Below are positions 1 to 64,000 of a stretch of 64,000 nucleotides of DNA, in pieces. Both the position numbers and the translations under genes were made by a program. Numbering within the stretch: position 1 is the first letter of the stretch; the number at the start of each line of letters is the position of its first letter. The notes below the pieces were generated by a model. It had not been told where the DNA came from. It did not search any database and saw only the letters and a program-made list of their open reading frames with translations. The stretch comes from Escherichia coli. GTDB lineage: Bacteria; Pseudomonadota; Gammaproteobacteria; Enterobacterales; Enterobacteriaceae. The DNA lies in assembly GCA_902500205.1 (NCBI GenBank), contig GCA_902500205.1_4868.1; one strand, given 5' to 3'.

Positions 1-58
1 GCAGGTGGCAGGTGAACGTGCGTTAAAGGAGCTGGAGAAAGATCTGACGGGACATTAA
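1..58 (+). CDS. 3' end of an upstream gene (partial, runs off window start)
   Basis: Open frame from window edge (frame starting at nt 2) ending TAA 56-58, followed directly by a terminator. Confidence 0.3.
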   Translation, partial: QVAGERALKELEKDLTGH

Positions 59-66
59 TAGAAATT

Positions 67-97
67 CGGGGCTTCGGCCCCGTTTTCTTTTTTTTTT
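67..97 (+). terminator. Rho-independent terminator
   Basis: GC hairpin cggggc-TTCG-gccccg (67-82) followed by T-run. Confidence 0.7.
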
Positions 98-113
98 ATT
101 CGCCTTGGTATGA

Positions 114-998
114 ATGCCCTTTTCACTATGGAACAGAGCCATGATTGATATTTATACCGACTATGCGGCTGTATTGACAGTCAACCGTCACGAAGGTCGT
201 GCAGCACCGATGCTAGATTTAGTGACGCTCGGTATGGATTACGGTTACGATGTGGCGTTATCCGATGTTTATAGCAACCCGTTGTCTGACCCCGCGGACG
301 AAACTGTCCGTCTGGAATCCATTATCGTGAAGGTAGCGGTTGGATTAGGCAACCGCCTCGGTATCGGACTTAATCCACAAATCGTCTTCCAGAAACCGAA
401 AGAAACCGTACGTATCCTTCACGGTGTGTTGGAAGCCTTCGAAGAGTTCGAAGACAGTGATGCCCTTTACGGGATTGTCTCCTCTGGTGAGACACCAGAG
501 TATATCCTGGAGAACATGTGTCGTTATGTTTACGGTGACGAAAACCTGCACTTCGAAGACCTGATTACTGTTGTCAGCCCACGCGTGCTTACCGTGATGG
601 AGAACTTCTTAGCAGCAGAGTCGTTGGAAAGCCAGAAAAGAAATGGCGATGATGAGCGCCAAGAACGTATCGTCACTTACTTGCGGTTGTTCCCTGAGAA
701 CCCGTCAGCGTTTGTCTTTATGAATCTGCCTGCTGAACCAGACTTAACAGTGGTGCAACAATCGTTAGAATTTCGCGTAGAGGACATTAGCGAAATTGAT
801 TTGCTGACGATGTATGCGGTAGGTTTATCGATTATTCCTCATGCGGAGTTTGATGGGGCTTACGGTGACTTAGAAAAGAACCTTGCCCTGTTGAACGTCG
901 ACAACGTCCCGCCTGGAGAAATCTTGCGGAAAGGATTGGAAGCGTTGAAAGTCATATACGCTAGTGGGGACGCGGAGGTAGATGATGAACAAGATTGA
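114..998 (+). CDS. Hypothetical acidic protein; overlaps and is probably co-translated with the downstream RNAP beta'-like gene
   Basis: 294-aa ORF; 17-nt overlap with next gene; no recognisable motif. Confidence 0.5.
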   Translation: MPFSLWNRAMIDIYTDYAAVLTVNRHEGRAAPMLDLVTLGMDYGYDVALSDVYSNPLSDPADETVRLESIIVKVAVGLGNRLGIGLNPQIVFQKPKETVRILHGVLEAFEEFEDSDALYGIVSSGETPEYILENMCRYVYGDENLHFEDLITVVSPRVLTVMENFLAAESLESQKRNGDDERQERIVTYLRLFPENPSAFVFMNLPAEPDLTVVQQSLEFRVEDISEIDLLTMYAVGLSIIPHAEFDGAYGDLEKNLALLNVDNVPPGEILRKGLEALKVIYASGDAEVDDEQD

Positions 999-2280
999 CT
1001 ATCTGGTCGCTGCGTGTAAAGCAGAAGCTTGGCGTAGACTGGTGTGGCGTATTGCGGTTTTCAACGTGGCAATCTTTAATGAAAAAGGTGAGCCACCTGA
1101 GCAATACGACCTGAACTACATTGACGGCTTGCCCCACTACTGGGAAAACGAAGAAATTAAATGGGTGCCGATTGAAGGGTGCAAAAAAGATGAAGAGCTG
1201 TTCGTGCCGGAAGAGCAGTTTGAATTGCGTCCTGAGATGTACCCAGGTTTAGCTGGTCCCATTCCGACTACCGTGGGTCGCTATGTCTTTAACTGGATTG
1301 CCATCTATTACGCTTTCGGTACCCGTCTCCCGTATCTGGCAGAGTCTCGTGACCCACTAGCCTACCGTAAAGAGATGTATGAGCGTTGTGTGGAATATGA
1401 CGACAGCGATCCAGACAACGAAGACGCGATTCGACCGTACATGATAGGACGCTTTGTAGGGGGTCTACACGAGCTTGCTCCGTTGTGTCGTGGGATTGCC
1501 CCAACAGGAACTATTAGAAGCCTTACAACGCATCCTGACGCGTATAAGGTACGAGATGCGTTGCTGTTGAAGCACAAAGACGAACTGGATAACCCTGCGG
1601 TTATCGTTATGATTGAAAAAGCTCTCGACGAACTTGATAAAGAGTGGTTGAGTGGCGACCAGTCCGTTGAGTTCTACAGCTCTCCTAAAGCGCGTATGCG
1701 TCGCCGTAAGCTGATGCTGATGTATGGTATTCAGACCGCTTTTAAAGAAGGTGCAGATTTTACCTTAATCCCAACGAGTCTGATGGAAGTTGATCAGACC
1801 GGGATGAAGTATCTGGTAGAGAAATTCAATGATACGCGAGAAGGTTCCTTCATGCGTGGTGCAGAAACTGCCAAGGGCGGGGAGCAAGTACGTATCATCC
1901 AGATGATCTTCCAGAACCACAAAATCGTACCTGGTGATTGCGGGACAAAACTGACACATGCAGTTGTAATTAACCAGTATAACTACAAGCGTTATGTTGG
2001 CATGAACGCGATGATTAACGGTAAAGTTACCCAACTCACCGAAGAGTATTTGAAAACGCAATTCGGTAAAGTTGTTCGACTCCGCCGACCCATCTTATGT
2101 CAGCAAGGTCACGTAGACTGTTGTGCGGCGTGCGCCTCTGCACACAAAGCAGAAGAGCCACGGGCAATCGCTGCGGATATCTCTTCCGGCTTCTCGAACG
2201 TTATGACCACCGCAATGGGTGCGATGCACGGTCGTGAAACCGTGGTTAAAGAGTACATCCCTAAATTCCACATCACCTAA
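982..2280 (+). CDS. Multisubunit RNA polymerase beta'-like subunit, C-terminal portion (split rpoC, regions F/G-like)
   Basis: GGAGG RBS 974-978. By-eye alignment to bacterial beta': ...MRGAETAKGG...VRIIQMIFQ...PGDCGT (cf. HGARKGLADTALKT...LTRRLVDVAQ...EDDCGT), Cys cluster CQQGHVDCCAAC (cf. CDTDFGVCAHC), then AIAADISSGFSNVMTTAMGAMHG (cf. [26 protein letters not shown] trigger loop). Confidence 0.55.
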   Translation: MMNKIDYLVAACKAEAWRRLVWRIAVFNVAIFNEKGEPPEQYDLNYIDGLPHYWENEEIKWVPIEGCKKDEELFVPEEQFELRPEMYPGLAGPIPTTVGRYVFNWIAIYYAFGTRLPYLAESRDPLAYRKEMYERCVEYDDSDPDNEDAIRPYMIGRFVGGLHELAPLCRGIAPTGTIRSLTTHPDAYKVRDALLLKHKDELDNPAVIVMIEKALDELDKEWLSGDQSVEFYSSPKARMRRRKLMLMYGIQTAFKEGADFTLIPTSLMEVDQTGMKYLVEKFNDTREGSFMRGAETAKGGEQVRIIQMIFQNHKIVPGDCGTKLTHAVVINQYNYKRYVGMNAMINGKVTQLTEEYLKTQFGKVVRLRRPILCQQGHVDCCAACASAHKAEEPRAIAADISSGFSNVMTTAMGAMHGRETVVKEYIPKFHIT

Positions 2281-2293
2281 GGATTGTTTCCTC

Positions 2294-2794
2294 ATGACTA
2301 AGAAAGACACTACTACCCTTGACCCGCGTACAGAAGGCGTGGTCCGTGATAGCGCTTCTTACAGCAACGACGACCAATATCGTGTTAAACTGATCACCAC
2401 GATGCTCGATGAAGCAGGTAACAATGCCGGTCCACGCAAAGCATCTGGTACCCAGGCTGAGAAAGATGCGTATAATAAGCTGCATCACTCTTTCCGTGAG
2501 CTGTTTAAACTGCGCGGTCAGGCATTCCTGGACGGTTTCTACGCCTTCGTAGAAGCGGCTAATAAGCATCGTAACGGTATTTTCTACGCACCGGCTGCTA
2601 ATAACCGTATCAGTGAGAACTTCCCGAATCGTGACGAGCGTGAAGTCTTCGTTATCTTTATTAACATGCTGATTCGTTACGCACGTTGCGCCGATAAAGG
2701 CCGTTTCCGTGATACCAACGATGTTGACCGTCTGGCTCGTCGCCTGAACGACCCGGACCTGCGTTCGCTGGTTATGCACGCCTTTGGCGGCTAA
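2294..2794 (+). CDS. Hypothetical protein
   Basis: ORF with AAGGA RBS about 10 nt upstream of ATG 2294; track ORF begins at 2219 but overlaps the previous gene. Confidence 0.5.
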   Translation: MTKKDTTTLDPRTEGVVRDSASYSNDDQYRVKLITTMLDEAGNNAGPRKASGTQAEKDAYNKLHHSFRELFKLRGQAFLDGFYAFVEAANKHRNGIFYAPAANNRISENFPNRDEREVFVIFINMLIRYARCADKGRFRDTNDVDRLARRLNDPDLRSLVMHAFGG

Positions 2795-2803
2795 ATAAAA
2801 GTA

Positions 2804-2843
2804 CCTCTCTACCCTAGGGTAGAGAGGCCTTTCTTTTTTTGTT
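2804..2843. terminator. Bidirectional rho-independent terminator between convergent genes
   Basis: Hairpin cctctctaccctagggtagagagg with A-run upstream and T-run downstream. Confidence 0.7.
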
Positions 2844-4628
2844 TTAGAACCCGCAGATGTACTCCATAGGCTCTGTCACTACTTCCCCTTGCTTACGTAA
2901 GAACGTAGACAGGACAGTGTCTTTGTCCGGTAAGCAGAAGAAGTCTGTCGCTATTTCCATGGCATTAACTCGCCCAGCAGTTAAGTTGACGCCCGTGCGA
3001 CGTCGAATCTCTTCACTAACCCCATTGATGGACAGTAGTTCGATGAGTGTGGTCTCACGAGACTGGTTCATCATGTTTGTGGCCGACGGGTAGGCCTGGG
3101 TTAAGTCCGCATCCGCAGTTTGACCACGGAACGCAGAGTAATATTCGTCAATCTCCTCCAGAATGTTATTCAGACCGTTCTCAGCATTCATACATGCCGT
3201 CAGGGTAACAATCCAACCGTCTGTACCGATAACCTCTTCATCGTAATCGTTACGCATTGCAGACCCTACGGAACCGATGACGTATCCTTTGTCATACAGA
3301 TAATAGGTAAAGGCCACGCAGATACGTTTTGGTAGCGACGGGAAGATATCATACATCGAGAAACCTGCCAGAATGGATATTGCCGAAGACAAGTCGTTCG
3401 TCTTCTTATCCAACAACACGATTAACAAGTTATCCATCATGTTGTATACGGCATATTCGGCAGGGTAGTCCCGTTGCGCTTTTATGTGCCATTGCAGGTT
3501 ATCTTCATACGGCAGTCCAGGAATGTCGAGTTTGTGTAAACCGAGTTCGGTGTACAGTATGGCAGATAACTTGTACGAAGGACGTTGGCCTTCGTGGACA
3601 CGCAACGAACGGAATAACACCATGGCATCCACACAGTAGAAAGACGCAGTACAGTAGAGTACGTGCCACTGTTGTGACGGTGCTTTGGTGAGTGACTTGG
3701 ATTCTGTCTTTTTGTTCGCCTGGTCTTCTTTAAACCACAGACGACGGTATTTCTCCGGAACATCCGGATGGTTAAAGACGCCCAGTGGATCGATACCTTC
3801 TTTCTGCAAGGTTTCCAACATGCGTGAAATATCGAACTGGTGGTTCCATGCGACCAGCAAATCAGGAAGACGCGGATGAATTTCTTCGAACATCCTGACG
3901 ATGCACTGCCCTGCCGTAGCGCAGGTATAGGTGAATATTTTATAACCGCTGATAATGTCTTTGGTCTTTGTCACCTTTTCGCCAGTCTTTTTGTCTTTCT
4001 CATCGAATTCGATTTTGCTTAAGAGTTCCTGCGCTTTTTTGAGAATGACTTCTTCCGCGTTTTTACCGATGCGGTCCATGTAGTTCTTAGCACCAAAGAA
4101 ATGGATTTCGTCGTCTAAGATAAATGACACGATCCACGGTTCCTTCGTGCCGTCCATTTCGTTAGTCTCCACGTCGTATACGCAAAGACGGTTAGGACTG
4201 ATATTGTTCGGCCAGCGCTTTAAGTATTTCTGTTTAATCCAGCTGGTAATCGGTAAGTCGGCCCAATAAACGTACGGGCTAGTACAGACTCGGCGCAGGT
4301 TCTTTTTCGGGTCAGGGAAACGTGCACCTAAACCCATCTGCAACGTCTTCGCCATCTGCGCATCAGTAGTCCAGAGTTCTTGACATTTTCCTTTTTCTTC
4401 GAACTCTTTTTTCTCCTGGTGGTTACGATATTCTTCACGGGTAACGTACACCGGACGCTTTAAATTCTCACGCATTACCAAGCGCGGGATAAGCCTGCCA
4501 TCCTTAGTATGGATGACCTCTTTGATGAGGACAAAGTCATTTTCTTTTTCTTCGTCCGTCGCATAAGCGACGTGCTTGCACTCTTTAGCGATGACATCCT
4601 CGGGTGCGTAATAGGTATTGATTTCCAT
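2844..4628 (-). CDS. DnaQ-like (DEDDy) 3'-5' exonuclease domain protein
   Basis: 594 aa; motifs in order VYDVETN (Exo I, D-x-E), AWNHQFD (Exo II), YNMMDNLL (Exo III, Y-x3-D). Confidence 0.5.
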   Translation of the reverse strand: MEINTYYAPEDVIAKECKHVAYATDEEKENDFVLIKEVIHTKDGRLIPRLVMRENLKRPVYVTREEYRNHQEKKEFEEKGKCQELWTTDAQMAKTLQMGLGARFPDPKKNLRRVCTSPYVYWADLPITSWIKQKYLKRWPNNISPNRLCVYDVETNEMDGTKEPWIVSFILDDEIHFFGAKNYMDRIGKNAEEVILKKAQELLSKIEFDEKDKKTGEKVTKTKDIISGYKIFTYTCATAGQCIVRMFEEIHPRLPDLLVAWNHQFDISRMLETLQKEGIDPLGVFNHPDVPEKYRRLWFKEDQANKKTESKSLTKAPSQQWHVLYCTASFYCVDAMVLFRSLRVHEGQRPSYKLSAILYTELGLHKLDIPGLPYEDNLQWHIKAQRDYPAEYAVYNMMDNLLIVLLDKKTNDLSSAISILAGFSMYDIFPSLPKRICVAFTYYLYDKGYVIGSVGSAMRNDYDEEVIGTDGWIVTLTACMNAENGLNNILEEIDEYYSAFRGQTADADLTQAYPSATNMMNQSRETTLIELLSINGVSEEIRRRTGVNLTAGRVNAMEIATDFFCLPDKDTVLSTFLRKQGEVVTEPMEYICGF

Positions 4629-4698
4629 GGTCTACTCTCAAATATGGTGTCTGCTATACTGATTTGTGGGTAACGTATTTTCTAAAAGGAACGTCTAA

Positions 4699-6051
4699 AT
4701 GGGACACTGGCAAAAGCACATAACCTCGTTGGCCGACGCGAAAGCCGTGGCCTCGGAATCCATCGGATTCCAAGATAAAAAGAAACTCGCCTCTTTGGCG
4801 GAAGTGGTACGTAAGTTCCGTGATGCGGGCGACTTCTCGCCAGCGGGTTATCAGAGTTCTGGTATTGCTGCCTGGGTCTTTGACAACAACGGTATTACAG
4901 TCCTGCCTCGTAACGGGTCCGACTTAGGTGTGGCGGACGTTGTGTTTGCGGGTGTGGAGCCGCCGAAGCTCGACGCGAACAACCCAATCATCGCCGACCT
5001 GCAACGCAAGATGGTGCAGGGTAACATCGACCTGGATGTCTACAGTAAGTTCTTAAAAGAGAACGAGCTGAACGGCGAGTTCGACGATAAAAATGCGAAG
5101 CTTTCAGGCGAACTCAGCAAGGTGCCGTCCCCACTTTGGCTGACCCCGAAACTACTGACCGGTATCGAGTTAACGGATTTAGAAGTCGCGGCGATTATTC
5201 TACATGAAGTCGGCCACGTCTATTACTATTTCCGTACCTTGATGCGTACGGTGGTAACGAACCTGATTGCGGATGCTGCAGCGAACCGCATGATGCAAAC
5301 AGAAGACCCGACAGTGCGTTTAAAAGTCGTAAAAGACGTTGAACGTATGCTGAACACCAAAGTGAATCAGCCGGAAACTATCTGCAAAGAGATGTCTAAA
5401 GAGAACATCTACATGCATCTGGTGACAGACATTCTGCTTGAGCGTCCGTTTGTTACCGGTTCGGAAGGGTTCGCTAACCGTACCTGGGAACGTGCTGCAG
5501 ATGACTTCGCAGCTCGCTTTGGTGCAGCCCCGTACCTGGCGTCAGCCCTGTACAAAATCGAAACGTCCCAATTCTATCTCTGCCGGAACGCGTCGTACAT
5601 GAACTACGGTGTGCATCTGATGCTGGAAATGCTTAACGTTTCGCTGCTGATTGTGGCTTCGACTAATCCAGTTGGTCTGTTCTTCACGACTATCTCAGTC
5701 GCGTTCGGCCTGATTGTGAACGACCCACGCAACACCATCTACGATCCGCCGCAGGAACGTTTTGAGACGATGCGCCGTAACTTAGTGGAGGAGCTGAACA
5801 CCTTAAAAGGCAGCACCACGAAAGAAGCGAACGAACATCGTAAACGTATTCTGCAGGGCATTGCGTCTATCGACGAACTACTGAAAACCGTGAAAGACAA
5901 AGACAACGTCTTTAGCTTCATCATGAAAACGCTGACCCCTGGCGGTCGCCGTGAGCGTGCTGGGGTGGATTATCAGCGTACGATGGAGCGCTATCTTTCT
6001 AATGACCTGCGTGTGGCTTCTGCGAAGCTTAGTCAGGCGACTTCTTCCTAA
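4699..6051 (+). CDS. Putative zinc metallopeptidase-like membrane protein (HExxH)
   Basis: AAAGGA RBS; motif AAIILHEVGHVYYYF; hydrophobic segments NVSLLIVASTNPVGLFFTTISVAFGLIV near C-terminal third. Confidence 0.4.
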   Translation: MGHWQKHITSLADAKAVASESIGFQDKKKLASLAEVVRKFRDAGDFSPAGYQSSGIAAWVFDNNGITVLPRNGSDLGVADVVFAGVEPPKLDANNPIIADLQRKMVQGNIDLDVYSKFLKENELNGEFDDKNAKLSGELSKVPSPLWLTPKLLTGIELTDLEVAAIILHEVGHVYYYFRTLMRTVVTNLIADAAANRMMQTEDPTVRLKVVKDVERMLNTKVNQPETICKEMSKENIYMHLVTDILLERPFVTGSEGFANRTWERAADDFAARFGAAPYLASALYKIETSQFYLCRNASYMNYGVHLMLEMLNVSLLIVASTNPVGLFFTTISVAFGLIVNDPRNTIYDPPQERFETMRRNLVEELNTLKGSTTKEANEHRKRILQGIASIDELLKTVKDKDNVFSFIMKTLTPGGRRERAGVDYQRTMERYLSNDLRVASAKLSQATSS

Positions 6052-6066
6052 GTAAGGGTACTTAAC

Positions 6067-6510
6067 ATGACGCATAAAGTTTCTTTAAATAACCTGGTAC
6101 TGGATTTCAAACGTACCAACGAAGGGAAAGGTGTACACGCCCAGCGTGCTTTGACCGGCCTGGTTGCTTTCTCACTGGCGTATAACGCGGTACTGGCTGA
6201 TAATGGTCAATATGGCGCTGCAGAGGCCGCTGGGACGTTTTTACGTCCGGTAATGCGTAATATCGTCTCTGACGTTAACGAGCTGTACTGTGTTGATTTG
6301 GGCGTGATTGAGGACATGACCGTGGGTCTGTACTGCAATCGTTACTGCAACGTGTATGGCGGCGCTAAAGCCCTGGAAAGTTTCTCTGTTCGTGAAATCT
6401 TCAACCAGGCGCTCGGTGAAGATATCTGGGAAACCGTCGGTCTGTGGATTAGCCGCTTTATGGAAGTGGTTGGTTTCTACATGGCAGAACTGAAAGGGCA
6501 AATTTCATGA
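6067..6510 (+). CDS. Hypothetical protein
   Basis: 147-aa ORF, stop overlaps next start (ATGA). Confidence 0.5.
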   Translation: MTHKVSLNNLVLDFKRTNEGKGVHAQRALTGLVAFSLAYNAVLADNGQYGAAEAAGTFLRPVMRNIVSDVNELYCVDLGVIEDMTVGLYCNRYCNVYGGAKALESFSVREIFNQALGEDIWETVGLWISRFMEVVGFYMAELKGQIS

Positions 6511-8240
6511 GCATGGAAATGACAGGTAACGCCACCCACCCCAAATGGCGTTTGGGGGAGATCGGTGAAGTCCTGCGTTCACGTATGGCCGAGCGTATTG
6601 ATTCTGTCAACCAGCTCAATCTGTACATGCAACGCAACGAAGCCGACTTAATCTACGGCTCTCGACTGATTCTGCAAATCGACGCGATTCTTGACGAAGT
6701 TCGTCGCGCGGGATTGTCGAAAGATGTCGCTGTCGCGGTTGAATCTTCTCGCCCAGGTACAATTCCCGAAGCCGTTCGCAAAATCCTGACCTCTAACTAT
6801 ACCCGCACGCACCAGAAAGAGACTATTGTTGCGCTCGAATCCTGGGCAAATGCAGGTAAAGTGGGATTGGTTGTGTTGATCATGACCGCGATTATCAAAA
6901 TCATCGGTTGGATTATCAGCAACGGTAACGGGTTTGCTGGTAATGGCGAATTTGACGGCGAAGGTTACGCTGAGAAAGTCGGCGAAAAAGCAGAGAGTTT
7001 CTCCCAGACCGAAAATACCATCATCGGTCAGCTGAAAATCAGCGCAGTGAAAGATGCATACATCGAAGCCTCTAAGGGTCTGAAAGGTCGTGACCTGGAA
7101 AACCTGAACTTGGCTATCGCGATGGCCGACGAAGTGTTTACGAACATGAACGCGGAAGAGTATCTGAACGACTTGAGCAGCGCGCTGGGTCGTTCGCCGT
7201 TCACTGAGTTGTTCAAAGGCTACACTAAGAAACGTCAGTCAAGCCAGCAGGTTATTCACGATCTGTTAGATACCCTGTTACAACACAACGTGACGTACGG
7301 TATCTACCCGATTGAAGTGGGTAAGAAAGCCTGGCAGGCGTTACCGAAGTCTGCTCGCGAAGCCGGTGTGCGTATTCCGAACCTGTTGAACTTCCATCAG
7401 ATGTCGAATGTTGCCAGCGAACTTATCGGTTACTTTGGCTCGCTCCAGAGTGCCTTTAAAGCGATGATTGACCCAAGCGTCGCCGAAGGTTTTAAGAATC
7501 AGCAAGGTTCAACCACCACGCACAACGGTAAGCAAGTTAACAAAGCAGCACACGACACCGCGCTTATTTTCGGTCAGGCGTTAGCGCAGCTGAACACCAC
7601 GATGAACTTCATCATCAGCGACGTTTCCCGCAAAGGATTCGAATACGCTACTGCACCTTTGGTCGTTATCCCAGAAAACAAAGTTCGCGGTTTAGTGGGT
7701 CATGATGATGGTGTGGACTTCGTGCCTGGTAAGGTATTGGTCAACGCACAAGCATCTGCGTTCTTGGGACGCGAGTGCTTAGAGCAAATGCGCCAGGCAG
7801 GCACGTTATCGGTTGGTGACGAACGTGAGTTGCTGGCTGTAGTGGTAACGTTAGGTAAACAAGGCTTTACCAACGACACCGCTGCGACTAACCTGAATCG
7901 TTACAGTGCGCTGGATAAGGCGGTTAACAACACGATTAAAGTGTTGGAGCAGTTCCAGAAAGCAACCAAGGATAACGTTGAATACGTTAACCTGATTAGC
8001 GAAGTCATCATGAATGAGCTTAATCAGCCTTCTGGCCTGCGTACCGACGGTCGTGAACTCTCGATGGTGTTATTCTCCCCAGACGGGGATGAAGACCTCT
8101 TCGTCGGCTTGCGACGTAACCTGTCGTTGGTGCGTCGTTGTTGCAGTGCTGCCGCTACATTGCAGACGATACTGAACCTGGCCAAACGTAACCCGTTGGT
8201 GAAAGGCAATAATCGCAAAAACATGCTTGACGGCGAATAA
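6507..8240 (+). CDS. Hypothetical protein with one predicted transmembrane helix; possible virion or ejection protein
   Basis: 577 aa; hydrophobic stretch VGLVVLIMTAIIKIIGWII; lies in structural module. Confidence 0.5.
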   Translation: MSMEMTGNATHPKWRLGEIGEVLRSRMAERIDSVNQLNLYMQRNEADLIYGSRLILQIDAILDEVRRAGLSKDVAVAVESSRPGTIPEAVRKILTSNYTRTHQKETIVALESWANAGKVGLVVLIMTAIIKIIGWIISNGNGFAGNGEFDGEGYAEKVGEKAESFSQTENTIIGQLKISAVKDAYIEASKGLKGRDLENLNLAIAMADEVFTNMNAEEYLNDLSSALGRSPFTELFKGYTKKRQSSQQVIHDLLDTLLQHNVTYGIYPIEVGKKAWQALPKSAREAGVRIPNLLNFHQMSNVASELIGYFGSLQSAFKAMIDPSVAEGFKNQQGSTTTHNGKQVNKAAHDTALIFGQALAQLNTTMNFIISDVSRKGFEYATAPLVVIPENKVRGLVGHDDGVDFVPGKVLVNAQASAFLGRECLEQMRQAGTLSVGDERELLAVVVTLGKQGFTNDTAATNLNRYSALDKAVNNTIKVLEQFQKATKDNVEYVNLISEVIMNELNQPSGLRTDGRELSMVLFSPDGDEDLFVGLRRNLSLVRRCCSAAATLQTILNLAKRNPLVKGNNRKNMLDGE

Positions 8241-8249
8241 AATAAAAGG

Positions 8250-8293
8250 CTACCCTCTCCTTCTGGAGAGGGTAGTGCTTTTTTATTCTTTTT
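8250..8293. terminator. Bidirectional rho-independent terminator
   Basis: Hairpin ctaccctctccttctggagagggtag flanked by A-run and T-run; sits between convergent genes. Confidence 0.7.
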
Positions 8294-11243
8294 CGGTATC
8301 GTGACGGTTGTACGACAGTACGATGTCATCTTTCAAACCGATGTCGCCATTGGCTTCAATATCGAGCTTCTTACCAATTGTAGCTCGCGCTGCTTCGGTA
8401 ATGACAGTGAACAGCCGCAGGTCTTTATCTGGCCCCATATCGTCGAGTTCAACACCGATAATGGCATCGTTAAGCGTATTGCGTAACGCATTACCGATCT
8501 CGGTTGCTGAAACGGTCAGATGTGTTGACAGATAGTCGTTAATGACTTGCGAAGTCCGTTTCCGGATTTGTGCCAGAAGCTCGCTGTTTGCGCGGTTCGC
8601 TGCCGTGAGGTAATATTTGACAGTGAACTGGTTTTCAGCAGGCAGTGGTGACACAACCCCGTCTTCGGTACGTACGTCGATATAACCCATCGTGGTGATA
8701 GGAACAAAGAAGCCTTCAGTTTGCTCCAACAGCAGTGGTTTCAAATTAGGCAGTACCACCGTAACGTAGTTGATGATATTGTCAATTACGCTATTAAGGT
8801 ACGTCTTAACCGCTTTCGAGGTTGCGAACTTATAACGGGCATCAAAGACAGCCATTTCACTACGGAACTTAATACTGCGCGGTTTCGCAATAATAGGCTG
8901 ACCGTTCCCGTCGAAGATTTGCTCCCCAACGTGGTGTGCGATTTCTTGTTCACCGGTGGCCGGGTCTATTTTCGGATCGCCTTTGCGATGCAGGTACGTG
9001 ATTTGCAACGGTGGAACAGCATTAGGGTCGTACGTATACTCAGGCGTTACACCATCGTCTTTGGTTTTAATAACATCCTTTTCCCAATACGCCAGAACAT
9101 CCTTCTGGTAGTATTCGTAGTTGATGCTGTCCGTTACTGCACGTGCTTTTCGCCAGTAATAGGACATGGCTTTACCCAGCTCGATTTTGAAAATCTCATG
9201 AGTAATCCCAATACCATCGCGCGCAGGCGGTACAATCATTGTATCCATTTCAGCGCGTTCGTAATTACCGGGGTAGTAACCCGTACAGCCGTAGAACACG
9301 TTATACTCGGTTAACAACGGTGCAGGTGTGTCCACATCCACTTCGGTGGTGATTCGGGTGTTGTTGATAATCAGCTCATCGTTACGGTCAACATCGAGAT
9401 TGGTTTTCAACAAGAATTCCCATACACGCTCCGAACCTTGACGACCCACTAAGGTGCCGTTGATGTACGCCAACTTACCGTCTGCGTTGCGTGGCGAGAA
9501 GGAAATCTGCGCAAAGACTTGGTCATCACTTAACGCCTGGTATGGCGGTTCTGACTTAGTCACAGTGCGCAGGATATAACCTTCGGCCGTTTTCTCAATC
9601 TGATAATCTGCAGTGACAACACTCAGCTCCGTTGTCACGTTGGTGCTAACGAAACGTTTTGAGTTCAACTGCGGTTTATCGAGTTGGTAAATACGAACAT
9701 CGCAAGATTTGTTGTTAATGTCCACCACGTAATGGAACGGCGTGAACAGGTAACGGTTAGTGTTACCCGCGTTAACCAAATCTTCTTTACGCATGGTCTT
9801 CGCAAGGATGGTCATCTCCGCATCGATTTGCAGACTGGTATCCGTAAAGCGATACAGCGTATCTGGCTCAATTGTCAAACGGTTGCCGTTAATACGGACC
9901 GTCGGCAGTTTCACCAGTTCATCCCAGCTAAAGTACAGCGGGGCGGTGATGGTCCCGATAGGGGAACTCACTTTAGATAACGTGGACTCCGGCATCGGCG
10001 CAGTCAGGAAGTAAGTACGCCCAGTTACGTAATCGTTCGGCTTGGACAAGGTCAGGCCGTAATCCGATACTGTGGCTTCTAACTGTTTCTCTGTTACTGG
10101 CAGTTTGCGAATCCCCACTGCATTGTTTACCACACGGTCACGCAACTCATCAAACGAAAGTTGTGTACGGCCCCCGGTGGCGTAACTGCCTTCTTCCGCA
10201 ACCAGCATTTTGATGGAGAATGATTTCAACGGGTTGATGTATCCCGCATCGTATTCACCGTTCAAGTCTCGCAATGAGAAGGTGTACTCGTCCGCCGGAA
10301 ATGCAGAAACGTCGAGGTCGAGTGGCCCGATGGTCGTATATACGTCCATGCGGATTTCACCACTTACCAGGTTCTTCGCCATGTAGATAGACGGTATCGT
10401 ACAACGAATGGACTGGTTAACGACTTGAATCAGCGCCGTAGGCGTGTTTGGATCGTAAACGTCACGACTGTGCGTGTGGTGGATTTCTGTCCAGGTGTTT
10501 GAATTGGACGGTTTATTCCACACCCGTGCGTAGAAGAACTTGTTGGTGAACGTGCGCGTCATCACAAAAGTGTTCTGCCCCAACAACGTATCGTTCTCGT
10601 CCTTTACACTGTACTGCATCACCGGAATACGGATAGCCAGTATCTGCGACGGTGTGCTAGGAACACTTGTCAGTTCCCAGTCCAACGCGTTAGTGGTTAC
10701 GGGCGATATCGGTGACTGGGTTTCGGTAATCCACAAGACCTGGAAGGCTGGATTATCAACGGTACCATACGGCAGCACTCGAATTTCGATAGGATACTGG
10801 ATGGCAAAGTTGTAACCTGAAACAGTAAAGACGGTATCCCGTGGAATCACGACTTTACGAATACCTGCCACGTTTAACGGCATCGCCTTCGCTAATAGAG
10901 AGTCGACATCTAGAAGCAGCAGTAAGGTCGCTTGTGATGGCTGGGCAAATACATCGACATAATCCACGTCAGACATGTGGCGGAACAGATCGTCGTGAGT
11001 TTGTGCCATAGAGGGGAACATTTTCGGAATGGTGTCCCGATCGCCCTGGATAATCGTGTGGCCCATCGTAATTCCGACCTCGGTCATGTAGACCACCGGG
11101 TCGGTCGGGTCACGTAGCAGGATTTGCCCGTCGGCGTCCTGCACGTCTTGGAGCTGGTTCAGCATTAATGACTGCATTGCTGATGGGTTATGTGCCATCA
11201 GTAGCAAGTCTTTCGATAATGCGTCGTACGTTTTCGTAGTCAT
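8283..11243 (-). CDS. Large virion structural protein (function unassigned)
   Basis: 986-aa uninterrupted ORF, start overlaps stop of upstream minus-strand gene. Confidence 0.55.
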   Translation of the reverse strand: MTTKTYDALSKDLLLMAHNPSAMQSLMLNQLQDVQDADGQILLRDPTDPVVYMTEVGITMGHTIIQGDRDTIPKMFPSMAQTHDDLFRHMSDVDYVDVFAQPSQATLLLLLDVDSLLAKAMPLNVAGIRKVVIPRDTVFTVSGYNFAIQYPIEIRVLPYGTVDNPAFQVLWITETQSPISPVTTNALDWELTSVPSTPSQILAIRIPVMQYSVKDENDTLLGQNTFVMTRTFTNKFFYARVWNKPSNSNTWTEIHHTHSRDVYDPNTPTALIQVVNQSIRCTIPSIYMAKNLVSGEIRMDVYTTIGPLDLDVSAFPADEYTFSLRDLNGEYDAGYINPLKSFSIKMLVAEEGSYATGGRTQLSFDELRDRVVNNAVGIRKLPVTEKQLEATVSDYGLTLSKPNDYVTGRTYFLTAPMPESTLSKVSSPIGTITAPLYFSWDELVKLPTVRINGNRLTIEPDTLYRFTDTSLQIDAEMTILAKTMRKEDLVNAGNTNRYLFTPFHYVVDINNKSCDVRIYQLDKPQLNSKRFVSTNVTTELSVVTADYQIEKTAEGYILRTVTKSEPPYQALSDDQVFAQISFSPRNADGKLAYINGTLVGRQGSERVWEFLLKTNLDVDRNDELIINNTRITTEVDVDTPAPLLTEYNVFYGCTGYYPGNYERAEMDTMIVPPARDGIGITHEIFKIELGKAMSYYWRKARAVTDSINYEYYQKDVLAYWEKDVIKTKDDGVTPEYTYDPNAVPPLQITYLHRKGDPKIDPATGEQEIAHHVGEQIFDGNGQPIIAKPRSIKFRSEMAVFDARYKFATSKAVKTYLNSVIDNIINYVTVVLPNLKPLLLEQTEGFFVPITTMGYIDVRTEDGVVSPLPAENQFTVKYYLTAANRANSELLAQIRKRTSQVINDYLSTHLTVSATEIGNALRNTLNDAIIGVELDDMGPDKDLRLFTVITEAARATIGKKLDIEANGDIGLKDDIVLSYNRHDTEKE

Positions 11244-12505
11244 TACAGTAAGCCCGCTCGTTTAAGGATGAATTGGTAATCTGCCTGATAAACATACCAG
11301 GTCAGTTTACGACGCAGGGAGTCGATGTGCGGATAGCCGTAGTAGTTGAACAGCGGTAGTAGCTGTGGTGCAATCGGCACAAGCTGGTCTTCAGCAATCG
11401 GGATAAAGTTGCCCGCTGCAACACTCCCTGGTTGCGGCATCATATCCGGGTTAAACATAGACACCGTCAAGTTGAACATCTCCATGTACAATGGGTCATC
11501 GAAGCGCGCCCCGATACATTGCCAGTTGAGGTTAATTGTGGTGTCGTCATTTAATTGAGGCTTGGTGTTATCGACATTCGCCATTTGACCGGCGTTATCG
11601 TTCATCGGCCAACAAACACACGCTGTCCAGAAACGAGTGATGTTTCCGAGCGCGTCGTATTTAAACCCGTACATCCTCGACTGGTAGTCAATGCGGCGTT
11701 GGATGGAGTTACGCATCTTCGGTTTGAACTTACCCATCTTAATGCCGGACATATATTCCAGCCACACGCCCATCATTCGCATGATAGGGTTGCCGTATGG
11801 GTTGTTCAGCGACATTGACATGCTGTACTGGTTATTGATTTCATGTGTGGAGTCAACCATACCCCACTGTTCGCGCATTAAACCTTCTTCAGACATCCAG
11901 TTATCGACAGACTGGTCAGGCATCCCCGAGAGGCTCAGCATCTGCGTACTCAGCAATGGTATGAATGCCTGAAGATTGTCAAACATAATGTCCTTCATGA
12001 ATGGCGTGCCCAAACGGTTCTTTCTTCGCCCATCTTCCATCGGTGAATCAGAGAACCCCAATTCAAAATCTGGGTCTAACGCTGCCAGAATGGAATAGTC
12101 GAGTGACGATTTCGGCTGAGAAGCCATGTTCGACATCTTGCGCGAGTTGGCAATGTTGTCAAAGCACAAGTTGAAGTCAGGGCGGGTAATGAAGGTTAGG
12201 CCACCGTACTCACGGTTAACAGGCGTCGGGTTCGACGCCATCATATGGTTGAACCCCATGTAGGGGTTGGTCACACGCTGCGCAGCCAGACCCAAACCTA
12301 ACGTAAGACGGATACGGTCATTCCAACCCGATAACTCATCATTAACGTTGTACGCCGTGGTGGGTTTCGCATCGGACAGTCGACGGTCAAAGTAGTCGGC
12401 GACCGATGGTACTGCATCGATATTATTCGGGTTTTGATACGAATTGTCGTAGTCGGTATTCGGGTCATACCCCGGATCGTTCTTATCGGTCTCGTTACTC
12501 ATCAT
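11243..12505 (-). CDS. Hypothetical structural protein
   Basis: 420-aa ORF starting MM; coupled to the 986-aa gene. Confidence 0.55.
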   Translation of the reverse strand: MMSNETDKNDPGYDPNTDYDNSYQNPNNIDAVPSVADYFDRRLSDAKPTTAYNVNDELSGWNDRIRLTLGLGLAAQRVTNPYMGFNHMMASNPTPVNREYGGLTFITRPDFNLCFDNIANSRKMSNMASQPKSSLDYSILAALDPDFELGFSDSPMEDGRRKNRLGTPFMKDIMFDNLQAFIPLLSTQMLSLSGMPDQSVDNWMSEEGLMREQWGMVDSTHEINNQYSMSMSLNNPYGNPIMRMMGVWLEYMSGIKMGKFKPKMRNSIQRRIDYQSRMYGFKYDALGNITRFWTACVCWPMNDNAGQMANVDNTKPQLNDDTTINLNWQCIGARFDDPLYMEMFNLTVSMFNPDMMPQPGSVAAGNFIPIAEDQLVPIAPQLLPLFNYYGYPHIDSLRRKLTWYVYQADYQFILKRAGLL

Positions 12506-12527
12506 TAACTCCGGAGTTTAGTTAAAA

Positions 12528-13646
12528 ATGGCAGAAAAAACATTTGAGACATCGCTCGTCTCCTTTCTTTCTAAGTTTCCCATGCTGCTTCGCCAGCGGG
12601 CGGAATCGACGGAAGAATTCAACTCTGTGCTGTACAACGAGCACACCACGCTGGTTGAACAAAGTCTGTTGGGCTTAGATTACCTGCCAGGTATTCTGGA
12701 GAAAATCCAAATCCTGCTCGCGGGCAACCAACTTACCGCCATCTCAATTCTGGTAGGTGTTCCTGAGGTTGATATCCTTGGTACGCTTGACCAGGTTAGC
12801 ACCCGTCGTAATGCCCTCGATGCGGCTGCACGTTCGGGTTCTCGCTTAGCGTCTTTCGCAATCGGCGAGTCCTCCCGTCACACGCTGCCGTCATACGATA
12901 AAATCGGGCTTGCGGTCGGTGAATCCCGTCGCCAGAAATCCGATAACAAAGTAGCGACTGAATCGTCCGCAGGTTCTGTGCTGCCGAACAACACGCTGAA
13001 GCTCCTACATGATCAAGAAGGTCTGTCCAACGGTAAAGTGTTCTCTGTTACCTTCGAACGCGACGGTAATAAAGTCGAGCTGCCGATGCGTCTGCGTCTT
13101 GATGTGAAGTCTCTGCCAACCGATGAAATGAAGACGCTGATTGCGTTCAGCGATCAAACCAAAACCTTCTGGGAACGTGTGCTGCGTGCGAAGGTCGGTT
13201 CTCTCAGCTACGCGAAAGATATCGCGCTGTGTAATGACCTCATTGAAGAATACCGTAAGAACCGCTTCCGTGATAAGTCCGGTTATTACCGTAAGATGAT
13301 GGAAAAGAAAAACGCCAACTGGCTGTCTGGCCTGCTGACGCTGAGCCCATCCATCAACAACGCGTCTTCGGTTATGGTGGTTTCTCAAGAAACTATCGAC
13401 GATCTGACTGCTCAGCTGGGCGGTGACTTCGATGATTACAATATCCGCCAGCGTGTGTTCAAAGACACCCTGACTGTTTACTACGTGGTTGTCGACCAGA
13501 CCTGGAACCGTGTAACCATTTATACGCGTGGCCAGACCGGGTCTCAAGAACTCGACAAATCAGACTTTAGCAAGGCGAAGTCCGGTAGCGGCGATGTAAA
13601 CAAAATCATCGATGCCTATCGCGTCGGCGCGAATCCGGTACTGTAA
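12528..13646 (+). CDS. Hypothetical protein
   Basis: 372-aa ORF; GGAG RBS inside palindrome AACTCCGGAGTT. Confidence 0.55.
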   Translation: MAEKTFETSLVSFLSKFPMLLRQRAESTEEFNSVLYNEHTTLVEQSLLGLDYLPGILEKIQILLAGNQLTAISILVGVPEVDILGTLDQVSTRRNALDAAARSGSRLASFAIGESSRHTLPSYDKIGLAVGESRRQKSDNKVATESSAGSVLPNNTLKLLHDQEGLSNGKVFSVTFERDGNKVELPMRLRLDVKSLPTDEMKTLIAFSDQTKTFWERVLRAKVGSLSYAKDIALCNDLIEEYRKNRFRDKSGYYRKMMEKKNANWLSGLLTLSPSINNASSVMVVSQETIDDLTAQLGGDFDDYNIRQRVFKDTLTVYYVVVDQTWNRVTIYTRGQTGSQELDKSDFSKAKSGSGDVNKIIDAYRVGANPVL

Positions 13647-13656
13647 GGGGAAAAGA

Positions 13657-14589
13657 ATGCCGATTCCGAATATGTTGGCGATGTTGCTGCCGAGCTTCGA
13701 AGCCACCAACTTAAAAAACCAACTGTCATCTAACTGCGACTCGATTGCTGCGTTAGAGCCACAGTTCCAGAACCTCCAGGAACTGGTAGGAAGTATCCAG
13801 GGTAAGCCATTTAAAGCGAAGCCTGTTGCTGACCTTTCTACTGAAATCGTTAAGTACCTGCATAGCTCCGGTTTGGAAGTTAAAGGGTTACGTAACGCAA
13901 GTATGCTGGAGTACGTCATCGCGTCTATGCAGAACGTACAGGCGCTGCGACCTTTCCTGGAGCAGTGTATAGACCGTGACATCGGGAAGACGTTGGTGAC
14001 ATCATCTCTAACGTTCAACAAACAAACCGTGTTGCAGTTGCTGGATATGATCGAATTCTTCGTCGGTTACGCTAGCACCCTGATTAACTACATCACGGCC
14101 GAAGAGATTGCCGCTGTACAAGACTCGAACATTGCAGTGAAGGGAATCGGTCCGAAAGACCTTCAGTATCTGCAAACCCGTAAGACGTCTTTCTGTATTG
14201 CGGTGCGCGTCCTGGCAACCCCCATTACCAAACTGAAAGCAGACTACGCTGAGATACCTGAAGCGGTGTTTGACGAAGAGACATATAGCCAATTGGTTCA
14301 GCAGTTCGGTTCGAACACCACTGACCCACTGGGTATGTCCTCCGTTCCGTTCCCGCTGTCGATTATTTACCGCGTGCGTCTGAACATTGCAGAATGGCAA
14401 ATGGATCGTTACGACGAGTGCGTGGAAGCCGCGAAAGCGACTGAGCTGCGTATTCTGTTGTACAAGAAACAACTGGCTGCCGGTGAAGGGGACGTGCACA
14501 TTGAGAAACTCATCGAAGCGCACGAAAAGCGTTTGATGGAACTCAAGTACAAACGTGAACGTCTGGAGAAAAAATACGGTCTGGTCTAA
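13657..14589 (+). CDS. Hypothetical protein
   Basis: Track ORF 13612 trimmed to ATG 13657, preceded by AAGGGGA RBS. Confidence 0.5.
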   Translation: MPIPNMLAMLLPSFEATNLKNQLSSNCDSIAALEPQFQNLQELVGSIQGKPFKAKPVADLSTEIVKYLHSSGLEVKGLRNASMLEYVIASMQNVQALRPFLEQCIDRDIGKTLVTSSLTFNKQTVLQLLDMIEFFVGYASTLINYITAEEIAAVQDSNIAVKGIGPKDLQYLQTRKTSFCIAVRVLATPITKLKADYAEIPEAVFDEETYSQLVQQFGSNTTDPLGMSSVPFPLSIIYRVRLNIAEWQMDRYDECVEAAKATELRILLYKKQLAAGEGDVHIEKLIEAHEKRLMELKYKRERLEKKYGLV

Positions 14590-14612
14590 GACCGTATTAT
14601 CAGGAGAGTCTC

Positions 14613-15170
14613 ATGTTTGACAATGACCAGAATTTTAACCTCGCCGAGAAGTTGATTAAAAACTACATGGCGAAACTGACCCAAAACCCCGTGCTGGTTC
14701 ATGACGACGAACTGATACATGAAACCCTGGAAGCTGCAGCCGTCGTGCTGCCGTATTTCCGCATGATGGGCGCTGACTCTGTCCAACAAGTATTATATGA
14801 CGAATATCCGCAGGTCGGTTTTACGTTTAATACGTTTTATAACGAATCTGCATCGTTCATACTTGACGGTAAACGCCGTACAGTGTCAACAGGACAGTGG
14901 TCCGTTCTTCTGGTATCGTACATGAACGATATCCACTCTACCAAGCAAGTAGAGCGAACCGGTTCCCTGGGCTCACGACTTCTTGCTGCGGCTTACGGCC
15001 GTAGTGGGCAAGTTCGCCAAATGGGAACTGCGCATCAGACGTACACGCCTGACCGGCGTCTATTATCTTATGCAGACCACGAACTGCTGGCACGTTGGTT
15101 GACACGTCCGAACGGGTTATCCGATATGATCTCGTCGTTAGCAGTGTTTTTAAAAATCGCACGTCCCTAA
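14613..15170 (+). CDS. Hypothetical protein
   Basis: 185-aa ORF with GGAG RBS. Confidence 0.5.
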   Translation: MFDNDQNFNLAEKLIKNYMAKLTQNPVLVHDDELIHETLEAAAVVLPYFRMMGADSVQQVLYDEYPQVGFTFNTFYNESASFILDGKRRTVSTGQWSVLLVSYMNDIHSTKQVERTGSLGSRLLAAAYGRSGQVRQMGTAHQTYTPDRRLLSYADHELLARWLTRPNGLSDMISSLAVFLKIARP

Positions 15171-15226
15171 GGGGGCCCCTTATCTAGGGGCGTGTAATTG
15201 GGTTATAACCAAAGGAACCGAAACAA

Positions 15227-16504
15227 ATGGCAAACTTTGTAAAAAGTAAACTCGCCCGCGAGTCCGTTGAAGCTACCGGCGACGTAATCGACGGTCTGAG
15301 CAACGTTGAACCGGCAGAAGAGAACATCGACGTTCAGCTGGCAGAAGTTGCGTCTATCGACGGTCAGCTGGAACAGCTCGATGGTGACCAGGAAACTCTG
15401 GCTGCTGATACCGAGCGTACCGAAGCTGCTATCGACGCTGCTGACGAAAAAATCGAAAACGGTGAAGAGATGCCTGAAGAAGCCATCGCCCACACCGAAG
15501 TGGCGCAGGAATCTATCCGTAAGCGTTGGGCTATCGATCGTACCAAACTGGCGCGCGAATCTTATCGCCGTGGCCGTGGCATGACCAAAGCAGCTCAGGA
15601 AGGCTGGAAAGAAACCCTGAAAGATCTGTTCAAGCGCTTCGTTGAACTGTGTAAAGCAGTTATCGCGAAAGCGAAAGAGCTGAAACTGAAATACATCAAC
15701 GTTGGTAAGTCTGCACAGAAACGTGCGAAAGCTTACCAAGAGATGCTGCGTAAGCTCGGTAAGCAGAAGAAAGAAAACATCTCTGGCGGCTTTATTAGCA
15801 AACTGTCTATCGAAGGCGACTTCGATGTGGCCAACTCCATCGCTATCGCGAAAGAGCTGACCGGCGGTAAAGCGAAAGACGCTATCAACAAGCTGTCCTC
15901 TCAGGCGGCTGACTCTGCCGTAGCGATCACCAAAACTGCAGAAGGTACTGCAACGGCTGCTAAAGGCGCTGTTGAAGTTTCCCTGTTCGGTACCGCTGCT
16001 AAGAAACTGCGCACCCTGCCGCAGTTCGAAGATGGCGAAGGCGGTCAGAAAGTTCTGGCACTGCCAGGCAACGCCTATGTGCAGATCGGTAGCAAAACTC
16101 TGGCCGGCGGCCAGGAGTACACTGCGGTGGCGTTCCTGTCAACTGGCGACTCTACCGACACGAAAGAGATTGCTACCCCGGCAATTACCGCACTGGCGTC
16201 TGCAGCAACCGCTCTTGATGCGATCGGTAAAGGTTTCGAGAAAGTGCTGCAGGACTTCCGCTCCTATGACGCCGAAGTTGAGAAACTGGAGCAGGCTGCT
16301 GCCAAAGCTGCTGCTGCCCTGGATAAATCCAACGACGAAGGCGAGTGGGAAGCACTGCGTAATGCACGTACTGCAGCCGACCAGGCTGTGCGTAACTACC
16401 AGACTCTGAACCGTGCCGTGGCGCATGTTGGTAACACTGTTATCAGCGGCCTGAACGGTTACATCGGTGCTGGTATCGGCGCGCACGAAAAGTCTAAAGC
16501 TTAA
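15227..16504 (+). CDS. Abundant head/internal virion protein, paralog 1 (acidic A-x-E-rich N-terminus)
   Basis: Strong codon bias; N-terminus MANFVKSKLARESVE and C-terminus NGYIGAGIGAHEKSKA shared with next gene. Confidence 0.6.
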   Translation: MANFVKSKLARESVEATGDVIDGLSNVEPAEENIDVQLAEVASIDGQLEQLDGDQETLAADTERTEAAIDAADEKIENGEEMPEEAIAHTEVAQESIRKRWAIDRTKLARESYRRGRGMTKAAQEGWKETLKDLFKRFVELCKAVIAKAKELKLKYINVGKSAQKRAKAYQEMLRKLGKQKKENISGGFISKLSIEGDFDVANSIAIAKELTGGKAKDAINKLSSQAADSAVAITKTAEGTATAAKGAVEVSLFGTAAKKLRTLPQFEDGEGGQKVLALPGNAYVQIGSKTLAGGQEYTAVAFLSTGDSTDTKEIATPAITALASAATALDAIGKGFEKVLQDFRSYDAEVEKLEQAAAKAAAALDKSNDEGEWEALRNARTAADQAVRNYQTLNRAVAHVGNTVISGLNGYIGAGIGAHEKSKA

Positions 16505-16581
16505 TCCGCTTTACGTACCAAACGTCGGTTGACAAATCATTAATGGCGGTACACGGCGTACCGCCTAGAGGATAGAAAAAG

Positions 16582-17841
16582 ATGGCAAACTTTGTAAAAA
16601 GTAAACTCGCGCGTGAATCTGTCGAAGGTACAGGTACTGTCGTTCCGGACGGTATCGAGCTGCCGGCTGAGTCCGTAGAAGGTACTCTGGCTGACATCGA
16701 GCACGACACCAAACCGATCGACCAGCTGGATGCTGAAGCAGATGTGCTGGCAGAAGACGGCGACGAAACCGACGCGCAGCTGGAAGCAGTCGATGCTGCT
16801 GAAGCTGCCGCTGACGGTGAAGGCGAAGATGGCGAAGAGCCAATGGAAGTGGAAGAAGATATGCCTGACGATGCTGCTGAGCAGCTGGACGTTGCGCAGG
16901 AATCTATCCGTAAACGTTGGGCATTCGACCACCGCGTAAGCGTCGCGCAGGAATCTTACGGTGCACGTAAGCGTCGCCAGGTTGCTCGTGAAAGCCTGTG
17001 GGACGACATCAAAGCGTTCCTGCAGCGCATCTACGACTGGCTGAAAGAACAAGGCCGTAAGGTTAAAGACCGTTGGCTGAAGTTCAGCAACCAGGGTAAA
17101 TCCATTCAGGCGCGTGCTAAGAAATATGACGCTGCTCTGCGTGGCCTGGGCAAGCAGAAGAAAGACACCGTTAGCGGTGGGTTCATTAAGAACCTGACCA
17201 CCGGTGGTAAGTTCGTCGGTGACGACATCAACACCCTGAAAGGCGTTATGTCTTCTATCGGCAGCATTTACGCTGAGCAGGATGCAGTTGTTGCAGCCGC
17301 TACCGCTATGGTTGGCGCAGTTGAAGGCGGCAAACTGGGCTCTGGCTTTGCAGCAGCGGTTAACAAAGCAACCGCAGGTAAAGCGGGCGAAGTTCAGCTG
17401 CTGGGCAACCAGATCGGTAAAGCCGAAGTGAAAGTGAATGGGGATGACCTGGAAGCTTCCTTCACTGTTATCGACGCCGAAGGTAGCGTAGAGCAGTCTG
17501 TTTCTACTCCGTCTGCTCAGACTCTGTCTTCCCTGGTTGCGTTCTTCAACCAGCTGGGTAAAGCAGTCGAAGAGAACGTGAAAGCATACCACAAAAATAA
17601 CCAGGCTCAAGAGCGTTACGAGCAGGCTATTGAGAAACTGCTGAAACGTATCGACGGCGTGAAGATCGACGACAACGCAGAACTGACTTCCAACGTCCGT
17701 GTTGCACGTCGTGCAATCACCGTTGCGAACCAGTACATCTCCTGGACCGAACGTTGCGTTGCAACCGGCCAGAAAAACCTGATCGCCGGCGTTAACGGCT
17801 ACATCAGCGCTGGTATCGGTGCGTATGAAAAGTCTAAGTAA
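16582..17841 (+). CDS. Abundant head/internal virion protein, paralog 2
   Basis: Starts MANFVKSKLARESVE, ends NGYISAGIGAYEKSK; tandem duplicate of 15227..16504. Confidence 0.6.
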   Translation: MANFVKSKLARESVEGTGTVVPDGIELPAESVEGTLADIEHDTKPIDQLDAEADVLAEDGDETDAQLEAVDAAEAAADGEGEDGEEPMEVEEDMPDDAAEQLDVAQESIRKRWAFDHRVSVAQESYGARKRRQVARESLWDDIKAFLQRIYDWLKEQGRKVKDRWLKFSNQGKSIQARAKKYDAALRGLGKQKKDTVSGGFIKNLTTGGKFVGDDINTLKGVMSSIGSIYAEQDAVVAAATAMVGAVEGGKLGSGFAAAVNKATAGKAGEVQLLGNQIGKAEVKVNGDDLEASFTVIDAEGSVEQSVSTPSAQTLSSLVAFFNQLGKAVEENVKAYHKNNQAQERYEQAIEKLLKRIDGVKIDDNAELTSNVRVARRAITVANQYISWTERCVATGQKNLIAGVNGYISAGIGAYEKSK

Positions 17842-17852
17842 TTAGACTGGCG

Positions 17853-17893
17853 AATCCCCCACTTCGGTGGGGGATTTACCCTTTCTTTTTTTG
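17853..17893 (+). terminator. Rho-independent terminator
   Basis: Hairpin aatcccccac-TTCG-gtgggggatt plus T-run. Confidence 0.75.
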
Positions 17894-17909
17894 TCTCGGA
17901 TTAGAAAAG

Positions 17910-17935
17910 ATTTCAGATATATATTACCTAGGTGA
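17910..17935 (+). promoter_or_regulatory. Phage promoter-like element, class 1 (ATTTCAGATATATATTACCTAGGTGA)
   Basis: Exact 26-mer also at 27030 and, with one mismatch, at 55847; always after a terminator and before a gene. Confidence 0.55.
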
Positions 17936-17977
17936 GATTGCATTGGTAATCTTTTAACCGACTATCACTTAAGGAAT

Positions 17978-18739
17978 ATGAAAATGAAAACTATCAATCT
18001 GCTCACTCTGGCTAATGGCTCTATCGAACGTAACGAAGACGACGGTGCTATCCTGCAAGCAACCAACGGCTTTAAAATTATACTGTCCCCAATTCAATTC
18101 ACCGGCTTACAAGTCTGGCTGCGCGAAATCAACAAACGCAAACTGCCGCGCCGTATGGCGGTTGGTGACCTGCTCTTTACACTGGATAACGTTGACGGTG
18201 TTAAACCGGAACTGTACGAAGTTCAGTACAAAGCCGCAGTCGATACACTGCGACTGAAGAAAGGGGAAGAAATCAAATTCATTCCGGTGACCTATAATGG
18301 TAACACTTACCTGCAGATGGAAGACACCCCGTTCGCTGTGCACGTCACTGACACTGTTGTTGAACTGGCCATTGCCATTGGTCTGGTTGCGACTCCGGCG
18401 GTACTGGAAGTCAGCGAAGATCCACTGCAGGATTTCGGTACGCTGTTCGAAACCGTGCTGGGTGGCATGAAGCTCGGGAACATCACCAAGGTCATCCGCC
18501 GTATTCCGATTCGGAATGCGCAGCCGAAAGTGATGACGCTGGCAGAAAGCATGACGGAACACCCGGAGCTGACTGCTGAAGAAATTCAGGCGCAAGAAGT
18601 CGCAGCTGAAGAAGAACGTCAGAACGCCCAGCGTGAAGCCATGAAGCCGTTCCGTGGTTTCCTGGATGCTATCTTCGACTGTGCGAACTCGCTGATGAAA
18701 CCAGTTGAAGTGAAAACCGCTGAAGAACCAGCAGCGTAA
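17978..18739 (+). CDS. Hypothetical protein
   Basis: ORF after promoter element; second ATG at 17984 has better RBS spacing. Confidence 0.5.
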   Translation: MKMKTINLLTLANGSIERNEDDGAILQATNGFKIILSPIQFTGLQVWLREINKRKLPRRMAVGDLLFTLDNVDGVKPELYEVQYKAAVDTLRLKKGEEIKFIPVTYNGNTYLQMEDTPFAVHVTDTVVELAIAIGLVATPAVLEVSEDPLQDFGTLFETVLGGMKLGNITKVIRRIPIRNAQPKVMTLAESMTEHPELTAEEIQAQEVAAEEERQNAQREAMKPFRGFLDAIFDCANSLMKPVEVKTAEEPAA

Positions 18740-18797
18740 ATATTACGTTAGCCTGAAACCGTATGTAATCGACCACTAATCTTAAGGAGTATTTATA

Positions 18798-19343
18798 ATG
18801 AAACGTGTCAATCTTAAAGATATTATTAGCGTAAGTAACGATAAATCATCGCCCCTTTGGGATGAGGTTACTACGCTGCAATTTAGTACCAGTGTCATGT
18901 CAATCCCACGTCCAGTTATGATTGGTTTGGGCGTATTCATTTTAGAATGTGACCGTCGCTCAGCAGGCACGCACATTCTAACGTACGGTGGGTACGAGTT
19001 TGTCGTCGAAAGCGAACTTAACAAACATTGCTCAGAGGGCATCATCGGTCTTTGGAAATACTTAATCGATGCGGGATTGTCCGACATGTCTAAAGTCTGT
19101 AGTCACGATTACGGTAAGTTGGAACATTTTGTTCGTCGTAACGGTGAGCGTGTTCCGGTGACGATTGATGGTTACCAGACCAAAATGGTCACCGCGCCTT
19201 ACAGCGCTGAGGGGATACGTGCAACGCTTTACATTCGCCAGACGCTCGTACGTGATGACCTGTTAGACGAAGCAGAGCAAACTCTACATGGTCGTGTTGT
19301 GAACCTCGCACCGTCTTACGACGCGCAGCGTATGGTTCAATGA
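18798..19343 (+). CDS. Hypothetical protein
   Basis: RBS CTTAAGGAGTATT; 181 aa. Confidence 0.55.
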   Translation: MKRVNLKDIISVSNDKSSPLWDEVTTLQFSTSVMSIPRPVMIGLGVFILECDRRSAGTHILTYGGYEFVVESELNKHCSEGIIGLWKYLIDAGLSDMSKVCSHDYGKLEHFVRRNGERVPVTIDGYQTKMVTAPYSAEGIRATLYIRQTLVRDDLLDEAEQTLHGRVVNLAPSYDAQRMVQ

Positions 19344-19350
19344 TTTAATA

Positions 19351-19379
19351 AGGTGGCCTAACAAGCCACCTTCTTTTTT
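19351..19379 (+). terminator. Rho-independent terminator
   Basis: Hairpin aggtggc-ctaacaa-gccacct plus T-run. Confidence 0.6.
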
Positions 19380-19390
19380 GGGATTGTGTG

Positions 19391-19762
19391 ATGACTGATA
19401 AATTTAAATTTGAGATGACGCCAGAAACCGCAAACGTAGAACCGCAGATTCGCCTCCGTGTACGAGATGACGAATACTGTCTAGCGATAGTTGAAGAAGA
19501 CCTGGCAGAGGCCTTGTTGCTGCTCGGCGACAGAGAATGGCTTGGCACGCTAACTATTAGGCTTAAGAGGCCGTTGGTTGGTAGTGGGATGTTTGCAGGT
19601 TGCTGTACGAACAGTCTGTTGGTCGAAGTGGATGCCAGAACGGTATCACTGTCGGTGATTCTGGACTATCCGGTGACATTCTCGTATAGCCGTCTTGAAT
19701 TTAGTCGTTATTTACGCCACGCAATGAAAGAATTATCTAAAGCCCGTAGGAGCAAACCGTGA
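19391..19762 (+). CDS. Hypothetical protein
   Basis: ATG 19391; stop overlaps GTG start of DHFR. Confidence 0.5.
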   Translation: MTDKFKFEMTPETANVEPQIRLRVRDDEYCLAIVEEDLAEALLLLGDREWLGTLTIRLKRPLVGSGMFAGCCTNSLLVEVDARTVSLSVILDYPVTFSYSRLEFSRYLRHAMKELSKARRSKP

Positions 19763-20310
19763 AACTCTCTATTATCGTCGCGATGGACCGCAACAACGCC
19801 ATCGGTAAAAACAATGAACTGCCGTGGCGTCTGCCTGCCGACCTGGCTAACTTTAAGGCAATCACCACAGGGAAGAACGTTATCATGGGCAGTAAGACCT
19901 GGGAATCGTTAGGTTGTCGTCCTTTGCCTAACCGCGGCAACTTAATTGTTACTCGTAACCCAGAAGGGTATATCAGTGGCCGGGAAGAACACACGGACAT
20001 GCGTTTGGTGACGTTTCACACGAGTATTGATTTAGCCATCAAAGCTCTGGAACGTATCGAGAAAGATACCGGAAAAGAGCAAGAGGTGATGATTATTGGT
20101 GGCGCATCAGTTTATCAACAAACCCTCGCTCGTGCGGATCGTATTTATCTATCGCGTATTGACATTGCTGTTGAAGGTGCAGATGCTTTCTTCCCAGAAA
20201 TCGACAGAGATGTTTTTCAAGTCGACTACACCATGACCCATTTACCCGACGGCCAGAAACACACGCACCGTTGGACGTATCAAATTTTAAATCGTATCGC
20301 TGGAGTTTAA
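19759..20310 (+). CDS. Dihydrofolate reductase
   Basis: GTG start with TAGGAG RBS; N-terminus LSIIVAMDRNNAIGKNNELPWRLPADL and MIIGGASVYQ match the DHFR fold signature. Confidence 0.85.
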   Translation: MKLSIIVAMDRNNAIGKNNELPWRLPADLANFKAITTGKNVIMGSKTWESLGCRPLPNRGNLIVTRNPEGYISGREEHTDMRLVTFHTSIDLAIKALERIEKDTGKEQEVMIIGGASVYQQTLARADRIYLSRIDIAVEGADAFFPEIDRDVFQVDYTMTHLPDGQKHTHRWTYQILNRIAGV

Positions 20311-20311
20311 A

Positions 20312-20641
20312 GTGGAAAAGAAATCTGTTAAGGGTTACGTGATGGAAGTAACCCCAAAAGCGGCTGAACTGGCGAGAGAATATACCGGATGTATCGTGCC
20401 ACTGACCTCAATCGTGGTGTGTGAGGGTTCCTTCTATCTCATCTTCGGCAGTAATGAGCCGGTCTATGCGTACATCGATGACCCTGATCAAGTTACAGCC
20501 CTCTCTATTGCGATGGGTAAAAGATTATCAGACAAGATGATTGAATTCGTTGTCGGGAAAACGATGGACATTATCCGCAATCCGGTTGGACACAGCGGAA
20601 TAAAATGTAAGAAGTGGCAGCTAGCTTGGCTGGCACACTAA
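20312..20641 (+). CDS. Hypothetical protein
   Basis: GTG 20312 with GGAG RBS; alternative ATG 20342. Confidence 0.45.
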   Translation: MEKKSVKGYVMEVTPKAAELAREYTGCIVPLTSIVVCEGSFYLIFGSNEPVYAYIDDPDQVTALSIAMGKRLSDKMIEFVVGKTMDIIRNPVGHSGIKCKKWQLAWLAH

Positions 20642-20668
20642 ACGGTTATCTTCTTAAGGAGTATTAAA

Positions 20669-21259
20669 ATGCTTAGTGAACGTGCGCCCCGTTTAGAAGC
20701 GGCGGTATTGAAAATTGAACGTGTGAATATCAAATTGTTATCGAACGATGTTGGTCGGGCATCGTACAGTGACTTATGGAGTATCCCCGCACCACCGCGT
20801 ACGTTGGTGGTGAACTGGTTAACGAATCGTTTGGGCTCATGCGATGTTAAAGCCAAGGATGTCGTACTAACGCTACCTGACGGCAAAACAACTACCGGCG
20901 ATGTGTTGATTGCCAGTGGTTCTAAATTGCGTATGGGCGATATTCGTTTGGGTGAGTCCTATCTTCCGGACGGTATGCGACCTATGCCGATTGGCGAGGT
21001 AGAAAACCGAATTCTGGAAAAAGAAAGAGTGCTGGCGTTCATACGCCGCCCTCCGGATAGCACGGTGTCGTTTAAGCAACGTAAACCGGCTGCAGACAAC
21101 ACACCCGTTGTCGAGTGGCTCGAAAAGTATTTTGGCGAATATGGCATCGGTCCTGATGAGGTCATTCTCATCAACGGCCACGCCATGATGCCGTTTAAGC
21201 CCAGCCCGTATTACACGATGGGACAACTGCGCGCTTCCTTCAAAGGGAAAGCACGCTAA
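20669..21259 (+). CDS. Hypothetical protein
   Basis: RBS CTTAAGGAGTATT; 196 aa. Confidence 0.55.
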   Translation: MLSERAPRLEAAVLKIERVNIKLLSNDVGRASYSDLWSIPAPPRTLVVNWLTNRLGSCDVKAKDVVLTLPDGKTTTGDVLIASGSKLRMGDIRLGESYLPDGMRPMPIGEVENRILEKERVLAFIRRPPDSTVSFKQRKPAADNTPVVEWLEKYFGEYGIGPDEVILINGHAMMPFKPSPYYTMGQLRASFKGKAR

Positions 21260-21265
21260 AGTGTG

Positions 21266-21294
21266 GGGGACTTCGGTCCCCTTTCTTTTTTTTT
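21266..21294 (+). terminator. Rho-independent terminator
   Basis: Hairpin ggggac-TTCG-gtcccc plus T-run. Confidence 0.75.
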
Positions 21295-21335
21295 GCGTTT
21301 TAGGCCAGTGATATGACTACAACGAGGGACAGCTA

Positions 21336-22838
21336 ATGCAACAGTATTTTGAAATTCCATCGTTGGACAAGACCATGCGCAAAGCTGTGGTCGACGGCGT
21401 CGTAGAACGTGTGCTAAACGAATCTGGTATTGAACGTGCCAGTGTTGTTTTCACGGATAGCTTCAACACCGCCCATCAGCCAGGCTCTACGCTCGGCGAT
21501 GAGACACCGGTGGACTATTCAGCACCGAACCGTGTCTACGTCGAAGTGGAAGAAGAACGCGATGAACGTGCACGCATTAACCGTCAAGTTGGGTTAGCGG
21601 CAGAGATTCCATTCTTCCATAACCCCGAAGACCAAGTACGCGCTGCTCCTGTCCGCGTAATGTATAACGTGACCATCACGCTCCGGCGTGTCGGCCCATC
21701 GCGTGACGAATTGTTACGTTGGGCGAACCGCCTGGATTCACTTATCGACATGGGTCGCTATTCAACCATGACGGAATCCGAAGCGTACTACTTGATTCCA
21801 AAACCTGCGCTTAAGCTATTGAACGAATGCTATATCGCCGCAGGGACCCGTGTGCCGAAATACGATGACTTTAAAGATTATCTAAAGGCGCACTTCACAC
21901 CCGACGTTTTCACCACAGGTAATGTTGCCGGTGGTCAGAATGTCTTAGCGGTACGCTACGCACCAACCCGTATCGAGACGGTTTACGATGTTATCTCTCC
22001 TACCTGGGATAACGACGAAAACCATTACGAGACCAGCTTCGTTATACGCTTCTCGTATCAGCGACCAGAAGAGGTGGTGATTACCTACCCGTACATTATC
22101 AACCAGACACCGTTGCCTGATGAATGGTGGCCTGAGATAGACCCACCGTTTGTGAGTAATGAAGAGGGCGTGCAACGTCACCAACAGCAAAAGAACCTCG
22201 ACGGCACTTGGTGGATTAATGAATCTCGCCAGTTCTTACGCCTACCGTATCTGCTGTCACCGACAGAACAGTTCGAACGTACACACTCGCCTCTAAAAGC
22301 AAAGCTTTTGCATGTGTTCGGCACCGATGTAGCCTTCGGTGAAGAAAACATGATCGACCCTGAGGTTTGTAGTATCGATGATTTACCGTATGTCTGGAAT
22401 GCCGACGTGGTTCCTTATATCGAGCACTGTCGCACGATAGACCCGACAGGTCAGACGGGCATTATCCGTATGGAATTGTTCGAGAATGGTCAAATCATTG
22501 AACCACGTTTCTACCATTGGGAAAACGGCGTCTTCTCGCTACGTAACCGTGAAGTTCATGTCGAGAAAGCGTACTACTTAACAGAGTCGGCAATACACGA
22601 CTGGCGTAATATGGACTTATGGCCACTGCATCTTTATCCAAAAGCGGCAAAAGTGCTTATTGAGTGGTTATTCCCAGATTGGGATTGCCCGGATTGGTGG
22701 TGGGATAAACCTGTGTTGCCACCAAGTGTGATTGATGAAATCACGAAGTTCTATCGCCGTGTCCTGTTGACGCAATTTAATACCACGATTATAGCCATCA
22801 GAGGAGCCGATAATGCTCAAGGCGAACAAGAGGGGTGA
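21336..22838 (+). CDS. Hypothetical protein
   Basis: 500-aa ORF. Confidence 0.55.
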   Translation: MQQYFEIPSLDKTMRKAVVDGVVERVLNESGIERASVVFTDSFNTAHQPGSTLGDETPVDYSAPNRVYVEVEEERDERARINRQVGLAAEIPFFHNPEDQVRAAPVRVMYNVTITLRRVGPSRDELLRWANRLDSLIDMGRYSTMTESEAYYLIPKPALKLLNECYIAAGTRVPKYDDFKDYLKAHFTPDVFTTGNVAGGQNVLAVRYAPTRIETVYDVISPTWDNDENHYETSFVIRFSYQRPEEVVITYPYIINQTPLPDEWWPEIDPPFVSNEEGVQRHQQQKNLDGTWWINESRQFLRLPYLLSPTEQFERTHSPLKAKLLHVFGTDVAFGEENMIDPEVCSIDDLPYVWNADVVPYIEHCRTIDPTGQTGIIRMELFENGQIIEPRFYHWENGVFSLRNREVHVEKAYYLTESAIHDWRNMDLWPLHLYPKAAKVLIEWLFPDWDCPDWWWDKPVLPPSVIDEITKFYRRVLLTQFNTTIIAIRGADNAQGEQEG

Positions 22839-24168
22839 TACTAAATTCGTTCCTGTTGAACCTGAAATTCCGATTATCAATAAACCGCAGGACGGGGTGA
22901 AAGAAGCCAGCAACTTGGTAACGATTCCAACCCGCACCACGGTAACGGACTTCGACAGGATTCCGAAACAGTATCTCCTGCAATACAACGAAGGTTCTGA
23001 ATGGCCGGTTGATTTTTATCACGCGTTGTCGGGTCGCAACGATCCGAAGACGATGTTCGATACTCAGAATGACAGCCCTACGCAACAGCTGCTTAAGATT
23101 GTTAATCTGTCATTACGCGTTAACGCACCGCTCGACCGTACGCAGGACGAACAACGTAAGACTTTCGAACTGACCGGGACGTCGACCCTGGTAGCATCGA
23201 TTACACCGAACGAGGGTGACTTCTTTGTTGCGCCGATAGGCGACCATCGCCACGGTCTGTTTAACATCACTGCCGTTACCCGAATGTCGAACAACAAAAT
23301 TGCAACGTACCAGATACGTTACACGATGTTGTACGAGATTACACCGCAGATTGCAGAGACGATTCGTCTGTGCACTGTGAGAACGCTCCATTACGTCCGT
23401 GAGCGCGCGTGGACCGGTGGTGATACCTTACTGACCCCCAACGAGTATCGTACGTTCCTGGAGCTGGGAGACCGCATTAAGGACATTGAGACGACGTTTG
23501 TTCGCCGTTTCTACGATACCAGTTTAGAAACCCTCGCCTATCCACGTGACTGGAAACTCGACGGGTTAAAGGCGGGGGGTTATTACGACGTTTTCTTGGC
23601 GATGTTTGTGAAGGCTATTGGTCTTCGAACCGTTGGTAAAGATATCCGTATTTACCCACACCCGCCGAAACCTGTGCAGGATATCGAAACACTGTTCACG
23701 GTGTTGTTAAATCAACAGCCAGAACTGCTACCGTACGTCGAGAAAGAATGCAGCGCAGTTAACCCGCGCACATTCAGAACGATGCAGACCCGCAACACTA
23801 TTGCATGGTCACAGTTCAGTTCGACGCGTTACTTTACATCACAGATTCGTCAGTTGGCAACGTACGATGGGGAGTGGCCAGAGTTCGAAGCATTCGAACC
23901 GGTTATGTTCCCTGAGTATCAGGGCAACGCAGGCGAGGATATGGTGGCTTTTCTGCCGTTGACGTATAAACCCTACCTGTTAAGCGAAACGTTCTATAGC
24001 GGCTCGTACAGCTCGGTTCTGGAGCATTGTTTGTACCTGTATCTGAACAAACAACCAGTACCTAGTGAAGTGGCTGCGCGTTTAGCAGAATTGGTACTGG
24101 CTTTACCGAAGGACAGTCAGTTCTATTACGTCCCGATGGTCTACGTGATTTTGAAATACGCGAGGTAG
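22813..24168 (+). CDS. Hypothetical protein
   Basis: 451-aa ORF overlapping previous gene by 26 nt. Confidence 0.55.
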   Translation: MLKANKRGDTKFVPVEPEIPIINKPQDGVKEASNLVTIPTRTTVTDFDRIPKQYLLQYNEGSEWPVDFYHALSGRNDPKTMFDTQNDSPTQQLLKIVNLSLRVNAPLDRTQDEQRKTFELTGTSTLVASITPNEGDFFVAPIGDHRHGLFNITAVTRMSNNKIATYQIRYTMLYEITPQIAETIRLCTVRTLHYVRERAWTGGDTLLTPNEYRTFLELGDRIKDIETTFVRRFYDTSLETLAYPRDWKLDGLKAGGYYDVFLAMFVKAIGLRTVGKDIRIYPHPPKPVQDIETLFTVLLNQQPELLPYVEKECSAVNPRTFRTMQTRNTIAWSQFSSTRYFTSQIRQLATYDGEWPEFEAFEPVMFPEYQGNAGEDMVAFLPLTYKPYLLSETFYSGSYSSVLEHCLYLYLNKQPVPSEVAARLAELVLALPKDSQFYYVPMVYVILKYAR

Positions 24169-24170
24169 TA

Positions 24171-24710
24171 ATGTCGGAGAAGAAGCGCAGTGCAGCATTT
24201 ATGCTGTTTAAAGCGTGGGTGTTCTTCCGGGTACCGGAATACGCAACCATCACAACCTACGCCAGTCAGGAACACGGATTGTTCTTACCAGAAGACCCGA
24301 AGAAACGACAAGCGTTGTTACTGAACATGAAGCCTATCTATCTGCACCCCTCAGAAGCTGCTGAGTATTTAGCGACAGGTGGTGCGTTGGATGTACACGA
24401 CCCGCATGACGGGATTAAAGTGTACGGGTGGATTATGGAACACCTTGCGGACTGGCTGAACTATCTGGAGAACCCGACGCTGATTTACCGGGAAGTCCCT
24501 ATCGAAGGGTTGCGTCAGTTCAATGTGTTGGCTTCGAAACTGTTTCCTGTGGCTAACCGCTACGGGTATTTCAAGAAACCCACTGCAACGATGGCGGACT
24601 GTGTTCAGTCGTTATTTGGGCAGGTCCGCCTGGAGTCTAAACTCCACCGTTTTAATGATACGATTATGAAACGTATTGAGTACGCTTATAGAGCCCGAGG
24701 AGGTCGCTAA
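24171..24710 (+). CDS. Hypothetical protein
   Basis: 179-aa ORF. Confidence 0.5.
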   Translation: MSEKKRSAAFMLFKAWVFFRVPEYATITTYASQEHGLFLPEDPKKRQALLLNMKPIYLHPSEAAEYLATGGALDVHDPHDGIKVYGWIMEHLADWLNYLENPTLIYREVPIEGLRQFNVLASKLFPVANRYGYFKKPTATMADCVQSLFGQVRLESKLHRFNDTIMKRIEYAYRARGGR

Positions 24711-26023
24711 TGTCGTTTGGTCGGTTACAACAGATGGCGAACGGTCACATCGCTAATGCTCGGGGGTTACCGGCTATCGACTACGGGATATTCCTCACGG
24801 TACACGGCGCCCCAGTGACGGTGTTGAAGATGCTGTCTATCATTCACACCGGTCACTTTACGCGTGATATCTGTTTGTTGACACATCTCACCCTGGCTAT
24901 ACCCTACAGCCACATGCGAATGATCACATCGTCCGCAGAAGGGGATTTGAAGGTAAAGCTGTTACTGCGGCGTGGACAGAAAATCGCGGGGGTCTTTAAC
25001 TACCGCGGCATCGTGATAAATAACCGCGACCACAACGCGGAATCACCGACGATGTTCTTGAGTCAGTCTGATGAGAAATCTATCGCATTGGTAACATTGG
25101 AGCTGATGGATGAGTCGATGTGGTTCCTGCGTAATCGTCAAGTGGGCGGCATCTACCACGAAACAGATGGGTTAACAGTGGCTCGCTCGATATTGGCGGA
25201 TACGTTGCCGGAAGGGGTGGCTGCAGAGGGGCAGTTGAAAGGGATTGAATACGATGAAGAAGAACAGCAGGCATATCGGGACATCGTTATACCAGACTCC
25301 GAAGACTTCTTAAGCGTGTTTGATTATCTGCAGAACCATTACGGTGTTTACAGCAAAGGTATTGGAGTCTTCCAATACCTACAACGTTGGTATCTGTATC
25401 GACCTTGGGACTCGTTGAAGTTTAATAACACAACGAAGCCTAAACTGGTCATTTATAACTTGCCTCGTGAACAGGCTGCTCACATTGACCGCACCACCGA
25501 TATCGCGGGTAATGTTATCTATCTGATTTGTGGCGGCGACACCAGTAGTTTGGAATACCGTGACCAGACCGCGCTTAACCAGGGTACGGGTTACCGGGTA
25601 GGGTCTGTACGTGTGTTGGATGGGCGTAGTAGTTCATTTACGCCTGGCGACATCAGTATGACCACACCTGATAAATTTGTGGCACAGGCCGACCCTGCTG
25701 CGTATCCAGGCGGCGTGGTTAACGCACCAATCGATCCTGATAAACACTTTAGTGATACCGATAAACCGCAGCGGTCTAAACTGGAGATGGGTCTGGGTAC
25801 GATTGTGCAAACAACCTGGAACCGTTCAACGCACGGCATCCTATATCCCGGTATGCCAGTAAAATACGTTTTTGCCAACGAGTATGGGGTCTATACCCGC
25901 TACGGCACGTTGGTGGGGGAGGTGTTCCAGTCTGCTGTCGACGGTCAAACGATGGCATCAGGACGCTATAACACCCAATCACAACTGAGTCTTTGGCTCA
26001 AAGATGAAAAATTTACAGCTTAG
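24710..26023 (+). CDS. Hypothetical protein
   Basis: 437-aa ORF, start overlaps previous stop. Confidence 0.55.
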   Translation: MSFGRLQQMANGHIANARGLPAIDYGIFLTVHGAPVTVLKMLSIIHTGHFTRDICLLTHLTLAIPYSHMRMITSSAEGDLKVKLLLRRGQKIAGVFNYRGIVINNRDHNAESPTMFLSQSDEKSIALVTLELMDESMWFLRNRQVGGIYHETDGLTVARSILADTLPEGVAAEGQLKGIEYDEEEQQAYRDIVIPDSEDFLSVFDYLQNHYGVYSKGIGVFQYLQRWYLYRPWDSLKFNNTTKPKLVIYNLPREQAAHIDRTTDIAGNVIYLICGGDTSSLEYRDQTALNQGTGYRVGSVRVLDGRSSSFTPGDISMTTPDKFVAQADPAAYPGGVVNAPIDPDKHFSDTDKPQRSKLEMGLGTIVQTTWNRSTHGILYPGMPVKYVFANEYGVYTRYGTLVGEVFQSAVDGQTMASGRYNTQSQLSLWLKDEKFTA

Positions 26024-26066
26024 TCATCTAGTATGACCCGTAAGTAACCTTAAGGAAAATATTGCA

Positions 26067-26864
26067 ATGAAAGCGATTCACACCTTTCGCATGACCGGCC
26101 AAACTGTTCTCGACATTGATGCGTACGAAGCCGCTAATTTCACCAAACCGACCAAGCTCTGGGATCGCCTGGTTAAGGTACTGCCGCAAAGCGGTGAGGT
26201 GCAGTTGGATTTTGTCATGGCATCGACGTTGGATAAGACAGTGGCAGTTATTTATACTGCTGACGGTGTGCAGAGTAAGAAGGACCTGGCAATCGAAGAT
26301 AAAGGCGGGCTGGGTTATCACTTGTTCTTGCACTGCGTAACCACTGCACCGATTTCAGCAGCGCTGGCGGGTCAGTATGGTTTCGCGAATGCGTATTTCC
26401 TGGCACAGAAACTCGCCGTGAATGTTATTCCGGGTGACGTGACCACTTACCCTGAATACGTACAGCGTATCCTGCCAGAGCACTTCGCTGCAGACGACTA
26501 CGATTTCAACGTGTTCCGTTTCGCATTGATCGGCGAATCGCGCGATCCAGAATACACCGTTGGCTTGCGTGCTTGTCTGCGTCACTCCGTTATCTCTTCG
26601 GATGAAGGGATGTCGAATAACGTGAACGAAGTGTTCCCGATGATGCAAGTCGGTCCGTATATCACTTTCAACTCGTACATTCCGTTCCCGGCACAGATTC
26701 TGCCGCCACAGAACGATAACAGTGTACTGCCAATCGCCGATAAGTATTCACTGCGTGCGAGCGAAGCAGTTGAAGTGATTAACGATCGTCGCTTTACATT
26801 GTCAGTGACCAGCGGCATCAGTGAACCGGAAGTTGCGGTCTCTCAGAGCCTGGATTTGATGTAA
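26067..26864 (+). CDS. Hypothetical protein
   Basis: RBS CTTAAGGAAAATATT; 265 aa. Confidence 0.55.
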   Translation: MKAIHTFRMTGQTVLDIDAYEAANFTKPTKLWDRLVKVLPQSGEVQLDFVMASTLDKTVAVIYTADGVQSKKDLAIEDKGGLGYHLFLHCVTTAPISAALAGQYGFANAYFLAQKLAVNVIPGDVTTYPEYVQRILPEHFAADDYDFNVFRFALIGESRDPEYTVGLRACLRHSVISSDEGMSNNVNEVFPMMQVGPYITFNSYIPFPAQILPPQNDNSVLPIADKYSLRASEAVEVINDRRFTLSVTSGISEPEVAVSQSLDLM

Positions 26865-26871
26865 AAGTGTG

Positions 26872-26907
26872 CCTGGTCTCCTTGTGAGACCAGGTCTCTT
26901 TATTTTA
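26872..26907 (+). terminator. Rho-independent terminator
   Basis: Hairpin cctggtctc-cttgt-gagaccagg plus T-rich tail. Confidence 0.65.
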
Positions 26908-26908
26908 G

Positions 26909-27010
26909 CCCTCTAAACGCACTCACAACCTTCTAAAGCCTCTCTAACGGTAGAACGACCCTCTAAAGTGATAAAAGCTCTCAAAACGCGTTTGAGAGCG
27001 TTATAGAGGG
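26909..27010 (+). repeat. Intergenic direct-repeat block (CYCTCTAAA x4) with internal perfect palindrome and inverted terminal copy
   Basis: ccctctaaacg 26909, ccttctaaagcc 26929, ctctctaacgg 26940, ccctctaaagtg 26959, palindrome gctctcaaaacgcgtttgagagc 26977-26999, inverted ttatagaggg 27001. Confidence 0.5.
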
Positions 27011-27029
27011 TGTACTCTGAATAAAAATA

Positions 27030-27055
27030 ATTTCAGATATATATTACCTAGGTGA
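27030..27055 (+). promoter_or_regulatory. Phage promoter-like element, class 1
   Basis: Identical 26-mer to 17910..17935. Confidence 0.55.
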
Positions 27056-27106
27056 TAGAAGACAATCTATCAACTCAATCGACTATTAATCTAAAGGAGT
27101 ATTGCC

Positions 27107-27250
27107 ATGTTAACTCGTAACCATAAACGTGCCATCTTCGCCATCGTTGCTGTTGTTGCTTTCGCGGTACTGTCTATCACTGTAACTCAAGATTACAACA
27201 AGTGCATCGATAACGGTAACTCTGTTGCCATGTGTACAGGTCGCGGCTAA
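27107..27250 (+). CDS. Small membrane protein (47 aa, one TM helix); not in ORF track
   Basis: AAGGAG RBS; my translation MLTRNHKRAIFAIVAVVAFAVLSITVTQDYNKCIDNGNSVAMCTGRG; stop overlaps next start (TAATG). Confidence 0.5.
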   Translation: MLTRNHKRAIFAIVAVVAFAVLSITVTQDYNKCIDNGNSVAMCTGRG

Positions 27251-27432
27251 TGGACTTTTCTGATGCGCAGTTTGCCGAGTTCTTATCTCACCCGCGTGTT
27301 AAACGTGAGTGGGATAATCTCACTAACGGTGTTCGTCGTCAGGACGAAGAAGAAATCGTTCACGTTACCGCACAAGTCTTACTCGTCTCACCGACAGGTA
27401 ATGTGTTTCCAATGCAGCAGGAGATTTACTAA
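27250..27432 (+). CDS. Small hypothetical protein (60 aa)
   Basis: In-frame ATG of track ORF 27232; coupled to flanking genes. Confidence 0.45.
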   Translation: MDFSDAQFAEFLSHPRVKREWDNLTNGVRRQDEEEIVHVTAQVLLVSPTGNVFPMQQEIY

Positions 27433-27620
27433 TGGGCGTTTTAGTTAATTACGATGGTAAAAACGGAATCGTGCTCCGCGAAGTGGAAGATAACGAAACA
27501 GTAGAGGTGAATCCGCAAACCTCAGAACGTACGTTTATCGTGGGGCCGAAAAGCGCACTACCGAAGCCGGACTGGAAAGAAGAGCTGGCGAAGTTCCGTG
27601 GGGAACTCGGGAAGAAGTAG
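27432..27620 (+). CDS. Small hypothetical protein (62 aa)
   Basis: TAATG coupling with previous gene; followed by terminator. Confidence 0.5.
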   Translation: MGVLVNYDGKNGIVLREVEDNETVEVNPQTSERTFIVGPKSALPKPDWKEELAKFRGELGKK

Positions 27621-27632
27621 TATAGATAATTT

Positions 27633-27661
27633 AATACCACCTACGGGTGGTATTATTTTTT
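27633..27661 (+). terminator. Rho-independent terminator
   Basis: Hairpin aataccacc-tacg-ggtggtatt plus T-run. Confidence 0.7.
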
Positions 27662-27672
27662 GCCTAAGGAAC

Positions 27673-28095
27673 ATGAAAATGATTAATGAGAAGCTCCAAA
27701 AGTATTTAAAGAATGACACCGACTGGATGGTTCTTGACCAGTACGGACGATTTGTTCCGCTATCCAAGGATTCCCCTATACCCCGTGACAAAGCGATTTA
27801 TATTCCTGACGGTAAGGGTGGCTATCGTTTCTGGGAAGGCCAGGAAGTAAAAGAGGAAATGTTCTACATGGAACCGAAGTTCCGTGCAGCGTTCCCATCG
27901 AAAAATATTAACGGCTATGTTTACAACGCAATTCCGCCAATTACGCATCCTAACTTTGAGGTTGTGAACTACCCCGCAACTGTTCTGGATTGGCAACGTG
28001 CCATTAGTGAACACTACACGATTCCGCTTGAAGGTGTTTACTTCCCATTCCGTGATATTAGTTTGGACGACTTTATTAACTCTCTTAAGGACTAA
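27673..28095 (+). CDS. Hypothetical protein
   Basis: TAAGGA RBS; ATG 27673 or 27679. Confidence 0.5.
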   Translation: MKMINEKLQKYLKNDTDWMVLDQYGRFVPLSKDSPIPRDKAIYIPDGKGGYRFWEGQEVKEEMFYMEPKFRAAFPSKNINGYVYNAIPPITHPNFEVVNYPATVLDWQRAISEHYTIPLEGVYFPFRDISLDDFINSLKD

Positions 28096-28098
28096 AAA

Positions 28099-28959
28099 AT
28101 GTACAGTATTACAGATTTCATCAAAAATGCGGATTTCCTCCTACCTTCCGACCACGAAGTATTGGCTAGCGATCCGTTAACCGATGCGGCCATTGTTCAG
28201 CTGGACCGGGATAAACGTCGCACTTACGTCGTGTTGGTCGAAGGAAAGAGTTATGGTCTGTCTTCTTACGACCTGGAGCAGCAGGAGCGCTTCCTCGATG
28301 AAAGCCGCAAAACGTCAATGTATAGCGCTATCTCGCGCGCGTTGTGCAAGGTAATGGCAACCGTTACAGACAGCAAAAAGCGTATCGCTGTGTTACAGGG
28401 TATCAATGCACTAACGACCAAAATCCAACAACTTGAAGGTTTCCATTGCCCACGATTGGAAGCCGCACAGAAGGATGCTAAGGGCGATGAGGCCATGGCA
28501 CTGTTTGAAGGCAATACTGTCTTTGCAACAGCTGAAGCTTGTTATCTCACCTATCCAACTTTTAACTATACGCCAATCAGCGACACCGTAGACGGGATTA
28601 AAGTAGAGAACGTCGTGCAATGGGGTCGCGCAAATCTCAAGTTTGTGATGTCCCATGAAGAAGAAAATCAAGACGGCCTTGGCCAGAAGATTCAACGTTG
28701 GTTCACGGCACGTTTGGACGCCGACTGGGAAGCGCATGTTAACGCAGAACTTCGTAAATTTCATGCAGTAGTCGCTTTGTTAAAAGAGGAGGCTCCTGCA
28801 CCGAAACAACCGAAAGCACCAGTGGTTGGTTGGACGTGTTCTGGTTGTAATCATAACCACATCGCTACAGTACCGAGAACCCATCGCTATACTTCGCAGA
28901 CAATGAACATTGCTTGTCCGGCTTGCGGCAAGATCAACGAAGTTGATTATAAACCGTAG
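28099..28959 (+). CDS. Hypothetical protein with C-terminal zinc-ribbon-like motif
   Basis: C-terminus CSGCNHNH...(x)...CPACG. Confidence 0.5.
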   Translation: MYSITDFIKNADFLLPSDHEVLASDPLTDAAIVQLDRDKRRTYVVLVEGKSYGLSSYDLEQQERFLDESRKTSMYSAISRALCKVMATVTDSKKRIAVLQGINALTTKIQQLEGFHCPRLEAAQKDAKGDEAMALFEGNTVFATAEACYLTYPTFNYTPISDTVDGIKVENVVQWGRANLKFVMSHEEENQDGLGQKIQRWFTARLDADWEAHVNAELRKFHAVVALLKEEAPAPKQPKAPVVGWTCSGCNHNHIATVPRTHRYTSQTMNIACPACGKINEVDYKP

Positions 28960-28965
28960 TAGTAC

Positions 28966-29005
28966 CCCTCTTACCCGAAGGTAAGAGGGTTTTATATTTA
29001 TTTTC
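28966..29005 (+). terminator. Rho-independent terminator
   Basis: Hairpin ccctcttacc-cgaa-ggtaagaggg plus T-rich tail. Confidence 0.7.
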
Positions 29006-29024
29006 CGAAAAGAAAATAAAAGGC

Positions 29025-29046
29025 GCTCTCTCCCGAAGGAGAGAGC
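29025..29046. other. Second GC hairpin preceded by an A-run (possible terminator for minus-strand transcripts)
   Basis: gctctctcc-cgaa-ggagagagc; A-run on + strand immediately upstream. Confidence 0.4.
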
Positions 29047-29072
29047 TTATTCACATCCACTTAGAGGTTAAC

Positions 29073-29219
29073 ATGAATACCTTTATGCAACAACTGCGTC
29101 AGCAACAGCTGAAACAAGTCGCTTTTCAACAACGTCTGCAAGAGGTTACCCGCCAACCGCAGACTTCCACCCGTACCATTAAAGGACTAGGAGGTGACAT
29201 CATCTTCAATAAGAAGTAA
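29073..29219 (+). CDS. Small Gln-rich protein, paralog A (48 aa); not in ORF track
   Basis: GAGG RBS; my translation MNTFMQQLRQQQLKQVAFQQRLQEVTRQPQTSTRTIKGLGGDIIFNKK; followed by hairpin 29228-29247. Confidence 0.45.
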   Translation: MNTFMQQLRQQQLKQVAFQQRLQEVTRQPQTSTRTIKGLGGDIIFNKK

Positions 29220-29331
29220 CACTAACCAGGGGTGTTCGAGCACCCCTTTTAACTCCCGTGACAGTATATCGGTGCATTGTGTACCACCACAGCGCAGCGA
29301 TATATTAACAACCTGCCTAAGGAGGCACTAC

Positions 29332-29478
29332 ATGGAACAACTACGTTCGCAAATACTTAACTATTACGTTAAGCAAACCCAATTCAACCAACGTGTACAA
29401 CAGTTGACTGCGCCCAAGCAGAACACTGTTCGTCGTATCAAGGGTTTAGGAGGTGAAATACTACTAAACAAAAGTTAA
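29332..29478 (+). CDS. Small Gln-rich protein, paralog B (48 aa)
   Basis: TAAGGAGG RBS; MEQLRSQILNYYVKQTQFNQRVQQLTAPKQNTVRRIKGLGGEILLNKS; about 40 percent identical to paralog A ungapped. Confidence 0.5.
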   Translation: MEQLRSQILNYYVKQTQFNQRVQQLTAPKQNTVRRIKGLGGEILLNKS

Positions 29479-29611
29479 CATGAAATAACTCTTACCCGAG
29501 TGTTCCAGCACTCGGGTAATTCCATGCATATAAATAGTTCGTCGTATTTTTTTTTGATCTCGGCAAGACGCATAAACTGCCCGTAGGGGAGCCTAAGCTC
29601 CCCAGTGTTCG

Positions 29612-31174
29612 TTAGAACAAATCATCACCCATTCCACCGGTGAAGAAGTTGATAGACGACGCTGTTACGGTTTCTTCTTTATCACAATCCCAAGGCAGGA
29701 TGCCAACATCCTGGAAAGGTATCACTGTGTAGTGATAAGACTCTTTAGTATCGATAATGGTGCGGTGCTTACCGCGTTGAACTTCTAAGAAGCTATGGCC
29801 GTTGACCACACGCTTGTTAAAATACATTTCACCATCGGCCTCGTTATCAAGGCTCGAACAACTATCGTAAAGACCACGACCAGGTAAGTTCTTACAGAAA
29901 CCTACCGGGTCTAACGCTTTTAAGCGTTTACCTTCTGGGGAAATCTGGTGTGGGGCAATTAAGAACCCACGGTTGCGTACCACTTGGATGTTACGAGCAA
30001 TACGATAAATTTCTTTGATATCACTCCCGGCAATGCCGTTGCCGTGTCCTGCTTTGCTGATTGTGCCTAAGTAGTCTGCGCGAATGCCAACAACATGATA
30101 ACCGCGACGACGTAAGTCGAGAATAAGGTCGTTGATGTAGTGCACTTTAAAATCGGAGTTGGTGTGCTTTTGGAAAACGTAGTCCCAACCGTTTGCGCGA
30201 ATCTTACCACAGAGGTAATCAGACATTGCTGTTGTGTGTGCTAACTTCTCTTCAGCGGTTGCATCCTGTGCAATGGTCATCTGTGGAACTTGTCCTTCAA
30301 AATGACCGTACAGTGCTTGATAGCCGTAAGCTAAGTTAACGTCGAGTTCGTTTTCTAAACTCAAGTCAAGAATAATTGGTTGCAGTGTGCCCTTCACATC
30401 CGTCATTACTTTCTCAGGCGTGTTGAAGATAGGAATCGATAAGCTCAGTAAGAGACTGAACAAAGACTTACAGTTAAAAGGTAACGCTGGCATTAGCCAC
30501 AGTTCTTCGGTAATCCCTTTGTTACAACCGAGCATTTGGTTAATGGCTTTCCAGCCCGTCTGCAAACCATTACCTGCAGCTTTCTTGTTAATCGAGTCGA
30601 ACACTTTAACAAACGGAGCCCGATTATCTGTAACCAGCTCACCGACCAATGATGGAATCTTATTATGAGAGCGTTCACCGAACGTAGATAGCGCCTCTTT
30701 GAGTTCGAGCACTGCGGTGTTCAGATCAACACGTGTCTCAGTTCCATTCAATGCTCCGAACGCGCGACCCATTTTTGTTTTGAGTTCGACGCTCTGTAAA
30801 CATTGACGTAATTGGAAATAATATTGAGACAGTTGTCGATTAAGATGCTCGGTACGTTTGTCTTCTTCCTCGGGCAAATCGTCTTCGAGGAATTTGGTAA
30901 TCGTATCGTATAGAGGACGTACTTGAGTGGTGGCCAGCTTCAAGCGCTTCATAACGCACGCGTGGTCGTATTCCATGCCGCCGTCTATGATAGATGTGAT
31001 AATGTCCTTGATCTCGATGAGTGCAAAGCGCTCTTCGCCATCTTCCGCATATTCCGGAAGCTTGATCTGCATCAGAACTTTTCTTATGACATCATGATCC
31101 TTGCTAGGGTCCGTCAGCATAGATTCTGTATACAGTGCGGCTAAGGCGGTTATCAACATCATTTTACTATTCAT
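29612..31174 (-). CDS. Hypothetical protein
   Basis: 520-aa ORF on minus strand; divergent from 31189 gene. Confidence 0.55.
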   Translation of the reverse strand: MNSKMMLITALAALYTESMLTDPSKDHDVIRKVLMQIKLPEYAEDGEERFALIEIKDIITSIIDGGMEYDHACVMKRLKLATTQVRPLYDTITKFLEDDLPEEEDKRTEHLNRQLSQYYFQLRQCLQSVELKTKMGRAFGALNGTETRVDLNTAVLELKEALSTFGERSHNKIPSLVGELVTDNRAPFVKVFDSINKKAAGNGLQTGWKAINQMLGCNKGITEELWLMPALPFNCKSLFSLLLSLSIPIFNTPEKVMTDVKGTLQPIILDLSLENELDVNLAYGYQALYGHFEGQVPQMTIAQDATAEEKLAHTTAMSDYLCGKIRANGWDYVFQKHTNSDFKVHYINDLILDLRRRGYHVVGIRADYLGTISKAGHGNGIAGSDIKEIYRIARNIQVVRNRGFLIAPHQISPEGKRLKALDPVGFCKNLPGRGLYDSCSSLDNEADGEMYFNKRVVNGHSFLEVQRGKHRTIIDTKESYHYTVIPFQDVGILPWDCDKEETVTASSINFFTGGMGDDLF

Positions 31175-31188
31175 GGAGCATCCTTAAA

Positions 31189-31713
31189 ATGCAAATTCGT
31201 TTTAGTCCACCGTGGGAAGTTCAATCTAACATAGATAAAGGGGCTGGCGTTAAAAAGTTGGAGGAACTCCAAGCAAGCTTCTTTAACTGGTTATATGACT
31301 GCTCGTCGGGCTTTAGTTCCATCATACTGCCAGTGAGTGACCCTATTTCGATTTATAAATCGATTATGGCACCACCTGCACTTCCGACTCTTTATTATGA
31401 CCAGGTCTTAAACCTGGTTGAGAAAGGTACGAATGAAACCCTTGCTGATTTATATGGGGAATCATTCGACGGTCGTTTACGTTGGGTGTTCTCACAACGT
31501 GGCGATGTTGTTGTGGCGTCTTTTGCAGAAGCTAAATCCGGACCGGGTTTTTCTTTAAGTGAAGACCACGCTGCGAAAAAGATGTTCTGCGCAGAACTTT
31601 TTAAATATATGCGTCCCAAGACTCGTGTCGTGGATGATACGTTCAGTACGTCGACGCAGTTTGCTGCGCACGAAGTGCTGACGCAGTTGTACGCATGTCA
31701 TTTATCTAAATAA
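31189..31713 (+). CDS. Hypothetical protein
   Basis: Track ORF 31135 trimmed to ATG 31189 (GGAG RBS). Confidence 0.5.
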   Translation: MQIRFSPPWEVQSNIDKGAGVKKLEELQASFFNWLYDCSSGFSSIILPVSDPISIYKSIMAPPALPTLYYDQVLNLVEKGTNETLADLYGESFDGRLRWVFSQRGDVVVASFAEAKSGPGFSLSEDHAAKKMFCAELFKYMRPKTRVVDDTFSTSTQFAAHEVLTQLYACHLSK

Positions 31714-31725
31714 GGTAAACTTGAA

Positions 31726-34026
31726 ATGAAAGATACCCGTATCGCTAGTCTGGACCAGCTGGTTCAGCAGGGCAATGCTCTGGTCGCTGCTGCCAAGGCA
31801 GGCTCTTCCGCTAATGACGTATGGCAAACCGTAGCCGTTGGCGAATCTGTACGTAAAAATGCTGCCGGCTTCACCAACCTGCGTGACACTGCTCAGCAGC
31901 ACTACGAAGCTGTAAACCCTGGCAAAACCATGAGCCACGCTGCTCAGGTTGCTTCTGCGATGATTCTGGCTGCTGCCGGTCACGAAGACGACTTCATGAC
32001 CCGTGTTGCTGCCGAGAGCGCGAAGCCGGAATACGCCAGCTACATGCCGATCGCTATTTCTGGTGCAGCATCTCTGGCTGCTGACTACGGTAAAACTCCG
32101 CTGGTCGCAACTGAATACTACACCAACAAAGACCTGGACAAAAACCTGGGTCTGACCTGGACGCTGAACGTGCGTGCTCTGGAAACTCAATCCAAGTTTG
32201 CAGAAACCCTGTTCCCGACCATCACTGTGGACACCAACGACGTCGGCATCACCGTTCGTACCAAAGTTACTACTGTAACTCGTGGTATCCTGAACGCCCT
32301 GCTGACCAAAGACGTGGTTGAAGACAACCGTCAGCCGCTGCATAACGCGCTGTCTAACCACAAAGTCCTGCAGGACGATGCTATCCGTATCGTACCTTAC
32401 GTGATGGAAACCGGTGAGAACGCGAAGTTCTTCGTATCCGAAGACATCATCGAAAACGAAAACGTTCAGCTGGGTCGTGTGCCGGCGTATCCGACCAACT
32501 ACCTGAGCTTCTCTGAACGTCGTCTGAACCTGTTCCAGCTGTCTGCCCATCCGGGTATCGTGCAGGAAGGTTACGATGAAACCGACGAAATCGCACCGGG
32601 TGCAGCGCTGGGTAGCCTGCTGCTGTCTGTGCGTAAGCCGACCGAAGAAGCGAAAGATGGCGCGCTGATCAAACTGAACGTACGCGACATGCAGTTCGCT
32701 ACCTTCCAGCGTCCTCCTGAAGGTGATGGCCGTGAGCTGGTCCTGCAGTTCCGTCGCACTGTGTTCTCCCTGAACGCCAAGTCTCTGGACTGGAAAGGTG
32801 CTGAAATCCCGGCACTGGCCGCTCTGGCACAGAACGATTACACCATTCGTTATTCCATGAACATCAGCATGTCTCTGTTCACCAACGGTCAGTTCTCTGG
32901 TCGTGTTGACGTGACTGCACCGTCTCTGGAAATCGAAGGTCTGTACGACGCAACTGGTACTGCTGTTGATATCGAAAGCGGCACCGGTAAAGTGATCATC
33001 GACAACCTGAAACTGGAGCTGCTGGGCTGGCGCTTCGACGGTACTCGTACCAACGAGAACCGGAGAACCCAGGGCCTTCTGCTCGACCCGATTTGGGAAC
33101 AAGAGAACTACAAACTGCAGTACGGTTCTCCGATCATGACCAAATCTCCGGTTGGCGTTGAATACGACGACACCGAACGTCTGGACGACCTCGTTTCTGC
33201 GGTTAACATCCGTAACGAAATGCTGGCTATCACTCAGACTCTGTCTTACACCGAAGCGGTTAAGAACGCAGCTGCGTCCATGATCACTCCGTGGGACAAA
33301 CCTGCTATCCGCGGCCTGGGCCGTCACTGGGTTGCTCCGTGGTACAGCGAAAGCGACTACGAAGTGGACAAAGTGATCCAGTCTCTGGATACCAAAGATG
33401 CGCTCATCAACGCCCGTCAGGGTCTGGTACAGCGTATCGGTGACCAGGTAACTCGTGCTATCCAGGACTCTCGCTTCATGCCGGCTCTGCGCCTGCTGAC
33501 TGCGGACCCGAACGCACTGCCGAAAGTTGTTATCGCAACTGACGAACCGACTGCTGCAATGCTGCTGCTGGTTCAGGGTGACCAGCGTCTGCTGGGCGAT
33601 CGCTACGAGTACGAAGTTATCACCACCAACGATGACCGCTGGCGTGTGAAGAACGAAGCTGACGGCAGCTGGACTCGCCGCCTGCAGTGGGTTCTGAAAG
33701 TTCCAACCGCTGATGATGGTTCTTACTGTGTTCTGAACTGGGGTAACCACTTCTGGTCTCCGATCATGGTAACCAACATCAACATCCAGCGTAACGGCGC
33801 TACCAGCAAAGAGCTGGCAGTACAGCCTCGTAACGCGCACATCTGCCACTGCCCGATCACTGGTCTGATCTGGATTAAAGGTATCACCAAGTTCGTGGAA
33901 GAGAAACTGGCGTTCAACGTCACTACTACTTCCAACGGTACCGGCGGTACTAATGGCGGTAATGCGGGTGATGTTGGCGGCGGCGCTACCCAGCCAGGTA
34001 CTGGCGGTGAAGGCGCTGGCGGCTAA
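31726..34026 (+). CDS. Highly expressed virion protein, putative major capsid protein, with Gly-rich C-terminal tail
   Basis: 766 aa; strongest host-like codon bias in window; tail TSNGTGGTNGGNAGDVGGGATQPGTGGEGAGG; strong terminator downstream. Confidence 0.4.
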   Translation: MKDTRIASLDQLVQQGNALVAAAKAGSSANDVWQTVAVGESVRKNAAGFTNLRDTAQQHYEAVNPGKTMSHAAQVASAMILAAAGHEDDFMTRVAAESAKPEYASYMPIAISGAASLAADYGKTPLVATEYYTNKDLDKNLGLTWTLNVRALETQSKFAETLFPTITVDTNDVGITVRTKVTTVTRGILNALLTKDVVEDNRQPLHNALSNHKVLQDDAIRIVPYVMETGENAKFFVSEDIIENENVQLGRVPAYPTNYLSFSERRLNLFQLSAHPGIVQEGYDETDEIAPGAALGSLLLSVRKPTEEAKDGALIKLNVRDMQFATFQRPPEGDGRELVLQFRRTVFSLNAKSLDWKGAEIPALAALAQNDYTIRYSMNISMSLFTNGQFSGRVDVTAPSLEIEGLYDATGTAVDIESGTGKVIIDNLKLELLGWRFDGTRTNENRRTQGLLLDPIWEQENYKLQYGSPIMTKSPVGVEYDDTERLDDLVSAVNIRNEMLAITQTLSYTEAVKNAAASMITPWDKPAIRGLGRHWVAPWYSESDYEVDKVIQSLDTKDALINARQGLVQRIGDQVTRAIQDSRFMPALRLLTADPNALPKVVIATDEPTAAMLLLVQGDQRLLGDRYEYEVITTNDDRWRVKNEADGSWTRRLQWVLKVPTADDGSYCVLNWGNHFWSPIMVTNINIQRNGATSKELAVQPRNAHICHCPITGLIWIKGITKFVEEKLAFNVTTTSNGTGGTNGGNAGDVGGGATQPGTGGEGAGG

Positions 34027-34057
34027 TAATCCGTAAGGATTACGTTGCCTAAGATTA

Positions 34058-34096
34058 GCTTACTCCCTTCGGGGAGTAAGCTTTTTCTTTTTTTCT
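34058..34096 (+). terminator. Rho-independent terminator
   Basis: Hairpin gcttactccc-TTCG-gggagtaagc plus long T-run. Confidence 0.8.
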
Positions 34097-34104
34097 AAAA
34101 ATTT

Positions 34105-34129
34105 ATAGATAGATATTATCTTAGGGAGA
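34105..34129 (+). promoter_or_regulatory. Phage promoter-like element, class 2 (ATAGATAGATATTATCTTAGGGAGA)
   Basis: Related copies at 34304, 54150, 62427. Confidence 0.5.
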
Positions 34130-34161
34130 AAGTCATCCGGTTTTAACTTAAGGAGACAGTA

Positions 34162-34245
34162 ATGGAAGTCAATTTAGAGAGATCAAGACTAGTTGCACCG
34201 ATGTTTGATGGGCGCGGTTTTATGGCGAACGGTCACCACGTTTGA
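34162..34245 (+). CDS. Tiny ORF (27 aa) between two promoter-like copies; possible leader peptide
   Basis: TTAAGGAGA RBS; MEVNLERSRLVAPMFDGRGFMANGHHV; followed by hairpin 34269-34293. Confidence 0.25.
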   Translation: MEVNLERSRLVAPMFDGRGFMANGHHV

Positions 34246-34303
34246 TACCCTAAAGTTTTTTACGTTAAGGGCACTGGGTATGAACCCGTGCCCAAAGTAA
34301 TCT

Positions 34304-34325
34304 GAGATAGATATTATCTACGTGA
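34304..34325 (+). promoter_or_regulatory. Phage promoter-like element, class 2
   Basis: GAGATAGATATTATCTACGTGA. Confidence 0.45.
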
Positions 34326-34358
34326 ATAATTCTTTTGGTATTATTACTGGGATGTTCA

Positions 34359-35363
34359 ATGAACCGTTATGATTTAGACGTTCAGCCAACGCTAACCCAG
34401 CGGCCCATGCACCGTGGTGCCGTGTCGAAGACTATCACGTACGAAAATAATACCGGGTTTCCCATATACGTCACTGAACTCAGTGGCGGGCATTTTGTTT
34501 TAGCCCCGTCGTCCACCACAGCGGCGGAATTTGGGATTGTGATTTACGTGACCTATACGGTGTTTGCGAACGGTGCTAACCTATCTGGTTTGCGCGACGC
34601 ACATTCGCCAAAGCAGTATGCGCAGATATGTAAGGAATTAACTACGAACGGCGAAACAACGCTGATGTATGTAGTTGATGATATCGGTGCGTTAATGCGA
34701 GGCGACTTGGTGGTGTTGAAGAAGCTAGGAATGGCTTTCTCTACTCAACCAGTAAAACTCGATTCTGAGGTTATTGGTAAGCCAGGAGGGGATCGTAAAG
34801 AATTTGCCTTGGGCGTGGTAGTTGTACAGAAGTACGAAGACCCAGCACCTTTAAAGTGGCTGAGGTTCTATACAACGATGTTGGAAGTCGAACCGATTCG
34901 ATCGAAGTATTACGACGAGGGTATATACATGGTAATCGGTGGTGCGGAGTGCGTCGAAGGGGGTAAGATGATAATGTACTCTTTCGATGACCCGATGTCC
35001 CCGTTCCGGGCGTTTGCATCTGAAGATGAAGCGAGGCGTTATCGGTGGCTCGATAATATTCCAGAGTTGCGAGATGTTCGTGCGAAGCTGGAAGCCACGT
35101 ATCAGGCCAAGTTGCAAGATCTCGATGAGAAAAAGAATCGGCAAGACCTCGATTATCGTACACAACTTAATAATCTGGCGCTAGAGAAGGAGAGGATTAA
35201 CACCCTTAACACAATCCAGACGAATGAGCTTAAGTTGCGTTCCGATGTTCGTAAAGACCAATACGAGTCCCGAGCTTATCAGCGAAAAGATAGCTCGGAG
35301 TTCTTGAAATCCATTCCCGCGTATTTGGCTGCAGGGGTAGCACTCGTTGGGATGATTCTCTGA
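34359..35363 (+). CDS. Hypothetical protein with coiled-coil region and C-terminal hydrophobic anchor
   Basis: Track ORF (TTG 34335) trimmed to ATG 34359; C-terminus SIPAYLAAGVALVGMIL. Confidence 0.5.
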   Translation: MNRYDLDVQPTLTQRPMHRGAVSKTITYENNTGFPIYVTELSGGHFVLAPSSTTAAEFGIVIYVTYTVFANGANLSGLRDAHSPKQYAQICKELTTNGETTLMYVVDDIGALMRGDLVVLKKLGMAFSTQPVKLDSEVIGKPGGDRKEFALGVVVVQKYEDPAPLKWLRFYTTMLEVEPIRSKYYDEGIYMVIGGAECVEGGKMIMYSFDDPMSPFRAFASEDEARRYRWLDNIPELRDVRAKLEATYQAKLQDLDEKKNRQDLDYRTQLNNLALEKERINTLNTIQTNELKLRSDVRKDQYESRAYQRKDSSEFLKSIPAYLAAGVALVGMIL

Positions 35364-35374
35364 GGGAGGCCGGT

Positions 35375-37153
35375 GTGTTTAAAGATGCGATTAGGAAGAT
35401 TAAAGAGGCAGGCGAAATAGTGCCTTTTAATCGTGCAATTGCAGAAGGAGTTGGGTACACACAAGCTAAAGACGGGATACATGATCGTGTGGCAACCATT
35501 CTACGTCGTGAGTTGACGTATGATGAAATCGATAACCCGAAATTACCAGAAGGGTTAACGGTGTTAGGCTGCCGTCAGATGTCCCCGTTTGAAGCTTTTA
35601 TCTTTAAGTTATCGAAGTCGGATAACAATTCACGAAACAATCGTGGCCGGTCAATTATTAACATCTCATCCACTGACACGTATATGGTAATGGCCTCGTT
35701 CCGTGTTCCAGGCGACCCCCGTCCGGTGCAACGACCGATGAGCTTACCATTTATTCGTCGTGGCGGCTTAATGAACTACTACGGTACAACGTACCACGTA
35801 GCACCTGTAATCCACCAACCTGGTATTTGTCGTGAGCACGGTGGTATCTTTATTAACTTTGACTTCACCCGCAAGGTGTCTATCAAGTTCTGTAAGAAAC
35901 CAACGAAGATTCTGGTGAACGGTCGTCCGGAACAACTGTTCTTACCAGGCACGTCGAATCTGTTTGTCTCAACCGGACAGATTGGACACGACACCGATGA
36001 GAAGCCGTTGATGTATTGGCTCTTCGGGCGCTACGGCTTTAAACAAGCTGTGAAGCGTTATGCGGGCGTTGATGTGACGATTTGGCCAGCGATTAAAGTA
36101 CGTGATGTGGACTTAACGAAGTATGTGGTGATTCAGTCCGGTGAGCCACAACTCGCGAAGACCATCCAGTACGTACTGTTGGTTAAACGTGAAGATATGC
36201 CTAACACCGATGCAGGGCGTTGGGATCAGAATGAACATCTGTTGCTGGTAGCGACTGCTGCGTTCTTCAAAGCAGCGCACTACTACGCAGGTAAACAGAA
36301 CAGTAAGAACGGTCGTGCACCAACACTGCCGGGGCTGTTTACACAGATTAACGAAATGGCAATGGACGAAGATATTGCGAACCTCAACTCTGCAGCCTCC
36401 TGGCGCGAAGTGTTGGGTCGTAGTATTCGCGGACTGAAGCCCTCGGATATCGAACTGAGTCGCAGTATGGACAGCCACTTCCAGGAATGTGAACGCTATG
36501 TCAACAGCACCTTCCGTGGTGAGCTGATGGCAAACGATCCGTCCATCCCTGATGATTTGGATATGTTTGATTTCCTCTGGTATACCACGCAGCTGATGGT
36601 GCGTACTCGTCTTACCAAACAAGATGATATTCCGTCTATGTACGGAAAACGTCTCACGGTAACCGATTACTTACTGTTGGGCCAACGTGGCTTTACCACA
36701 ACGATCTCGAAAATACGTTGGAAGCTGGGGCAGTTGGAACATCGGACTCCAGAGACAGCGGCGAAGTCTATTCGAGACGCACTGAACAAACAGATCGTGC
36801 TCAATCTGGTGATGCGCACCATTACGAGCAACGGCGGTATCAGTTTCTTCAATGCCTCTACAGAATCAATGGTATTGGCAGTGTCTACGCACGCCATCGG
36901 TCAAACCGAAACCGATGCTAAGCGTTCGAAGAAAGGAGGCAAGACCGTTAACTTGAACGACCGTACTAAGCACGCATCCGCGTCGCATCTGGAATGTGGT
37001 AACGTCTACTATATTCCTAAGTCGGCACCGTTTAAGGCGAACATCCTCAACCCGTACATGAAGACCAACCCAAGTTTGGTAATGATGCGGAACCCTAAAC
37101 TGGACCCGTACATCAGACCGACCGAAGAAGACATTGCTAAAATCGGCCGCTAA
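35375..37153 (+). CDS. Hypothetical protein
   Basis: GTG start with GGGAGG RBS; 592 aa. Confidence 0.55.
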   Translation: MFKDAIRKIKEAGEIVPFNRAIAEGVGYTQAKDGIHDRVATILRRELTYDEIDNPKLPEGLTVLGCRQMSPFEAFIFKLSKSDNNSRNNRGRSIINISSTDTYMVMASFRVPGDPRPVQRPMSLPFIRRGGLMNYYGTTYHVAPVIHQPGICREHGGIFINFDFTRKVSIKFCKKPTKILVNGRPEQLFLPGTSNLFVSTGQIGHDTDEKPLMYWLFGRYGFKQAVKRYAGVDVTIWPAIKVRDVDLTKYVVIQSGEPQLAKTIQYVLLVKREDMPNTDAGRWDQNEHLLLVATAAFFKAAHYYAGKQNSKNGRAPTLPGLFTQINEMAMDEDIANLNSAASWREVLGRSIRGLKPSDIELSRSMDSHFQECERYVNSTFRGELMANDPSIPDDLDMFDFLWYTTQLMVRTRLTKQDDIPSMYGKRLTVTDYLLLGQRGFTTTISKIRWKLGQLEHRTPETAAKSIRDALNKQIVLNLVMRTITSNGGISFFNASTESMVLAVSTHAIGQTETDAKRSKKGGKTVNLNDRTKHASASHLECGNVYYIPKSAPFKANILNPYMKTNPSLVMMRNPKLDPYIRPTEEDIAKIGR

Positions 37154-37184
37154 TTATTACATCTCTTAAGGAGTATTATTTACA

Positions 37185-38855
37185 ATGAGCATTACTGTTG
37201 AACAAATCAAAAACGTCATCGTTAAACACCTCGATCAGGATGCGGTGCTGTCGCAGCTGAATAACGTGATGCGTAGTCGTAGCATTCCGCCAGATCAGGC
37301 GTTAAAGATTGCGACGTATGTTGCGGCATGGGCAGCATCCAAAGGGGGTAGTGAAGCACAGGTTATCGCATATGCGGTCGACGCGTATAAAGCAGCTGCC
37401 TATCAGCAGGTGCATAACGCGGGCGACGCGTATAACGACGATCGTCACACCAAACTGGTTAATGCTTGGGAACAAGTCGGTAAGATTCTTGCCGAAATTC
37501 GTTCTCAGCAGTCTGGCGGTTTGGGTGGCAGTGGTGGTTTAGGTGGTGGTAGCAACGCAGGTGGGTTACTGGGCGGTAACAGTTCTGGCGGTGTTCGTGT
37601 TACTGATGGCCTGACCATGTCTTCTGCGCCATCTGGTGGTGTTAAGATTGGTAACACAGATGCGGCACTAACCGTGATTGCTGGCGGTGAAGGTCTTAAC
37701 CTGGTCAATGATCCTATTCTGAACCCACAACCGGCGCAAGTAGCCCCAGCACAACAGCCCCGGCCTGAACCAGCACCGGTGCCTGTACAACCAATGCCGG
37801 TGTCTAATGCTACAGTTAATAACCCAGTGCTTTCCCCACTCGGCGCAACAGAAGAAACCGAGAAGGACACTATCAATGGCCCAATTAACAACATTCTGCA
37901 GGAGATTGATTTGATGGAAGACTACGCACTTCACGAGCTGAAAACCCCCGAGCTTAAAATGTCGATTCCAGCGAAGGAAGCTAACAGTCGCATTAAGCAA
38001 TCTGTTTACGCGGAAACGCGTGATTGGGCTACACCGTTGCAAGATATCTTTAACGGTAATGAAGAGGTTGTTTTCTACGACGGGGCTGACCTGATTGTGC
38101 GTGCACGGGATAGTTATCGCGCGTATCTGGTCGGTGTTAACACTGATATGTGCGAACGCATGAAGCAATTTGTTGCTAAGCACGACGCGTTGAAATCCGA
38201 TCTCGACAGCCTGGCGCTGGTAGAAGATGTTGAAACTATCATGGCTAAGGTGAAACGTACGATCGATGAACTGCGTAAGAACACGAAAGAACTGCACGAT
38301 TATGCGATTGCGAACAGCAGCGAAGCAGAAGTGGTTATCAGTGAGATTTCTCGCTTTGCTAATGCGTACCTGGCGAACATCACGTTCTTGGTACACAATG
38401 CGCTGTCGCTGGGCACTAAGCGCGGTAAAGATGTGCCGAAGTTCAAAGCCATCGATTTCGAACGCAAAATCAGCGATATTGATTTCTTCGTAAAAGATCT
38501 GTTCACTGCAACCGCTGGCGACAACGGCGTCAGTGAATATGAAGACTGGTTCCGTGACCTGTTCTTGATGGTGGCGAACTCTCTGCGCAAACTGACTATT
38601 AAGCTGAGCGATTCCGGCAAAGTAGTTAATCTGATTCAGAGCCAGTTCACTATTGTAATTCCAGGCATGTACCATTCCGTTGATAAGCATGATGTGGTTA
38701 CGGTAGCGTCTTTGGGCAATACCGCAGACCCTGTTGTATCTATCTACGAAGCTGTGCAGGAAAACGTGCCACATGCAATTGTATTGATGCAGCTGCCGCA
38801 GCACACCTATCTGCTTCTGAGCAATGGTGAGAAAACTGCACCAGTGTTGTACTAA
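37185..38855 (+). CDS. Hypothetical virion protein with Gly-rich and Pro/Gln-rich linker
   Basis: RBS CTTAAGGAGTATT; low-complexity SGGLGGSGGLGGGSNAGGLLGGNSSGG and PQPAQVAPAQQPRPEPAPVPVQPMPV. Confidence 0.55.
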   Translation: MSITVEQIKNVIVKHLDQDAVLSQLNNVMRSRSIPPDQALKIATYVAAWAASKGGSEAQVIAYAVDAYKAAAYQQVHNAGDAYNDDRHTKLVNAWEQVGKILAEIRSQQSGGLGGSGGLGGGSNAGGLLGGNSSGGVRVTDGLTMSSAPSGGVKIGNTDAALTVIAGGEGLNLVNDPILNPQPAQVAPAQQPRPEPAPVPVQPMPVSNATVNNPVLSPLGATEETEKDTINGPINNILQEIDLMEDYALHELKTPELKMSIPAKEANSRIKQSVYAETRDWATPLQDIFNGNEEVVFYDGADLIVRARDSYRAYLVGVNTDMCERMKQFVAKHDALKSDLDSLALVEDVETIMAKVKRTIDELRKNTKELHDYAIANSSEAEVVISEISRFANAYLANITFLVHNALSLGTKRGKDVPKFKAIDFERKISDIDFFVKDLFTATAGDNGVSEYEDWFRDLFLMVANSLRKLTIKLSDSGKVVNLIQSQFTIVIPGMYHSVDKHDVVTVASLGNTADPVVSIYEAVQENVPHAIVLMQLPQHTYLLLSNGEKTAPVLY

Positions 38856-38862
38856 GTAATAC

Positions 38863-38897
38863 GGAGACCTTCGGGTCTCCTATTATTATTTTTTATT
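38863..38897 (+). terminator. Rho-independent terminator
   Basis: Hairpin ggagacc-TTCG-ggtctcc plus T-rich tail. Confidence 0.75.
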
Positions 38898-38920
38898 CTA
38901 CCGTGAAATGGAGTATTAAA

Positions 38921-39187
38921 ATGTCTAGTGTTGAAGCAGTAATCTATTTTGAAAACGATGGGGTCGCAGGGTGTGGCTTCCCGAAGACAACAGGGGTTAA
39001 ATCTCTGTTGGCAAAGTATAAAGAAGAGCTTAAGAAAACGGCAGGGCAGAACCCTGGCGTGCCACTGCGTAGCGTTTTTCCTGAGATGGAGAAGGCCGCA
39101 AAAACTGATCCGGTGCTAGATATGTTCTGCGGGATGATCAAAGAGCGATTCCCTGACATTGATAAGTACCACATTACGCTGGCGTAA
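38921..39187 (+). CDS. Hypothetical protein
   Basis: GGAGTATT RBS before ATG 38921. Confidence 0.5.
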   Translation: MSSVEAVIYFENDGVAGCGFPKTTGVKSLLAKYKEELKKTAGQNPGVPLRSVFPEMEKAAKTDPVLDMFCGMIKERFPDIDKYHITLA

Positions 39188-39221
39188 TTATTATAGAGTA
39201 GCTCTATAATGAGGTTCGAGC

Positions 39222-39524
39222 ATGGTAAAGTTCATTGTTGTCAACATGGATTTTGAGCGTAGTGTGCGTTTTCGCTTTGAGTTACCTGAAAACAAAGCGA
39301 CTGAAGCTTTCTTAGCCGACTTCCACAAAGCCAAAACAGCGATCAGTCATGGACGTCGCTGGCAAATCTTCTATAACGCCCGTAAAGGCCTCCTGAAGGC
39401 GTTAAAAGCAGCAAAGGATACAAAGGTATTGGAAAAGCTAGAACCTTTCCAGAACGACCCTCTGGCGATTGGTATCATGCTCGACGAACTGGTTAATAAA
39501 CCCAAAGCTGCTACAGAAGATTAA
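39222..39524 (+). CDS. Hypothetical protein
   Basis: GAGG RBS; 100 aa. Confidence 0.5.
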   Translation: MVKFIVVNMDFERSVRFRFELPENKATEAFLADFHKAKTAISHGRRWQIFYNARKGLLKALKAAKDTKVLEKLEPFQNDPLAIGIMLDELVNKPKAATED

Positions 39525-39535
39525 AAAAGAAAAGG

Positions 39536-39584
39536 TACCTCTCCCCGAAGGGAGAGGTAAACCTTATTTCTTTTTCTTTTTTGT
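39536..39584. terminator. Bidirectional rho-independent terminator between convergent genes
   Basis: Hairpin tacctctccc-cgaa-gggagaggta with A-run upstream and T-run downstream. Confidence 0.75.
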
Positions 39585-42329
39585 TTAGAGGACGTTGTCT
39601 GGGTTGTCGTCGGTAGTTCCTTCACCGCCTTCTGTGCCTTCCGTTCCCTCGGTAGTTGTTTCCGTGGTTTCGGTCGACTCAGTAGTTTCCTCTGTACTAT
39701 CACCACCGGTGCCGTTATCCGTATCGAGATCGAGGTCTAAATCATCGTCACCCCCACCGCCGAGATCCCCATCACCACCGCCGGTGTCACCGCTCGCATC
39801 AAAACCACCACCGAATCCGCCGGAAGCATCGTTAGGATCAAGGTCGGCATTCTTCGCTAACGTTTCCAGTCGCCCGGTGAAACGTTTCGCCAATTGAATC
39901 AGCGTTTTCGAAGCAGCCATCGCTTCATCAGTCATCATGGTGATGTTGTCCTGACGAGAATCATCGTCGTAAACCAGATCGAAGAAGTCGGTTTCAATAC
40001 CTTGTTTACGCAGCCAGTTGCGCGTATAGAAGGATTTGATCATCGTCTTCAGATCGTTCGGGTCCATCGAGATGCCTTCTTGCTGGAGTTGCGCAGCAAT
40101 GTCATCCGTTACAACCAGATCAGCCAGCTTCTCAAAGAACTCCGTACGTTTATCGAACAGCTCCATCTGCGAAGCTGCTGCAGAGGTGTCTGGCGGTGGT
40201 AAGGTTACTTTCATACCGTTGATAAACGCAGCCAGATACTCAGAGACCTTTTTCGTAATCTGGTCAGTAGTCATCCCATTGCCGTTAGCATTGATGTACT
40301 CTGCAATGATTTTAATCATCGCTGATTGCAACGACGGAGAGGCCAACATCCCATTAACTACGTAACGTGTCAGTGGCTTAGAGAGAATCTCTTGCTTCTT
40401 AACAACCTGCTGGGTGACCAGTAACGATTTAGAGAAGATCTGTGAAGCAAACTCGATGTTCTCGGGGGTCATTACCAGGTCAGGGTCAACACCTGCGATG
40501 TGACAAGTACGTCGTAACAGACCTTCGTCGAAATCCTTATCCGGGTATTTATAATCCGGCGTAGTGTCCGACACAGACACTTTGGTACTACCGTAGTAGT
40601 CGTTACCAATAACGTTAAACGCAATACCTGCGTTTGTCGTCATTGCCCAGGTGTCGTTCATGTCCCCCCACATCGGTTGACGACGGTTATAGGAGTTCAT
40701 GATGTCTGTTTTCAGCTGGTCAATTGTTTTCTGACCGTTCATGTCATCTGGTGCCAACTCAATGTCGTACTGCATGTGACGTGCAGAGTTCAACACCGCA
40801 GAGTTCATGGTAGCGAACAACAGCGCCATACGGACAGTAGAGATAACGAACGAGCGTTCGGTAATAGATACACCGATACCATCTTCATCAAAGTCCGTGG
40901 CAAAATAGCAAAGGTTTTCCGCAGGAATATAGATAACCTGCGTATGACGTTTTGCCAGATGGCGCGCCAGCATGATACGGCTGAACGTTTCGGTTACTGT
41001 CATGCTAATCTCAGCACCACCCAACGCCTCACCCAGAGCTTTGGTTAGCTGGTCTTCAGCAATTTCACCATAACGCGCTGTTAAGCGGTTAGCAATGTCT
41101 GGTGTGATTCGGGTTGTGTTGCCCATCCCCAGATTCGCACGGTTGATTGTTGAATCCACCATACCGTCGTTGTTCAGGTAGTTCATGAAGTTCGCATCAC
41201 CGTAAAGTGTGGAGCGCGAGTTAATGAAGTTACCCATTTCGTCAACGATGGCCAGATAACCTATGGGGTTACGAACATCGTCGCCGATAACGAGCGGGAG
41301 TGTGGACTCTGCTGGCAGTAATCGTTCCGTGTATTCGATTTTGTTGGCATCGGAGAAACTCATCTTCGGTACTTCGCCGTAAAGCTTTTGCTCAGGCGTT
41401 TTCTGGTACGCTTCGTTGAGGTCGCCGATGTTGATTAAACCGAGTTTTGCCTTCTCTTGTTCACTGTCTGTGAACTGGTCAGCGTTATACTCTGACGCAC
41501 CTGTCGGCGTAGAAGGTTGTTCATATGCGTACTGCTCTAACTGACCGAACAGGCCGGTGCGAGCATTCTCCTGTGCTACACGGCGATAAGCCTCTGGTAG
41601 CAGGGTAATACGCGGGTTGTCGGTGATAACGATATCCAGGGAAGCTAACATACCGTCTGCTTTAAACGGACTGTTAGGGGCTGCTGCAAAGTTAAGTTTA
41701 ATGGTTTGTGGCTTGGTGGGCTTGTCAGCGCCACGTGCACGACCCAGAATACTTTCTACACCAACCTTCGGTTTGTTTTCACCGCCAATCTTGCCCAGGA
41801 TACCCAACTGACGTTCAAAGAAGTCAGATTGGCTACGGCGCAACGATTCGGTTGCAACAGACGGCTTTAAGCCGAAGAGTTCATCGAATCCGGTATCTGA
41901 AATCAGCAACACCGGGCTCGCGCCTTTGGATTTCAGTGCATCGTAAATCCACTGATACAGTTTGTTGGGTAACTGGCGCGTGTGGTCATGGAATTCACGC
42001 ACAGGTTCCAACAACTGTTGACGCAGGTCGATCGGGATATCAGCCACGTTGTCGTAAATCAGCGTGGTGTTAATCAAATCTTTTGTGGACAGGAGTGAGG
42101 AGGTCGCGATGGTAACAATGACCTCTAACTCAGGGAGCGCATCAAAGATACGTTCGGCATTTTTAACGGTGCGAATGCGGCTACTCGCAATGCCTGTGAG
42201 TTCTGTACGGGTTGGTGTAACGCCGCCATCTTCACGCTTACCGCGTTGCTGCTGAGCCGACGGGCTCGTGGACTTACGCAGTATGGCAGCTACCGCGGGG
42301 TCGCCCGTTAATTTACTAATATCTTCCAT
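39585..42329 (-). CDS. Large virion protein with acidic Gly/Asp/Thr/Glu-rich C-terminal tail; portal candidate
   Basis: 914 aa; C-terminus GGFGGGFDASGDTGGGDGDLGGGGDDDLDLDLDTDNGTGGDSTEETTESTETTETTTEGTEGTEGGEGTTDD. Confidence 0.35.
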   Translation of the reverse strand: MEDISKLTGDPAVAAILRKSTSPSAQQQRGKREDGGVTPTRTELTGIASSRIRTVKNAERIFDALPELEVIVTIATSSLLSTKDLINTTLIYDNVADIPIDLRQQLLEPVREFHDHTRQLPNKLYQWIYDALKSKGASPVLLISDTGFDELFGLKPSVATESLRRSQSDFFERQLGILGKIGGENKPKVGVESILGRARGADKPTKPQTIKLNFAAAPNSPFKADGMLASLDIVITDNPRITLLPEAYRRVAQENARTGLFGQLEQYAYEQPSTPTGASEYNADQFTDSEQEKAKLGLINIGDLNEAYQKTPEQKLYGEVPKMSFSDANKIEYTERLLPAESTLPLVIGDDVRNPIGYLAIVDEMGNFINSRSTLYGDANFMNYLNNDGMVDSTINRANLGMGNTTRITPDIANRLTARYGEIAEDQLTKALGEALGGAEISMTVTETFSRIMLARHLAKRHTQVIYIPAENLCYFATDFDEDGIGVSITERSFVISTVRMALLFATMNSAVLNSARHMQYDIELAPDDMNGQKTIDQLKTDIMNSYNRRQPMWGDMNDTWAMTTNAGIAFNVIGNDYYGSTKVSVSDTTPDYKYPDKDFDEGLLRRTCHIAGVDPDLVMTPENIEFASQIFSKSLLVTQQVVKKQEILSKPLTRYVVNGMLASPSLQSAMIKIIAEYINANGNGMTTDQITKKVSEYLAAFINGMKVTLPPPDTSAAASQMELFDKRTEFFEKLADLVVTDDIAAQLQQEGISMDPNDLKTMIKSFYTRNWLRKQGIETDFFDLVYDDDSRQDNITMMTDEAMAASKTLIQLAKRFTGRLETLAKNADLDPNDASGGFGGGFDASGDTGGGDGDLGGGGDDDLDLDLDTDNGTGGDSTEETTESTETTETTTEGTEGTEGGEGTTDDNPDNVL

Positions 42330-42340
42330 TGGGGTCTCCG

Positions 42341-44524
42341 ATGCAGAGATTTAACATTTTTCGTGACCAGGCTATCCAGTTAGCGAAATCCCTGATTGTC
42401 AAATCAGAGAGCATCGCACAACAGATGAACCTGGCAATAACCAAAAACGGCGGTTTCGTTTCCGAGAACCGTGAGACGTGGCGGTATTACCTACACTTAG
42501 CAGGTAAACGACATGCAATCGACAAGCCGATATACATTACGTCACTCGACACGCAAGAGCAGATAGAGTTAACGACGCAGAACCTCTCCCGTCATAAAAA
42601 GACCTCAAACGTATATCGTTCTAACCCGGAGTATATCGACGACTTAATCGCCGAGTATCCGGACTACGCAGTATATATTCGAGGCACTTTCAATCCGATT
42701 GATATTGCATATGCGATACGTGTCGATGACTGCTCAATTTTGTATTACGATCCTGCTTTAGTTGAACCGCAGGAGACGTCGTTAATTACACATATTGAGA
42801 ACTTTATTCGTGCAGCACATGTGCGTTTCATGGCCGATGGCTGGAAAGTTCACAACGACTGTTTCGTACTGGCCTTTTACATGCAACAGTACCCGGTGTG
42901 GCCGGGGCTTATCATGTACATCCGCAAACGGTTACAGTTTACGACCGAAACGCACTCCTACTACGTGACCGAGTTCTTGGCTTCGCACCAAGAACTGCAC
43001 GAGTTCATGCCGTACCTGACCCTCAAGCAGAAATTCACACTGTATCGCAACATCCGTTACTGGGAACGTAACTCTGGTAAGGAAGAAATCTTTACCTGGA
43101 TGATTGACACCCTGCTGACGGGTTGGGGTATGCCTGCTGTTGGATATAAGGTCGCCCAGCAGATTCACGACCCGACGACGGGCAGTGATGATGACCTGAC
43201 ACCTCTCCCGATCGGCTACCAGTCATCGCTTAACTATACTGAACGTGACTCGGGTCGTGACCTGGACATTGTTAGCACAACTGACATCATCCAGAAAGAA
43301 ATCAATCTGGCGTACAATAACCCAGTGCACGAACCTGACTATCAGGAAGACCTCGATCGGCGTTTGAGCTTGACGCAGTATCCGAACCTGCCAACGAAGT
43401 TAGTTGAGGTAACGGCGATTGACCCAGAGGCCATCGAACGTTGGGAATTTATGCATGGCTTGTTCAACGAGTGGATGCATATCGTGGCACGCGGACAGTA
43501 CAACATTTACCACGAAATTCTTAACCCAACGAACGGGGATACGCTAAAGCTCACTTCAAAAGAGCTGCTGGCACTGTTCTTGTATGCGAGCTTCAAAGGT
43601 TATTCGGGTGTAGCACTGGATAAAATCCCGGTGTGGAACGTGTTTGGTGTGCTAATCAAACGCTGGGTTGGTTTTGATGAGATGGAGCAGTATCTGCCAA
43701 GCTCATGGCCCGGCCGTTTTAATGCGTTGATTAACTATTACACGGACACGCATCATGAAGTTATCGGCAATTTGATGTCTGCAGATGAGCTGTACGATGA
43801 AATCAGCGAAATCATGGTGCAGAAGCGTCGTCGTTACCGTTACTCGTATAATCGACACAAGCTAGCCGACCGTGCTGCCGGCACAATGCTGTTTACCTAT
43901 CATTACCGTGACTATAAGTGCGATCTTGACCTACCTTACCGCGATTACGACGAGTTCTTCAAAACGTTTGGTTTTGATTACAAGTTAGTCTCCGCGGAAA
44001 CCTGGCAGGATATCGCCACCGACGCTTTAAACGTGGCCACTAATCTGGAAACACGTGCGTCTGTCTCACAAGCTGAAATACAACGCGCGATGGTGCGGTT
44101 AATGACGAAACTCTCGTCGTATACTGTCCATTTTGCCGCACGTATGGGTTCTGACACCTACGATGTCACCGACCCAGTCATCCCGATTCTGGATGATATT
44201 CTCGCAGAGGCTGCCGATACAACAAATATCATTTACCCTCTGACAGACGTGCAGCGTGTGAGCCGTAGTTCATTCATGACGACGGATAAGCCCATCCCTG
44301 TCGCTCCCGTGATAAAGGAAATGGCAATCCCGCAACGTATTAAGTTGCGGATGAATGTCTACCCTGGTATCCGCGTGAAGGTCGAGCAGGATGTTGTGAT
44401 CGATATGGTACAGCCGCCTATTGATGTTATCCGTGTGCGGACGTCATTTGAGGAGTGGACGCTTGCCGAGCGCGTGGCCGACCGTGACATGGATGGCTTC
44501 CGGCTAGACCAATTACCAAAGTGA
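42341..44524 (+). CDS. Hypothetical protein
   Basis: Track ORF (TTG 42329) trimmed to ATG 42341; only 11 bp separate it from divergent minus-strand start. Confidence 0.55.
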   Translation: MQRFNIFRDQAIQLAKSLIVKSESIAQQMNLAITKNGGFVSENRETWRYYLHLAGKRHAIDKPIYITSLDTQEQIELTTQNLSRHKKTSNVYRSNPEYIDDLIAEYPDYAVYIRGTFNPIDIAYAIRVDDCSILYYDPALVEPQETSLITHIENFIRAAHVRFMADGWKVHNDCFVLAFYMQQYPVWPGLIMYIRKRLQFTTETHSYYVTEFLASHQELHEFMPYLTLKQKFTLYRNIRYWERNSGKEEIFTWMIDTLLTGWGMPAVGYKVAQQIHDPTTGSDDDLTPLPIGYQSSLNYTERDSGRDLDIVSTTDIIQKEINLAYNNPVHEPDYQEDLDRRLSLTQYPNLPTKLVEVTAIDPEAIERWEFMHGLFNEWMHIVARGQYNIYHEILNPTNGDTLKLTSKELLALFLYASFKGYSGVALDKIPVWNVFGVLIKRWVGFDEMEQYLPSSWPGRFNALINYYTDTHHEVIGNLMSADELYDEISEIMVQKRRRYRYSYNRHKLADRAAGTMLFTYHYRDYKCDLDLPYRDYDEFFKTFGFDYKLVSAETWQDIATDALNVATNLETRASVSQAEIQRAMVRLMTKLSSYTVHFAARMGSDTYDVTDPVIPILDDILAEAADTTNIIYPLTDVQRVSRSSFMTTDKPIPVAPVIKEMAIPQRIKLRMNVYPGIRVKVEQDVVIDMVQPPIDVIRVRTSFEEWTLAERVADRDMDGFRLDQLPK

Positions 44525-44531
44525 GAGACTT

Positions 44532-45059
44532 ATGGGATACCGTATAGATTTATCAAAAACCCCGAAACAGATTCTGGTTGAGAGAATCAATTACGTTTTT
44601 AAGTTATCGTATAGTGAAAATAACTACGAGTTTAACCCACGTGGGGTGTGGCCGTTAACCCAAGCAGAGCGACGCGCTAAAGGTGTGGAGTCTAAAGTTG
44701 CGGCGCGCTTTGTAAATGGGGTACACGGCACTCAAGAGTTTTACCTGACTCGTGCGGACTTAAACAAGTTACTTAAAGACGTAACGGTTGAAGTTCCGAA
44801 GGGTGCGGCAGAATGGAGCCATGAATTAGTTCCGTATACTGTCGATGAGCTGGGTCTCCAGCTTGACACCTACGATATCATGGTTGAACCGATTACCCCG
44901 GAAATGGAATCGTATGAGGCGCGCTTAATCCCGCACCATCTATCTTTCAAAGGCACGATTGCGATTACTTTTGTTGACCCAACTCCCCGTAAGCTGGCGC
45001 AGCTGGTAACTAAACGGGCACTCGACGGGTTTCGCCCAGGAGAATTTTTAAATGGCTAA
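44532..45059 (+). CDS. Hypothetical protein
   Basis: 175-aa ORF. Confidence 0.5.
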   Translation: MGYRIDLSKTPKQILVERINYVFKLSYSENNYEFNPRGVWPLTQAERRAKGVESKVAARFVNGVHGTQEFYLTRADLNKLLKDVTVEVPKGAAEWSHELVPYTVDELGLQLDTYDIMVEPITPEMESYEARLIPHHLSFKGTIAITFVDPTPRKLAQLVTKRALDGFRPGEFLNG

Positions 45060-45939
45060 CACCAAAGTTTACGATGGTAAACTGTCAACAGTGACTCTTA
45101 ACGCGATGCGACTTACGACCGCGTTATTGACAGGTGCTGACGTGCAGTACCCACAGAAATCCACGATGAACGAGTTTTATAAACTCATGACCTCGAAAGT
45201 TCCCGATGGCGCTACACGTCCGCATTTAGGATACATGTGCGTGGGTAACCGTGGTCACATCGTTGATCAGTCTGATGTTGTGGCAGACGTTGTTCCTGTC
45301 GCGAAATCCCCGATTACGTCAGGGATGTTCTCGCGCGTTCCATTGGTACTGCGTACGTTGGATAATGACTTGTCTGATGAGCAACGTAAACAGTACGCTT
45401 TCCGTACTCGTGAAACTATCGGCGCGCGGGATTACTGGGCGTATTATCTGAAACGTATCGACATGCGCGCAGTGAAGACCACTGACCTGGATATCACTCG
45501 CGAAAACGGTGTTGAAACCGTCAAAGATTTCGTCTATACCGATGCGGAACTGAACCCGGTACCGAAAGAACTCCCAGACTACGATTACGACGATGACGGC
45601 ACTGTAGAGATCCCCGACGGTCGTTATGTTGAATCGGGCGCAGACCTGGTGATTCCATGGACTGAGTTTGATGTTCAGGAATACATGAACGTGACGGCGA
45701 TTCTACGTGGTACGCCACGCAGTTCGATTATCTCTGAAATTGCGCTGTGCTCTGGCGTTGATACCCCTGAAACGGGTGAGTCGGCTACCGGTTCACAGTT
45801 CAGCTACGACGAAGCTATCGGTGTGCAGGCGTTGTACTACATCTCCCTGTTCACTAACCTGGCACAGACCAACGATCGTCTGTCACTGACCATCCGTATC
45901 GGCCAGCCGGCACCGTGGTTCTTAGGGACAGCTAACTGA
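45052..45939 (+). CDS. Hypothetical protein
   Basis: 295-aa ORF, overlaps neighbours. Confidence 0.5.
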   Translation: MANTKVYDGKLSTVTLNAMRLTTALLTGADVQYPQKSTMNEFYKLMTSKVPDGATRPHLGYMCVGNRGHIVDQSDVVADVVPVAKSPITSGMFSRVPLVLRTLDNDLSDEQRKQYAFRTRETIGARDYWAYYLKRIDMRAVKTTDLDITRENGVETVKDFVYTDAELNPVPKELPDYDYDDDGTVEIPDGRYVESGADLVIPWTEFDVQEYMNVTAILRGTPRSSIISEIALCSGVDTPETGESATGSQFSYDEAIGVQALYYISLFTNLAQTNDRLSLTIRIGQPAPWFLGTAN

Positions 45940-46589
45940 TGCTGATTCCTGAGCCGAGGTTACCCGACAGTATGGTGAGGATTGCGGCTGTTGACCCCGG
46001 TACTGCCCATCTTGGGATGGCGGTTATCGACTGGGAATTTGGCCAACCTCAAGGTGAAGTTGTCTGGGCGGGAACGGCTCATGTTGCGGACCCTACGCAC
46101 AATGGCTCTTTTGGTGAGTGCGTAGGGAAACGCGATGCGCGTTTGGTAGAATTAGAAGAACGCTTTCGTGAGTTTTTAAAACTGGCAAGGCCGACTTTTG
46201 TCGCTACCGAAACTCCATTCATGCGAAGAGCTAAGCTCTCAGCGTACGAATCTGGGGTGGAATTGCAACTGATGTTGCGGCGAACGCTTTGGGACGTGTT
46301 TCCCGAAAAATATCTCCATGGGTTTAATCCTATTATTGTGAAGTCGTACGTTGGTGTGGAAGCAAAGGGTACAGATAAATCGCATATGCAGCAAGCGGTT
46401 ACCAAGCTCTACGCTAACCATACCCGGTGCGACTTATCGGTATTGGATGAACACAGTATCGATGCCGTGGCGGTGGGTAATATCTTCGTCAGGGTCAACT
46501 TATTAAACCTAAATAGTCTCCTTCCGCCCAAGGTTAAAGTTCCTAAAGCTAAGGCCGGTAAGCGGAAAGGAAGACGCCGGAGGAAATAG
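45939..46589 (+). CDS. RuvC-like Holliday junction resolvase with basic C-terminal tail
   Basis: IAAVDPGTAHLGMAV (N-terminal Asp), VATETPFM (Glu), HSIDAVAVG (Asp); tail KAKAGKRKGRRRRK. Confidence 0.45.
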   Translation: MLIPEPRLPDSMVRIAAVDPGTAHLGMAVIDWEFGQPQGEVVWAGTAHVADPTHNGSFGECVGKRDARLVELEERFREFLKLARPTFVATETPFMRRAKLSAYESGVELQLMLRRTLWDVFPEKYLHGFNPIIVKSYVGVEAKGTDKSHMQQAVTKLYANHTRCDLSVLDEHSIDAVAVGNIFVRVNLLNLNSLLPPKVKVPKAKAGKRKGRRRRK

Positions 46590-46591
46590 CG

Positions 46592-47164
46592 ATGTCGCAG
46601 TCTTTGCAAGAAGCCTCGACGGATGTGTTGGATGTTCTTATCCAGGCGGGCACCAATAAATTAAGCCTGGAGGAGAGTAAACGACTAAAAACAGCCGCCC
46701 AGACCGCTTTGGGAAGTGATGTTGAAATTGATGTCACTAAACCTGCTAACGTGATTCTTACTTCTTTACGCCCCCTCATCCTTGAGCAGGTGGGGAACAT
46801 GGCGAAAACGTTTGAATCGCAAGCAAAAGCCGCAGTAGAAAGCATGGATGAAAAGCTCGCCAAAGAAACGTTATTGACCCTGTGGCCAAATTTGAAAGGT
46901 CCGCAGAAAGTCCTTATCGTTTTGTTGGTGCTGACCACTGTGGTGATTACTGGCGCGATGGCCTGGGACACACACCTGCATTATCCACAAGAGTTAACGG
47001 ATGTGCTGATTGTGGCGCTCTTACCTTTGTTTGCTCAGGCCGTGTTCTTTACATGGCCGATCAAGACGCTTGCTTACAATTCGATGGCCATTGGCGCCAA
47101 AGTCGTTGAATACAAGCTGAATAAGAGCAACGCGAAGCAACAGACTACCGCACCTAAAGAGTAA
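46592..47164 (+). CDS. Membrane protein (two predicted TM helices)
   Basis: GGAGG RBS; VLIVLLVLTTVVITGAMAW and LIVALLPLFAQAVFFTWPI. Confidence 0.5.
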   Translation: MSQSLQEASTDVLDVLIQAGTNKLSLEESKRLKTAAQTALGSDVEIDVTKPANVILTSLRPLILEQVGNMAKTFESQAKAAVESMDEKLAKETLLTLWPNLKGPQKVLIVLLVLTTVVITGAMAWDTHLHYPQELTDVLIVALLPLFAQAVFFTWPIKTLAYNSMAIGAKVVEYKLNKSNAKQQTTAPKE

Positions 47165-47170
47165 TTAAGC

Positions 47171-47212
47171 CCTCTTCTCCTCCTGGAGAAGAGGCTTCTT
47201 ATTTTTTTTATT
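47171..47212 (+). terminator. Rho-independent terminator
   Basis: Hairpin cctcttctcc-tcct-ggagaagagg plus T-run. Confidence 0.75.
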
Positions 47213-47238
47213 ACGTCTACGTAAATTACTGTGTAAGC
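47211..47238 (+). promoter_or_regulatory. Weak copy of class 3 element (TTACG-N14-TGTG)
   Basis: ttacgtctacgtaaattactgtgtaagc directly after terminator T-run. Confidence 0.3.
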
Positions 47239-47261
47239 ACGACCCAAAAGGAATATAAAAA

Positions 47262-47900
47262 ATGCAATTACAATTTCGTCAACGGTCTGTACTACTACCG
47301 TTTAGCGCTATATTAGGTTCGTTTACCAAAATGCTGTCTGTGGATTTTACTGCAGCTGAGAAAGAAGCGCTGTTATTGGCGGCAGTCGAAGAAGTATTGT
47401 GGGAGGCATTTTACGTAGTGCCGTTTCGTAGCTGCTTAAACGCCCCGTATGTTGAAGGGCAGTTTGTCAGCGCGCTTTCCGCCGCGATTACCAAACGTAA
47501 ACTAAATGCCATGGCGCATGTCAAAGAGATCACCGCGCAACGAGGACGGATATTCGCTGCCGTCAGAAATGTGTTAATTAAAGAAGGGTTTCTTGCAGAC
47601 TCGCTAGGTCCCGAGGTTCCTTGGGAGCCGGGTCATCCACCGCGTCAGTTCGACCACGGGTACAAGTTAAGTATAATTATGCCACGCGGTAAGCGTGACG
47701 TCTCATTGGGGAAATGGTTACAGATAAGCTGGGTTCGCCCTACTATCGATTGGCAAGAAATGTCGGTCAATCGCTATCTGGAACACCTGGCAAAAACACC
47801 GGCACAGTTTCACCGTTCAACAATCCTGCCGCTACACATGCTGTTAAAACCGTCCCTGTCATTGGCAGAAGCCATATACCTGCTTAGTGGAGAGAAGTGA
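47262..47900 (+). CDS. Hypothetical protein
   Basis: 212-aa ORF. Confidence 0.5.
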   Translation: MQLQFRQRSVLLPFSAILGSFTKMLSVDFTAAEKEALLLAAVEEVLWEAFYVVPFRSCLNAPYVEGQFVSALSAAITKRKLNAMAHVKEITAQRGRIFAAVRNVLIKEGFLADSLGPEVPWEPGHPPRQFDHGYKLSIIMPRGKRDVSLGKWLQISWVRPTIDWQEMSVNRYLEHLAKTPAQFHRSTILPLHMLLKPSLSLAEAIYLLSGEK

Positions 47901-48382
47901 TGCTTGTTATTAATGTGGTCGAGGATAAGATTCCCGCGAATGTTTATCCTGAACTGGTTGAATGGGTACGCGACTTAAACAGTATTCGCGAGGAGCCTAT
48001 TAAACTCACGATGTTTGTTGAGGATGATATCGTACGGGGAATCATGGCATGGGAACCTGGCCATTTGGTCTATATGGTTGTGCCCGAGGAATCGCGACGA
48101 GGCGGTGTCGGTAGATTTATGCTTAAGTATCTTCAGCAGAACTCCGATCGTAAACATGTCAGCTGTCGTGTTCACCCGACCAACATTCCCGCGCTGGGAT
48201 TCTTTCACCAACAAGGCTTCCAGATTGACCGATGGTATATTGCTGCTGACGGCCAACGGTATTTTCGTATGACGAACTACAATGTTATTTCGTCACACAC
48301 GCCACCGGAGGAAAAGCTTTTAACTCATTACGCTGAAAGCGTTCCCATTTTTCTCTCGATGGCAGAAGGTCATTTCGTCTAA
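47897..48382 (+). CDS. GNAT-family N-acetyltransferase
   Basis: Motif VVPEESRRGGVGRFMLKYL (acetyl-CoA binding R-x-x-G-x-G/A type); ATG at 47900 likely true start. Confidence 0.55.
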   Translation: MMLVINVVEDKIPANVYPELVEWVRDLNSIREEPIKLTMFVEDDIVRGIMAWEPGHLVYMVVPEESRRGGVGRFMLKYLQQNSDRKHVSCRVHPTNIPALGFFHQQGFQIDRWYIAADGQRYFRMTNYNVISSHTPPEEKLLTHYAESVPIFLSMAEGHFV

Positions 48383-48399
48383 ACGAGCGAGAGTGTATA

Positions 48400-48876
48400 A
48401 TGATACGTGTTGCTTACGAAACACGAGATACGGATGGAACCCGTATAAACGTCATCCGCCGTGTGGAGCTTGTTCCTCAGCATGAATTGAATATTGCAGA
48501 CAGTTCGCTTAGGGGCACTCCTGTTAAGATTCTGAATCTTACGAGACGTTCTTTTCATCACAGTAAGACTTCACCAGCAATACGGTCCAGTAAAAGAAAA
48601 AGTTATGCCGATTTAAAACATCGGTTGTCCCGGCATTTTCGTCGGAGTGCCTGGAAGGCTTTAGTTGAGATTTTGGTTGACGAGCACCTTATCCAGAGGT
48701 TGGAGTGGGAAGAAGTTCTCAAGGAAGCGGGCTATCCAACAAAACCTTTCTCTTATCACTGGCATCACTTCAAAAAACAGTTCCATGATGCCTTACAGGT
48801 ATCGCCAAACACTCGCAACATGATTCACCGTTTGGAGAAAATGGACTGGCTTCTACCCTATCTGGAAGAGGACTAG
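48400..48876 (+). CDS. Hypothetical protein
   Basis: 158-aa ORF. Confidence 0.5.
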   Translation: MIRVAYETRDTDGTRINVIRRVELVPQHELNIADSSLRGTPVKILNLTRRSFHHSKTSPAIRSSKRKSYADLKHRLSRHFRRSAWKALVEILVDEHLIQRLEWEEVLKEAGYPTKPFSYHWHHFKKQFHDALQVSPNTRNMIHRLEKMDWLLPYLEED

Positions 48877-48878
48877 AT

Positions 48879-49268
48879 ATGATGCGTGCTGTATTAGCTG
48901 TGTTTATAATTTGCGTTACTACGTCAGTATACGCGTTTACTGTTCAGGACTTCCCGCAATACAAACCAATGTGGGAAACTGACGCACCTGTGAAATTCAG
49001 CGACAAAGATGAACCAGTCGTGACAGTGGAGAAGGGTGAGTTTGCCGTGGTCAACTACGGGCGTTCTGAACTGTGTCCGGGCGGTGGCTTTTATCTCGTT
49101 AACACAAAGCGCAAGACGTACCAGCCAATAGATGCCGGTACGTGTTCGTCGAAAGTTAAAGCGACAATTGCCCCGACAGTACGAAGACATCGCAGCGTTA
49201 ATACCCACCAGTTAACTTTTTGGGTAGGTAAAGAAATTTCCGCGCGGTATCCTTTGTACGATTATTAA
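48879..49268 (+). CDS. Secreted/periplasmic protein (N-terminal signal peptide)
   Basis: MMRAVLAVFIICVTTSVYAFTVQ. Confidence 0.5.
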   Translation: MMRAVLAVFIICVTTSVYAFTVQDFPQYKPMWETDAPVKFSDKDEPVVTVEKGEFAVVNYGRSELCPGGGFYLVNTKRKTYQPIDAGTCSSKVKATIAPTVRRHRSVNTHQLTFWVGKEISARYPLYDY

Positions 49269-49276
49269 ACACAGCG

Positions 49277-49314
49277 TATAGGGGCTTCGGCCCCTATACT
49301 GTTTATTATTTTCC
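49277..49314 (+). terminator. Rho-independent terminator
   Basis: Hairpin tatagggggc-TTCG-gcccctata (same core as terminator at 67) plus T-rich tail. Confidence 0.7.
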
Positions 49315-49359
49315 TGTGAAGTATTATGACCCCCCTTAATCAAATACCAGGAGCGAGGC

Positions 49360-49977
49360 ATGTCTTTTGTTATTGACTTTAACCACCATCATAGTCAAAC
49401 CTTGCTCGATTTAGTCAATGCTTTTAATGCTGAAACCGTTTATACGCCCCTGACCACAGAACGTATCCGAGTGGAGAGTTATGGTCCACCGGAACCGGAC
49501 GGTCGTGTAAGTGCTTTGCTGACTAATAAGAGTAAGCCTGATGACTATGTGGTTGTACGCTACCGCAAATTGAGCCTCAATGATATAATCACGTTGAAGC
49601 CTGAACATCTCACGTGGTTTGATTTGTCGAAAGGTAAACCGGCCGATTTGCGTGTATGGTCCGAAGCCGCGATGGCCAGTTTTGAATCAGCCTGTGCAGA
49701 ACGTGGTATCATCGTAAGTAAGGCGTGGGAAAACCCTGCGCAATGCCACGTAGAGTACGACATCCTGACCGATCGATACATCCTCGTCTATGAATGTGAA
49801 TCGTTTGTTTACGAATCACGCACACGTATTACGCTACCGTACCATATCGGCCAAGACTTAACCAAGACAACGCTGCCTGGTCTGGAATACGACTTGGCTG
49901 GTTTCTGGGGGCGTAAGCTGTTAGAAGAAGTGACTATCACGAAGCTTAACGGTTTTCGTTATCGTGTGTTTGTTTAA
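49360..49977 (+). CDS. Hypothetical protein
   Basis: AGGAG RBS; 205 aa. Confidence 0.55.
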   Translation: MSFVIDFNHHHSQTLLDLVNAFNAETVYTPLTTERIRVESYGPPEPDGRVSALLTNKSKPDDYVVVRYRKLSLNDIITLKPEHLTWFDLSKGKPADLRVWSEAAMASFESACAERGIIVSKAWENPAQCHVEYDILTDRYILVYECESFVYESRTRITLPYHIGQDLTKTTLPGLEYDLAGFWGRKLLEEVTITKLNGFRYRVFV

Positions 49978-49981
49978 GACA

Positions 49982-50023
49982 CTACCCTCGCCCGTTTAGC
50001 GAGGGTAGGTATTTATTTTTTTC
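49982..50023 (+). terminator. Rho-independent terminator
   Basis: Hairpin ctaccctcgc-ccgttta-gcgagggtag plus T-run. Confidence 0.75.
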
Positions 50024-50058
50024 TTACGAATCGTCCACTCCGTATAGGAGGTAAGTCC

Positions 50059-50658
50059 ATGAAAAAGATTTATAAAATTGCGGTAATCGGTTCTCGGAAG
50101 ACTGATGAAGATACCATGTCTGAAATGTACATGCGATTGTTACGTGGGTTTAATGCGCTGCACGCCAAAGATTACACGATTCATTTTTCCTCTGGCGGCT
50201 GCTGGTGTGGTCCAGACCAATTGCAATTCCGATTTGCCCGACAGTGGGCGAATACAATCGACCAAGATACCGGCAAGAAAGTGGTGTGGGATGATGAGTT
50301 CATTTGTTACCTACCCGATGAGAAAAAGCTCTGGCTCAGGAAACAGAATCCCAACGTAGAGTTCCGTGTAATCCCTCAGGATGACCGCTATCGTGAGATA
50401 GTAGGTAAGCTTCATCCCGCGCCAGAAAAGCTCCAGGAGTTCGCCTGGGCGCTTCACGGGCGTAATCTGAATATAATTATGGGCGATGATTTAGCAACGC
50501 CTGTAGACGCAGTCTATTACTCTGCGCCTTTAGATAAACAAGGTAATCCGACCGGCGGTACTGCAATGGGCGTGAAATACGCTAAGCAGTGTGGTATTCC
50601 TTGTTACCACCATGCGCTTGAAGGACATCTGTGGCTTGAGAGCTTGTGCTTATTATGA
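50059..50658 (+). CDS. Hypothetical protein, possibly Rossmann-like (DprA/LOG-type SLOG) nucleotide-binding fold
   Basis: AGGAGG RBS; N-terminus KIAVIGSRK...FSSGG. Confidence 0.3.
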   Translation: MKKIYKIAVIGSRKTDEDTMSEMYMRLLRGFNALHAKDYTIHFSSGGCWCGPDQLQFRFARQWANTIDQDTGKKVVWDDEFICYLPDEKKLWLRKQNPNVEFRVIPQDDRYREIVGKLHPAPEKLQEFAWALHGRNLNIIMGDDLATPVDAVYYSAPLDKQGNPTGGTAMGVKYAKQCGIPCYHHALEGHLWLESLCLL

Positions 50659-50688
50659 CCACGTTGCCTTTAATCAGAGGTCGCTATT

Positions 50689-50961
50689 ATGCAAACTACC
50701 AGTTTAGCTCGTCGTTTGTGGGAAGCGTTCTTCCCTACGCCGTCAAAACCCATTAAGAAGGTGACTAGCCTTCGCTTGTTCCCAGGCACTGAAGATGAGT
50801 TCTTCGATTACCTGGAACGTCACGGTTTTGATTCGAAAGTCGCACCACAAGAAAATGACCCAATTCAGACAGTTTACACCACGCCGGATACGGGAGAGAT
50901 ATTTGCCTTGTGTGTTCGATGGCCACATCGCAACTACTACTATACTTTGACGCAGATGTAA
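50689..50961 (+). CDS. Hypothetical protein
   Basis: AGAGG RBS; 90 aa. Confidence 0.45.
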   Translation: MQTTSLARRLWEAFFPTPSKPIKKVTSLRLFPGTEDEFFDYLERHGFDSKVAPQENDPIQTVYTTPDTGEIFALCVRWPHRNYYYTLTQM

Positions 50962-50971
50962 GGAGCAGGGG

Positions 50972-52105
50972 ATGTCGACGCTCGATTTAGATTTAGAAGT
51001 CCTGACTGACGACTACGATCGCCTGGTCGCACTCGAAGGTCTGGGAGTTAAGCCCGACTTCCCTGCGGTTTGCGCGATTCGTCAGCGTTGGTGCTTAACC
51101 GACGACGGTGAAGATATGTTGGTTGCTCGTGAATCGCGCGAAGCGATGGAGCGTGCTCAGTTTATGACTGATACTGACCCGCGGGCTGGCATCCATCGCG
51201 CAGCAGGGCGCATTACTGCGAAAGCTGTTAAAGGTACTGGAAAGTTAGTGGGAGCTGGACTAGGCGCAACCGCAAAGGGCGCGGGTAAACTTTCGAAAAA
51301 GCTCGCATTACGCTTTTACGATTTCGCGGAAGCGCTAGCGAAAGAACAAGCCGACCGTTTGAAAGAAATAACTTCGAAAGCCGCATTCATGGAACGTAAG
51401 CTCAATAAGCTCAAAGCACGAATGTCGTTATTGGATGACCACAAAACACTCGCTGCGGTCGACGTTCACACGAGTAGCTGGACGTCTAAAGTTTGCTTTG
51501 AAGATCGACCCGATTTTGAAGCGTGTGTTAAGTTTTCTAAACGAACAAATGCGTACGAAGGCGTCGTGCAAAAGTACACGGTTTACACACGCACCGCTCT
51601 GAAGAAAAGCAAAGCATTCGAAGGGCCAGGCTTAAAACAAATCAGCAAGTCCACGAACTGGGCAGTTAAGCGCGCTGCTGGGTTGCTTGGCATCATCGAT
51701 CCCTTTAAAAAGGTGGAAGCTTTTCCTGTCCCTGGAAATATCGTTGTGGTTGAGCACCATAGTGGTAAGGTCAGTTGGGCAATTGCGCGTGACGGTGAGT
51801 ATGGTGAAACCATTAAATCGCTGGATATGCATCAGTGTGGGAAAGCAATAGAGGCTGTGGAAGCACTTATCAAATCTATTGCAGCACGCGGAACAAAGAA
51901 CCGCGTTGTGGGTTACACCGGCATTTACGAAGAAGTGGAAGCGATGAAGTCCGAGCTTAAGAACCTGGAAGGGGATGAGCTGAAAGAAGCCACTTTGCGC
52001 TACCGCAATGCAATGGCAATGGAAGACGCATTCACCACGGCGTTGGTACGCGTGGCGGAGGGTCTAATGGAGTGGACGAAGCAATCGTTGGCTGAGGTGA
52101 AATGA
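50972..52105 (+). CDS. Hypothetical protein
   Basis: 377-aa ORF with GGAG RBS. Confidence 0.55.
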   Translation: MSTLDLDLEVLTDDYDRLVALEGLGVKPDFPAVCAIRQRWCLTDDGEDMLVARESREAMERAQFMTDTDPRAGIHRAAGRITAKAVKGTGKLVGAGLGATAKGAGKLSKKLALRFYDFAEALAKEQADRLKEITSKAAFMERKLNKLKARMSLLDDHKTLAAVDVHTSSWTSKVCFEDRPDFEACVKFSKRTNAYEGVVQKYTVYTRTALKKSKAFEGPGLKQISKSTNWAVKRAAGLLGIIDPFKKVEAFPVPGNIVVVEHHSGKVSWAIARDGEYGETIKSLDMHQCGKAIEAVEALIKSIAARGTKNRVVGYTGIYEEVEAMKSELKNLEGDELKEATLRYRNAMAMEDAFTTALVRVAEGLMEWTKQSLAEVK

Positions 52106-52569
52106 TGAAAATTGTTTTTGTCACCAAGCCCAACTCTCCGTATGGAAAGAAATACTACGCGGACTTGTTAGGACTACACAACAAGTTATACGACGATCAG
52201 AAAATAAAACTTGCCGACTTAAACGGTCGTGAAGGGTTTAATCAAATCTTAAAACTGGAGGAGGTTTGGGGTGAAGGTACGCTGTGCGCTTGCGCCGTTG
52301 ATGACCGTGGTGTGGCTGTTGGTTTCATCACCTTCGGCTACACCAAAAAGGGACAACGTTTCCTCTGGGTATATAACTTTTTTGTAGATGAATCGGTTCG
52401 TTCACAAGGCGTTGGCCATGAACTAATCGAAGCCGTAGAAAACTACGGCAAATCAAAAGGCTGCGCATGGATGCAGCTTAACGTGCTCGGTAATAATGAC
52501 CGTGCTATTGCGTTTTATGAACGTTTCGGTTTTCGAACTGAATACCAGGATATGGTAAAGGAGCTTTAA
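52102..52569 (+). CDS. GNAT-family N-acetyltransferase
   Basis: VRSQGVGHELIEAVENYGKSKGCAWMQLNV...AIAFYERFGF. Confidence 0.6.
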   Translation: MMKIVFVTKPNSPYGKKYYADLLGLHNKLYDDQKIKLADLNGREGFNQILKLEEVWGEGTLCACAVDDRGVAVGFITFGYTKKGQRFLWVYNFFVDESVRSQGVGHELIEAVENYGKSKGCAWMQLNVLGNNDRAIAFYERFGFRTEYQDMVKEL

Positions 52570-52570
52570 C

Positions 52571-53179
52571 ATGGTGGCTGTCCGCAGCGTGCCACATCAG
52601 ACTGGCTCGCGATATACTTTTTGTGTAAAGCGTTTTGGGGCAAGAAATCGCCCTGGTTGGAAGGTGGTACGTGCGATGGGACAGTTCTGGCAAATACCAC
52701 CCGGCACGTTAAAATATTTTTCAGTAGACAGAATAATCCGGTTCTTAAACGCGGCTGACCCAAGTCAACGCTCCAGTTTTATGGCAGGGATTGTTTGTCG
52801 TCCCGATGGGAAAACACGCGATGCAACCACTCGTGGAATCTACTGGACAGGACAGAATGCGTTTCAGGTTGGCTTACCTTGCCTGAAGTGTGAAGTGACA
52901 CCGTTTAATGGTCCCTACGCCGATGCGCACTTCACCGGTATCTTTGTGTCGTTCCCAGACGACCCGTCTTTAAACTACTTTTTATCAGTGGACAAAGACG
53001 TCAGTATTGATACCTTTTACAAATACTTGTTGTTTTACAGCCGGTATATCCGCGTGACTCCTGTGCATGAAGATTGGTATTATAAAAATCCCTTGAACTA
53101 TGGGAGGGACAGGAGACTAGAAGGATGTTCTATCGAGAGCTTCAACTCTGTACCGCAGCGCTCCATGGCGCTAATGTGA
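52571..53179 (+). CDS. Hypothetical protein
   Basis: 202-aa ORF. Confidence 0.5.
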   Translation: MVAVRSVPHQTGSRYTFCVKRFGARNRPGWKVVRAMGQFWQIPPGTLKYFSVDRIIRFLNAADPSQRSSFMAGIVCRPDGKTRDATTRGIYWTGQNAFQVGLPCLKCEVTPFNGPYADAHFTGIFVSFPDDPSLNYFLSVDKDVSIDTFYKYLLFYSRYIRVTPVHEDWYYKNPLNYGRDRRLEGCSIESFNSVPQRSMALM

Positions 53180-53496
53180 GCAAGAACGGGGACCTGGAAG
53201 ACGTCGCGCAAGCCTTACGGGTTGTGCCGGAGGTTGACCAGGTCGACATCGACGCTAAGTATTTAGGCGACGGCGTAAAGCGTATTCAGTTGACCGTGCG
53301 AGCCAAACATGGCAGCTGCTCGTTACATTTCCGAGTCAGTGCGGATTATTTCCTGGTACTGCGCTCCACATTCAGTCACGATGGTCGGACTCACCGGGTT
53401 CGGTGGATGCACGACATTACTAAATTTGGCTACCCGCTTGCAGAACAACGTAAAGTCGTCCATGACTTTATGGCTGCAGTCGTTGCGGGGTTTTAA
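53125..53496 (+). CDS. Hypothetical protein (55-nt out-of-frame overlap with previous gene)
   Basis: ATG 53125 preceded by GAAGG RBS. Confidence 0.4.
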   Translation: MFYRELQLCTAALHGANVSKNGDLEDVAQALRVVPEVDQVDIDAKYLGDGVKRIQLTVRAKHGSCSLHFRVSADYFLVLRSTFSHDGRTHRVRWMHDITKFGYPLAEQRKVVHDFMAAVVAGF

Positions 53497-53508
53497 GGGG
53501 AAACTGTG

Positions 53509-54105
53509 ATGTCTGAGATGATTCTCGATTCGCTGTTTTTGATTACGGTTGCAAACATCAATAAAAACGGCAATCTTCCAGAATACGTAGACATAAGTCG
53601 TCATGGCTTTAAGCGTCGCTATCAAATCGGTAAGGTGTTAGAAATTGCCTGTTTAGTAACGAACATGCGTAGACCGGTGGAAGGCTGTAGCGTTAAACAT
53701 GCACAGATGATACTCGGACGTGCTATTTCAGAAGTACGTCGTAAGCGTCGTCGTGCACCGTATCGCTTTTATCCTAACTCTACCAAACAGGTGGTGGGCG
53801 AGGGTGAAGGTGTGGTTGATTTGCGCGAGGCCAGTTGTAATGTAGGCGGTATTGCACGTGACTGGTTAATGAGCATTATCAGTAAGCATCCACGTACACC
53901 TACGCCGCAAGAAGGACAGGCGGTACTCGCACTTATGCGTAAGACCCATTTGGTGATTACTGATACACCAAACCAGGCAGCACGAATGCAGCACTATTTG
54001 GCATGTCGTGGCTTCACCACACTTGCAGTACCTTCTGAATACACAGCTGATATTAAACTTCCGCCAGTCCCAGAGTGGTCTGAACCGACAGTTGATCATC
54101 AGTGA
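53509..54105 (+). CDS. Hypothetical protein
   Basis: AAGGGGA RBS; track start GTG 53506. Confidence 0.5.
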   Translation: MSEMILDSLFLITVANINKNGNLPEYVDISRHGFKRRYQIGKVLEIACLVTNMRRPVEGCSVKHAQMILGRAISEVRRKRRRAPYRFYPNSTKQVVGEGEGVVDLREASCNVGGIARDWLMSIISKHPRTPTPQEGQAVLALMRKTHLVITDTPNQAARMQHYLACRGFTTLAVPSEYTADIKLPPVPEWSEPTVDHQ

Positions 54106-54110
54106 GTTAT

Positions 54111-54149
54111 ACCCACTCCTTCGGGAGTGGGTCGACTCTATTCTTTTTT
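54111..54149 (+). terminator. Rho-independent terminator
   Basis: Hairpin acccactcc-TTCG-ggagtgggt plus T-run. Confidence 0.75.
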
Positions 54150-54172
54150 GGATAGATGTTATCTTAGGGAGA
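54150..54172 (+). promoter_or_regulatory. Phage promoter-like element, class 2
   Basis: GGATAGATGTTATCTTAGGGAGA immediately after terminator. Confidence 0.5.
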
Positions 54173-54266
54173 CGTGCAAAAATTACGTTTCATCCTTAGC
54201 ATATGCTAGAAGCCGTTGTGAGTCGGTTAAAACTCACCAACTTAAACTTAAAAGCGAGTAAACAAA

Positions 54267-55031
54267 ATGTCAAAACTCAATAAAGCAGCAACCAAAGAAT
54301 GGCTTTCCGTACCTACCGCAGATGGTCAGTATCGCTACGTATTCACGTATGACGAAAATGACCTGACGGCAAAAGGTATTCCGCACATGTTAAGTCACAA
54401 ACTGATTAACAGCGTGACCGGTGCCACCTTAGTAGGTTCCGGCGGAAGGACAATCTTTTGTGCCCCCAGTTGGGATCAAACTGAACTGACCAAGAAAATG
54501 CTCGGTGAACTCCGGGCGGTTTCCGCACGTCTGTTCTTTAAGCTGATTGCCAGAAAACCGGCGCTATGGGATGCATGGTCTCAACACAATCTCGAGGCAT
54601 TGCGTGGGGAGTGTCTGAATTACGTATTGGTCGAAGAAGTGATTGATAACTTCTTCGCTAACGTGATGAAAACCGAACGACTGCGTAAGCCGAACACCGA
54701 CGGTTATTCGTTTGTCTCCGTTAAGAGCAGCGAACTGATTCGGGGTGAGTTTGCAGGGCATGTCCTTTCGGTAACTCGGAACCTGAGTTTCTTTGGCCAG
54801 CCTTTCAGTGAGCCAGTTGTTCAGGTAACTTATGATTTCCGTTTACCGTTTACTGTTCGGAATGAGTTTGACCCAGGTCAAGTTTCGTTGAAGTTTTTAT
54901 ATCCTCTCCAGTCATGGCCGTTATTGAAGAGGTTCTTAGCTGAGCCCCGTGTAGCTGCGGTGCTGCAAGCGTGGATTGATTCATGGCCAGAAGGCATTGA
55001 GGAAAAATCGAAAACGCGAGTTGACTTCTAA
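54267..55031 (+). CDS. Hypothetical protein
   Basis: 254-aa ORF. Confidence 0.55.
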   Translation: MSKLNKAATKEWLSVPTADGQYRYVFTYDENDLTAKGIPHMLSHKLINSVTGATLVGSGGRTIFCAPSWDQTELTKKMLGELRAVSARLFFKLIARKPALWDAWSQHNLEALRGECLNYVLVEEVIDNFFANVMKTERLRKPNTDGYSFVSVKSSELIRGEFAGHVLSVTRNLSFFGQPFSEPVVQVTYDFRLPFTVRNEFDPGQVSLKFLYPLQSWPLLKRFLAEPRVAAVLQAWIDSWPEGIEEKSKTRVDF

Positions 55032-55037
55032 GTAAGC

Positions 55038-55073
55038 TAGGCACTCTTCGGAGTGCCTATTATTTTTTTTTTC
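55038..55073 (+). terminator. Rho-independent terminator
   Basis: Hairpin taggcactc-TTCG-gagtgccta plus T-run. Confidence 0.75.
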
Positions 55074-55103
55074 TTTACGTATGCTCGCTATATTGTGACA
55101 CCA
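55074..55103 (+). promoter_or_regulatory. Promoter-like element, class 3 (TTTACG-N14-TTGTGACA)
   Basis: tttacgtatgctcgctatattgtgacacca; near-identical architecture at 57408. Confidence 0.4.
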
Positions 55104-55136
55104 CTACAATTAATTAAACTTTTGGGGAAGAATAAA

Positions 55137-55760
55137 ATGTTAAACTCAGTGGCGCTGGATGGTCCAGATTTTTCTGGCAAATCAACACTCGCGAAAATGA
55201 TTCAAGCGATGTTGCGCTCCGCTGGCGTTAATGTCATCATCGTCAATCACCCGACGAATACCACTGAAGCCGGTATTAGTGCACGCTCTCTGGTTATCCA
55301 GCACGCTTCTAACGAACGCATTGCTAAAGCGATGTGTCTGGATTTCCAATACACGATGGATTTCGTTGTACCAGAGCACGATGTCGTTATTTTTGACCGT
55401 TTTTGTCAATCGACTATTGTCTACCAGGGCGTCGATGGTAAAGGGGAAGTTTTCCGTTCGCGGGTATTAGACCACATTAACGCACCAAAGCTTTACGTGG
55501 CAACCGATGTATCTTACGAAACCGCCACAGAACGCTTTAAGAAGCGCGTAGAGGCCCAGGGCAAGAACTGGGATGATGAGGTACTGACAGCGAAGTATCT
55601 GCGCTCACAGACTGATTGGGACGCGTTACGCGACCACTACCGTTTTGCTTTCCACATCACCACAGATGGCGGCGATAAGTTCCCGCTGATGCGTGTTACG
55701 GCTGACGACGATATAGCGTTACAAGCCGCGCGTATCGTTGAACGTATTCTGGCAGGTTAG
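55137..55760 (+). CDS. tmk: Thymidylate (dNMP) kinase
   Basis: P-loop LDGPDFSGKSTLAKM at N-terminus; track ORF 55053 (GTG inside terminator) trimmed to ATG 55137. Confidence 0.6.
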   Translation: MLNSVALDGPDFSGKSTLAKMIQAMLRSAGVNVIIVNHPTNTTEAGISARSLVIQHASNERIAKAMCLDFQYTMDFVVPEHDVVIFDRFCQSTIVYQGVDGKGEVFRSRVLDHINAPKLYVATDVSYETATERFKKRVEAQGKNWDDEVLTAKYLRSQTDWDALRDHYRFAFHITTDGGDKFPLMRVTADDDIALQAARIVERILAG

Positions 55761-55766
55761 TTGTAC

Positions 55767-55803
55767 CCCTCTTACCTTCGGGTAAGAGGGTATTGTCTTT
55801 TTT
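55767..55803 (+). terminator. Rho-independent terminator
   Basis: Hairpin ccctcttacc-TTCG-ggtaagaggg (same stem as 28966) plus T-run. Confidence 0.75.
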
Positions 55804-55846
55804 ACAGATCGTAACAGTCTTATGCTTTTTGCTTCCAGTCCACTAA

Positions 55847-55872
55847 ATTTCAGATATATATTACTTAGGTGA
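55847..55872 (+). promoter_or_regulatory. Phage promoter-like element, class 1
   Basis: ATTTCAGATATATATTACTTAGGTGA; downstream leader AATCGACTATTAATCTAAAGGAGTATT shared with 27078 copy. Confidence 0.55.
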
Positions 55873-55922
55873 GAGTTACTACTAAACTCTCTAATCGACT
55901 ATTAATCTAAAGGAGTATTCTA

Positions 55923-56288
55923 ATGCGTTTTAAACATCAAACCGTTGTGTTGGCAAAGAAAGCATTTCTGGTTCGTCTCTCTTACATTATTACTCGTGTC
56001 ACTGCGAAGGATGTTACGCAGAAAGACATTGCATTGTTGGTAGGCTGCTCACCGTCACAAATCTCTGCGATTAAAAATGAACGCGAGAAAGCCGTGACTA
56101 TCGAAACTCTGATGCGTGTTGCCGATACACTGCGCCTGAATTACGAAATCGTTTACCGTTCCATTAACGGCAAATGCCGCCATAGCTTCAAAATTGAATC
56201 CTGCACCGACTACATGAATAACTGTCCTATCCGGGTACGAGAAACAGGACTTAAAGTCATGGCACGTAAACCTTCTGCAGTGATGTAG
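55923..56288 (+). CDS. XRE-family helix-turn-helix transcriptional regulator
   Basis: HTH signature TQKDIALLVGCSPSQISAIKNER; first gene after promoter-like element. Confidence 0.5.
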   Translation: MRFKHQTVVLAKKAFLVRLSYIITRVTAKDVTQKDIALLVGCSPSQISAIKNEREKAVTIETLMRVADTLRLNYEIVYRSINGKCRHSFKIESCTDYMNNCPIRVRETGLKVMARKPSAVM

Positions 56289-56299
56289 GGAGCAAACGT

Positions 56300-56686
56300 A
56301 TGAATTGGTTTGTAAATGGTATCACCCGTCGCGTGATGACGGAAGAGGATGATCGATGTAAACATCTTAAAGTGGGCTCTATAGCCCCGCGCTATACGGC
56401 AGAGTGCGACCCATGGGGCCGCGAAACGTACTACATGTGCGAGAACTGCTGGGAAAAGCTGCAGGCTGAAATTGCAGCTGAAGAAGTGGTCTGCGACGAT
56501 TGCAAAGGTACCTTCCCGAAACGAGATACCGTTGAATGGAAATGGTACGACTTTGACCCCAGTCAAGGGGATAAAGAACTTTGTATCTGTAATAACTGCG
56601 TGTCTTTACCGACACATTTAAACCGTGTAGAGAATGACCGTCGGGCATTTGAACACGACTTTCCAGAAGCAGCTTTCTGGGATTAA
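56300..56686 (+). CDS. Cys-rich zinc-ribbon protein
   Basis: CKHLK...CENCWEK...CDDCKG...CICNNC. Confidence 0.45.
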   Translation: MNWFVNGITRRVMTEEDDRCKHLKVGSIAPRYTAECDPWGRETYYMCENCWEKLQAEIAAEEVVCDDCKGTFPKRDTVEWKWYDFDPSQGDKELCICNNCVSLPTHLNRVENDRRAFEHDFPEAAFWD

Positions 56687-56712
56687 CTAGTGTAAACCTT
56701 AAGGAGTATACC

Positions 56713-57369
56713 ATGGCGAAGGCCCCTAAAACTGTAGCAAAAGATTCAATGGCAAGCAGCGCGGTTAAATCCACAAAAACGCGCACCACTGAATCCACGC
56801 GTACATCTAGCATTCCTAAACCGGATGTAATTGTACCGATCAGCGAGCGTCTGAAAACAATTCACATCGAGCGCGAATATCCGATTGACCTTGGTCAGGA
56901 AATCGTTGCGGTTAACCTTGGTAGCGACGTACGCTTTACCATCTATAAAGGCGCGCATCTGAACAACATGGTGCTAACCCGTGGCGATGAAGTTATCGGT
57001 CTGTCTCGTTACGACACGCAAATCGAAAACATCTATCCGGTGTTTGCAGTAGCGATGTTGCGTTTGTTTATGCAGGATAAAGCCGACCTTTGTGGTCAGC
57101 TTGCGGGTATGGCGGATCGTGTTGGTCATATTCTGCCGACGCTGGTGAAACTGTACCCAGTTACGATTGACGTGGCGTTTACTACGGTAGACAACAACCA
57201 CGGTTATATCGTACTGACCAAAGACGGTAAAGTTATCGCTGGTAATCTGACTGATAACGAAGTGCAGAAGCATATGGACAAATTTGCGTTCATGGTGAAT
57301 CGCTTGGCGCACGTCAGTGTCAAACATTCCGAAACTTGGACGACGCTTGTCTCCAAACCGGAACTGTAA
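56713..57369 (+). CDS. Hypothetical protein
   Basis: RBS CTTAAGGAGTAT; 218 aa. Confidence 0.55.
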   Translation: MAKAPKTVAKDSMASSAVKSTKTRTTESTRTSSIPKPDVIVPISERLKTIHIEREYPIDLGQEIVAVNLGSDVRFTIYKGAHLNNMVLTRGDEVIGLSRYDTQIENIYPVFAVAMLRLFMQDKADLCGQLAGMADRVGHILPTLVKLYPVTIDVAFTTVDNNHGYIVLTKDGKVIAGNLTDNEVQKHMDKFAFMVNRLAHVSVKHSETWTTLVSKPEL

Positions 57370-57371
57370 TC

Positions 57372-57407
57372 ATTAAGGGGTCTTCGGACCCCTTAATTTT
57401 TTGTCTT
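57372..57407 (+). terminator. Rho-independent terminator
   Basis: Hairpin attaaggggtc-TTCG-gaccccttaat plus T-run. Confidence 0.75.
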
Positions 57408-57437
57408 TTTACGCATTATCCTCATGTTGTGACAGCA
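57408..57437 (+). promoter_or_regulatory. Promoter-like element, class 3
   Basis: tttacgcattatcctcatgttgtgacagca. Confidence 0.4.
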
Positions 57438-57458
57438 ATACCTTTTGAGGGCATTACA

Positions 57459-58457
57459 ATGAAAACTGTGGCTAAATTGTTCCGCAGCAGCATTCGCTCT
57501 GCCGAGTTCCAAAATAACGTCGGTAGCGATACTGTACGAGCACGCCGCCTAAAAGAGTTTCTAAAGGACGAGACTTATTCTGTTTACGTGGTGAAGAATA
57601 AAGAAACCTGGGAGGGTTATTTAGTGGCCACCTATCGACACGGTGACCCTACACTAACCTGTCACTATTTTGAGGAGTTTGTACCTGGGGCGTTCGATAA
57701 AGTTGGTTTGGCCCTTGTGCTCGACCATACCGGATTCGAATATATGTCGTGTCCAGCACCTACTGACGATGTTGAACAAAAACTGGTCGAAAAAGGGTTT
57801 GTTCTTTCAGATATCGTTTGGGCATGTCATTCTAAACTGTTTGACAAAGTAATCACCGCATCGGAAATCAAGATTATTTCTGGTGATGCATACGCAGAAC
57901 TTACCAAGGAAGATAAAGACGTTATCCTGAATTTGATTAGCGGTGCAATTTGCGAAGAGCTAGAATACGATATGCGTGGCTACTATACGCACATTGGCCC
58001 GTTAGCAGAAACAGTAATAGCAAGAATTCAGCACGCTAATGTGGAGACTGCAATTTGGCGAGACGGCCATGATATCGTCGGTATTGCCCAGATGCGCTTG
58101 GTTACACCAGGCGTCGTTGAACTTTCTGGTTTAACCGTTGCACCAACACACCGTAAACGTGGCATTGGCCGCCGGCTAATGGGCGCGCTATTCGATTTCG
58201 CACAACGTCATTCCGACCAAGTCTATATTGAAACAGCTGCTGATAATAATCCAGCAAATCACCTGTACGGCAACATCTTACGTTGCAAGCAGGTACTGCG
58301 TACACTAACGTTGAAACGCGATCCTGAACTTATTAGCTGGAAACGGGTGAATGGGAACCGCGCCGATCGAGTGCTGAAAGAAGAACCTAGCATTCCGGTG
58401 GAGACTACAACCAGGCTGACTATCAGTGATATGTTTCAATCTGGCATGAGAGGATGA
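57459..58457 (+). CDS. Two-domain protein with C-terminal GNAT acetyltransferase domain
   Basis: LTVAPTHRKRGIGRRLMGALFDFA...NNPANHLYGN; track ORF 57336 begins inside the terminator, trimmed to ATG 57459. Confidence 0.5.
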   Translation: MKTVAKLFRSSIRSAEFQNNVGSDTVRARRLKEFLKDETYSVYVVKNKETWEGYLVATYRHGDPTLTCHYFEEFVPGAFDKVGLALVLDHTGFEYMSCPAPTDDVEQKLVEKGFVLSDIVWACHSKLFDKVITASEIKIISGDAYAELTKEDKDVILNLISGAICEELEYDMRGYYTHIGPLAETVIARIQHANVETAIWRDGHDIVGIAQMRLVTPGVVELSGLTVAPTHRKRGIGRRLMGALFDFAQRHSDQVYIETAADNNPANHLYGNILRCKQVLRTLTLKRDPELISWKRVNGNRADRVLKEEPSIPVETTTRLTISDMFQSGMRG

Positions 58458-58463
58458 TATCGG

Positions 58464-59282
58464 GTGATAAGACCAATTTTAAAATGGATGGGTGGTAAGA
58501 GTCGCGTACTGCCCGAGTTGCTACAGGTGCTTCCAGATGCTGAGTATTTCGTTGAACCGTTTGTGGGTGCAGGGTCAGTGTTTTTAAACACTAAATACCC
58601 GAACTATATTCTCGGCGACACGAACCCAGACTTAATCGAGTTACTGACCATGGCGCGCGATCGTCCGGAAGCGCTGATTCTGGAAGCAAAGGCGCTCTTT
58701 GCAAATGGGCTGGACCGCGGTCTGTACATGAAACGGCGTGAGGAATTTAACAGCGAGACAACCACGGGGAAACCTAATCTCCAGCGCGCTGCGATGTTCC
58801 TGTATCTTACACGTCATGGTTACAACGGCTTGTGCAGATACAATCAGTCAGGTGGATTTAATGTCCCGTATGGTCAACATCCGAACGGTGCCTATTTCCC
58901 TGAAGAGGAAATTCTGGCGTGGGCAAAACGTTGTTCGGAAACCAACGTCGAGCTGCTCTGCGCCGACTTCCGCGACATCCTAAATAAGTGCCCATCTAAC
59001 GCAGTGATATACGCTGACCCGCCATACATCCCACTTTCGGATACGGCTAAACATGCGCAGTATCACAGCAAAGAATTTTCACAAGCTGACCACCGCGAGT
59101 TAGCGAAACTTTTAAAACAACAAGCTGCCGATGGCAATAAGGTCGTTCTGTCAAACGCAGATACGTTACTCACACGCGATATTTATTACGGCTTTACTTG
59201 GCGCGAAGTTCAGGTAGGTCGATATATGTCTGCGGATGCGAATAAGCGTAAAGCGGTGACGGAGCTAATCGGCACCTTATAA
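58464..59282 (+). CDS. dam: DNA adenine (N6) methyltransferase, Dam family
   Basis: ILKWMGGKSRVLPEL, FVEPFVGAGSVFLNT, catalytic ADPPYIPLS; GTG start with GAGAGGA RBS. Confidence 0.85.
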   Translation: MIRPILKWMGGKSRVLPELLQVLPDAEYFVEPFVGAGSVFLNTKYPNYILGDTNPDLIELLTMARDRPEALILEAKALFANGLDRGLYMKRREEFNSETTTGKPNLQRAAMFLYLTRHGYNGLCRYNQSGGFNVPYGQHPNGAYFPEEEILAWAKRCSETNVELLCADFRDILNKCPSNAVIYADPPYIPLSDTAKHAQYHSKEFSQADHRELAKLLKQQAADGNKVVLSNADTLLTRDIYYGFTWREVQVGRYMSADANKRKAVTELIGTL

Positions 59283-59291
59283 GGTACCAAC

Positions 59292-60095
59292 ATGCAACTA
59301 TTTAATCTATACGGTATGGACAAAAACGACCTGACCGTAGAGTTTAGTGGTCGGTTGACCACCTTGGGGCAACTCCGCGAACGGATTCAAGATTTGCGAC
59401 CCGTCGCAGACCAAGAAGACGATCATTGGTTAGTGTTGAGCAATAGCGGTCGTGCGCAAATGTATTTTCGTGGATGTCGTTCAGGTATTGTTTACTACAT
59501 CTACGAGCTGCACGTGCTCTCCGAGCCCCTGTTCCACGAGTGGAAGCGTTTAACGCGACTCCTGGAAGTGCAGATGCTCGATATTACCTGCTTTCCGCAT
59601 GACACTGAGCACGCAGCACTATACCAGCGCCTGGGGTTCGAAGCTGTAACGAAGCGTGTGGAGATTACTGTCAGTCCGAAATACGGTTTTACGTCAGACC
59701 CATCGGTTGTCCCGTTGGAGACATTGTCATTAGAACAAACCCAGGATGTTTGCTATCTAATGCGACCTACGCTAAAAGACGCAGGTACGCGTGAGATGTT
59801 GGGTGAATTAGCAAATGGTTTTGTCTCTGCGTTCGTGGGGTTGCACGGCCAGAAACCGTTTTCATTAATGCTTTATAAGGAATTCCCGAAGAGCATCATT
59901 ACTGAGCAATTCTGCTGCCAAACTTTTGACCCGGTTGCTTACTCGGTAGAGTTTCTAAAACACTACCACGCTATTTTGCATTTGGCGGGACAGAAAGGTA
60001 AGAAGGTCAACATGGGTGTTGCGATAGAGCACGAGTTTCCTTCTATCGAAGGGTTAGAGTATCGTGTAATCACGCATCACTACACCCTTGCGTAA
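59292..60095 (+). CDS. Hypothetical protein
   Basis: 267-aa ORF. Confidence 0.5.
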   Translation: MQLFNLYGMDKNDLTVEFSGRLTTLGQLRERIQDLRPVADQEDDHWLVLSNSGRAQMYFRGCRSGIVYYIYELHVLSEPLFHEWKRLTRLLEVQMLDITCFPHDTEHAALYQRLGFEAVTKRVEITVSPKYGFTSDPSVVPLETLSLEQTQDVCYLMRPTLKDAGTREMLGELANGFVSAFVGLHGQKPFSLMLYKEFPKSIITEQFCCQTFDPVAYSVEFLKHYHAILHLAGQKGKKVNMGVAIEHEFPSIEGLEYRVITHHYTLA

Positions 60096-60104
60096 GGAGA
60101 GAAT

Positions 60105-60917
60105 ATGCTGAGAGTTATCGAACGCACGGAGAGGATTCTGGACCGAACGTGGTTGGAAGACCGTAAAGCGTTATCGTTGTTAAACGATATCGATCCTTCC
60201 ACGTTACAAGATGAACGTCGTCTTTACTACCGAATCTTTGAAGTTTTCAGTCGGGACACAGTTGCGCCCGACGCGATCGTGCTCTGTCTGGACCACGGAT
60301 ACATGTTAGAAGTTATCAATATGGTTCGTGCTTTAGACGCCCAGTTAACCTCGCTTGCGGATGCTTTACTCCGCTCAGCGGGGTGTAACTACGCGATGCA
60401 TTTTACTCGTTCTGAAGGGGACGAATATGCTCGCATGGGCTTTTGTTGCGAAACGATAAACTACCGCAAAATTAATACATTGGTGCCTAGCCACGATGAG
60501 GATTTCTGTGGGGATGTCAGTTCGTTGTTCGATAGTAAGAAAGCGTTCTTGGATTGGGTTAGAATGCTTTACGGTAAAAGCTCTATCTACTCAACGCTCG
60601 TTACGGGCGGGAGGATGATGTCGTGGCGGAACAGCGATAGTTACAAACTGACAGTGCTCACACATCGTGGACAACGCTGGGTTATTGGTGGATGGTTTAC
60701 CGCAGAAGGGGTGGTTACTCTAAGCCGAGAGGAGTTCGGGCTGTTGATGCACTGTATCCAGTCTGAATTACCGGTGGGGGATGAACTGATTTACACCTAC
60801 CACCAATATACTGGGGGGCCTGCCGCAATGTGGTTATTAGAAAACGGTTGGCTGCCTGAAAGTTATGTGTACGGACGTACTCTGAAAACTAGTAATGGAG
60901 AAGATAATGCAAATTAA
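60105..60917 (+). CDS. Hypothetical protein
   Basis: 270-aa ORF with AAGGAGAG RBS. Confidence 0.5.
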   Translation: MLRVIERTERILDRTWLEDRKALSLLNDIDPSTLQDERRLYYRIFEVFSRDTVAPDAIVLCLDHGYMLEVINMVRALDAQLTSLADALLRSAGCNYAMHFTRSEGDEYARMGFCCETINYRKINTLVPSHDEDFCGDVSSLFDSKKAFLDWVRMLYGKSSIYSTLVTGGRMMSWRNSDSYKLTVLTHRGQRWVIGGWFTAEGVVTLSREEFGLLMHCIQSELPVGDELIYTYHQYTGGPAAMWLLENGWLPESYVYGRTLKTSNGEDNAN

Positions 60918-61185
60918 TCGTACAGTGTCGAAGTCTAAAGAAGTCGTTTACAACGTTGAAGACGGTGATGTAATGCAGTTTCGTGCCGTCATTGACGAAC
61001 AGCACGTACTCCAAGTCGTTTATTCGAAAGAAGAAATGACTCGCGCACATAGCCGCGTGTTAGAAAAACTCGTTGCGAAAGCCAAACAGCGCGACGGTAT
61101 TAAATCCTACAACGTCATGTACGGTTATCAGTTACGTGAGGTGGAAGGGGAGCTGTTAATCACCCCTGTTCCGGTAACGGCGTAA
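60895..61185 (+). CDS. Hypothetical protein
   Basis: Overlaps previous gene; alternative start ATG 60907. Confidence 0.45.
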   Translation: MEKIMQINRTVSKSKEVVYNVEDGDVMQFRAVIDEQHVLQVVYSKEEMTRAHSRVLEKLVAKAKQRDGIKSYNVMYGYQLREVEGELLITPVPVTA

Positions 61186-61225
61186 TTCGCCATTGTATGA
61201 CCCTTAAATACCGTTGAGGTTAACT

Positions 61226-61708
61226 ATGGATATGATCGAATTAGGTCAGCTCCCTCAGCACGATTTTGATTTAGGCGTGCGTCATGAGGAAGGGGCCGAC
61301 GCGAACACACTTATGGCCCGCTACTACGAGCTACTGACCGGTCAACCGTTGGACGATGAGCATATCAACCGTTTTGAAAAACTGTTGGCACAACTCATCA
61401 CCTCTAACGCAGAACGCATTGGCATGTTGAACGAAATGAACTTTGCCGATGTAGAGCCATCAGACGCTCAGAAGATTCTTATCGATGGTCCTGTGCCAAG
61501 CGATGAAGTACAAGACCTTCTGGCAGGTATCCGTGCAGGCTTCGATGAAGCTGCTGAGAAATACGCGGAAGAGCTGGCAGATGTCGATTTGGCTGCGCCG
61601 GTTGACCCGAATCCGTCTGCAGAGGAGACTGCAGCTGCGAAATTGAAACTCGCACGCTTTATCTGTGCTGCTGTCTTGACAGACGACCGTGAAGAAAACC
61701 AACTGTAA
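61226..61708 (+). CDS. Hypothetical acidic protein
   Basis: Track ORF (TTG 61214) trimmed to ATG 61226 after GAGGT. Confidence 0.5.
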   Translation: MDMIELGQLPQHDFDLGVRHEEGADANTLMARYYELLTGQPLDDEHINRFEKLLAQLITSNAERIGMLNEMNFADVEPSDAQKILIDGPVPSDEVQDLLAGIRAGFDEAAEKYAEELADVDLAAPVDPNPSAEETAAAKLKLARFICAAVLTDDREENQL

Positions 61709-61750
61709 GGCCCGCCTCCTTGCCCACGGGTGAGGAGGTCCCTTTTTATT
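61709..61750 (+). terminator. Rho-independent terminator
   Basis: GC-rich hairpin ...cctcct...aggagg... plus T-run. Confidence 0.6.
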
Positions 61751-61804
61751 TACATCAGTCCACTAACTTATGTGAAACAACCCACGTAATGAGGAATTAA
61801 GAGA

Positions 61805-62122
61805 ATGTGGTTAAGTGCTATTCATCGTGACCTGCCAAAACGTGAAGTGACCCTTTCTGTCGATGCGGAACCGATTACCGTTGGTGTCGCTAACTTCGAC
61901 CGTATGGAGGAAGGGCAGTATGTCGTGGTGGACAACGATGAAAACGAATTCATGTTATTCCATCCCGAAGTTGATGCGTCTGAAATCCGCGAGGGTTCTA
62001 TCTTGTTTTCTTGGCAAGACAAAGAAACTAAACAGTGGATGTGGTGCGTTGCTAACACAACCGATGAAAAAGGTACCGCGTATGCCCCAGGACAGCTTCA
62101 TGTCGAACCTAAACCCCATTGA
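61805..62122 (+). CDS. Hypothetical protein
   Basis: 105-aa ORF. Confidence 0.5.
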   Translation: MWLSAIHRDLPKREVTLSVDAEPITVGVANFDRMEEGQYVVVDNDENEFMLFHPEVDASEIREGSILFSWQDKETKQWMWCVANTTDEKGTAYAPGQLHVEPKPH

Positions 62123-62414
62123 GCCCACGCTGACGCACCAGGAACTGCACGTCCGTTTTATTCGGGCGTTCACACCCCCGTTAGGTGGTGAGGTACACGA
62201 TCGTTCCGTGGTTGCAGAAGTTAAAGGTATCGGCGAAGAACTAATGACACTGTCTAATATTGTGACGGGTGTTGAGTTCACGTTACCGTTAAACGTATTT
62301 CGGTTTATTCCGCGCGTAAACGAAACACTGCTCATCGACCGTGTGCATCATCGGATTATGGCGCAGGTACATCCTAGACGTAAAGAGTATGTGCGCTTAG
62401 AGATGATGGTTTAA
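62100..62414 (+). CDS. Hypothetical protein
   Basis: In-frame ATG of track ORF 61863; overlaps previous gene by 23 nt. Confidence 0.4.
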   Translation: MSNLNPIEPTLTHQELHVRFIRAFTPPLGGEVHDRSVVAEVKGIGEELMTLSNIVTGVEFTLPLNVFRFIPRVNETLLIDRVHHRIMAQVHPRRKEYVRLEMMV

Positions 62415-62426
62415 CGCACGACTTTT

Positions 62427-62450
62427 CAGATAGATGTTATTTTACTGAAC
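62427..62450 (+). promoter_or_regulatory. Phage promoter-like element, class 2 variant
   Basis: CAGATAGATGTTATTTTACTGAAC. Confidence 0.4.
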
Positions 62451-62476
62451 CTAACTGTAAAGAAAGGAAAAAGTAG

Positions 62477-62782
62477 ATGGCTAAACAATACACAATTGTT
62501 AAACGCGCAGGTACAACTCTGCTGTACGTGGAGAAAGGTTGTGAGAACACTACAACCGCCAAGAAACTGAACCTGCAAGGGTTTCTGTATCAAGGTCTCC
62601 GTGCGGGTTTGACCATCACTTTTAAAGGCTTACCACAGGCGAAGAATCTGCGCGTCGTACGTGCAGACGGTGTAGAGCGTGCCTTGGTAGCCGACACCCC
62701 GGTTGATACTATCCCTGCCAGTAAGAAGGCAGCGAAAGCAACCAAGAAAGTCGTCGATAAACGCAAACGCGCTGTCGCTTAA
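62477..62782 (+). CDS. Small basic protein, possible DNA-binding
   Basis: Lys/Arg-rich C-terminus SKKAAKATKKVVDKRKRAVA. Confidence 0.45.
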   Translation: MAKQYTIVKRAGTTLLYVEKGCENTTTAKKLNLQGFLYQGLRAGLTITFKGLPQAKNLRVVRADGVERALVADTPVDTIPASKKAAKATKKVVDKRKRAVA

Positions 62783-62788
62783 GTAGTC

Positions 62789-62828
62789 CCCTACCTAACT
62801 TCGGTTAGGTAGGGCTCTTTTTATTTTT
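62789..62828 (+). terminator. Rho-independent terminator
   Basis: Hairpin ccctacctaac-TTCG-gttaggtaggg plus T-run. Confidence 0.75.
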
Positions 62829-62848
62829 AACCCTCTGGGGGATATACC

Positions 62849-63301
62849 ATGTTTCAATGTTCAGTCGTCAATGATGCGGAATTGGCCGTGTACAAGCAGC
62901 GCACAATCCGGGCGCTGGATGCTGAAAAACCAGTCGATGTTAAAACGCGTGCAATCATTAGGGCGTTTAGCGAATGGCCGAATATCGCAACCGTTTGGGC
63001 ATTCACGGGAGAAGTTCGCAAAGACGGAGACAAGCTTCGTACACGTAGACACCACAGCTTAACATTTGTGGCAACCGAGGCGGGTCTTAAAGACATTAAT
63101 CATTTATTAGAAGGATGGCAGCCGCACGAATACGGGAAACGTTTTCAGTTAAACTTTACTTGGCTGCGTCAAGAAGGCAACGCGAATCTCTGTTATCCAA
63201 GCTGGACGTTTAGACTCAACTATCGACCTGACCCAGATGTGATGGAAAGAGTGATGGAGCACTGGCTCGCACTCGCAATTTTTACAGAACATAACCATTA
63301 A
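62849..63301 (+). CDS. Hypothetical protein
   Basis: 150-aa ORF. Confidence 0.5.
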   Translation: MFQCSVVNDAELAVYKQRTIRALDAEKPVDVKTRAIIRAFSEWPNIATVWAFTGEVRKDGDKLRTRRHHSLTFVATEAGLKDINHLLEGWQPHEYGKRFQLNFTWLRQEGNANLCYPSWTFRLNYRPDPDVMERVMEHWLALAIFTEHNH

Positions 63302-63329
63302 ATGAAGACACCCTTAAGGAGAATTAAAG

Positions 63330-63800
63330 ATGCCAGTTTTATACGGTGGCGTGGATCTGAAAGTTTTGGATCGGTTTAAACTACGGGCATCCGAAGCGCT
63401 CGTAAACGGTTGGGTTGAGCGTGGGGTACGGGATGCGTGTGAAGTTATTTGCCGTTACCCCGGCGCGACGACAATGTGGTCATGTCATGGACACGGACCA
63501 TATTCTAAAAAGAACACGCCAGGGGAGTTCCATGTAGTGTTTGTTCTTGGTGTCGGCTTTGAGCACAAAGCGCATGAGCTAGTTGCTGAGTTAATGAAAG
63601 CGGATATTCCACCATTGTGGGATTTATCCATGACGAGACTCATGTACCCTGATGATGATTTCGTTTATGACCTCAGCGAAATCACCCTGAAAAACACGTA
63701 TAACGCGTGGAAGATAACGTATCGTTATCTGCACACCGAACAATCCCTTCGTGAAATTCGTAAAGTATTCCACACAGTTTGCAAAAAGGTTTTTAACTAA
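63330..63800 (+). CDS. Hypothetical protein
   Basis: RBS CTTAAGGAGAATT; 156 aa. Confidence 0.55.
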   Translation: MPVLYGGVDLKVLDRFKLRASEALVNGWVERGVRDACEVICRYPGATTMWSCHGHGPYSKKNTPGEFHVVFVLGVGFEHKAHELVAELMKADIPPLWDLSMTRLMYPDDDFVYDLSEITLKNTYNAWKITYRYLHTEQSLREIRKVFHTVCKKVFN

Positions 63801-64000
63801 TGGCTAAGCAAAAGAAACCCCGTAACAAAAAGTATAACCCGAAAGTTGCCACAGAACGTACGGCACACACCGTCGCTGAAAACGCTCTGAATCGTATCAC
63901 GTTTATCGGCAGTTCGATTCGTCGCCTCGGGCCGTACGCGGGCCGTGGTTTTCACTTTACGGCAAGTCCTCGTATTCGTGCTATCGCCACAGATATGTTA
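63800..64000 (+). CDS. 5' end of a gene (partial, runs off window end); basic N-terminus
   Basis: ATG overlapping previous stop (TAATG); open to window end; MAKQKKPRNKKYNPK... Confidence 0.35.
   Translation, partial: MAKQKKPRNKKYNPKVATERTAHTVAENALNRITFIGSSIRRLGPYAGRGFHFTASPRIRAIATDML

Follow-up and report, generated by a model that had tools for sequence, protein, structure and literature searches.

Phages related to phiKZ carry a virion RNA polymerase (vRNAP) and, once infection has begun, produce another one, the non-virion polymerase (nvRNAP) (PMC7598289; PMC13282480). The genes for the nvRNAP subunits of phiKZ are early ones, transcribed by the vRNAP, and the infection is independent of host RNAP (PMC4666361; PMC13282480). 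The jumbo phages that encode RNAPs each have an AT-rich motif of about 10 nt centred near −10 (PMC7598289). For AR9, dRNA-seq and primer extension gave the vRNAP early promoter as AAATATATATTAT-(6N)-G+1, and early transcription in phiKZ and phiR1-37 likewise begins 6 nt past the element; in addition, the “continuously expressed” genes of AR9 have both an early and a late promoter (PMC5312081). With respect to later transcription, phiKZ has a middle motif, 5′-AAanTTACc-3′, centred at about −24, and some of its middle promoters carry the late element TATG(+1) (PMC4666361). The TATG element of phiKZ is bound by gp123 (PMC12809450). According to a review published in 2020, bioinformatic prediction is not possible for middle and late promoters in these phages (PMC7598289).

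The stretch of DNA that we analysed (64,000 nucleotides; hereafter, the window) shares 99% identity with Escherichia phage vB_EcoM_EC001 and 98% with SPN3US, a Salmonella phage of the genus Seoulvirus, and Erwinia jumbo phages align with the region at 80–90% identity. Judging by these identities, the window is a portion of an SPN3US-like (Seoulvirus), phiKZ-related jumbo phage. EC001, the closest complete genome (269 annotated CDS, 94% coding), was used for genome-wide counts; the statistics of the motifs, the strand and spacing of the sites, their conservation, the identity of the genes, and the deletion described below all come from the present analysis. A full-text search of the literature for the motifs and for SPN3US transcriptomics turned up neither a consensus for the promoters of this phage group nor a map of its transcripts.

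The locus of interest lies directly behind the major capsid protein gene, whose ortholog carries that annotation in both SPN3US and EC001, and its features are collected in Table 1. The capsid-gene terminator, whose stem was located by the terminator scan at 34057–34082 and is followed by the T-run, is kept in 8 of the 8 relatives compared. It is followed by two copies of a promoter-like motif, P1 and P2, with a 27-aa ORF and a hairpin between them, and then by a 334-aa gene and a gene that matches phiKZ gp123 and also phrog_2943 “polymerase” (E = 1e-187); a Pfam search gave no match for the 334-aa gene or for the intact counterpart of the short ORF found in relatives. We consider it quite probable that the tandem motifs are vRNAP early promoters, that the 27-aa ORF is the stump of an accessory gene, and that a middle-type promoter element, Pm, lies inside the hairpin. 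The arrangement would then most likely be a usual form of gene control in phages, with no leader-peptide switch involved, and what is new would be a clade-specific early-promoter consensus, of a known promoter kind, for a phiKZ-related phage group.

Table 1. Position and nature of the features discussed in the text (window coordinates; promoters and promoter elements are candidates predicted from sequence).
Feature	Coordinates	Strand	Description	Basis
Class-1 promoter	17916..17934	+	GATATATATTAC-CTAGGT-G, with 5′-terminal stem-loop	
Class-1 promoter	27036..27054	+	5′-terminal stem-loop and conserved leader	
Major capsid protein gene	31726..34026	+	phiKZ gp120 type	Pfam PF25620 PhiKZ_MCP, E = 7.7e-226
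Capsid-gene intrinsic terminator	34057..34095	+	11-bp stem, CTTCGG-type loop, T-run	Terminator scan
P1, candidate class-2 early (vRNAP-type) promoter	34096..34126	+		Motif, conservation, AR9 architecture
Shine-Dalgarno sequence AAGGAG	34150..34155	+	Inherited from the ancestral slot gene; 6 nt before ATG	
27-aa ORF, pseudogene	34162..34245	+	5′ remnant (~22 codons) of a phrog_15414-family gene plus out-of-frame junction codons	
Pm, candidate phiKZ-middle-type promoter element	34256..34282	+		Conservation, genome-wide spacing
Conserved hairpin	34269..34293	+	GGGCAC-T-GGGT / ACCC-GTGCCC, TATG in loop, no U-tract	
P2, candidate class-2 early (vRNAP-type) promoter	34294..34324	+		Motif, conservation
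First gene of the P2 operon	34359..35363	+	334 aa, phrog_7286, function unknown	
nvRNAP beta-like subunit gene	35375..37153	+	phiKZ gp123 homologue	PDB 7ogp_E PHIKZ123, E = 3.1e-20
Class-2 promoter	54151..54169	+	GATAGATGTTAT-CTTAGG-G, behind a terminator	Motif scan
Class-1 promoter	55853..55871	+	Pm element upstream at 55801–55824	
Class-2 promoter	62429..62447	+	GATAGATGTTAT-TTTACT-G	Motif scan

A scan of the window for AGATAGATRTTATY with at most one mismatch found matches at 34107–34120, 34305–34318, 54150–54163, and 62428–62441, all on the + strand, against 0.07 expected, and none of 100 shuffles reached four. The related elements that the preliminary description placed at 34105, 34304, 54150, and 62427 are therefore real, its coordinates being off by 1–2 nt at most. 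P1 has an A/T-rich upstream part, the core GATAGATATTAT at 34108–34119, the spacer CTTAGG, and a predicted +1 G at 34126, and P2, 198 bp away, consists of the upstream part AAAGTAATCTGA, the same core at 34306–34317, the spacer CTACGT, and a predicted +1 G at 34324. Initiation would thus take place at the G located 6 nt past the core, at positions that correspond to 74690 and 74888 in EC001, and the predicted 5′UTRs are 36 nt for P1 and 35 nt for P2. As for the earlier statement that the copies follow terminators, it holds for the first copy, which stands behind a canonical intrinsic terminator, while the second follows a hairpin without a T-run.

When all copies are considered, a joint core can be written as GATA[TG]AT[AG]TTA[CT]. 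The EC001 genome has 17 exact sites, every one of them on the + (gene) strand and with a G exactly 6 nt downstream, and 16 of the 17 are intergenic (the site at 26619 is intragenic); the distance from the predicted start G to the ATG is mostly 26–98 nt. The window has 7 copies of the core with N6-G behind it, compared with 0.02 expected from dinucleotide shuffles. Among the EC001 sites with one mismatch, the intergenic ones keep the G and the intragenic near-matches mostly do not have it.

These properties are those of the published vRNAP early promoters: an extended AT-rich element (12–13 conserved nt near −10, as in AR9 and other jumbo phages), a conserved G start 6 nt downstream, and a location upstream of, and co-oriented with, operons that are presumably early, by analogy with phiKZ, and that include the nvRNAP genes, often behind terminators. 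Moreover, as for the jumbo-phage motifs, over-representation is enough to detect the motif, and the core aligns position by position with AAATATATATTAT, the consensus of the AR9 vRNAP. The comparative and statistical evidence together with this architecture supports the proposal of the preliminary description that the motif represents a promoter-like family. There are also differences from the known vRNAP promoters, since the sequence here, GATA[T/G]AT[A/G]TTA[C/T], is clade-specific, its G-variant interrupts the alternating AT run at one position, and there are two sub-variants with differing transcribed leaders, known here from sequence alone.

The core ends in TATTAT, which agrees with TATAAT at 5 of 6 positions, and the conserved G lies 7 nt past this hexamer, a normal start distance for sigma-70. 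It could thus be argued that the motifs are −10-like elements of host sigma-70 promoters, read by the RNA polymerase of E. coli or Salmonella. However, a −35 element is absent, and a sigma-70 consensus scan of the region gave a single match, not above shuffles, and called neither P1 nor P2. The 12–13 contiguous conserved bases with a fixed G also extend far beyond a −10 hexamer, the base-for-base alignment is with the consensus of the AR9 vRNAP (PMC5312081), and the development of phiKZ-type phages is independent of host RNAP (PMC13282480; PMC4666361). We therefore regard recognition by the host enzyme as very unlikely.

The copies of the vRNAP-type motif fall into two classes, class 1 being AGATATATATTAC-N6-G and class 2 being AGATAGATRTTAT-N6-G, with the core of 12–13 nt, the N6 spacer, and the G common to both. 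Hybrids between the two are found at EC001 positions 4802 (GATAGATATTAC) and 237727 (GATATATGTTAT), and the promoter of an HTH-regulator gene is class 1 in the window, class-1-like in Asesino (GATATATTTTAC), and class-2-like in Huxley (GATAGATATCAT). Given the hybrids and the change of class at an orthologous promoter, we consider the classes to be interchangeable variants of one promoter type. The suggestion, made when the motifs were first noticed, that class 2 may be a variant of the class-1 promoter is thus borne out by the shared core, N6 spacer, and G, by the hybrids, and by a class switch between genera. In all six class-1 copies and in one hybrid, a 5′-terminal stem-loop begins no more than 2 nt from the predicted +1 G, and the sequences of the class-1 stems differ among copies in a compensatory way; since these stem-loops start at that G, they support the predicted +1 position.

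As to which polymerase reads the motif, PDB searches identified homologues for the full set of five phiKZ nvRNAP subunits (gp123, gp71-73, gp74, gp55, and gp68, the last with E = 3e-6 over about 390 residues), and all five are located in operons headed by G-variant sites. P2 heads the operon of the gp123 homologue, the site at EC001 30362 heads the gp71-73-like and gp74-like genes, the site at 25203 heads the gp68-like gene, and a one-mismatch site at 16653 heads the gp55-like operon, while none of the class-1 sites of EC001 is placed to read into nvRNAP operons. Because the nvRNAP genes are early in phiKZ and no class-1 site serves them here, class 2 itself is presumably read by the injected vRNAP. 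The motif GATAGATRTTAT-N6-G would then be a sequence variant of the early promoter recognised by the virion-packaged vRNAP, and the gp123-like subunit would have to be made early, by that enzyme. SPN3US virions contain RNAP subunits (PMC7598289), and EC001 has a second set of RNAP beta/beta′-like genes that do not match the nvRNAP chains. The analogy with AR9 and phiKZ and the need of the nvRNAP genes for a vRNAP promoter make the vRNAP the most likely reader; the pairing of polymerases with motifs, the positions of the starts, and the times of expression are all inferred from such arguments.

It has to be considered, nevertheless, whether class 2 could be a separate delayed-early or middle class, transcribed by a modified vRNAP or by the nvRNAP, so that only class 1 would represent true vRNAP early promoters. 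Core positions 5 and 12 do separate the classes consistently, the 5′ stem-loop and a conserved leader, AATCGACTATTAATCTAAAGGAGTATT, are found in class 1 but for the most part not in class 2, and the AR9 vRNAP tolerates few deviations from its consensus (PMC5312081). However, all the nvRNAP operons are headed by class 2, so a class 2 that depended on the nvRNAP could not bootstrap, and neither the hybrids nor the orthologous promoter that switches class between genera fit with two separate classes. On balance, such a division is unlikely, and we favour a single vRNAP promoter type with two variants. The T-to-G difference between the classes could mean different recognition or strength, which is an argument against this assignment; the AR9 vRNAP is very sensitive to single deviations from its consensus (PMC5312081).

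The organisation around the two copies was compared in 8 phages belonging to Seoulvirus, Erskinevirus (Asesino, phiEaH2), and Machinavirus (Huxley, Caitlin). A terminator and P1 after the capsid gene, and a hairpin and P2 before the 334-aa gene, are present in 8 of 8 phages from the 3 genera; a match in Machina (H70) is a different locus and was excluded from the orthology argument. P1 is conserved in phages of all three genera, the P2 core together with CT..GTG is invariant in an alignment of 7 phages of the 3 genera, and the start G is kept at both P1 and P2 in the 8 phages. Between them, the distance varies from 198 to 1787 bp and the content from 0 to 3 genes, with a remnant, one gene, two genes (pEa_SNUABM_29), or three genes (SPAsTU). 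As judged from this comparison, the tandem arrangement is ancestral. Since the promoters are conserved around variable content, we consider P1 to be the promoter of an accessory slot and P2 that of a conserved nvRNAP-subunit operon. They may thus be viewed as two separate promoter-gene cassettes conserved in tandem, in which P1 would drive the variable slot directly behind the capsid terminator and P2 would drive the 334-aa gene and the gp123-like nvRNAP subunit.

Two identical 15-nt repeats (AGATAGATATTATCT) that bracket a slot with 0 to 3 genes could also be seen mainly as recombination substrates or operators flanking a mobile cassette, and not as promoters, and AGATA...TATCT does form a short inverted repeat. 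Nevertheless, all copies are co-oriented with genes and lie mostly 26–98 nt before start codons, neither class 1 nor the copy at 62428 has the palindrome, and the deletions that we observed are internal to the gene and not between the repeats. A role in recombination would, in any case, add to the promoter function and not replace it, and we find a purely non-promoter role scarcely credible. The reading of P1 and P2 as promoters that bound a slot also has a likeness elsewhere: Arbiol et al., in 2010, reportedly described T4-type cassettes of an early promoter and a stem-loop that flank the genes of hyperplastic regions, the promoters being sigma-70 ones. In both cases, repeated modules of a terminator and an early promoter bracket small accessory genes that vary between relatives, but the T4 promoters belong to sigma-70, and the likeness concerns the layout of the modules alone.

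The content of the slot explains the 27-aa ORF, which had been reported between the two copies with a good RBS and is indeed found there (Table 1). In SEGD1, the same terminator, P1, 5′UTR, and RBS lead into a 699-bp gene of 232 aa, which ends just before the same hairpin and P2, and the 5′UTR and RBS ahead of this intact gene are identical to those of the window. The same promoter and RBS precede a gene of 232–280 aa in SEGD1, the SPFM/SPLA phages, Proteus phage 7, and Erwinia phages. The intact SEGD1 gene belongs to phrog_15414 (E = 7e-105), of unknown function, and the slot genes of the Erwinia phages belong to phrog_19758; they have a C-terminal region of about 55 aa in common. Alignment with SEGD1, JN03, and SaP7 reveals that about 607 bp of the slot gene are missing from the window, SPN3US, EC001, and Lh1B, a deletion lineage in which ~22 codons remain at the 5′ end and ~17 nt, now in another frame, at the 3′ end, and a protein alignment matches MEVNLERSRLVAPMFDGRGFMA of the 27-aa ORF to the N-termini of the 232–280-aa proteins. 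According to these alignments, the ORF is what remains of an accessory gene of 232 codons after an out-of-frame deletion of ~607 bp. The slot gene would thus have been destroyed in this lineage, leaving behind the promoter, the RBS, ~22 codons, and the 3′ hairpin.

JN03 and SaP7 have another truncation, derived from a different allele, in which 59 more bp are retained and an out-of-frame ORF of 65 aa results; because it differs from that of the window lineage, the slot gene must have been lost at least twice. In the database, the short form of the window is present in 4 records and the other one in 2, and the full-length spacing is found in at least 25 records from Seoulvirus. The preliminary description had pointed to conservation of the tiny ORF in relatives as a check on its reading, and in this respect the ORF is not conserved, as most relatives have 232–280 aa in its place. 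Two consequences may be considered. A well-formed mini-ORF with an RBS can be the stump of a gene, as is the case here, which is a trap for annotation, and a conserved, promoter-bounded slot behind the capsid gene gains and loses members of an uncharacterised family of early accessory genes.

These results bear directly on the initial interpretation of P1, the tiny ORF, and the hairpin as a leader-peptide attenuator or a small regulatory RNA for the downstream operon. There is some resemblance, given that, as in attenuators of the trp or his type, a short ORF with a good RBS is followed by a stable hairpin upstream of a gene or operon; furthermore, transcription from P1 as far as the hairpin would give an RNA of about 168 nt, and short 5′UTR-derived sRNAs have been reported in jumbo phage 201phi2-1. 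In contrast to those attenuators, however, there is no conserved peptide, there are no regulatory codons, and there is no terminator/antiterminator alternative, the hairpin having neither a U-tract nor an alternative pairing. The short ORF is confined to the window, SPN3US, EC001, and Lh1B, while a gene of 232–280 aa stands in its place in no fewer than 25 relatives and in every outgroup genus, JN03 and SaP7 were truncated independently, and the last codons of the ORF are out-of-frame junction sequence, which identifies it as a deletion remnant. In addition, the 205-nt region that would be transcribed from P1 folds no better than shuffles (z = −0.81), a permissive search of Rfam gave only two chance matches below threshold (24.8 bits where 55 are required, and 23.3 where 140 are) and no family at threshold, and the downstream operon has candidate promoters of its own, P2 and Pm. 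The attenuator or small RNA is thus contradicted by the comparison with relatives, and we regard it as highly improbable.

The hairpin itself was correctly described, as it folds at −18.1 kcal/mol (z = −3.9). When the sequences are folded singly, each phage has a hairpin of −11 to −19 kcal/mol around TATG; the stems of Huxley, Caitlin, and Asesino are wholly different in sequence, and RNAalifold found no consensus structure for the hairpin region, the stems being at different offsets. In the accessory-gene reading, the hairpin is probably the 3′ end, or a terminator element, of the slot-gene transcript. We also considered start-site hairpins as a general feature of TTAC-N15-TRTG elements and rejected this idea, as the median z was 0.2.

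The TATG in the loop seems to be part of another signal. From the slot gene to the next gene, the only blocks that are invariant in 7 phages are TTTTTACG, the TATG located 14 nt further on, and the P2 core, while the 14-nt spacer between the first two and the flanks vary. In the window, this candidate element (Pm) consists of TTTTTTACG at 34256–34264, N14, and TATG at 34279–34282, with a predicted +1 G at 34282 (EC001 74846), so that TTTTTTACG lies at about −27 to −18 from the G of TATG and TTAC lies at −22 to −19. In EC001, TTTTTAC-N15-T[AG]TG has 8 matches, all of them intergenic and on the + strand, and other spacings of TTTTTAC and TRTG (N13, N14, N16, and N17) give 0, 0, 1, and 0 matches, respectively. 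The shorter TTAC-N15-TRTG has 39 matches, of which 22 are intergenic, with the terminal G mostly 24–40 nt before a start codon, and, for TTTAC-N15-TRTG, the window has 8 matches, all of them on the + strand, compared with 1.2 expected. A TTAC-N15-TATG element is also present 32 nt 3′ of the class-2 promoter at 54151..54169. The idea that TTTTTACG is merely the T-run tail of a terminator was rejected on account of the rigid N14/N15 spacing and its conservation together with divergent spacers.

On account of its match to the phiKZ motif, its fixed geometry, and its conservation, we interpret 34256–34282 as a middle-type promoter. Like the middle and late promoters of phiKZ, it has TTAC at −22 to −19 (a TTAC motif ~22–24 nt upstream characterises the type), TATG at the predicted start, and a genome-wide recurrence upstream of non-structural genes with fixed geometry. 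Unlike in phiKZ, a T-run and not an A-run precedes TTAC, TGTG is as common as TATG, the N15 spacing is rigid, and, at the present locus, the start is enclosed by a conserved hairpin. The gene downstream of Pm is the homologue of gp123, the protein that binds TATG in phiKZ (PMC12809450). The in vitro behaviour of the phiKZ nvRNAP, which left middle promoters unused (PMC4666361), is an argument against the reading of Pm by this enzyme.

If Pm functions in this manner, it would probably allow the nvRNAP, once made, to continue the transcription of the gene for its own subunit at later stages of infection, so that the gp123-homologue gene would be subject to a feed-forward in which the vRNAP acts first and self-amplification by the nvRNAP follows. 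We can only tentatively suggest the whole of this reading, i.e., a Pm start placed in the loop of an inverted repeat whose structure is conserved across three genera, a two-polymerase feed-forward through Pm and P2, and a middle consensus that can be found by bioinformatics, and we consider it possible but somewhat short of probable. If true, it would give a sequence-defined middle-promoter consensus for SPN3US-like phages. Together, the two motifs could provide a promoter map for these jumbo phages, which serve as a genetic model and find use in phage therapy, with an early consensus that has predicted starts and a candidate middle consensus; in such a map, the early motif stands at every nvRNAP subunit operon, and some genes carry both promoter types. 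None of this overturns the current understanding of phiKZ-type transcription.

The pairing of both types is comparable to the early and late promoters of the continuously expressed genes of AR9, since in the P2 operon and at three other EC001 loci an early-type and a Pm-type candidate promoter lie within about 50 nt of each other. A Pm element with a divergent spacer also precedes the HTH-regulator promoter in both the window and Huxley.

Besides the predicted early-promoter cores, the window holds a second promoter-like family, TTTTTTACG-N14-T(A/G)TG, which is spacing-specific and nearly always intergenic, and whose copies lie in the same orientation as the genes. It resembles the phiKZ middle promoter (AAanTTACc at -24 plus TATG(+1)), and one copy, which we call Pm, falls between P1 and P2, the tandem predicted early promoters of class 2, the G-variant of the core. 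At 54151-54205, TTAC-N15-TATG lies 32 nt downstream of a class-2 site (54151), and at 55801-55871 a Pm element at 55801 precedes a class-1 site at 55853. This pairing of two promoter types suggests that the genes concerned are read by both polymerases.

Hairpins that carry the TATG of the TTAC-N15-TATG element in their loop were found again at a few loci, and the one at 34269-34293 is retained across three genera despite unrelated stem sequences. No U-tract was found 3′ of this hairpin or its orthologues. A different structure, a 5′-terminal stem-loop beginning at the predicted +1 G, follows class-1 promoters (17934-17990, 27054-27110, 55871-55925); its stem sequences vary among copies, the differences being compensatory, and a conserved leader, AATCGACTATTAATCTAAAGGAGTATT, lies between it and the start codon. 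Most class-2 copies have neither the stem-loop nor this leader.

Features of the second promoter-like family, the TATG-in-loop hairpins and the slot between P1 and P2
Feature	Location	Predicted +1	Strand
Second-family copy (TTTAC start)	26012	26035	+
Second-family copy, Pm between P1 and P2	34259	34282	+
Second-family copy	55074	55097	+
Second-family copy, Pm element	55801	55824	+
Second-family copy	57408	57431	+
Second-family copy	61749	61772	+
TATG-in-loop hairpin	window 34269-34293 and orthologues
TATG-in-loop hairpin	EC001 143094		-
TATG-in-loop hairpin	L014:4281-4320
Slot genes in relatives	L002:2663-3361
Slot genes in relatives	L003:2649-4332
Slot genes in relatives	L009:2639-4049
Slot genes in relatives	L013:3638-4447
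Slot genes in relatives	L016:3610-4362
Slot genes in relatives	L017:3582-4280

A 28-nt sequence, AAAGTAATCTGAGATAGATATTATCTAC, is identical in P2 (34294-34321) and in a distant class-2 promoter of the close relative EC001 (L007:32612-32640 = EC001 182612-182640), as would be expected if the promoter had been duplicated or if the preferred sequence extends further upstream. A single EC001 copy (26619; L004:26619), with an exact class-2 core and the correct N6-G, lies within the coding sequence of the gp68-like gene. This copy may serve the following gene as an internal promoter, or it may be a relic or have arisen by chance.

Between P1 and P2, the slot contains zero to three genes belonging to a divergent, functionally uncharacterised family (phrog_15414 / phrog_19758), whose proteins share the motif MxxxLExSxLxAPMFDGRG at the N-terminus and a stretch of some 55 aa at the C-terminus. 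The slot gene has been lost at least twice independently. In the record of the relative Lh1B (OK428535.1, L012:650-700), N characters scattered over the terminator/P1 region lower the apparent identity and caused its P1 copy to be missed by exact searches. The window-to-EC001 coordinate offset shifts by ~247 bp from about 17900 to 34000, and therefore at least one indel separates the two phages in that interval.

Follow-up and report, generated by a model that had tools for sequence, protein, structure and literature searches.

The three GNAT acetyltransferase genes of this DNA lie in a conserved stretch of a chimallin-encoding jumbo phage, equivalent to genes 87–109 of phage SPN3US. On balance, the stretch is better read as a mosaic of seven independently terminated units, with GNATs that have different jobs, than as one island. 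The original prediction had treated these genes as a candidate counter-defence and host-reprogramming island. Its domain assignments stand, and the genes it listed are real, with coordinates that agree exactly or to a few bases; the single-island interpretation is not supported. Because the stretch is conserved, is already known from sequenced SPN3US-type phages and combines virion genes with genes for nucleotide metabolism and other enzymes, spread over several units, a dedicated anti-defence island does not follow from its content. The block is mostly ordinary, already annotated biology, and a few details are new.

Gene order and transcription units

The window (the whole 64-kb stretch of DNA analysed here) comes from an SPN3US-like, nucleus-forming jumbo phage, with 96–97% nucleotide identity to published genomes. 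The cluster under study corresponds to SPN3US genes 88–105, and the wider block to the orthologs of genes 87–109. Gene order is the same in SPN3US (JN641803 / NC_027402), EC001 and Proteus phage 7, which are near-identical members of Seoulvirus, and protein identity is 94–100% for all block genes except gp99. EC001 differs: it has an additional GNAT paralog, and its gp103 is longer; the window has neither feature. The order of the block genes is common to three genera, Seoulvirus, Machinavirus and Wellingtonvirus, and thus resembles core synteny rather than a variable island. GenBank annotation of SPN3US-type genomes already names the acetyltransferases, Dam, the thymidylate kinase and the regulator. 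SPN3US is a nucleus-forming phage with a gene for chimallin, the nuclear-shell protein, which contains an inactive GNAT-like domain.

All listed genes are on one strand (+), as predicted, and all features below are given on that strand. Hairpins appear to divide them into seven transcription units: gp87–90, gp91, gp92–98, gp99, gp100, gp101–103 and gp104–109. The three GNAT genes fall in three different units. A scan for terminators, together with inspection of the sequence between the genes, places a hairpin terminator at 57372–57397, between the putative early unit (gp101–103) and the GNAT3–Dam unit, and similar ones at 47171–47194, 49276–49299, 49982–50008, about 54112–54131, 55038–55059, 55767–55790 and 61714–61739. 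Promoter and terminator functions are predictions from sequence.

The “class 1 promoter” reported ahead of the HTH gene is there, as a 26-nt early-promoter-like motif, ATTTCAGATATATATTACTTAGGTGA, at 55847–55872. The motif, ATTTCAGATATATATTACYTAGGTGA, recurs in three near-identical copies in the 64-kb window (~17910, ~27030 and 55847), each time with a gene downstream. It fits the AT-rich promoter type described for early transcription by the virion RNA polymerase in jumbo phages that encode RNA polymerases (PMC7598289). Its position is kept in SPN3US and EC001; in SPAsTU, a copy lies directly upstream of an extra small gene, which precedes the HTH gene. The motif suggests that the unit would be an early transcript of the virion RNA polymerase. 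Its first gene (gp101 ortholog, 55923–56288) encodes an XRE-type HTH protein (HTH_3, 31.4 bits vs a cut-off of 23; phrog_7126), conserved in Caitlin and Kwan. The second encodes a Cys-rich protein (gp102 ortholog, 56300–56686) with C21-x-H23 and CxxC pairs at 48/51, 66/69 and 99/102, all kept in SPAsTU and Caitlin; from these residues, it probably binds two zinc ions. The HTH half of the predicted HTH and zinc-ribbon pair is confirmed; the zinc-ribbon half has conserved CxxC motifs but only sub-threshold zinc-ribbon matches in the profile search (DZR_2, E 0.026; SprT C-terminus, E 0.0013). The unit ends with gp103 (56713–57369), which has a K-, S- and T-rich N-terminus and no match in the Pfam search. 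It is fast-evolving, being 33% identical to the SPAsTU copy where its neighbours are 75–88% identical. SPN3US gp103 was seen only as a trace by mass spectrometry and classed as “non-virion” (PMC10052503).

Two single-gene units precede the early-type motif. One holds gp99 (54267–55031), which belongs to a multi-copy family and is present here as a swapped allele; it is 40% identical to SPN3US gp99 and 100% identical to the EC001 copy, whereas the flanking genes are 98–100% identical. Paralogs of gp99 are present in Caitlin and Kwan. The other holds the thymidylate kinase (gp100 ortholog, 55137–55760), whose assignment is borne out by PF02223 (E 6e-16; 59 bits vs a cut-off of 27) and phrog_761, with TIGR00041 at 47.7, under its cut-off of 83. 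It fits a dTTP pathway with two other enzymes of the phage, thymidylate synthase and DHFR.

GNAT genes and virion proteins

Profile searches, which the original prediction named as the test of its GNAT assignments, uphold all three genes (47897, 52102 and 57459), with Pfam matches for each. GNAT1 (47897–48382), 99% identical to SPN3US gp88, is a single-domain protein with the acetyl-CoA motif RRGGVG. It matches Acetyltransf_1 at 25.9 bits (cut-off 20.7) and the acetyltransferase family phrog_7861, and is near-identical to the “putative acetyltransferase” of PDB 7DQG (E 1e-108), so a crystal structure already exists. GNAT1 is absent from the list of SPN3US virion proteins determined by mass spectrometry, and would be a small non-virion enzyme with a job that differs from those of GNAT2 and GNAT3.

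GNAT2 (gp95 ortholog, 52102 or 52105–52569) belongs to the phage spermidine N-acetyltransferase (SAT) family (Acetyltransf_1, E 9.5e-18). It is 99% identical to SPN3US gp95, 71% to a phiEaH2 protein and 53% to a Caitlin protein, and is the positional ortholog of these two Erwinia phage SATs, following an internal head protein gene. SAT activity has been proven for the phiEaH2 and Caitlin proteins (Li et al. 2023, PMC9992855). SPN3US gp95, by contrast, made no N-acetylspermidine in E. coli in the same assay (PMC9992855), so a polyamine substrate is doubtful for the SPN3US clade. The SPN3US copy is also set apart by its packaging in the head, of which the polyamine paper (PMC9992855) makes no mention. 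It was detected as a head protein by mass spectrometry, with 41 PSM in virions, 32 in heads and an intact N-terminus, MK (PMC10052503 supplement). The preceding gene, the gp94 ortholog (50972–52105), encodes an internal head protein (phrog_2497, E 2.5e-88); SPN3US gp94 is a head protein by mass spectrometry (PMC10052503), and protease gp245 possibly cleaves it. The same data place gp97 and gp109 in the head (PMC10052503). The gp91 ortholog (49360–49977) is a tail protein in its own unit, bounded by the terminators at 49276–49299 and 49982–50008; SPN3US gp91 yielded 41 PSM from virions but 0 from heads that lack tails (PMC10052503).

What might a head-packaged acetyltransferase do? The GNAT2 start codon overlaps the gp94 stop codon (TGATG), and GNAT2 is likely translationally coupled to gp94 and packaged into the head, as is its 99%-identical SPN3US counterpart. 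Given this location, it may enter the cell alongside the DNA; what it acetylates, in the capsid or as infection starts, may be a protein or a polyamine. Phage T4 packages the ADP-ribosyltransferase Alt in its head and injects it. Alt modifies RNA polymerase, and the Rac acetyltransferase of phiKMV-like phages is a phage GNAT able to target host RNA polymerase. The likeness of gp95 to Alt is one of concept, a modifying enzyme in the head being at hand when infection begins; gp95 has no sequence relation to either Alt or Rac, and its injection and host target are hypothetical.

GNAT3 (gp104 ortholog, 57459–58457) is a 332-aa protein whose N-terminal part is an alpha/beta domain; its GNAT domain is C-terminal and limited to about residues 195–275 (Acetyltransf_1, E 3e-14). 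The C-terminal domain carries an RKRGIG motif that is intact in Seoulvirus. Its profile matches are ordinary protein or small-molecule GNATs (RimI, MshD and Eis), and its family is found only in Seoulvirus and Erwinia jumbo phages. The AlphaFold model of GNAT3 is poor (pLDDT 50), so the protein is read as a two-domain GNAT from the BFVD model of the Kwan ortholog, which can be superposed along its whole length on the tandem-GNAT model of gp106 (E 1e-14, TM 0.65). gp106 (59292–60095) is a cryptic tandem-GNAT-fold protein according to a confident AlphaFold model and its fold matches. Known tandem-GNAT enzymes (mycothiol synthase MshD, MAB_4324, VipF and N-myristoyltransferases) are 5–10% identical to gp106, with no detectable sequence similarity. 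Unlike them, gp106 lacks the acetyl-CoA pyrophosphate-binding motif, Q/R-x-x-G-x-G/A, in both halves when its sequence is read against the model, and its family is confined to one phage lineage. Its structural matches include several 213–314-aa proteins of the same Erwinia jumbo phages.

It is possible, though unproven, that gp107 (60105–60917) is another tandem-GNAT-like paralog. It resembles gp106 in size and position and has GNAT-like “Y..MGF” and “L..NGW.PE” segments; an hhalign comparison aligns the two colinearly without reaching significance (E 0.055). The gp106 model is also matched by the BFVD model of a 265-aa Erwinia phage protein (E 6.5e-7), which has the length of the Caitlin gp107 ortholog and may be that protein. 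GNAT3 would open an operon that continues with Dam, with gp106 and perhaps gp107 as tandem-GNAT folds lacking the acetyl-CoA motif, and with the head protein gp109.

Dam and GATC depletion

The Dam-type methyltransferase (gp105 ortholog, 58464–59282) lies where it was predicted, directly 3′ of the third GNAT gene, beginning 6 nt past its stop codon. It matches MethyltransfD12 (PF02086, E 3e-54) and TIGR00571 (258 bits vs a cut-off of 115), and aligns over its full length with E. coli Dam (2G1P, E 5e-58). K9, the YNGLCRYN stretch, NVP, DPPY and FVGAGS are aligned and conserved. The protein shares its SAM motif, DPPY and GATC-contacting residues with the E. coli Dam/DpnII M1 group of D12-class GATC methyltransferases, but its score of 248 does not reach the 441 that NCBIfam sets as equivalog cut-off for enterobacterial Dam, and it is only distantly similar to T4 Dam (E 2e-9). 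The enzyme is an orphan, with no restriction enzyme gene adjacent and “orphan MTase” as its best PADLOC model, the only PADLOC match in the block. Dam is among the best-conserved block genes (86% and 54–55% identity).

This phage Dam also differs from known Dam enzymes in being encoded by a nucleus-forming phage with a 2.6-fold GATC-depleted genome. GATC, its predicted site, is the lowest of the 256 tetranucleotides (120 observed vs 311 expected, ratio 0.39, z about −10.8); the ratio is 0.23–0.37 in relatives, all of which keep Dam. The window also lacks several 6-bp palindromes. For enterobacteriophages, it is an established idea that GATC is avoided and that MutH cuts phage DNA when it is unmethylated (PMC5014478). 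Dam may methylate GATC on progeny DNA, which would replicate within the phage nucleus, where host Dam is probably absent and phage Dam presumably present. Methylation and GATC avoidance would together limit nucleases of unmethylated GATC, such as MutH and MboI/DpnII-type enzymes. The strong depletion can equally be read as a sign that Dam protects incompletely, or that its protection is irrelevant.

Alternative readings of the block

Could the block still be a coordinated counter-defence and host-reprogramming island, with GNATs that acetylate host proteins of defence or transcription, and Dam acting in anti-restriction? This is unlikely, even though the genes share one strand, the HTH unit has an early-type promoter ahead of it, some phage GNATs, Rac among them, are known host-takeover enzymes, and gp99, gp103, GNAT3 and gp107 are fast-evolving or swapped, like arms-race genes. 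The missing palindromes suggest exposure to restriction enzymes. At least three GNAT-fold genes are clustered, but only modestly non-randomly: of the four acetyltransferases annotated in the 240 kb of SPN3US, three lie within 10.6 kb (simulation p about 0.02–0.04). Against an island acting as a unit stand the seven transcription units, the three-genus synteny, the head genes, tail gene and dTMP kinase inside the block, the metabolic (polyamine) activity of the GNAT2 family and the lack of any defence-related profile match, in PADLOC or otherwise, beyond the methylase.

Smaller groupings fare no better. Non-catalytic scaffolding, with gp106, gp107 and the N-terminal half of GNAT3 resembling chimallin's inactive GNAT-like domain and the “GNAT cluster” reflecting local duplication without shared enzymology, is improbable. 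The motif loss in gp106, its lineage-limited family and the 213–314-aa structural matches, which suggest a paralog family, favour it; the intact RKRGIG of Seoulvirus GNAT3 and the non-significant sequence-level paralogy of gp104, gp106 and gp107 do not. Even less probable is a DNA-modification module in which the GNAT folds, in the manner of the phage Mu protein Mom, attach an acyl group to bases or process one there, alongside N6-methyladenine. GNAT3, Dam, gp106 and gp107 are tightly packed (gaps of 6–10 nt or overlaps) in an order constant across the three genera, and GNAT-superfamily DNA modifiers (Mom) are known in some jumbo phages. However, no Mom-family profile match was found, GNAT3 having its RimI, MshD and Eis resemblance instead, and avoidance of GATC and several palindromes runs contrary to blanket base hypermodification. 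Moreover, Dam evolves slowly and GNAT3, gp106 and gp107 fast, a pattern that does not resemble a co-adapted enzyme complex.

Within the favoured mosaic of separate units, a counter-defence role is plausible for Dam and for the head-packaged GNAT2. Host manipulation or self-protection is compatible with GNAT2 in the head, with an early-promoter HTH/zinc-protein/gp103 unit that ends in a fast-evolving gene, and with Dam in a genome that avoids GATC.

Conserved gene order and seven terminated units

The block studied here, from gp87 to gp109 in the numbering of Salmonella phage SPN3US, is made up of known kinds of gene in a phage group that has already been sequenced. At least 80% of positions 47000–60000 is matched at 96–97% identity (megablast) by 23 phage genomes, including Escherichia phage EC001, Proteus phage 7 and SPN3US (genus Seoulvirus). 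SPN3US, a jumbo phage that encodes chimallin and forms a nucleus, has virion and non-virion RNA polymerases of its own. The original prediction described a counter-defence and host-reprogramming island at 47897–59282, corresponding to SPN3US genes 88–105, and we widened the analysis to genes 87–109. The genes it listed are confirmed, while its interpretation of them is partly supported. The cluster itself repeats the existing annotation of SPN3US-type phages, and little changes from that alone. The more useful leads are a GNAT acetyltransferase packaged in the phage head, a cryptic tandem-GNAT family adjoining the Dam methylase gene, and the presence of Dam beside strong GATC avoidance.

Protein identity to SPN3US is 94–100% for all block genes except gp99. 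The order internal head protein–GNAT2...thymidylate kinase...HTH...GNAT3–Dam–gp106–gp107–gp108 also occurs in Salmonella phage SPAsTU and in the Erwinia phages Caitlin (Machinavirus) and Kwan (Wellingtonvirus). Variable accessory content is not seen between these relatives: the order is kept across three genera, and the only varying items are gp99 (an allele swap), gp103 and an extra GNAT gene in EC001. From sequence comparison, the block is best described as conserved synteny, not a variable island. As a descriptive picture, it is securely a conserved mosaic in which structural and enzyme genes are mixed with genes for nucleotide metabolism and early regulation.

How is the block transcribed? 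In each intergenic gap of more than 80 nt there is a G+C-rich hairpin with a T-run behind it, and these predicted terminators split the block into seven units: gp87–90, which includes GNAT1; gp91; gp92–98, which includes gp94 and GNAT2; gp99; gp100 (thymidylate kinase); gp101–103 (the HTH protein, the zinc protein and gp103), with an early motif in front; and gp104–109 (GNAT3, Dam, gp106, gp107, gp108 and gp109). The three GNAT genes therefore lie in three different units. With seven terminated units, conserved synteny and several members that have other documented roles, the idea of one coordinated island is not supported. Apart from methyltransferase models that match Dam, and weak matches to HTH models, PADLOC returned nothing defence-related; this search found no known anti-defence or defence-related families of the kind expected in a dedicated anti-defence island. 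What is left of the counter-defence proposal is that single genes may serve host manipulation or self-protection; a coordinated module finds no support.

The early motif, ATTTCAGATATATATTACYTAGGTGA, is present in three near-identical copies in the 64-kb window (17910–17935, 27030–27055 and 55847–55872), each upstream of a gene, and the predicted “class 1 promoter” does exist as a motif. The motif is similar to the AT-rich early promoters read by the virion RNA polymerases of this phage group and is likely to be an early promoter of this type; the HTH/zinc protein/gp103 unit would then be an early transcript. The copies at ~27040 and 55857 also have in common a downstream leader, AATCGACTATTAATCTAAAGGAGT, right in front of the start codon, even though the genes behind them are unrelated. 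A degenerate version of the motif, GATAGATGTTATCTTAGGGAGA, was noticed by eye in the gap upstream of gp99. A T-run followed by TTACG lies at 47202, 50016, 55063 and ~57400, directly 3′ of hairpin terminators, and further copies lie at 34256, 42738, 53536 and 63949. These eight distinct plus-strand sites compare with ~1.7 matches expected from block shuffles, in a tally that includes overlapping matches and so inflates the observed and expected numbers alike. This element may represent a further class of promoter, perhaps comparable to the TATG late promoters of phiKZ.

The three GNAT assignments stand. Each gene scores above the PF00583 gathering cut-off of 20.7 bits (GNAT1, 47897–48382, 25.9 bits; GNAT2, 52105–52569, 65.0 bits; GNAT3, 57459–58457, 53.7 bits), and each has the acetyl-CoA pyrophosphate-binding motif Q/R-x-x-G-x-G/A after strand β4, read from the sequences as RRGGVG, RSQGVG and RKRGIG, respectively. 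Erwinia orthologs of GNAT3 carry Q-N-Q/K-R-x-G at this motif. The GNAT three-dimensional fold was likewise confirmed, the poor AlphaFold model of GNAT3 (pLDDT 50, from a six-sequence alignment) having been left out of the fold search. GNAT1 is near-identical to PDB 7DQG, for which a literature search found no publication. Because three of the four acetyltransferases annotated in the 240 kb of SPN3US are in the block, their clustering is non-random, but only modestly so (p ~0.02–0.04). The fourth is at NC_027402 172536–173024, ~1.4 kb upstream of a macro-domain gene (174459–174959). Pairing of a GNAT toxin with an HTH or RHH antitoxin, as in AtaT/TacT-type systems, was considered and rejected: the genes are neither adjacent nor co-transcribed, and two genes and a terminator lie between the gp101 HTH gene and GNAT3. 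On either side of GNAT1 and GNAT2, the neighboring genes (gp87, gp89, gp94 and gp96) have no Pfam match of any kind, and thus neither GNAT has an HTH or RHH partner beside it.

GNAT2 as a head protein

The virion proteins of SPN3US have been determined by mass spectrometry, and the list is in the supplement of Scheuch et al. 2023 (PMC10052503). There, gp91 is placed in the tail and gp94, gp95, gp97 and gp109 in the head; gp98, gp100, gp103, gp104 and gp108 appear only as non-virion traces; and gp88, gp92, gp99, gp101, gp102 and gp105–107 are not in the virion list (PMC10052503). The ortholog of GNAT2, gp95, was detected with ~41 PSM in virions and 32 PSM in tailless heads, counts close to those of its neighbor gp94, and its N-terminus (MK...) is intact (PMC10052503). 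The intact N-terminus sets the start of GNAT2 at 52105, overlapping the gp94 stop codon (TGATG). Among the SPN3US papers examined, information on gp88, gp94, gp95 and gp99–107 was found only in this supplement; the main texts name neither gp88, gp95 nor gp99–107, and mention gp94 once.

GNAT2 is an ortholog of the characterized spermidine N-acetyltransferases of Erwinia phages phiEaH2 and Caitlin, with 71% and 53% identity, respectively, and the same genomic position. Both of these proteins form N-acetylspermidine in E. coli; the SPN3US protein YP_009153389, 99% identical to GNAT2, was negative in the same assay (Li et al. 2023, PMC9992855). That study says nothing of virion location, and the SPN3US papers examined do not identify gp95 as an acetyltransferase. 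The link between head packaging of gp95 and spermidine acetylation by its close orthologs is made neither in the SPN3US proteomics papers examined nor in the polyamine paper. GNAT2 would be a capsid-borne acetyltransferase, acting when the genome enters or earlier and with polyamines or proteins as substrates.

Further GNAT2-like genes exist among the relatives. EC001 has an extra GNAT paralog (positions 9072–9566 of EC001 locus L002), 32% identical to GNAT2, between the internal head protein gene and GNAT2, and two GNAT2-like places are also found in Salmonella phages JN03 and 1252.

Dam, GATC avoidance and the genes beside Dam

The gene directly downstream of GNAT3 (58464–59282) does encode a D12-class Dam-family methylase, as originally predicted. 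It scores 258 bits against TIGR00571 (cut-off 114.85) and 185 bits against PF02086 (E 3e-54), has both the SAM-binding FxGxG motif (FVGAGS) and the catalytic DPPY, and aligns full-length with E. coli Dam (E 5e-58). In a phmmer alignment, the phage protein is identical to E. coli Dam (2G1P) at the aligned positions that read GATC in the E. coli enzyme (K9, Y119-N120-G121-L122, R124 and P134), so GATC is its predicted specificity. Its score of 247.9 bits does not reach the cut-off of 441 for the enterobacterial Dam equivalog NF008152. Judged by these profiles, it is a Dam-family member and not a host-type ortholog. Dam is among the best-conserved genes of the block (86% and 54–55% identity).

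GATC is the most under-represented of the 256 tetranucleotides in the window, with 120 occurrences against 311 expected from trinucleotide frequencies (ratio 0.39, z ~−10.8). In SPN3US, EC001, SPAsTU, Caitlin and Kwan, which all retain Dam, the homologous regions have ratios of 0.23–0.37. For enterobacteriophages, both GATC avoidance and MutH cleavage of phage DNA that lacks methylation are established ideas (PMC5014478). Nothing was found in the literature on SPN3US methylation or GATC, and no publication on Dam in nucleus-forming phages. The combination of a well-conserved E. coli-type Dam with GATC as the most avoided tetranucleotide of a nucleus-forming phage bears on the way such phages cope with nucleases directed at GATC while host Dam may have no access to the nucleus. 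Host Dam is probably kept out of the phage nucleus; phage Dam would methylate progeny DNA inside it, and GATC avoidance would be a second line of protection beside methylation.

GATC counts peak at 32000–40000 (15 and 18 per 4 kb, versus 4–10 elsewhere). By coordinate offset to SPN3US, this stretch corresponds to the major head protein gene and its neighbors, and its 32–34 kb segment has the highest G+C content of the window (0.548). Three 6-bp palindromes, AGTACT, GAGCTC and GCATGC, are absent from the window where 7–9.5 of each are expected (Poisson p 7e-5 to 7e-4), and CTCGAG has a single copy where 6.5 are expected. This scarcity suggests restriction-site avoidance despite the nucleus-forming lifestyle.

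Dam shares its unit with GNAT3, in which a GNAT domain is recognizable in the C-terminal half only, and with two genes directly after it, gp106 (59292–60095) and gp107 (60105–60917), neither of which has a Pfam or NCBIfam profile match to the GNAT superfamily. The structural model of gp106, annotated as a hypothetical protein, predicts a tandem-GNAT fold missed by sequence profiles; the acetyl-CoA motif is absent from both halves in sequence and model. Only 11 representatives of the gp106 family were found among 1.84 billion proteins, and the family is confined to this phage lineage. For gp107, a tandem-GNAT fold and paralogy to gp106 are hypotheses: it has the same size as gp106 and GNAT-like terminal motifs, but the profile comparison between the two is not significant (hhalign, E 0.055). 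Comparisons among GNAT3, gp106, gp107, gp103 and GNAT2 by BLASTP and hhalign gave only a generic GNAT3–GNAT2 domain similarity (E 5e-5), and homolog searches with GNAT3, gp106 and gp107 retrieved relatives from this phage lineage only, none with an informative Pfam domain. These three proteins diverge much faster than Dam, with 59–78% identity in SPAsTU and 26–31% in Erwinia phages where an ortholog is detectable.

What might these genes do together? One reading joins the packaged GNAT2 to the Dam operon, and as a whole we consider it unlikely. In it, gp95 would be made together with gp94 and, either as the genome enters or within the head, would have polyamines or a host or phage protein as its substrate, as the acetylation counterpart of Alt, the injected enzyme of T4. 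The operon would serve to mark DNA in the phage nucleus, as a module specific to this lineage whose tandem-GNAT pseudoenzymes assist or regulate an orphan GATC methylase in a genome under strong GATC avoidance. Two alternatives concern the operon and are minor possibilities. The GNAT-fold genes around Dam could have a Mom-like role in DNA acylation; or gp106 and gp107 could serve purely as scaffolds.

Other genes and variable positions

The predicted thymidylate kinase (gp100) scores 59 bits against PF02223, above the threshold of 27, and 47.7 against the TIGR00041 equivalog, below the cut-off of 83.25, and has the P-loop GPDFSGKST. A role as a dUMP kinase for uracil-containing DNA was rejected: the phage also encodes thymidylate synthase and DHFR. 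The XRE-type HTH protein (gp101) is likewise above its Pfam threshold. Its proposed zinc-ribbon partner, gp102, is indeed Cys-rich, with eight conserved metal-ligand candidates (C-x-H and three CxxC motifs), but has no significant profile match.

The gp99 gene (54267–55031) is 40% identical to SPN3US gp99 between flanks that are 98–100% identical, and it is 100% identical to the EC001 copy, a pattern that points to allele replacement by recombination. The gp99 family is multi-copy in Caitlin and Kwan. In several SPFM-series Salmonella phage records (LR5359xx), the region spanning GNAT3, gp106 and gp107 aligns only in multiple short fragments and has annotated ORFs of odd length, most likely from frameshift errors in those assemblies.

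The “DprA-like” gp92 (50059–50658; phrog_768, E 2e-47) is highly conserved (84% in SPAsTU, 74% in Caitlin) and has no Pfam, NCBIfam or PDB sequence match; the annotation is retained. It comes first in a unit that includes the genes of head proteins gp94, gp95 and gp97. Judged by eye, the N-terminus of gp90 (48879–49268), MMRAVLAVFIICVTTSVYA, resembles a signal peptide or membrane anchor. No gene of the block evolves faster than gp103 (56713–57369), the last gene of the early unit, which is 33% identical to its SPAsTU copy where its neighbors are 75–88% identical; K, S and T are abundant in its first ~40 residues, and EC001 has a longer version (positions 14173–15099 of EC001 locus L002; 927 versus 657 bp). 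Erwinia phage proteins of 213–215 aa weakly match the gp106 GNAT model (E ~1e-7, TM 0.32–0.37), and one of them has the length of the Kwan gene taken as the positional counterpart of gp103.

Follow-up and report, generated by a model that had tools for sequence, protein, structure and literature searches.

The 64-kb window, by which we mean the whole stretch of 64,000 nucleotides analysed here, belongs to an SPN3US-like jumbo phage (Seoulvirus) and shares 97% identity with Proteus phage 7. Homologs of subunits of the non-virion multisubunit RNAP (nvRNAP; gp55, gp68, gp71-74 and gp123 in phiKZ) are encoded by both the window and Proteus phage 7, in whose genome further RNAP subunits are annotated. 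The subunit searches recovered homologs of gp55 (E = 7e-33), of the sigma-like subunit gp68 (E = 2e-6, strongly diverged) and of phiKZ gp123. The first-pass annotation had drawn attention to two sequences, here called sites 1 and 2, at which a terminator appears to run directly into a conserved element. The features of this region, together with the gp123 homolog, are as follows.

35375-37153, + strand: homolog of phiKZ gp123 (nvRNAP beta-like subunit, beta-N), E = 3e-20 to the PHIKZ123 chains 7ogp/8que/9rjs
55038-55059, + strand: predicted intrinsic-terminator hairpin with UUCG loop and T-run, ending the gene upstream of site 1 (-19.7 kcal/mol, z = -3.3)
55074-55097, + strand: site 1, TTTACG-N14-TGTG; predicted +1 at G 55097; ATG of thymidylate kinase (55137) 40 nt downstream
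55923-56288: HTH regulator gene (HTH_3, Cro/C1-type), between the two flagged sites and kept in relatives
57372-57397, + strand: predicted intrinsic-terminator hairpin with UUCG loop and T-run, immediately 5' of site 2 (-20.4 kcal/mol, z = -3.2)
57408-57431, + strand: site 2, TTTACG-N14-TGTG; predicted +1 at G 57431; ATG of the GNAT acetyltransferase (57459) 28 nt downstream

The reported letters are indeed present at both sites: TTTACG occupies 55074-55079 and 57408-57413, a second block TTGTGACA occupies 55093-55100 and 57427-57434, both copies directly adjoin the T-run of a strong terminator hairpin, and the two 30-mers, said to match at about 20 of 30 positions, agree at 22 by our own count. 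The gap between TTTACG and TTGTGACA, given earlier as 14 nt, is actually 13 nt. The literal pattern TTTACG-N14-TTGTGACA, allowing up to three mismatches, is not enriched (8 found versus 7.5 expected) because the true gap is 13 nt and the 3' block was over-specified; within TTGTGACA(C/G)CA the TGTG part is general and the remainder is not. As an independent word, TTGTGACA has only two exact copies in the window, and its one-mismatch variants are under-represented (38 versus 69 expected). The word CAGTCCACTAA, common to two sites, was likewise discarded, as its two exact copies stand in different registers and show no enrichment, and a CRP-like TGTGA half-site was dropped because other members lack TGTGA.

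Sequence, spacing and occurrence of the conserved element

The element that is conserved reads (A/T-rich)-[T/A]TTAC[G/A]-N14-T[A/G]TG, and in this redefined form it occurs far beyond chance. Matches to TTAC[G/A]-N14-T[A/G]TG (with T[A/G]TG written TRTG below) number 11 on the + strand of the window and none on the - strand, while other spacings between 8 and 20 yield 0-2; Markov simulations of the window (200 runs) gave a mean of 2.3, a standard deviation of 1.5 and a maximum of 7. The genome-wide search proposed in the first-pass annotation likewise reveals enrichment of the redefined motif in Proteus phage 7, with 33 matches at N14 (27 on + and 6 on -) versus about 5 at other spacings (3-7 matches, both strands taken together, at spacings 11-17 other than 14), and the stricter form TTTACG-N14-TRTG occurs 16 times against 1.2 expected. 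By annotation, 23 of these 33 matches are non-coding and oriented like the gene or tRNA that follows, and the motif precedes about 25-30 genes of the SPN3US-like phage. Among the 33 sites the initiator is TATG in 21 and TGTG in 12, the search pattern having allowed A or G; the base before TTAC, itself fixed by the pattern, is T at 22 sites; the base after it is G at 25 and A at 8; and the four positions upstream of the box are A/T-rich. Information content in the aligned sites is confined to the box and the initiator, and the element is not palindromic. A PWM scan of Proteus phage 7 adds candidate variant sites, its scores being circular for the training sites because the matrix was trained on the same genome. 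Besides sites 1 and 2, the window contains the following members and variants.

18742-18765, + strand: full member ATTACG-N14-TATG, directly after a stop codon; ATG 18798, 33 nt downstream
21292-21315, + strand: probable variant TTTGCG-N14-TATG, intergenic; ATG 21336, 21 nt downstream
26012-26035, + strand: full member TTTACA-N14-TATG, overlapping the end of the preceding gene; ATG 26067, 32 nt downstream
34259-34282, + strand: full member TTTACG-N14-TATG, upstream of the operon 34359-37153, whose last gene is the gp123 homolog
47210-47233, + strand: full member ATTACG-N14-TGTG, terminator upstream; ATG 47262, 29 nt downstream
50023-50046, + strand: weak variant CTTACG-N14-TATA, terminator upstream; ATG 50059, 13 nt downstream
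54182-54205, + strand: full member ATTACG-N14-TATG, without a terminator; ATG 54267, 62 nt downstream
55801-55824, + strand: full member TTTACA-N14-TATG, terminator upstream; HTH regulator gene (55923) 99 nt downstream
61749-61772, + strand: full member TTTACA-N14-TATG, terminator upstream; ATG 61805, 33 nt downstream

Two of these had been noted before as weaker copies. The one at 47211 does carry the element, as a full member and not a weak one, and the one near 50021 is a weak variant as described. The Proteus phage 7 equivalent of the 50023 variant (90180) has a PWM score of 12.2, and that of the 21292 variant (60842) reaches 16.6 bits. The ATGs downstream of window sites, 28-99 nt away, carry Shine-Dalgarno sequences. 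The genes behind the sites include thymidylate kinase, an operon of the acetyltransferase and a Dam methylase, an exonuclease/RNase H and an SbcC-like gene, and the tRNA cluster and some virion genes are also preceded by sites.

Fusion to a terminator, stressed in the first-pass annotation, is not a defining feature, since a terminator precedes only five of the nine strong window sites and roughly 7 of the 23 non-coding Proteus phage 7 sites. Both predicted terminators at the flagged sites have G+C-rich stems of 9-11 bp followed by T-runs and lie at gene ends, in keeping with intrinsic terminators, and the A/T-rich flank of site 1 is the T-run of the 55038-55059 hairpin. The T-run merely provides the A/T-rich 5' flank of the box. 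Because terminators stand before only some copies, their link with the element reflects operon punctuation and is not part of the element itself.

The same phage carries a separate AT-rich early-type motif, AGATAKATDTTAY, which is confined to the + strand: the window has six exact copies plus a variant, and Proteus phage 7 has 15. It stands upstream of nvRNAP subunit genes, and this separate motif before the nvRNAP genes marks the TTAC class as distinct from the early class. Early-type motifs occur at 54150-54162, 20 nt upstream of the 54182 site; at 34305, just downstream of the 34259 site; and at 55852-55864, between the 55801 site and the HTH regulator gene. Since the sites at 34259 and 55801 lie upstream of the neighbouring early-type motif, they would be absent from that early transcript.

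The element is retained across relatives. Upstream of the thymidylate kinase gene (tmk), SPN3US, SPAsTU, Asesino, phiEaH2 and two metagenomic relatives all have the box and TGTG at the same spacing, with a different spacer sequence in between; upstream of the GNAT gene, SPAsTU has TTTACA-N14-TGTG, and there the 5' leader is conserved although the spacer has diverged. Orthologous sites correspond to the 47210 site in SPAsTU, Asesino and phiEaH2, to the 55801 site in SPAsTU (after tmk), to the 61749 site in SPAsTU, Asesino, phiEaH2, L013, L015 and L016, and to the 54182 site, as TTTACG-N14-TATG, in Asesino and phiEaH2. The 50023 variant has a degenerate box in relatives and retains the N14 spacing to TATA or TATG. 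Metagenomic relatives with a conserved box, N14 and TRTG are about 65% identical at the amino-acid level, and loci of six divergent relatives (121 kb) contain 23 matches on the + strand at N14 versus 0-8 at other spacings.

Relation to known phage promoters

Several phage promoter systems offer points of comparison. T4 middle promoters combine a MotA box at -30 with a sigma-70 -10 element and depend on the appropriation of host RNAP by MotA and AsiA. The likeness to them is one of concept, namely a short box set a fixed distance upstream, a temporal class and possibly an extra phage factor; they differ in using the host sigma-70 holoenzyme, another box sequence and a -10 element, which the SPN3US-like sites lack. 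Late promoters of the AR9 nvRNAP (AACA-N6-TA/G(+1), with template-strand uracil recognition by gp226; PMC7598289) are likewise jumbo-phage nvRNAP promoters made of short blocks near the start site, but sequence, geometry and uracil dependence set them apart, and AR9-type phages have no middle class.

The closest parallels lie in phiKZ and 201phi2-1, which share with the present phage membership of a family possessing two multisubunit RNAPs. Their middle motif, centred at about -24, reads AAanTTACc, as quoted from Ceyssens 2014 in PMC4666361 (see also PMC11512511 and PMC10914365); ONT-cappable-seq has mapped 33 middle start sites in phiKZ and 13 in 201phi2-1 (PMC10914365, PMC11512511). Middle promoters of phiKZ and 201phi2-1 resemble the present sites in having a TTAC core flanked on the 5' side by A/T-rich sequence and in the kinds of genes behind them: tRNA genes, genes of DNA metabolism and some for virion proteins. 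In 201phi2-1, one tRNA and part of the structural genes are under middle promoters. A positioned TATG accompanies the box in two of the phiKZ middle promoters tested (PMC4666361), and P78M reads AAAATTACC-N14-TATG (TTAC + 1 nt + N14 + TATG), a geometry identical to that of the SPN3US-like sites. P33M reads AAAAGTACT-N14-CATG, no placement in the N14 register was found for P62M, and 100 kb of phiKZ show no peak at N14, P78M being the sole clean fit. Differences are also apparent, as the phiKZ box ends in C whereas the SPN3US-like box ends in G or A, and the latter is nearly always tied to T[A/G]TG at fixed spacing whereas among the phiKZ middle promoters tested only two carry TATG.

The phiKZ late promoter, T(-3)ATG(+1), in which every base is needed, is read by the beta-lobe of the nvRNAP subunit gp123 (PMC4666361, PMC12809450). 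Its initiator, like that of the present sites, has four bases and the same form, and the window encodes a homolog of gp123. In phiKZ late promoters, however, nothing upstream of the initiator is conserved, whereas the SPN3US-like sites have a box at a fixed N14, and the phiKZ enzyme requires A at -2, where these sites have A or G, so that TGTG would be a down-mutation for the phiKZ nvRNAP.

A probable promoter class for a phage RNA polymerase and its alternatives

The two flagged sequences are probably members of a phage-RNAP promoter class of the SPN3US-like (Seoulvirus/Erskinevirus) lineage of nucleus-forming jumbo phages, equivalent to the middle class of chimalliviruses. The earlier suggestion of a distinct promoter class is borne out by the genome-wide occurrence, the rigid spacing, the co-direction with genes, the position 28-99 nt before gene starts and the conservation across genera. 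Such a promoter would consist of an upstream box, [T/A]TTAC[G/A] with its A/T-rich flank, and the initiator T[A/G]TG exactly 14 bp further, both presumably read by one rigid complex. By analogy with phiKZ, the final G of TRTG would be the transcription start and the box would span about -23 to -18. We infer the RNA start at this G, the nvRNAP as the enzyme and the middle timing; a search of the accessible literature on SPN3US-like phages found no published promoters, start sites or expression timing.

In the phiKZ enzyme, TATG is bound by the lobe of gp123, and gp68 touches the backbone between -17 and -24 (PMC12809450). The initiator may thus be read by the gp123 homolog (35375-37153), which is a candidate reader of TRTG, and the box would fall on the duplex stretch touched by gp68 in phiKZ, its reader being perhaps the diverged gp68 homolog or an additional phage factor. 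By alignment, 5 of the 13 TATG-contact residues of gp123, as reported for phiKZ, are identical in the window homolog; His185, Asn398 and Tyr399 are not among them. Purified phiKZ nvRNAP is inactive in vitro on phiKZ middle promoters, TATG-bearing ones included (PMC4666361). These two observations count against the proposed reading, as do the 12 TGTG initiators and the lack of an N14 peak in phiKZ. The class would serve to restart transcription of small operons, often right behind an intrinsic terminator.

Several other explanations have to be weighed. The motif had also been considered as an anti-termination or processing site, a suggestion disfavoured by the absence of any Rfam match across the whole window, by folding, in which the motif and the predicted leaders are unstructured and the terminators alone fold, and by the position of the motif downstream, not upstream, of terminators. 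Cleavage at the motif by a host or phage endoribonuclease, acting on read-through or early transcripts and generating 5' ends by processing, has been raised as an alternative for phiKZ middle transcripts (PMC10612078), and the sites do lie in long arrays of genes that run in one direction, so that read-through RNA might be present across them. It is nevertheless unlikely to account for two short blocks spaced exactly 14 nt apart, with a freely varying spacer and no predicted structure, the more so as strong terminators directly before several sites would remove most of the substrate, as the sites at 34259 and 55801 precede the adjacent early-type motif, and as the 3' block coincides with the nvRNAP initiator and the geometry with that of P78M. 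A similarly low probability attaches to use of the sites, as a second promoter class, by the virion RNAP (delayed-early) or a modified form of it in place of the nvRNAP. Within the long + strand array of small uncharacterised genes, many sites are interspersed with early-type motifs, and a modified vRNAP is one scenario for phiKZ middle transcription put forward by Yakunina et al. (PMC4666361); yet the site sequence is unlike AGATAKATDTTAY, the TRTG initiator fits the nvRNAP signature, and the vRNAP of phiKZ is kept out of the phage nucleus, the argued place of middle transcription (PMC10612078).

The HTH_3 protein encoded between the flagged sites (55923-56288), conserved in relatives, together with the shortness of the box, comparable to an operator half-site, raises the question of whether the element is an operator for this or another phage regulator, controlling read-through or a nearby promoter without being a start site. 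This appears improbable, since the element lacks a palindrome, its coupling to TRTG at a fixed distance and its constant orientation to genes suit a polymerase better than a dimeric HTH protein, and most sites have no other promoter-like motif. Least credible is a host sigma-70 promoter, a highly improbable reading that was rejected for want of a -10 element: TTTACG agrees with TTGACA at 4 of 6 positions and might pass for a -35 hexamer, but the hexamer 17 bp downstream is GACACC or GACAGC, and columns beyond TRTG carry less than 0.35 bit. A sigma-70 scan of 44001-64000 listed neither flagged site and returned 19 promoter-like matches versus 25 in shuffles, and phiKZ-type phages transcribe independently of host RNAP.

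For the preferred reading, a middle-type promoter used by a phage RNAP, one specific form may be proposed tentatively, although we consider it somewhat less probable than its negation: a bipartite nvRNAP promoter in which a duplex box near -20, bound by the gp68 homolog or a dedicated factor, is rigidly coupled to a TRTG initiator read by the beta-lobe. Which factor reads middle promoters in phiKZ-type phages, and whether their middle 5' ends stem from initiation or RNA processing, is still debated (PMC10612078), and it is a standing puzzle that four base pairs, TATG, suffice to define a promoter (PMC12809450). A sharp TTAC box at one distance from a TATG-like initiator argues for initiation by a TATG-reading nvRNAP with an upstream contact. 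If the bipartite reading is true, chimallivirus middle transcripts would arise from initiation and not from RNA processing, the box would provide the specificity missing from the 4-bp TATG promoter, and Salmonella/SPN3US would offer a tractable system for finding the middle-promoter reader. The advance is incremental and introduces no new kind of system. The motif supplies about 25-30 predicted start sites in the Seoulvirus/Erskinevirus lineage, which may be of practical use for predicting operons and timing and for promoter design in SPN3US-like phages, a group that serves as a genetic model and is considered for biocontrol.

Redefinition and conservation of the TTTACG element

TTTACG lies at 55074-55079 and 57408-57413 (flagged sites 1 and 2), as the first-pass annotation described, and the two 30-mers are identical at 22/30 positions, but the gap to TTGTGACA (55093-55100 and 57427-57434) is 13 nt rather than the 14 nt claimed. 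Literal TTTACG-N14-TTGTGACA is not enriched. Beyond the two flagged sites, TTGTGACA has no copies in the window, and it occurs four times in the whole Proteus phage 7 genome, with 3/4 copies behind a [T/A]TTACG box. The supposedly conserved block TTGTGACA(C/G)CA proved to be an accident of two similar members, the general part being only TGTG, often followed by A among the sites described below.

Around the flagged sites, a 4.5-kb stretch shares 97% identity with Proteus phage 7 (MT679221) and 95-97% with SPN3US and with many Salmonella and E. coli relatives; these are all Seoulvirus jumbo phages. For the genome-wide motif test, the whole Proteus phage 7 genome (242,444 bp) was used. When all its intergenic TTTACG copies were listed, most carried TATG or TGTG (TRTG) 14 nt further on. 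A spacing scan of TTTACG-Nx-TRTG gave 15+1 matches at x = 14 against 1.2 expected, and 0-2 at all other x from 8 to 21. The looser TTAC[GA]-Nx-T[AG]TG gave 27+6 matches at x = 14 and 3-7 at neighbouring spacings. In the window, TTAC[GA]-N14-T[AG]TG matched 11 times, always on the + strand (other spacings, 0-2), versus 2.3 +/- 1.5 (maximum 7) in 200 first-order Markov simulations. TTAC and TRTG are fixed by the search pattern, and outside them only three features are informative: among the 33 Proteus phage 7 sites, T precedes TTAC in 22/33, G or A follows it (25/8), and the 5' flank is mildly A/T-rich, while the 14-nt spacer and the bases downstream of TRTG hold <=0.35 bit.

Ahead of the tmk orthologs of SPN3US, SPAsTU (71% DNA identity), Asesino and phiEaH2 (Erwinia phages, about 65%) and two uncultured relatives (protein identity about 65%), the spacers are unrelated, whereas the box and TGTG persist at their 14-nt distance; the Erwinia phages also tolerate TCTACG and TATACG as box forms. 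The GNAT gene and the orthologs of the genes at 47262, 54267 and 61805 are likewise preceded by a conserved box, spacing and TRTG. Six divergent loci pooled (121 kb) contain 23 + strand matches at N14 and 0-8 across spacings 6-23. The TTAC element, [T/A]TTAC[G/A]-N14-T[A/G]TG, is a bipartite, rigidly spaced stretch of DNA that points toward genes and has been maintained in evolution, and the phage encodes a phiKZ-type non-virion RNA polymerase (nvRNAP).

Genomic placement, terminators and a second motif

TTAC-box sites in the window (box start to G for strong sites)
18742-18765, +, strong, no terminator before
26012-26035, +, strong, no terminator before
34259-34282, +, strong, no terminator before
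47210-47233, +, strong, after terminator
54182-54205, +, strong, no terminator before
55074-55097, +, strong (flagged site 1), after terminator
55801-55824, +, strong, after terminator
57408-57431, +, strong (flagged site 2), after terminator
61749-61772, +, strong, after terminator
21292-21315, +, variant TTTGCG...TATG
50023-50046, +, variant CTTACG...TATA

Of two copies previously regarded as weaker, 47210-47233 is in fact strong and 50023-50046 is indeed a variant. Both flagged copies start directly in a terminator T-run, downstream of UUCG-looped hairpins at 55038-55059 and 57372-57397 (about -20 kcal/mol, z about -3.2 on folding). A terminator precedes 5/9 strong window sites and is absent before 4/9; the T-run fusion is therefore frequent but not defining, and the T-run just supplies an A/T-rich flank. 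The 44-64 kb gene array is densely punctuated by long hairpins, mostly with UUCG-type tetraloops, roughly one per 1-3 genes.

G+C-rich hairpins with T-runs
47171-47194, 49276-49299, 49982-50008, 55038-55059, +
55767-55790, 57372-57397, 61714-61739, 62789-62814, +

By the Proteus phage 7 annotation, 23/33 exact matches are non-coding and face the gene or tRNA cluster that follows, and 10/33 lie inside genes, where ~5 chance matches are expected. In the window, 28-99 nt separate the G of a site from a following ATG that has a Shine-Dalgarno sequence. Flagged site 1 is followed by thymidylate kinase (PF02223) and flagged site 2 by a GNAT acetyltransferase and then a D12 Dam methylase; other genes behind sites in Proteus phage 7 include an exonuclease/RNase H, an SbcC-like gene, a tRNA cluster and some virion-gene operons. 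Two TTTACG-N14-TRTG matches fall in coding DNA, at 25637-25660 (+; sense, close to where a tail-protein gene ends, and also conserved in Proteus phage 7) and 11306-11329 (+; antisense to a baseplate gene); they may have arisen by chance or mark internal/antisense starts. The left genome end of Proteus phage 7 has five TTAC-box sites in ~3.3 kb (158-1045, 3204-3272) of largely unannotated DNA, two of them ~400 nt upstream of a tRNA-Asp/tRNA-Ile pair; this region may hold small genes or non-coding RNAs that lack annotation.

A second conserved motif, the AT-rich AGATAKATDTTAY (consensus AGATA(T/G)AT(A/G/T)TTA(C/T)), is distinct from the TTAC box.

Early-type motif in the window
17915-17927, 27035-27047, 34107-34119, +, AGATAKATDTTAY
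34305-34317, 55852-55864, 62428-62440, +, AGATAKATDTTAY
54150-54162, +, variant

Proteus phage 7 holds 15 copies, all on the + strand, some of them ahead of the genes for the gp68, beta and gp123 homologs of nvRNAP, as expected of early promoters of the virion RNA polymerase (vRNAP). The motif fits this predicted early class and is probably what the first-pass annotation called class 1; the TTAC class is therefore separate from the early class. The two motifs stand in tandem at 34259-34317, 54150-54205 and 55801-55864, 20-50 nt apart, in either order and before the same gene, which suggests genes under two promoter classes, as are the continuously expressed AR9 genes. The 11-mer CAGTCCACTAA has exactly two copies (55836-55846 and 61756-61766, +), each time adjoining a TTAC-box site, in differing registers (once downstream of TATG, once within the spacer); with mismatches allowed, it shows no enrichment.

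Proposed reading as a phiKZ-type promoter

phiKZ late promoters consist of T(-3)ATG(+1) alone, starting at the G, with each base needed in vitro (PMC4666361). Its middle promoters share 5'-AAanTTACc-3', centred near -24, and in two of them, P62M and P78M, a TATG is correctly placed as well, but purified nvRNAP uses neither (PMC4666361). In the phiKZ genome, P78M reads AAAATTACC-N14-TATG; TTAC, one base, 14 bases and TATG form a layout identical to the window sites. In a 2026 cryo-EM study, the beta-like subunit gp123 holds all four bases of the initiator on the non-template strand, and sigma-like gp68 touches the backbone of the duplex between -17 and -24 (PMC12809450). With G as +1, the box falls at -23 to -18, inside the phiKZ gp68 footprint. 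Homologs of gp55, gp68 and gp123 are present.

nvRNAP subunit homologs
35375-37153 (window), +, gp123 homolog, beta-like N-terminal subunit, E = 3e-20
25648-27282 (Proteus phage 7), gp68 homolog, sigma-like subunit, annotated 'hypothetical protein', E = 2e-6

At 5/13 gp123 residues reported to contact TATG (Phe151, Asn186, Ser330, His331, Ser402), the homolog aligns identical residues. It is only 'hypothetical' in the Proteus phage 7 annotation and lies behind the gene for the major capsid protein, as it does in phiKZ; gene order near the gp68 homolog (SbcD, gp66-70, RNAP beta subunits) is also syntenic with phiKZ. The strong divergence of the gp68 homolog (E = 2e-6) is compatible with a different upstream specificity.

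A host sigma-70 promoter was rejected, as the -10 element is absent and a sigma-70 scan lists neither flagged site. An anti-termination or processing site, as first suggested, would act as an RNA signal, but no Rfam family matched anywhere in the window, and the motif region and the predicted leaders fold no better than shuffles. Because the two-block element is rigid, its spacer free and its orientation toward genes constant, it is more readily explained by a single DNA-bound protein complex than by an RNA signal or by a dimeric operator. For the 5' ends of phiKZ middle transcripts, the literature offers either a factor aiding nvRNAP or RNA processing (PMC10612078). Here, initiation is favoured over processing, since the box is coupled to an initiator of the nvRNAP type, sites occur immediately after strong terminators, and two lie upstream of an adjacent early-type motif. 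RNA would then start at the G of TRTG, which the nvRNAP beta-lobe may read after strand opening, while the gp68 homolog or an extra factor would read the box as duplex DNA; the TTAC class would be expressed later than the early class.

The literature searched yielded no description of promoters or start sites in SPN3US-like phages. The TTAC element is best classed as the form that the chimallivirus middle promoter takes in Seoulvirus/Erskinevirus, and its coupling to the initiator is unusually clean; although useful and testable, it represents no new type of system.
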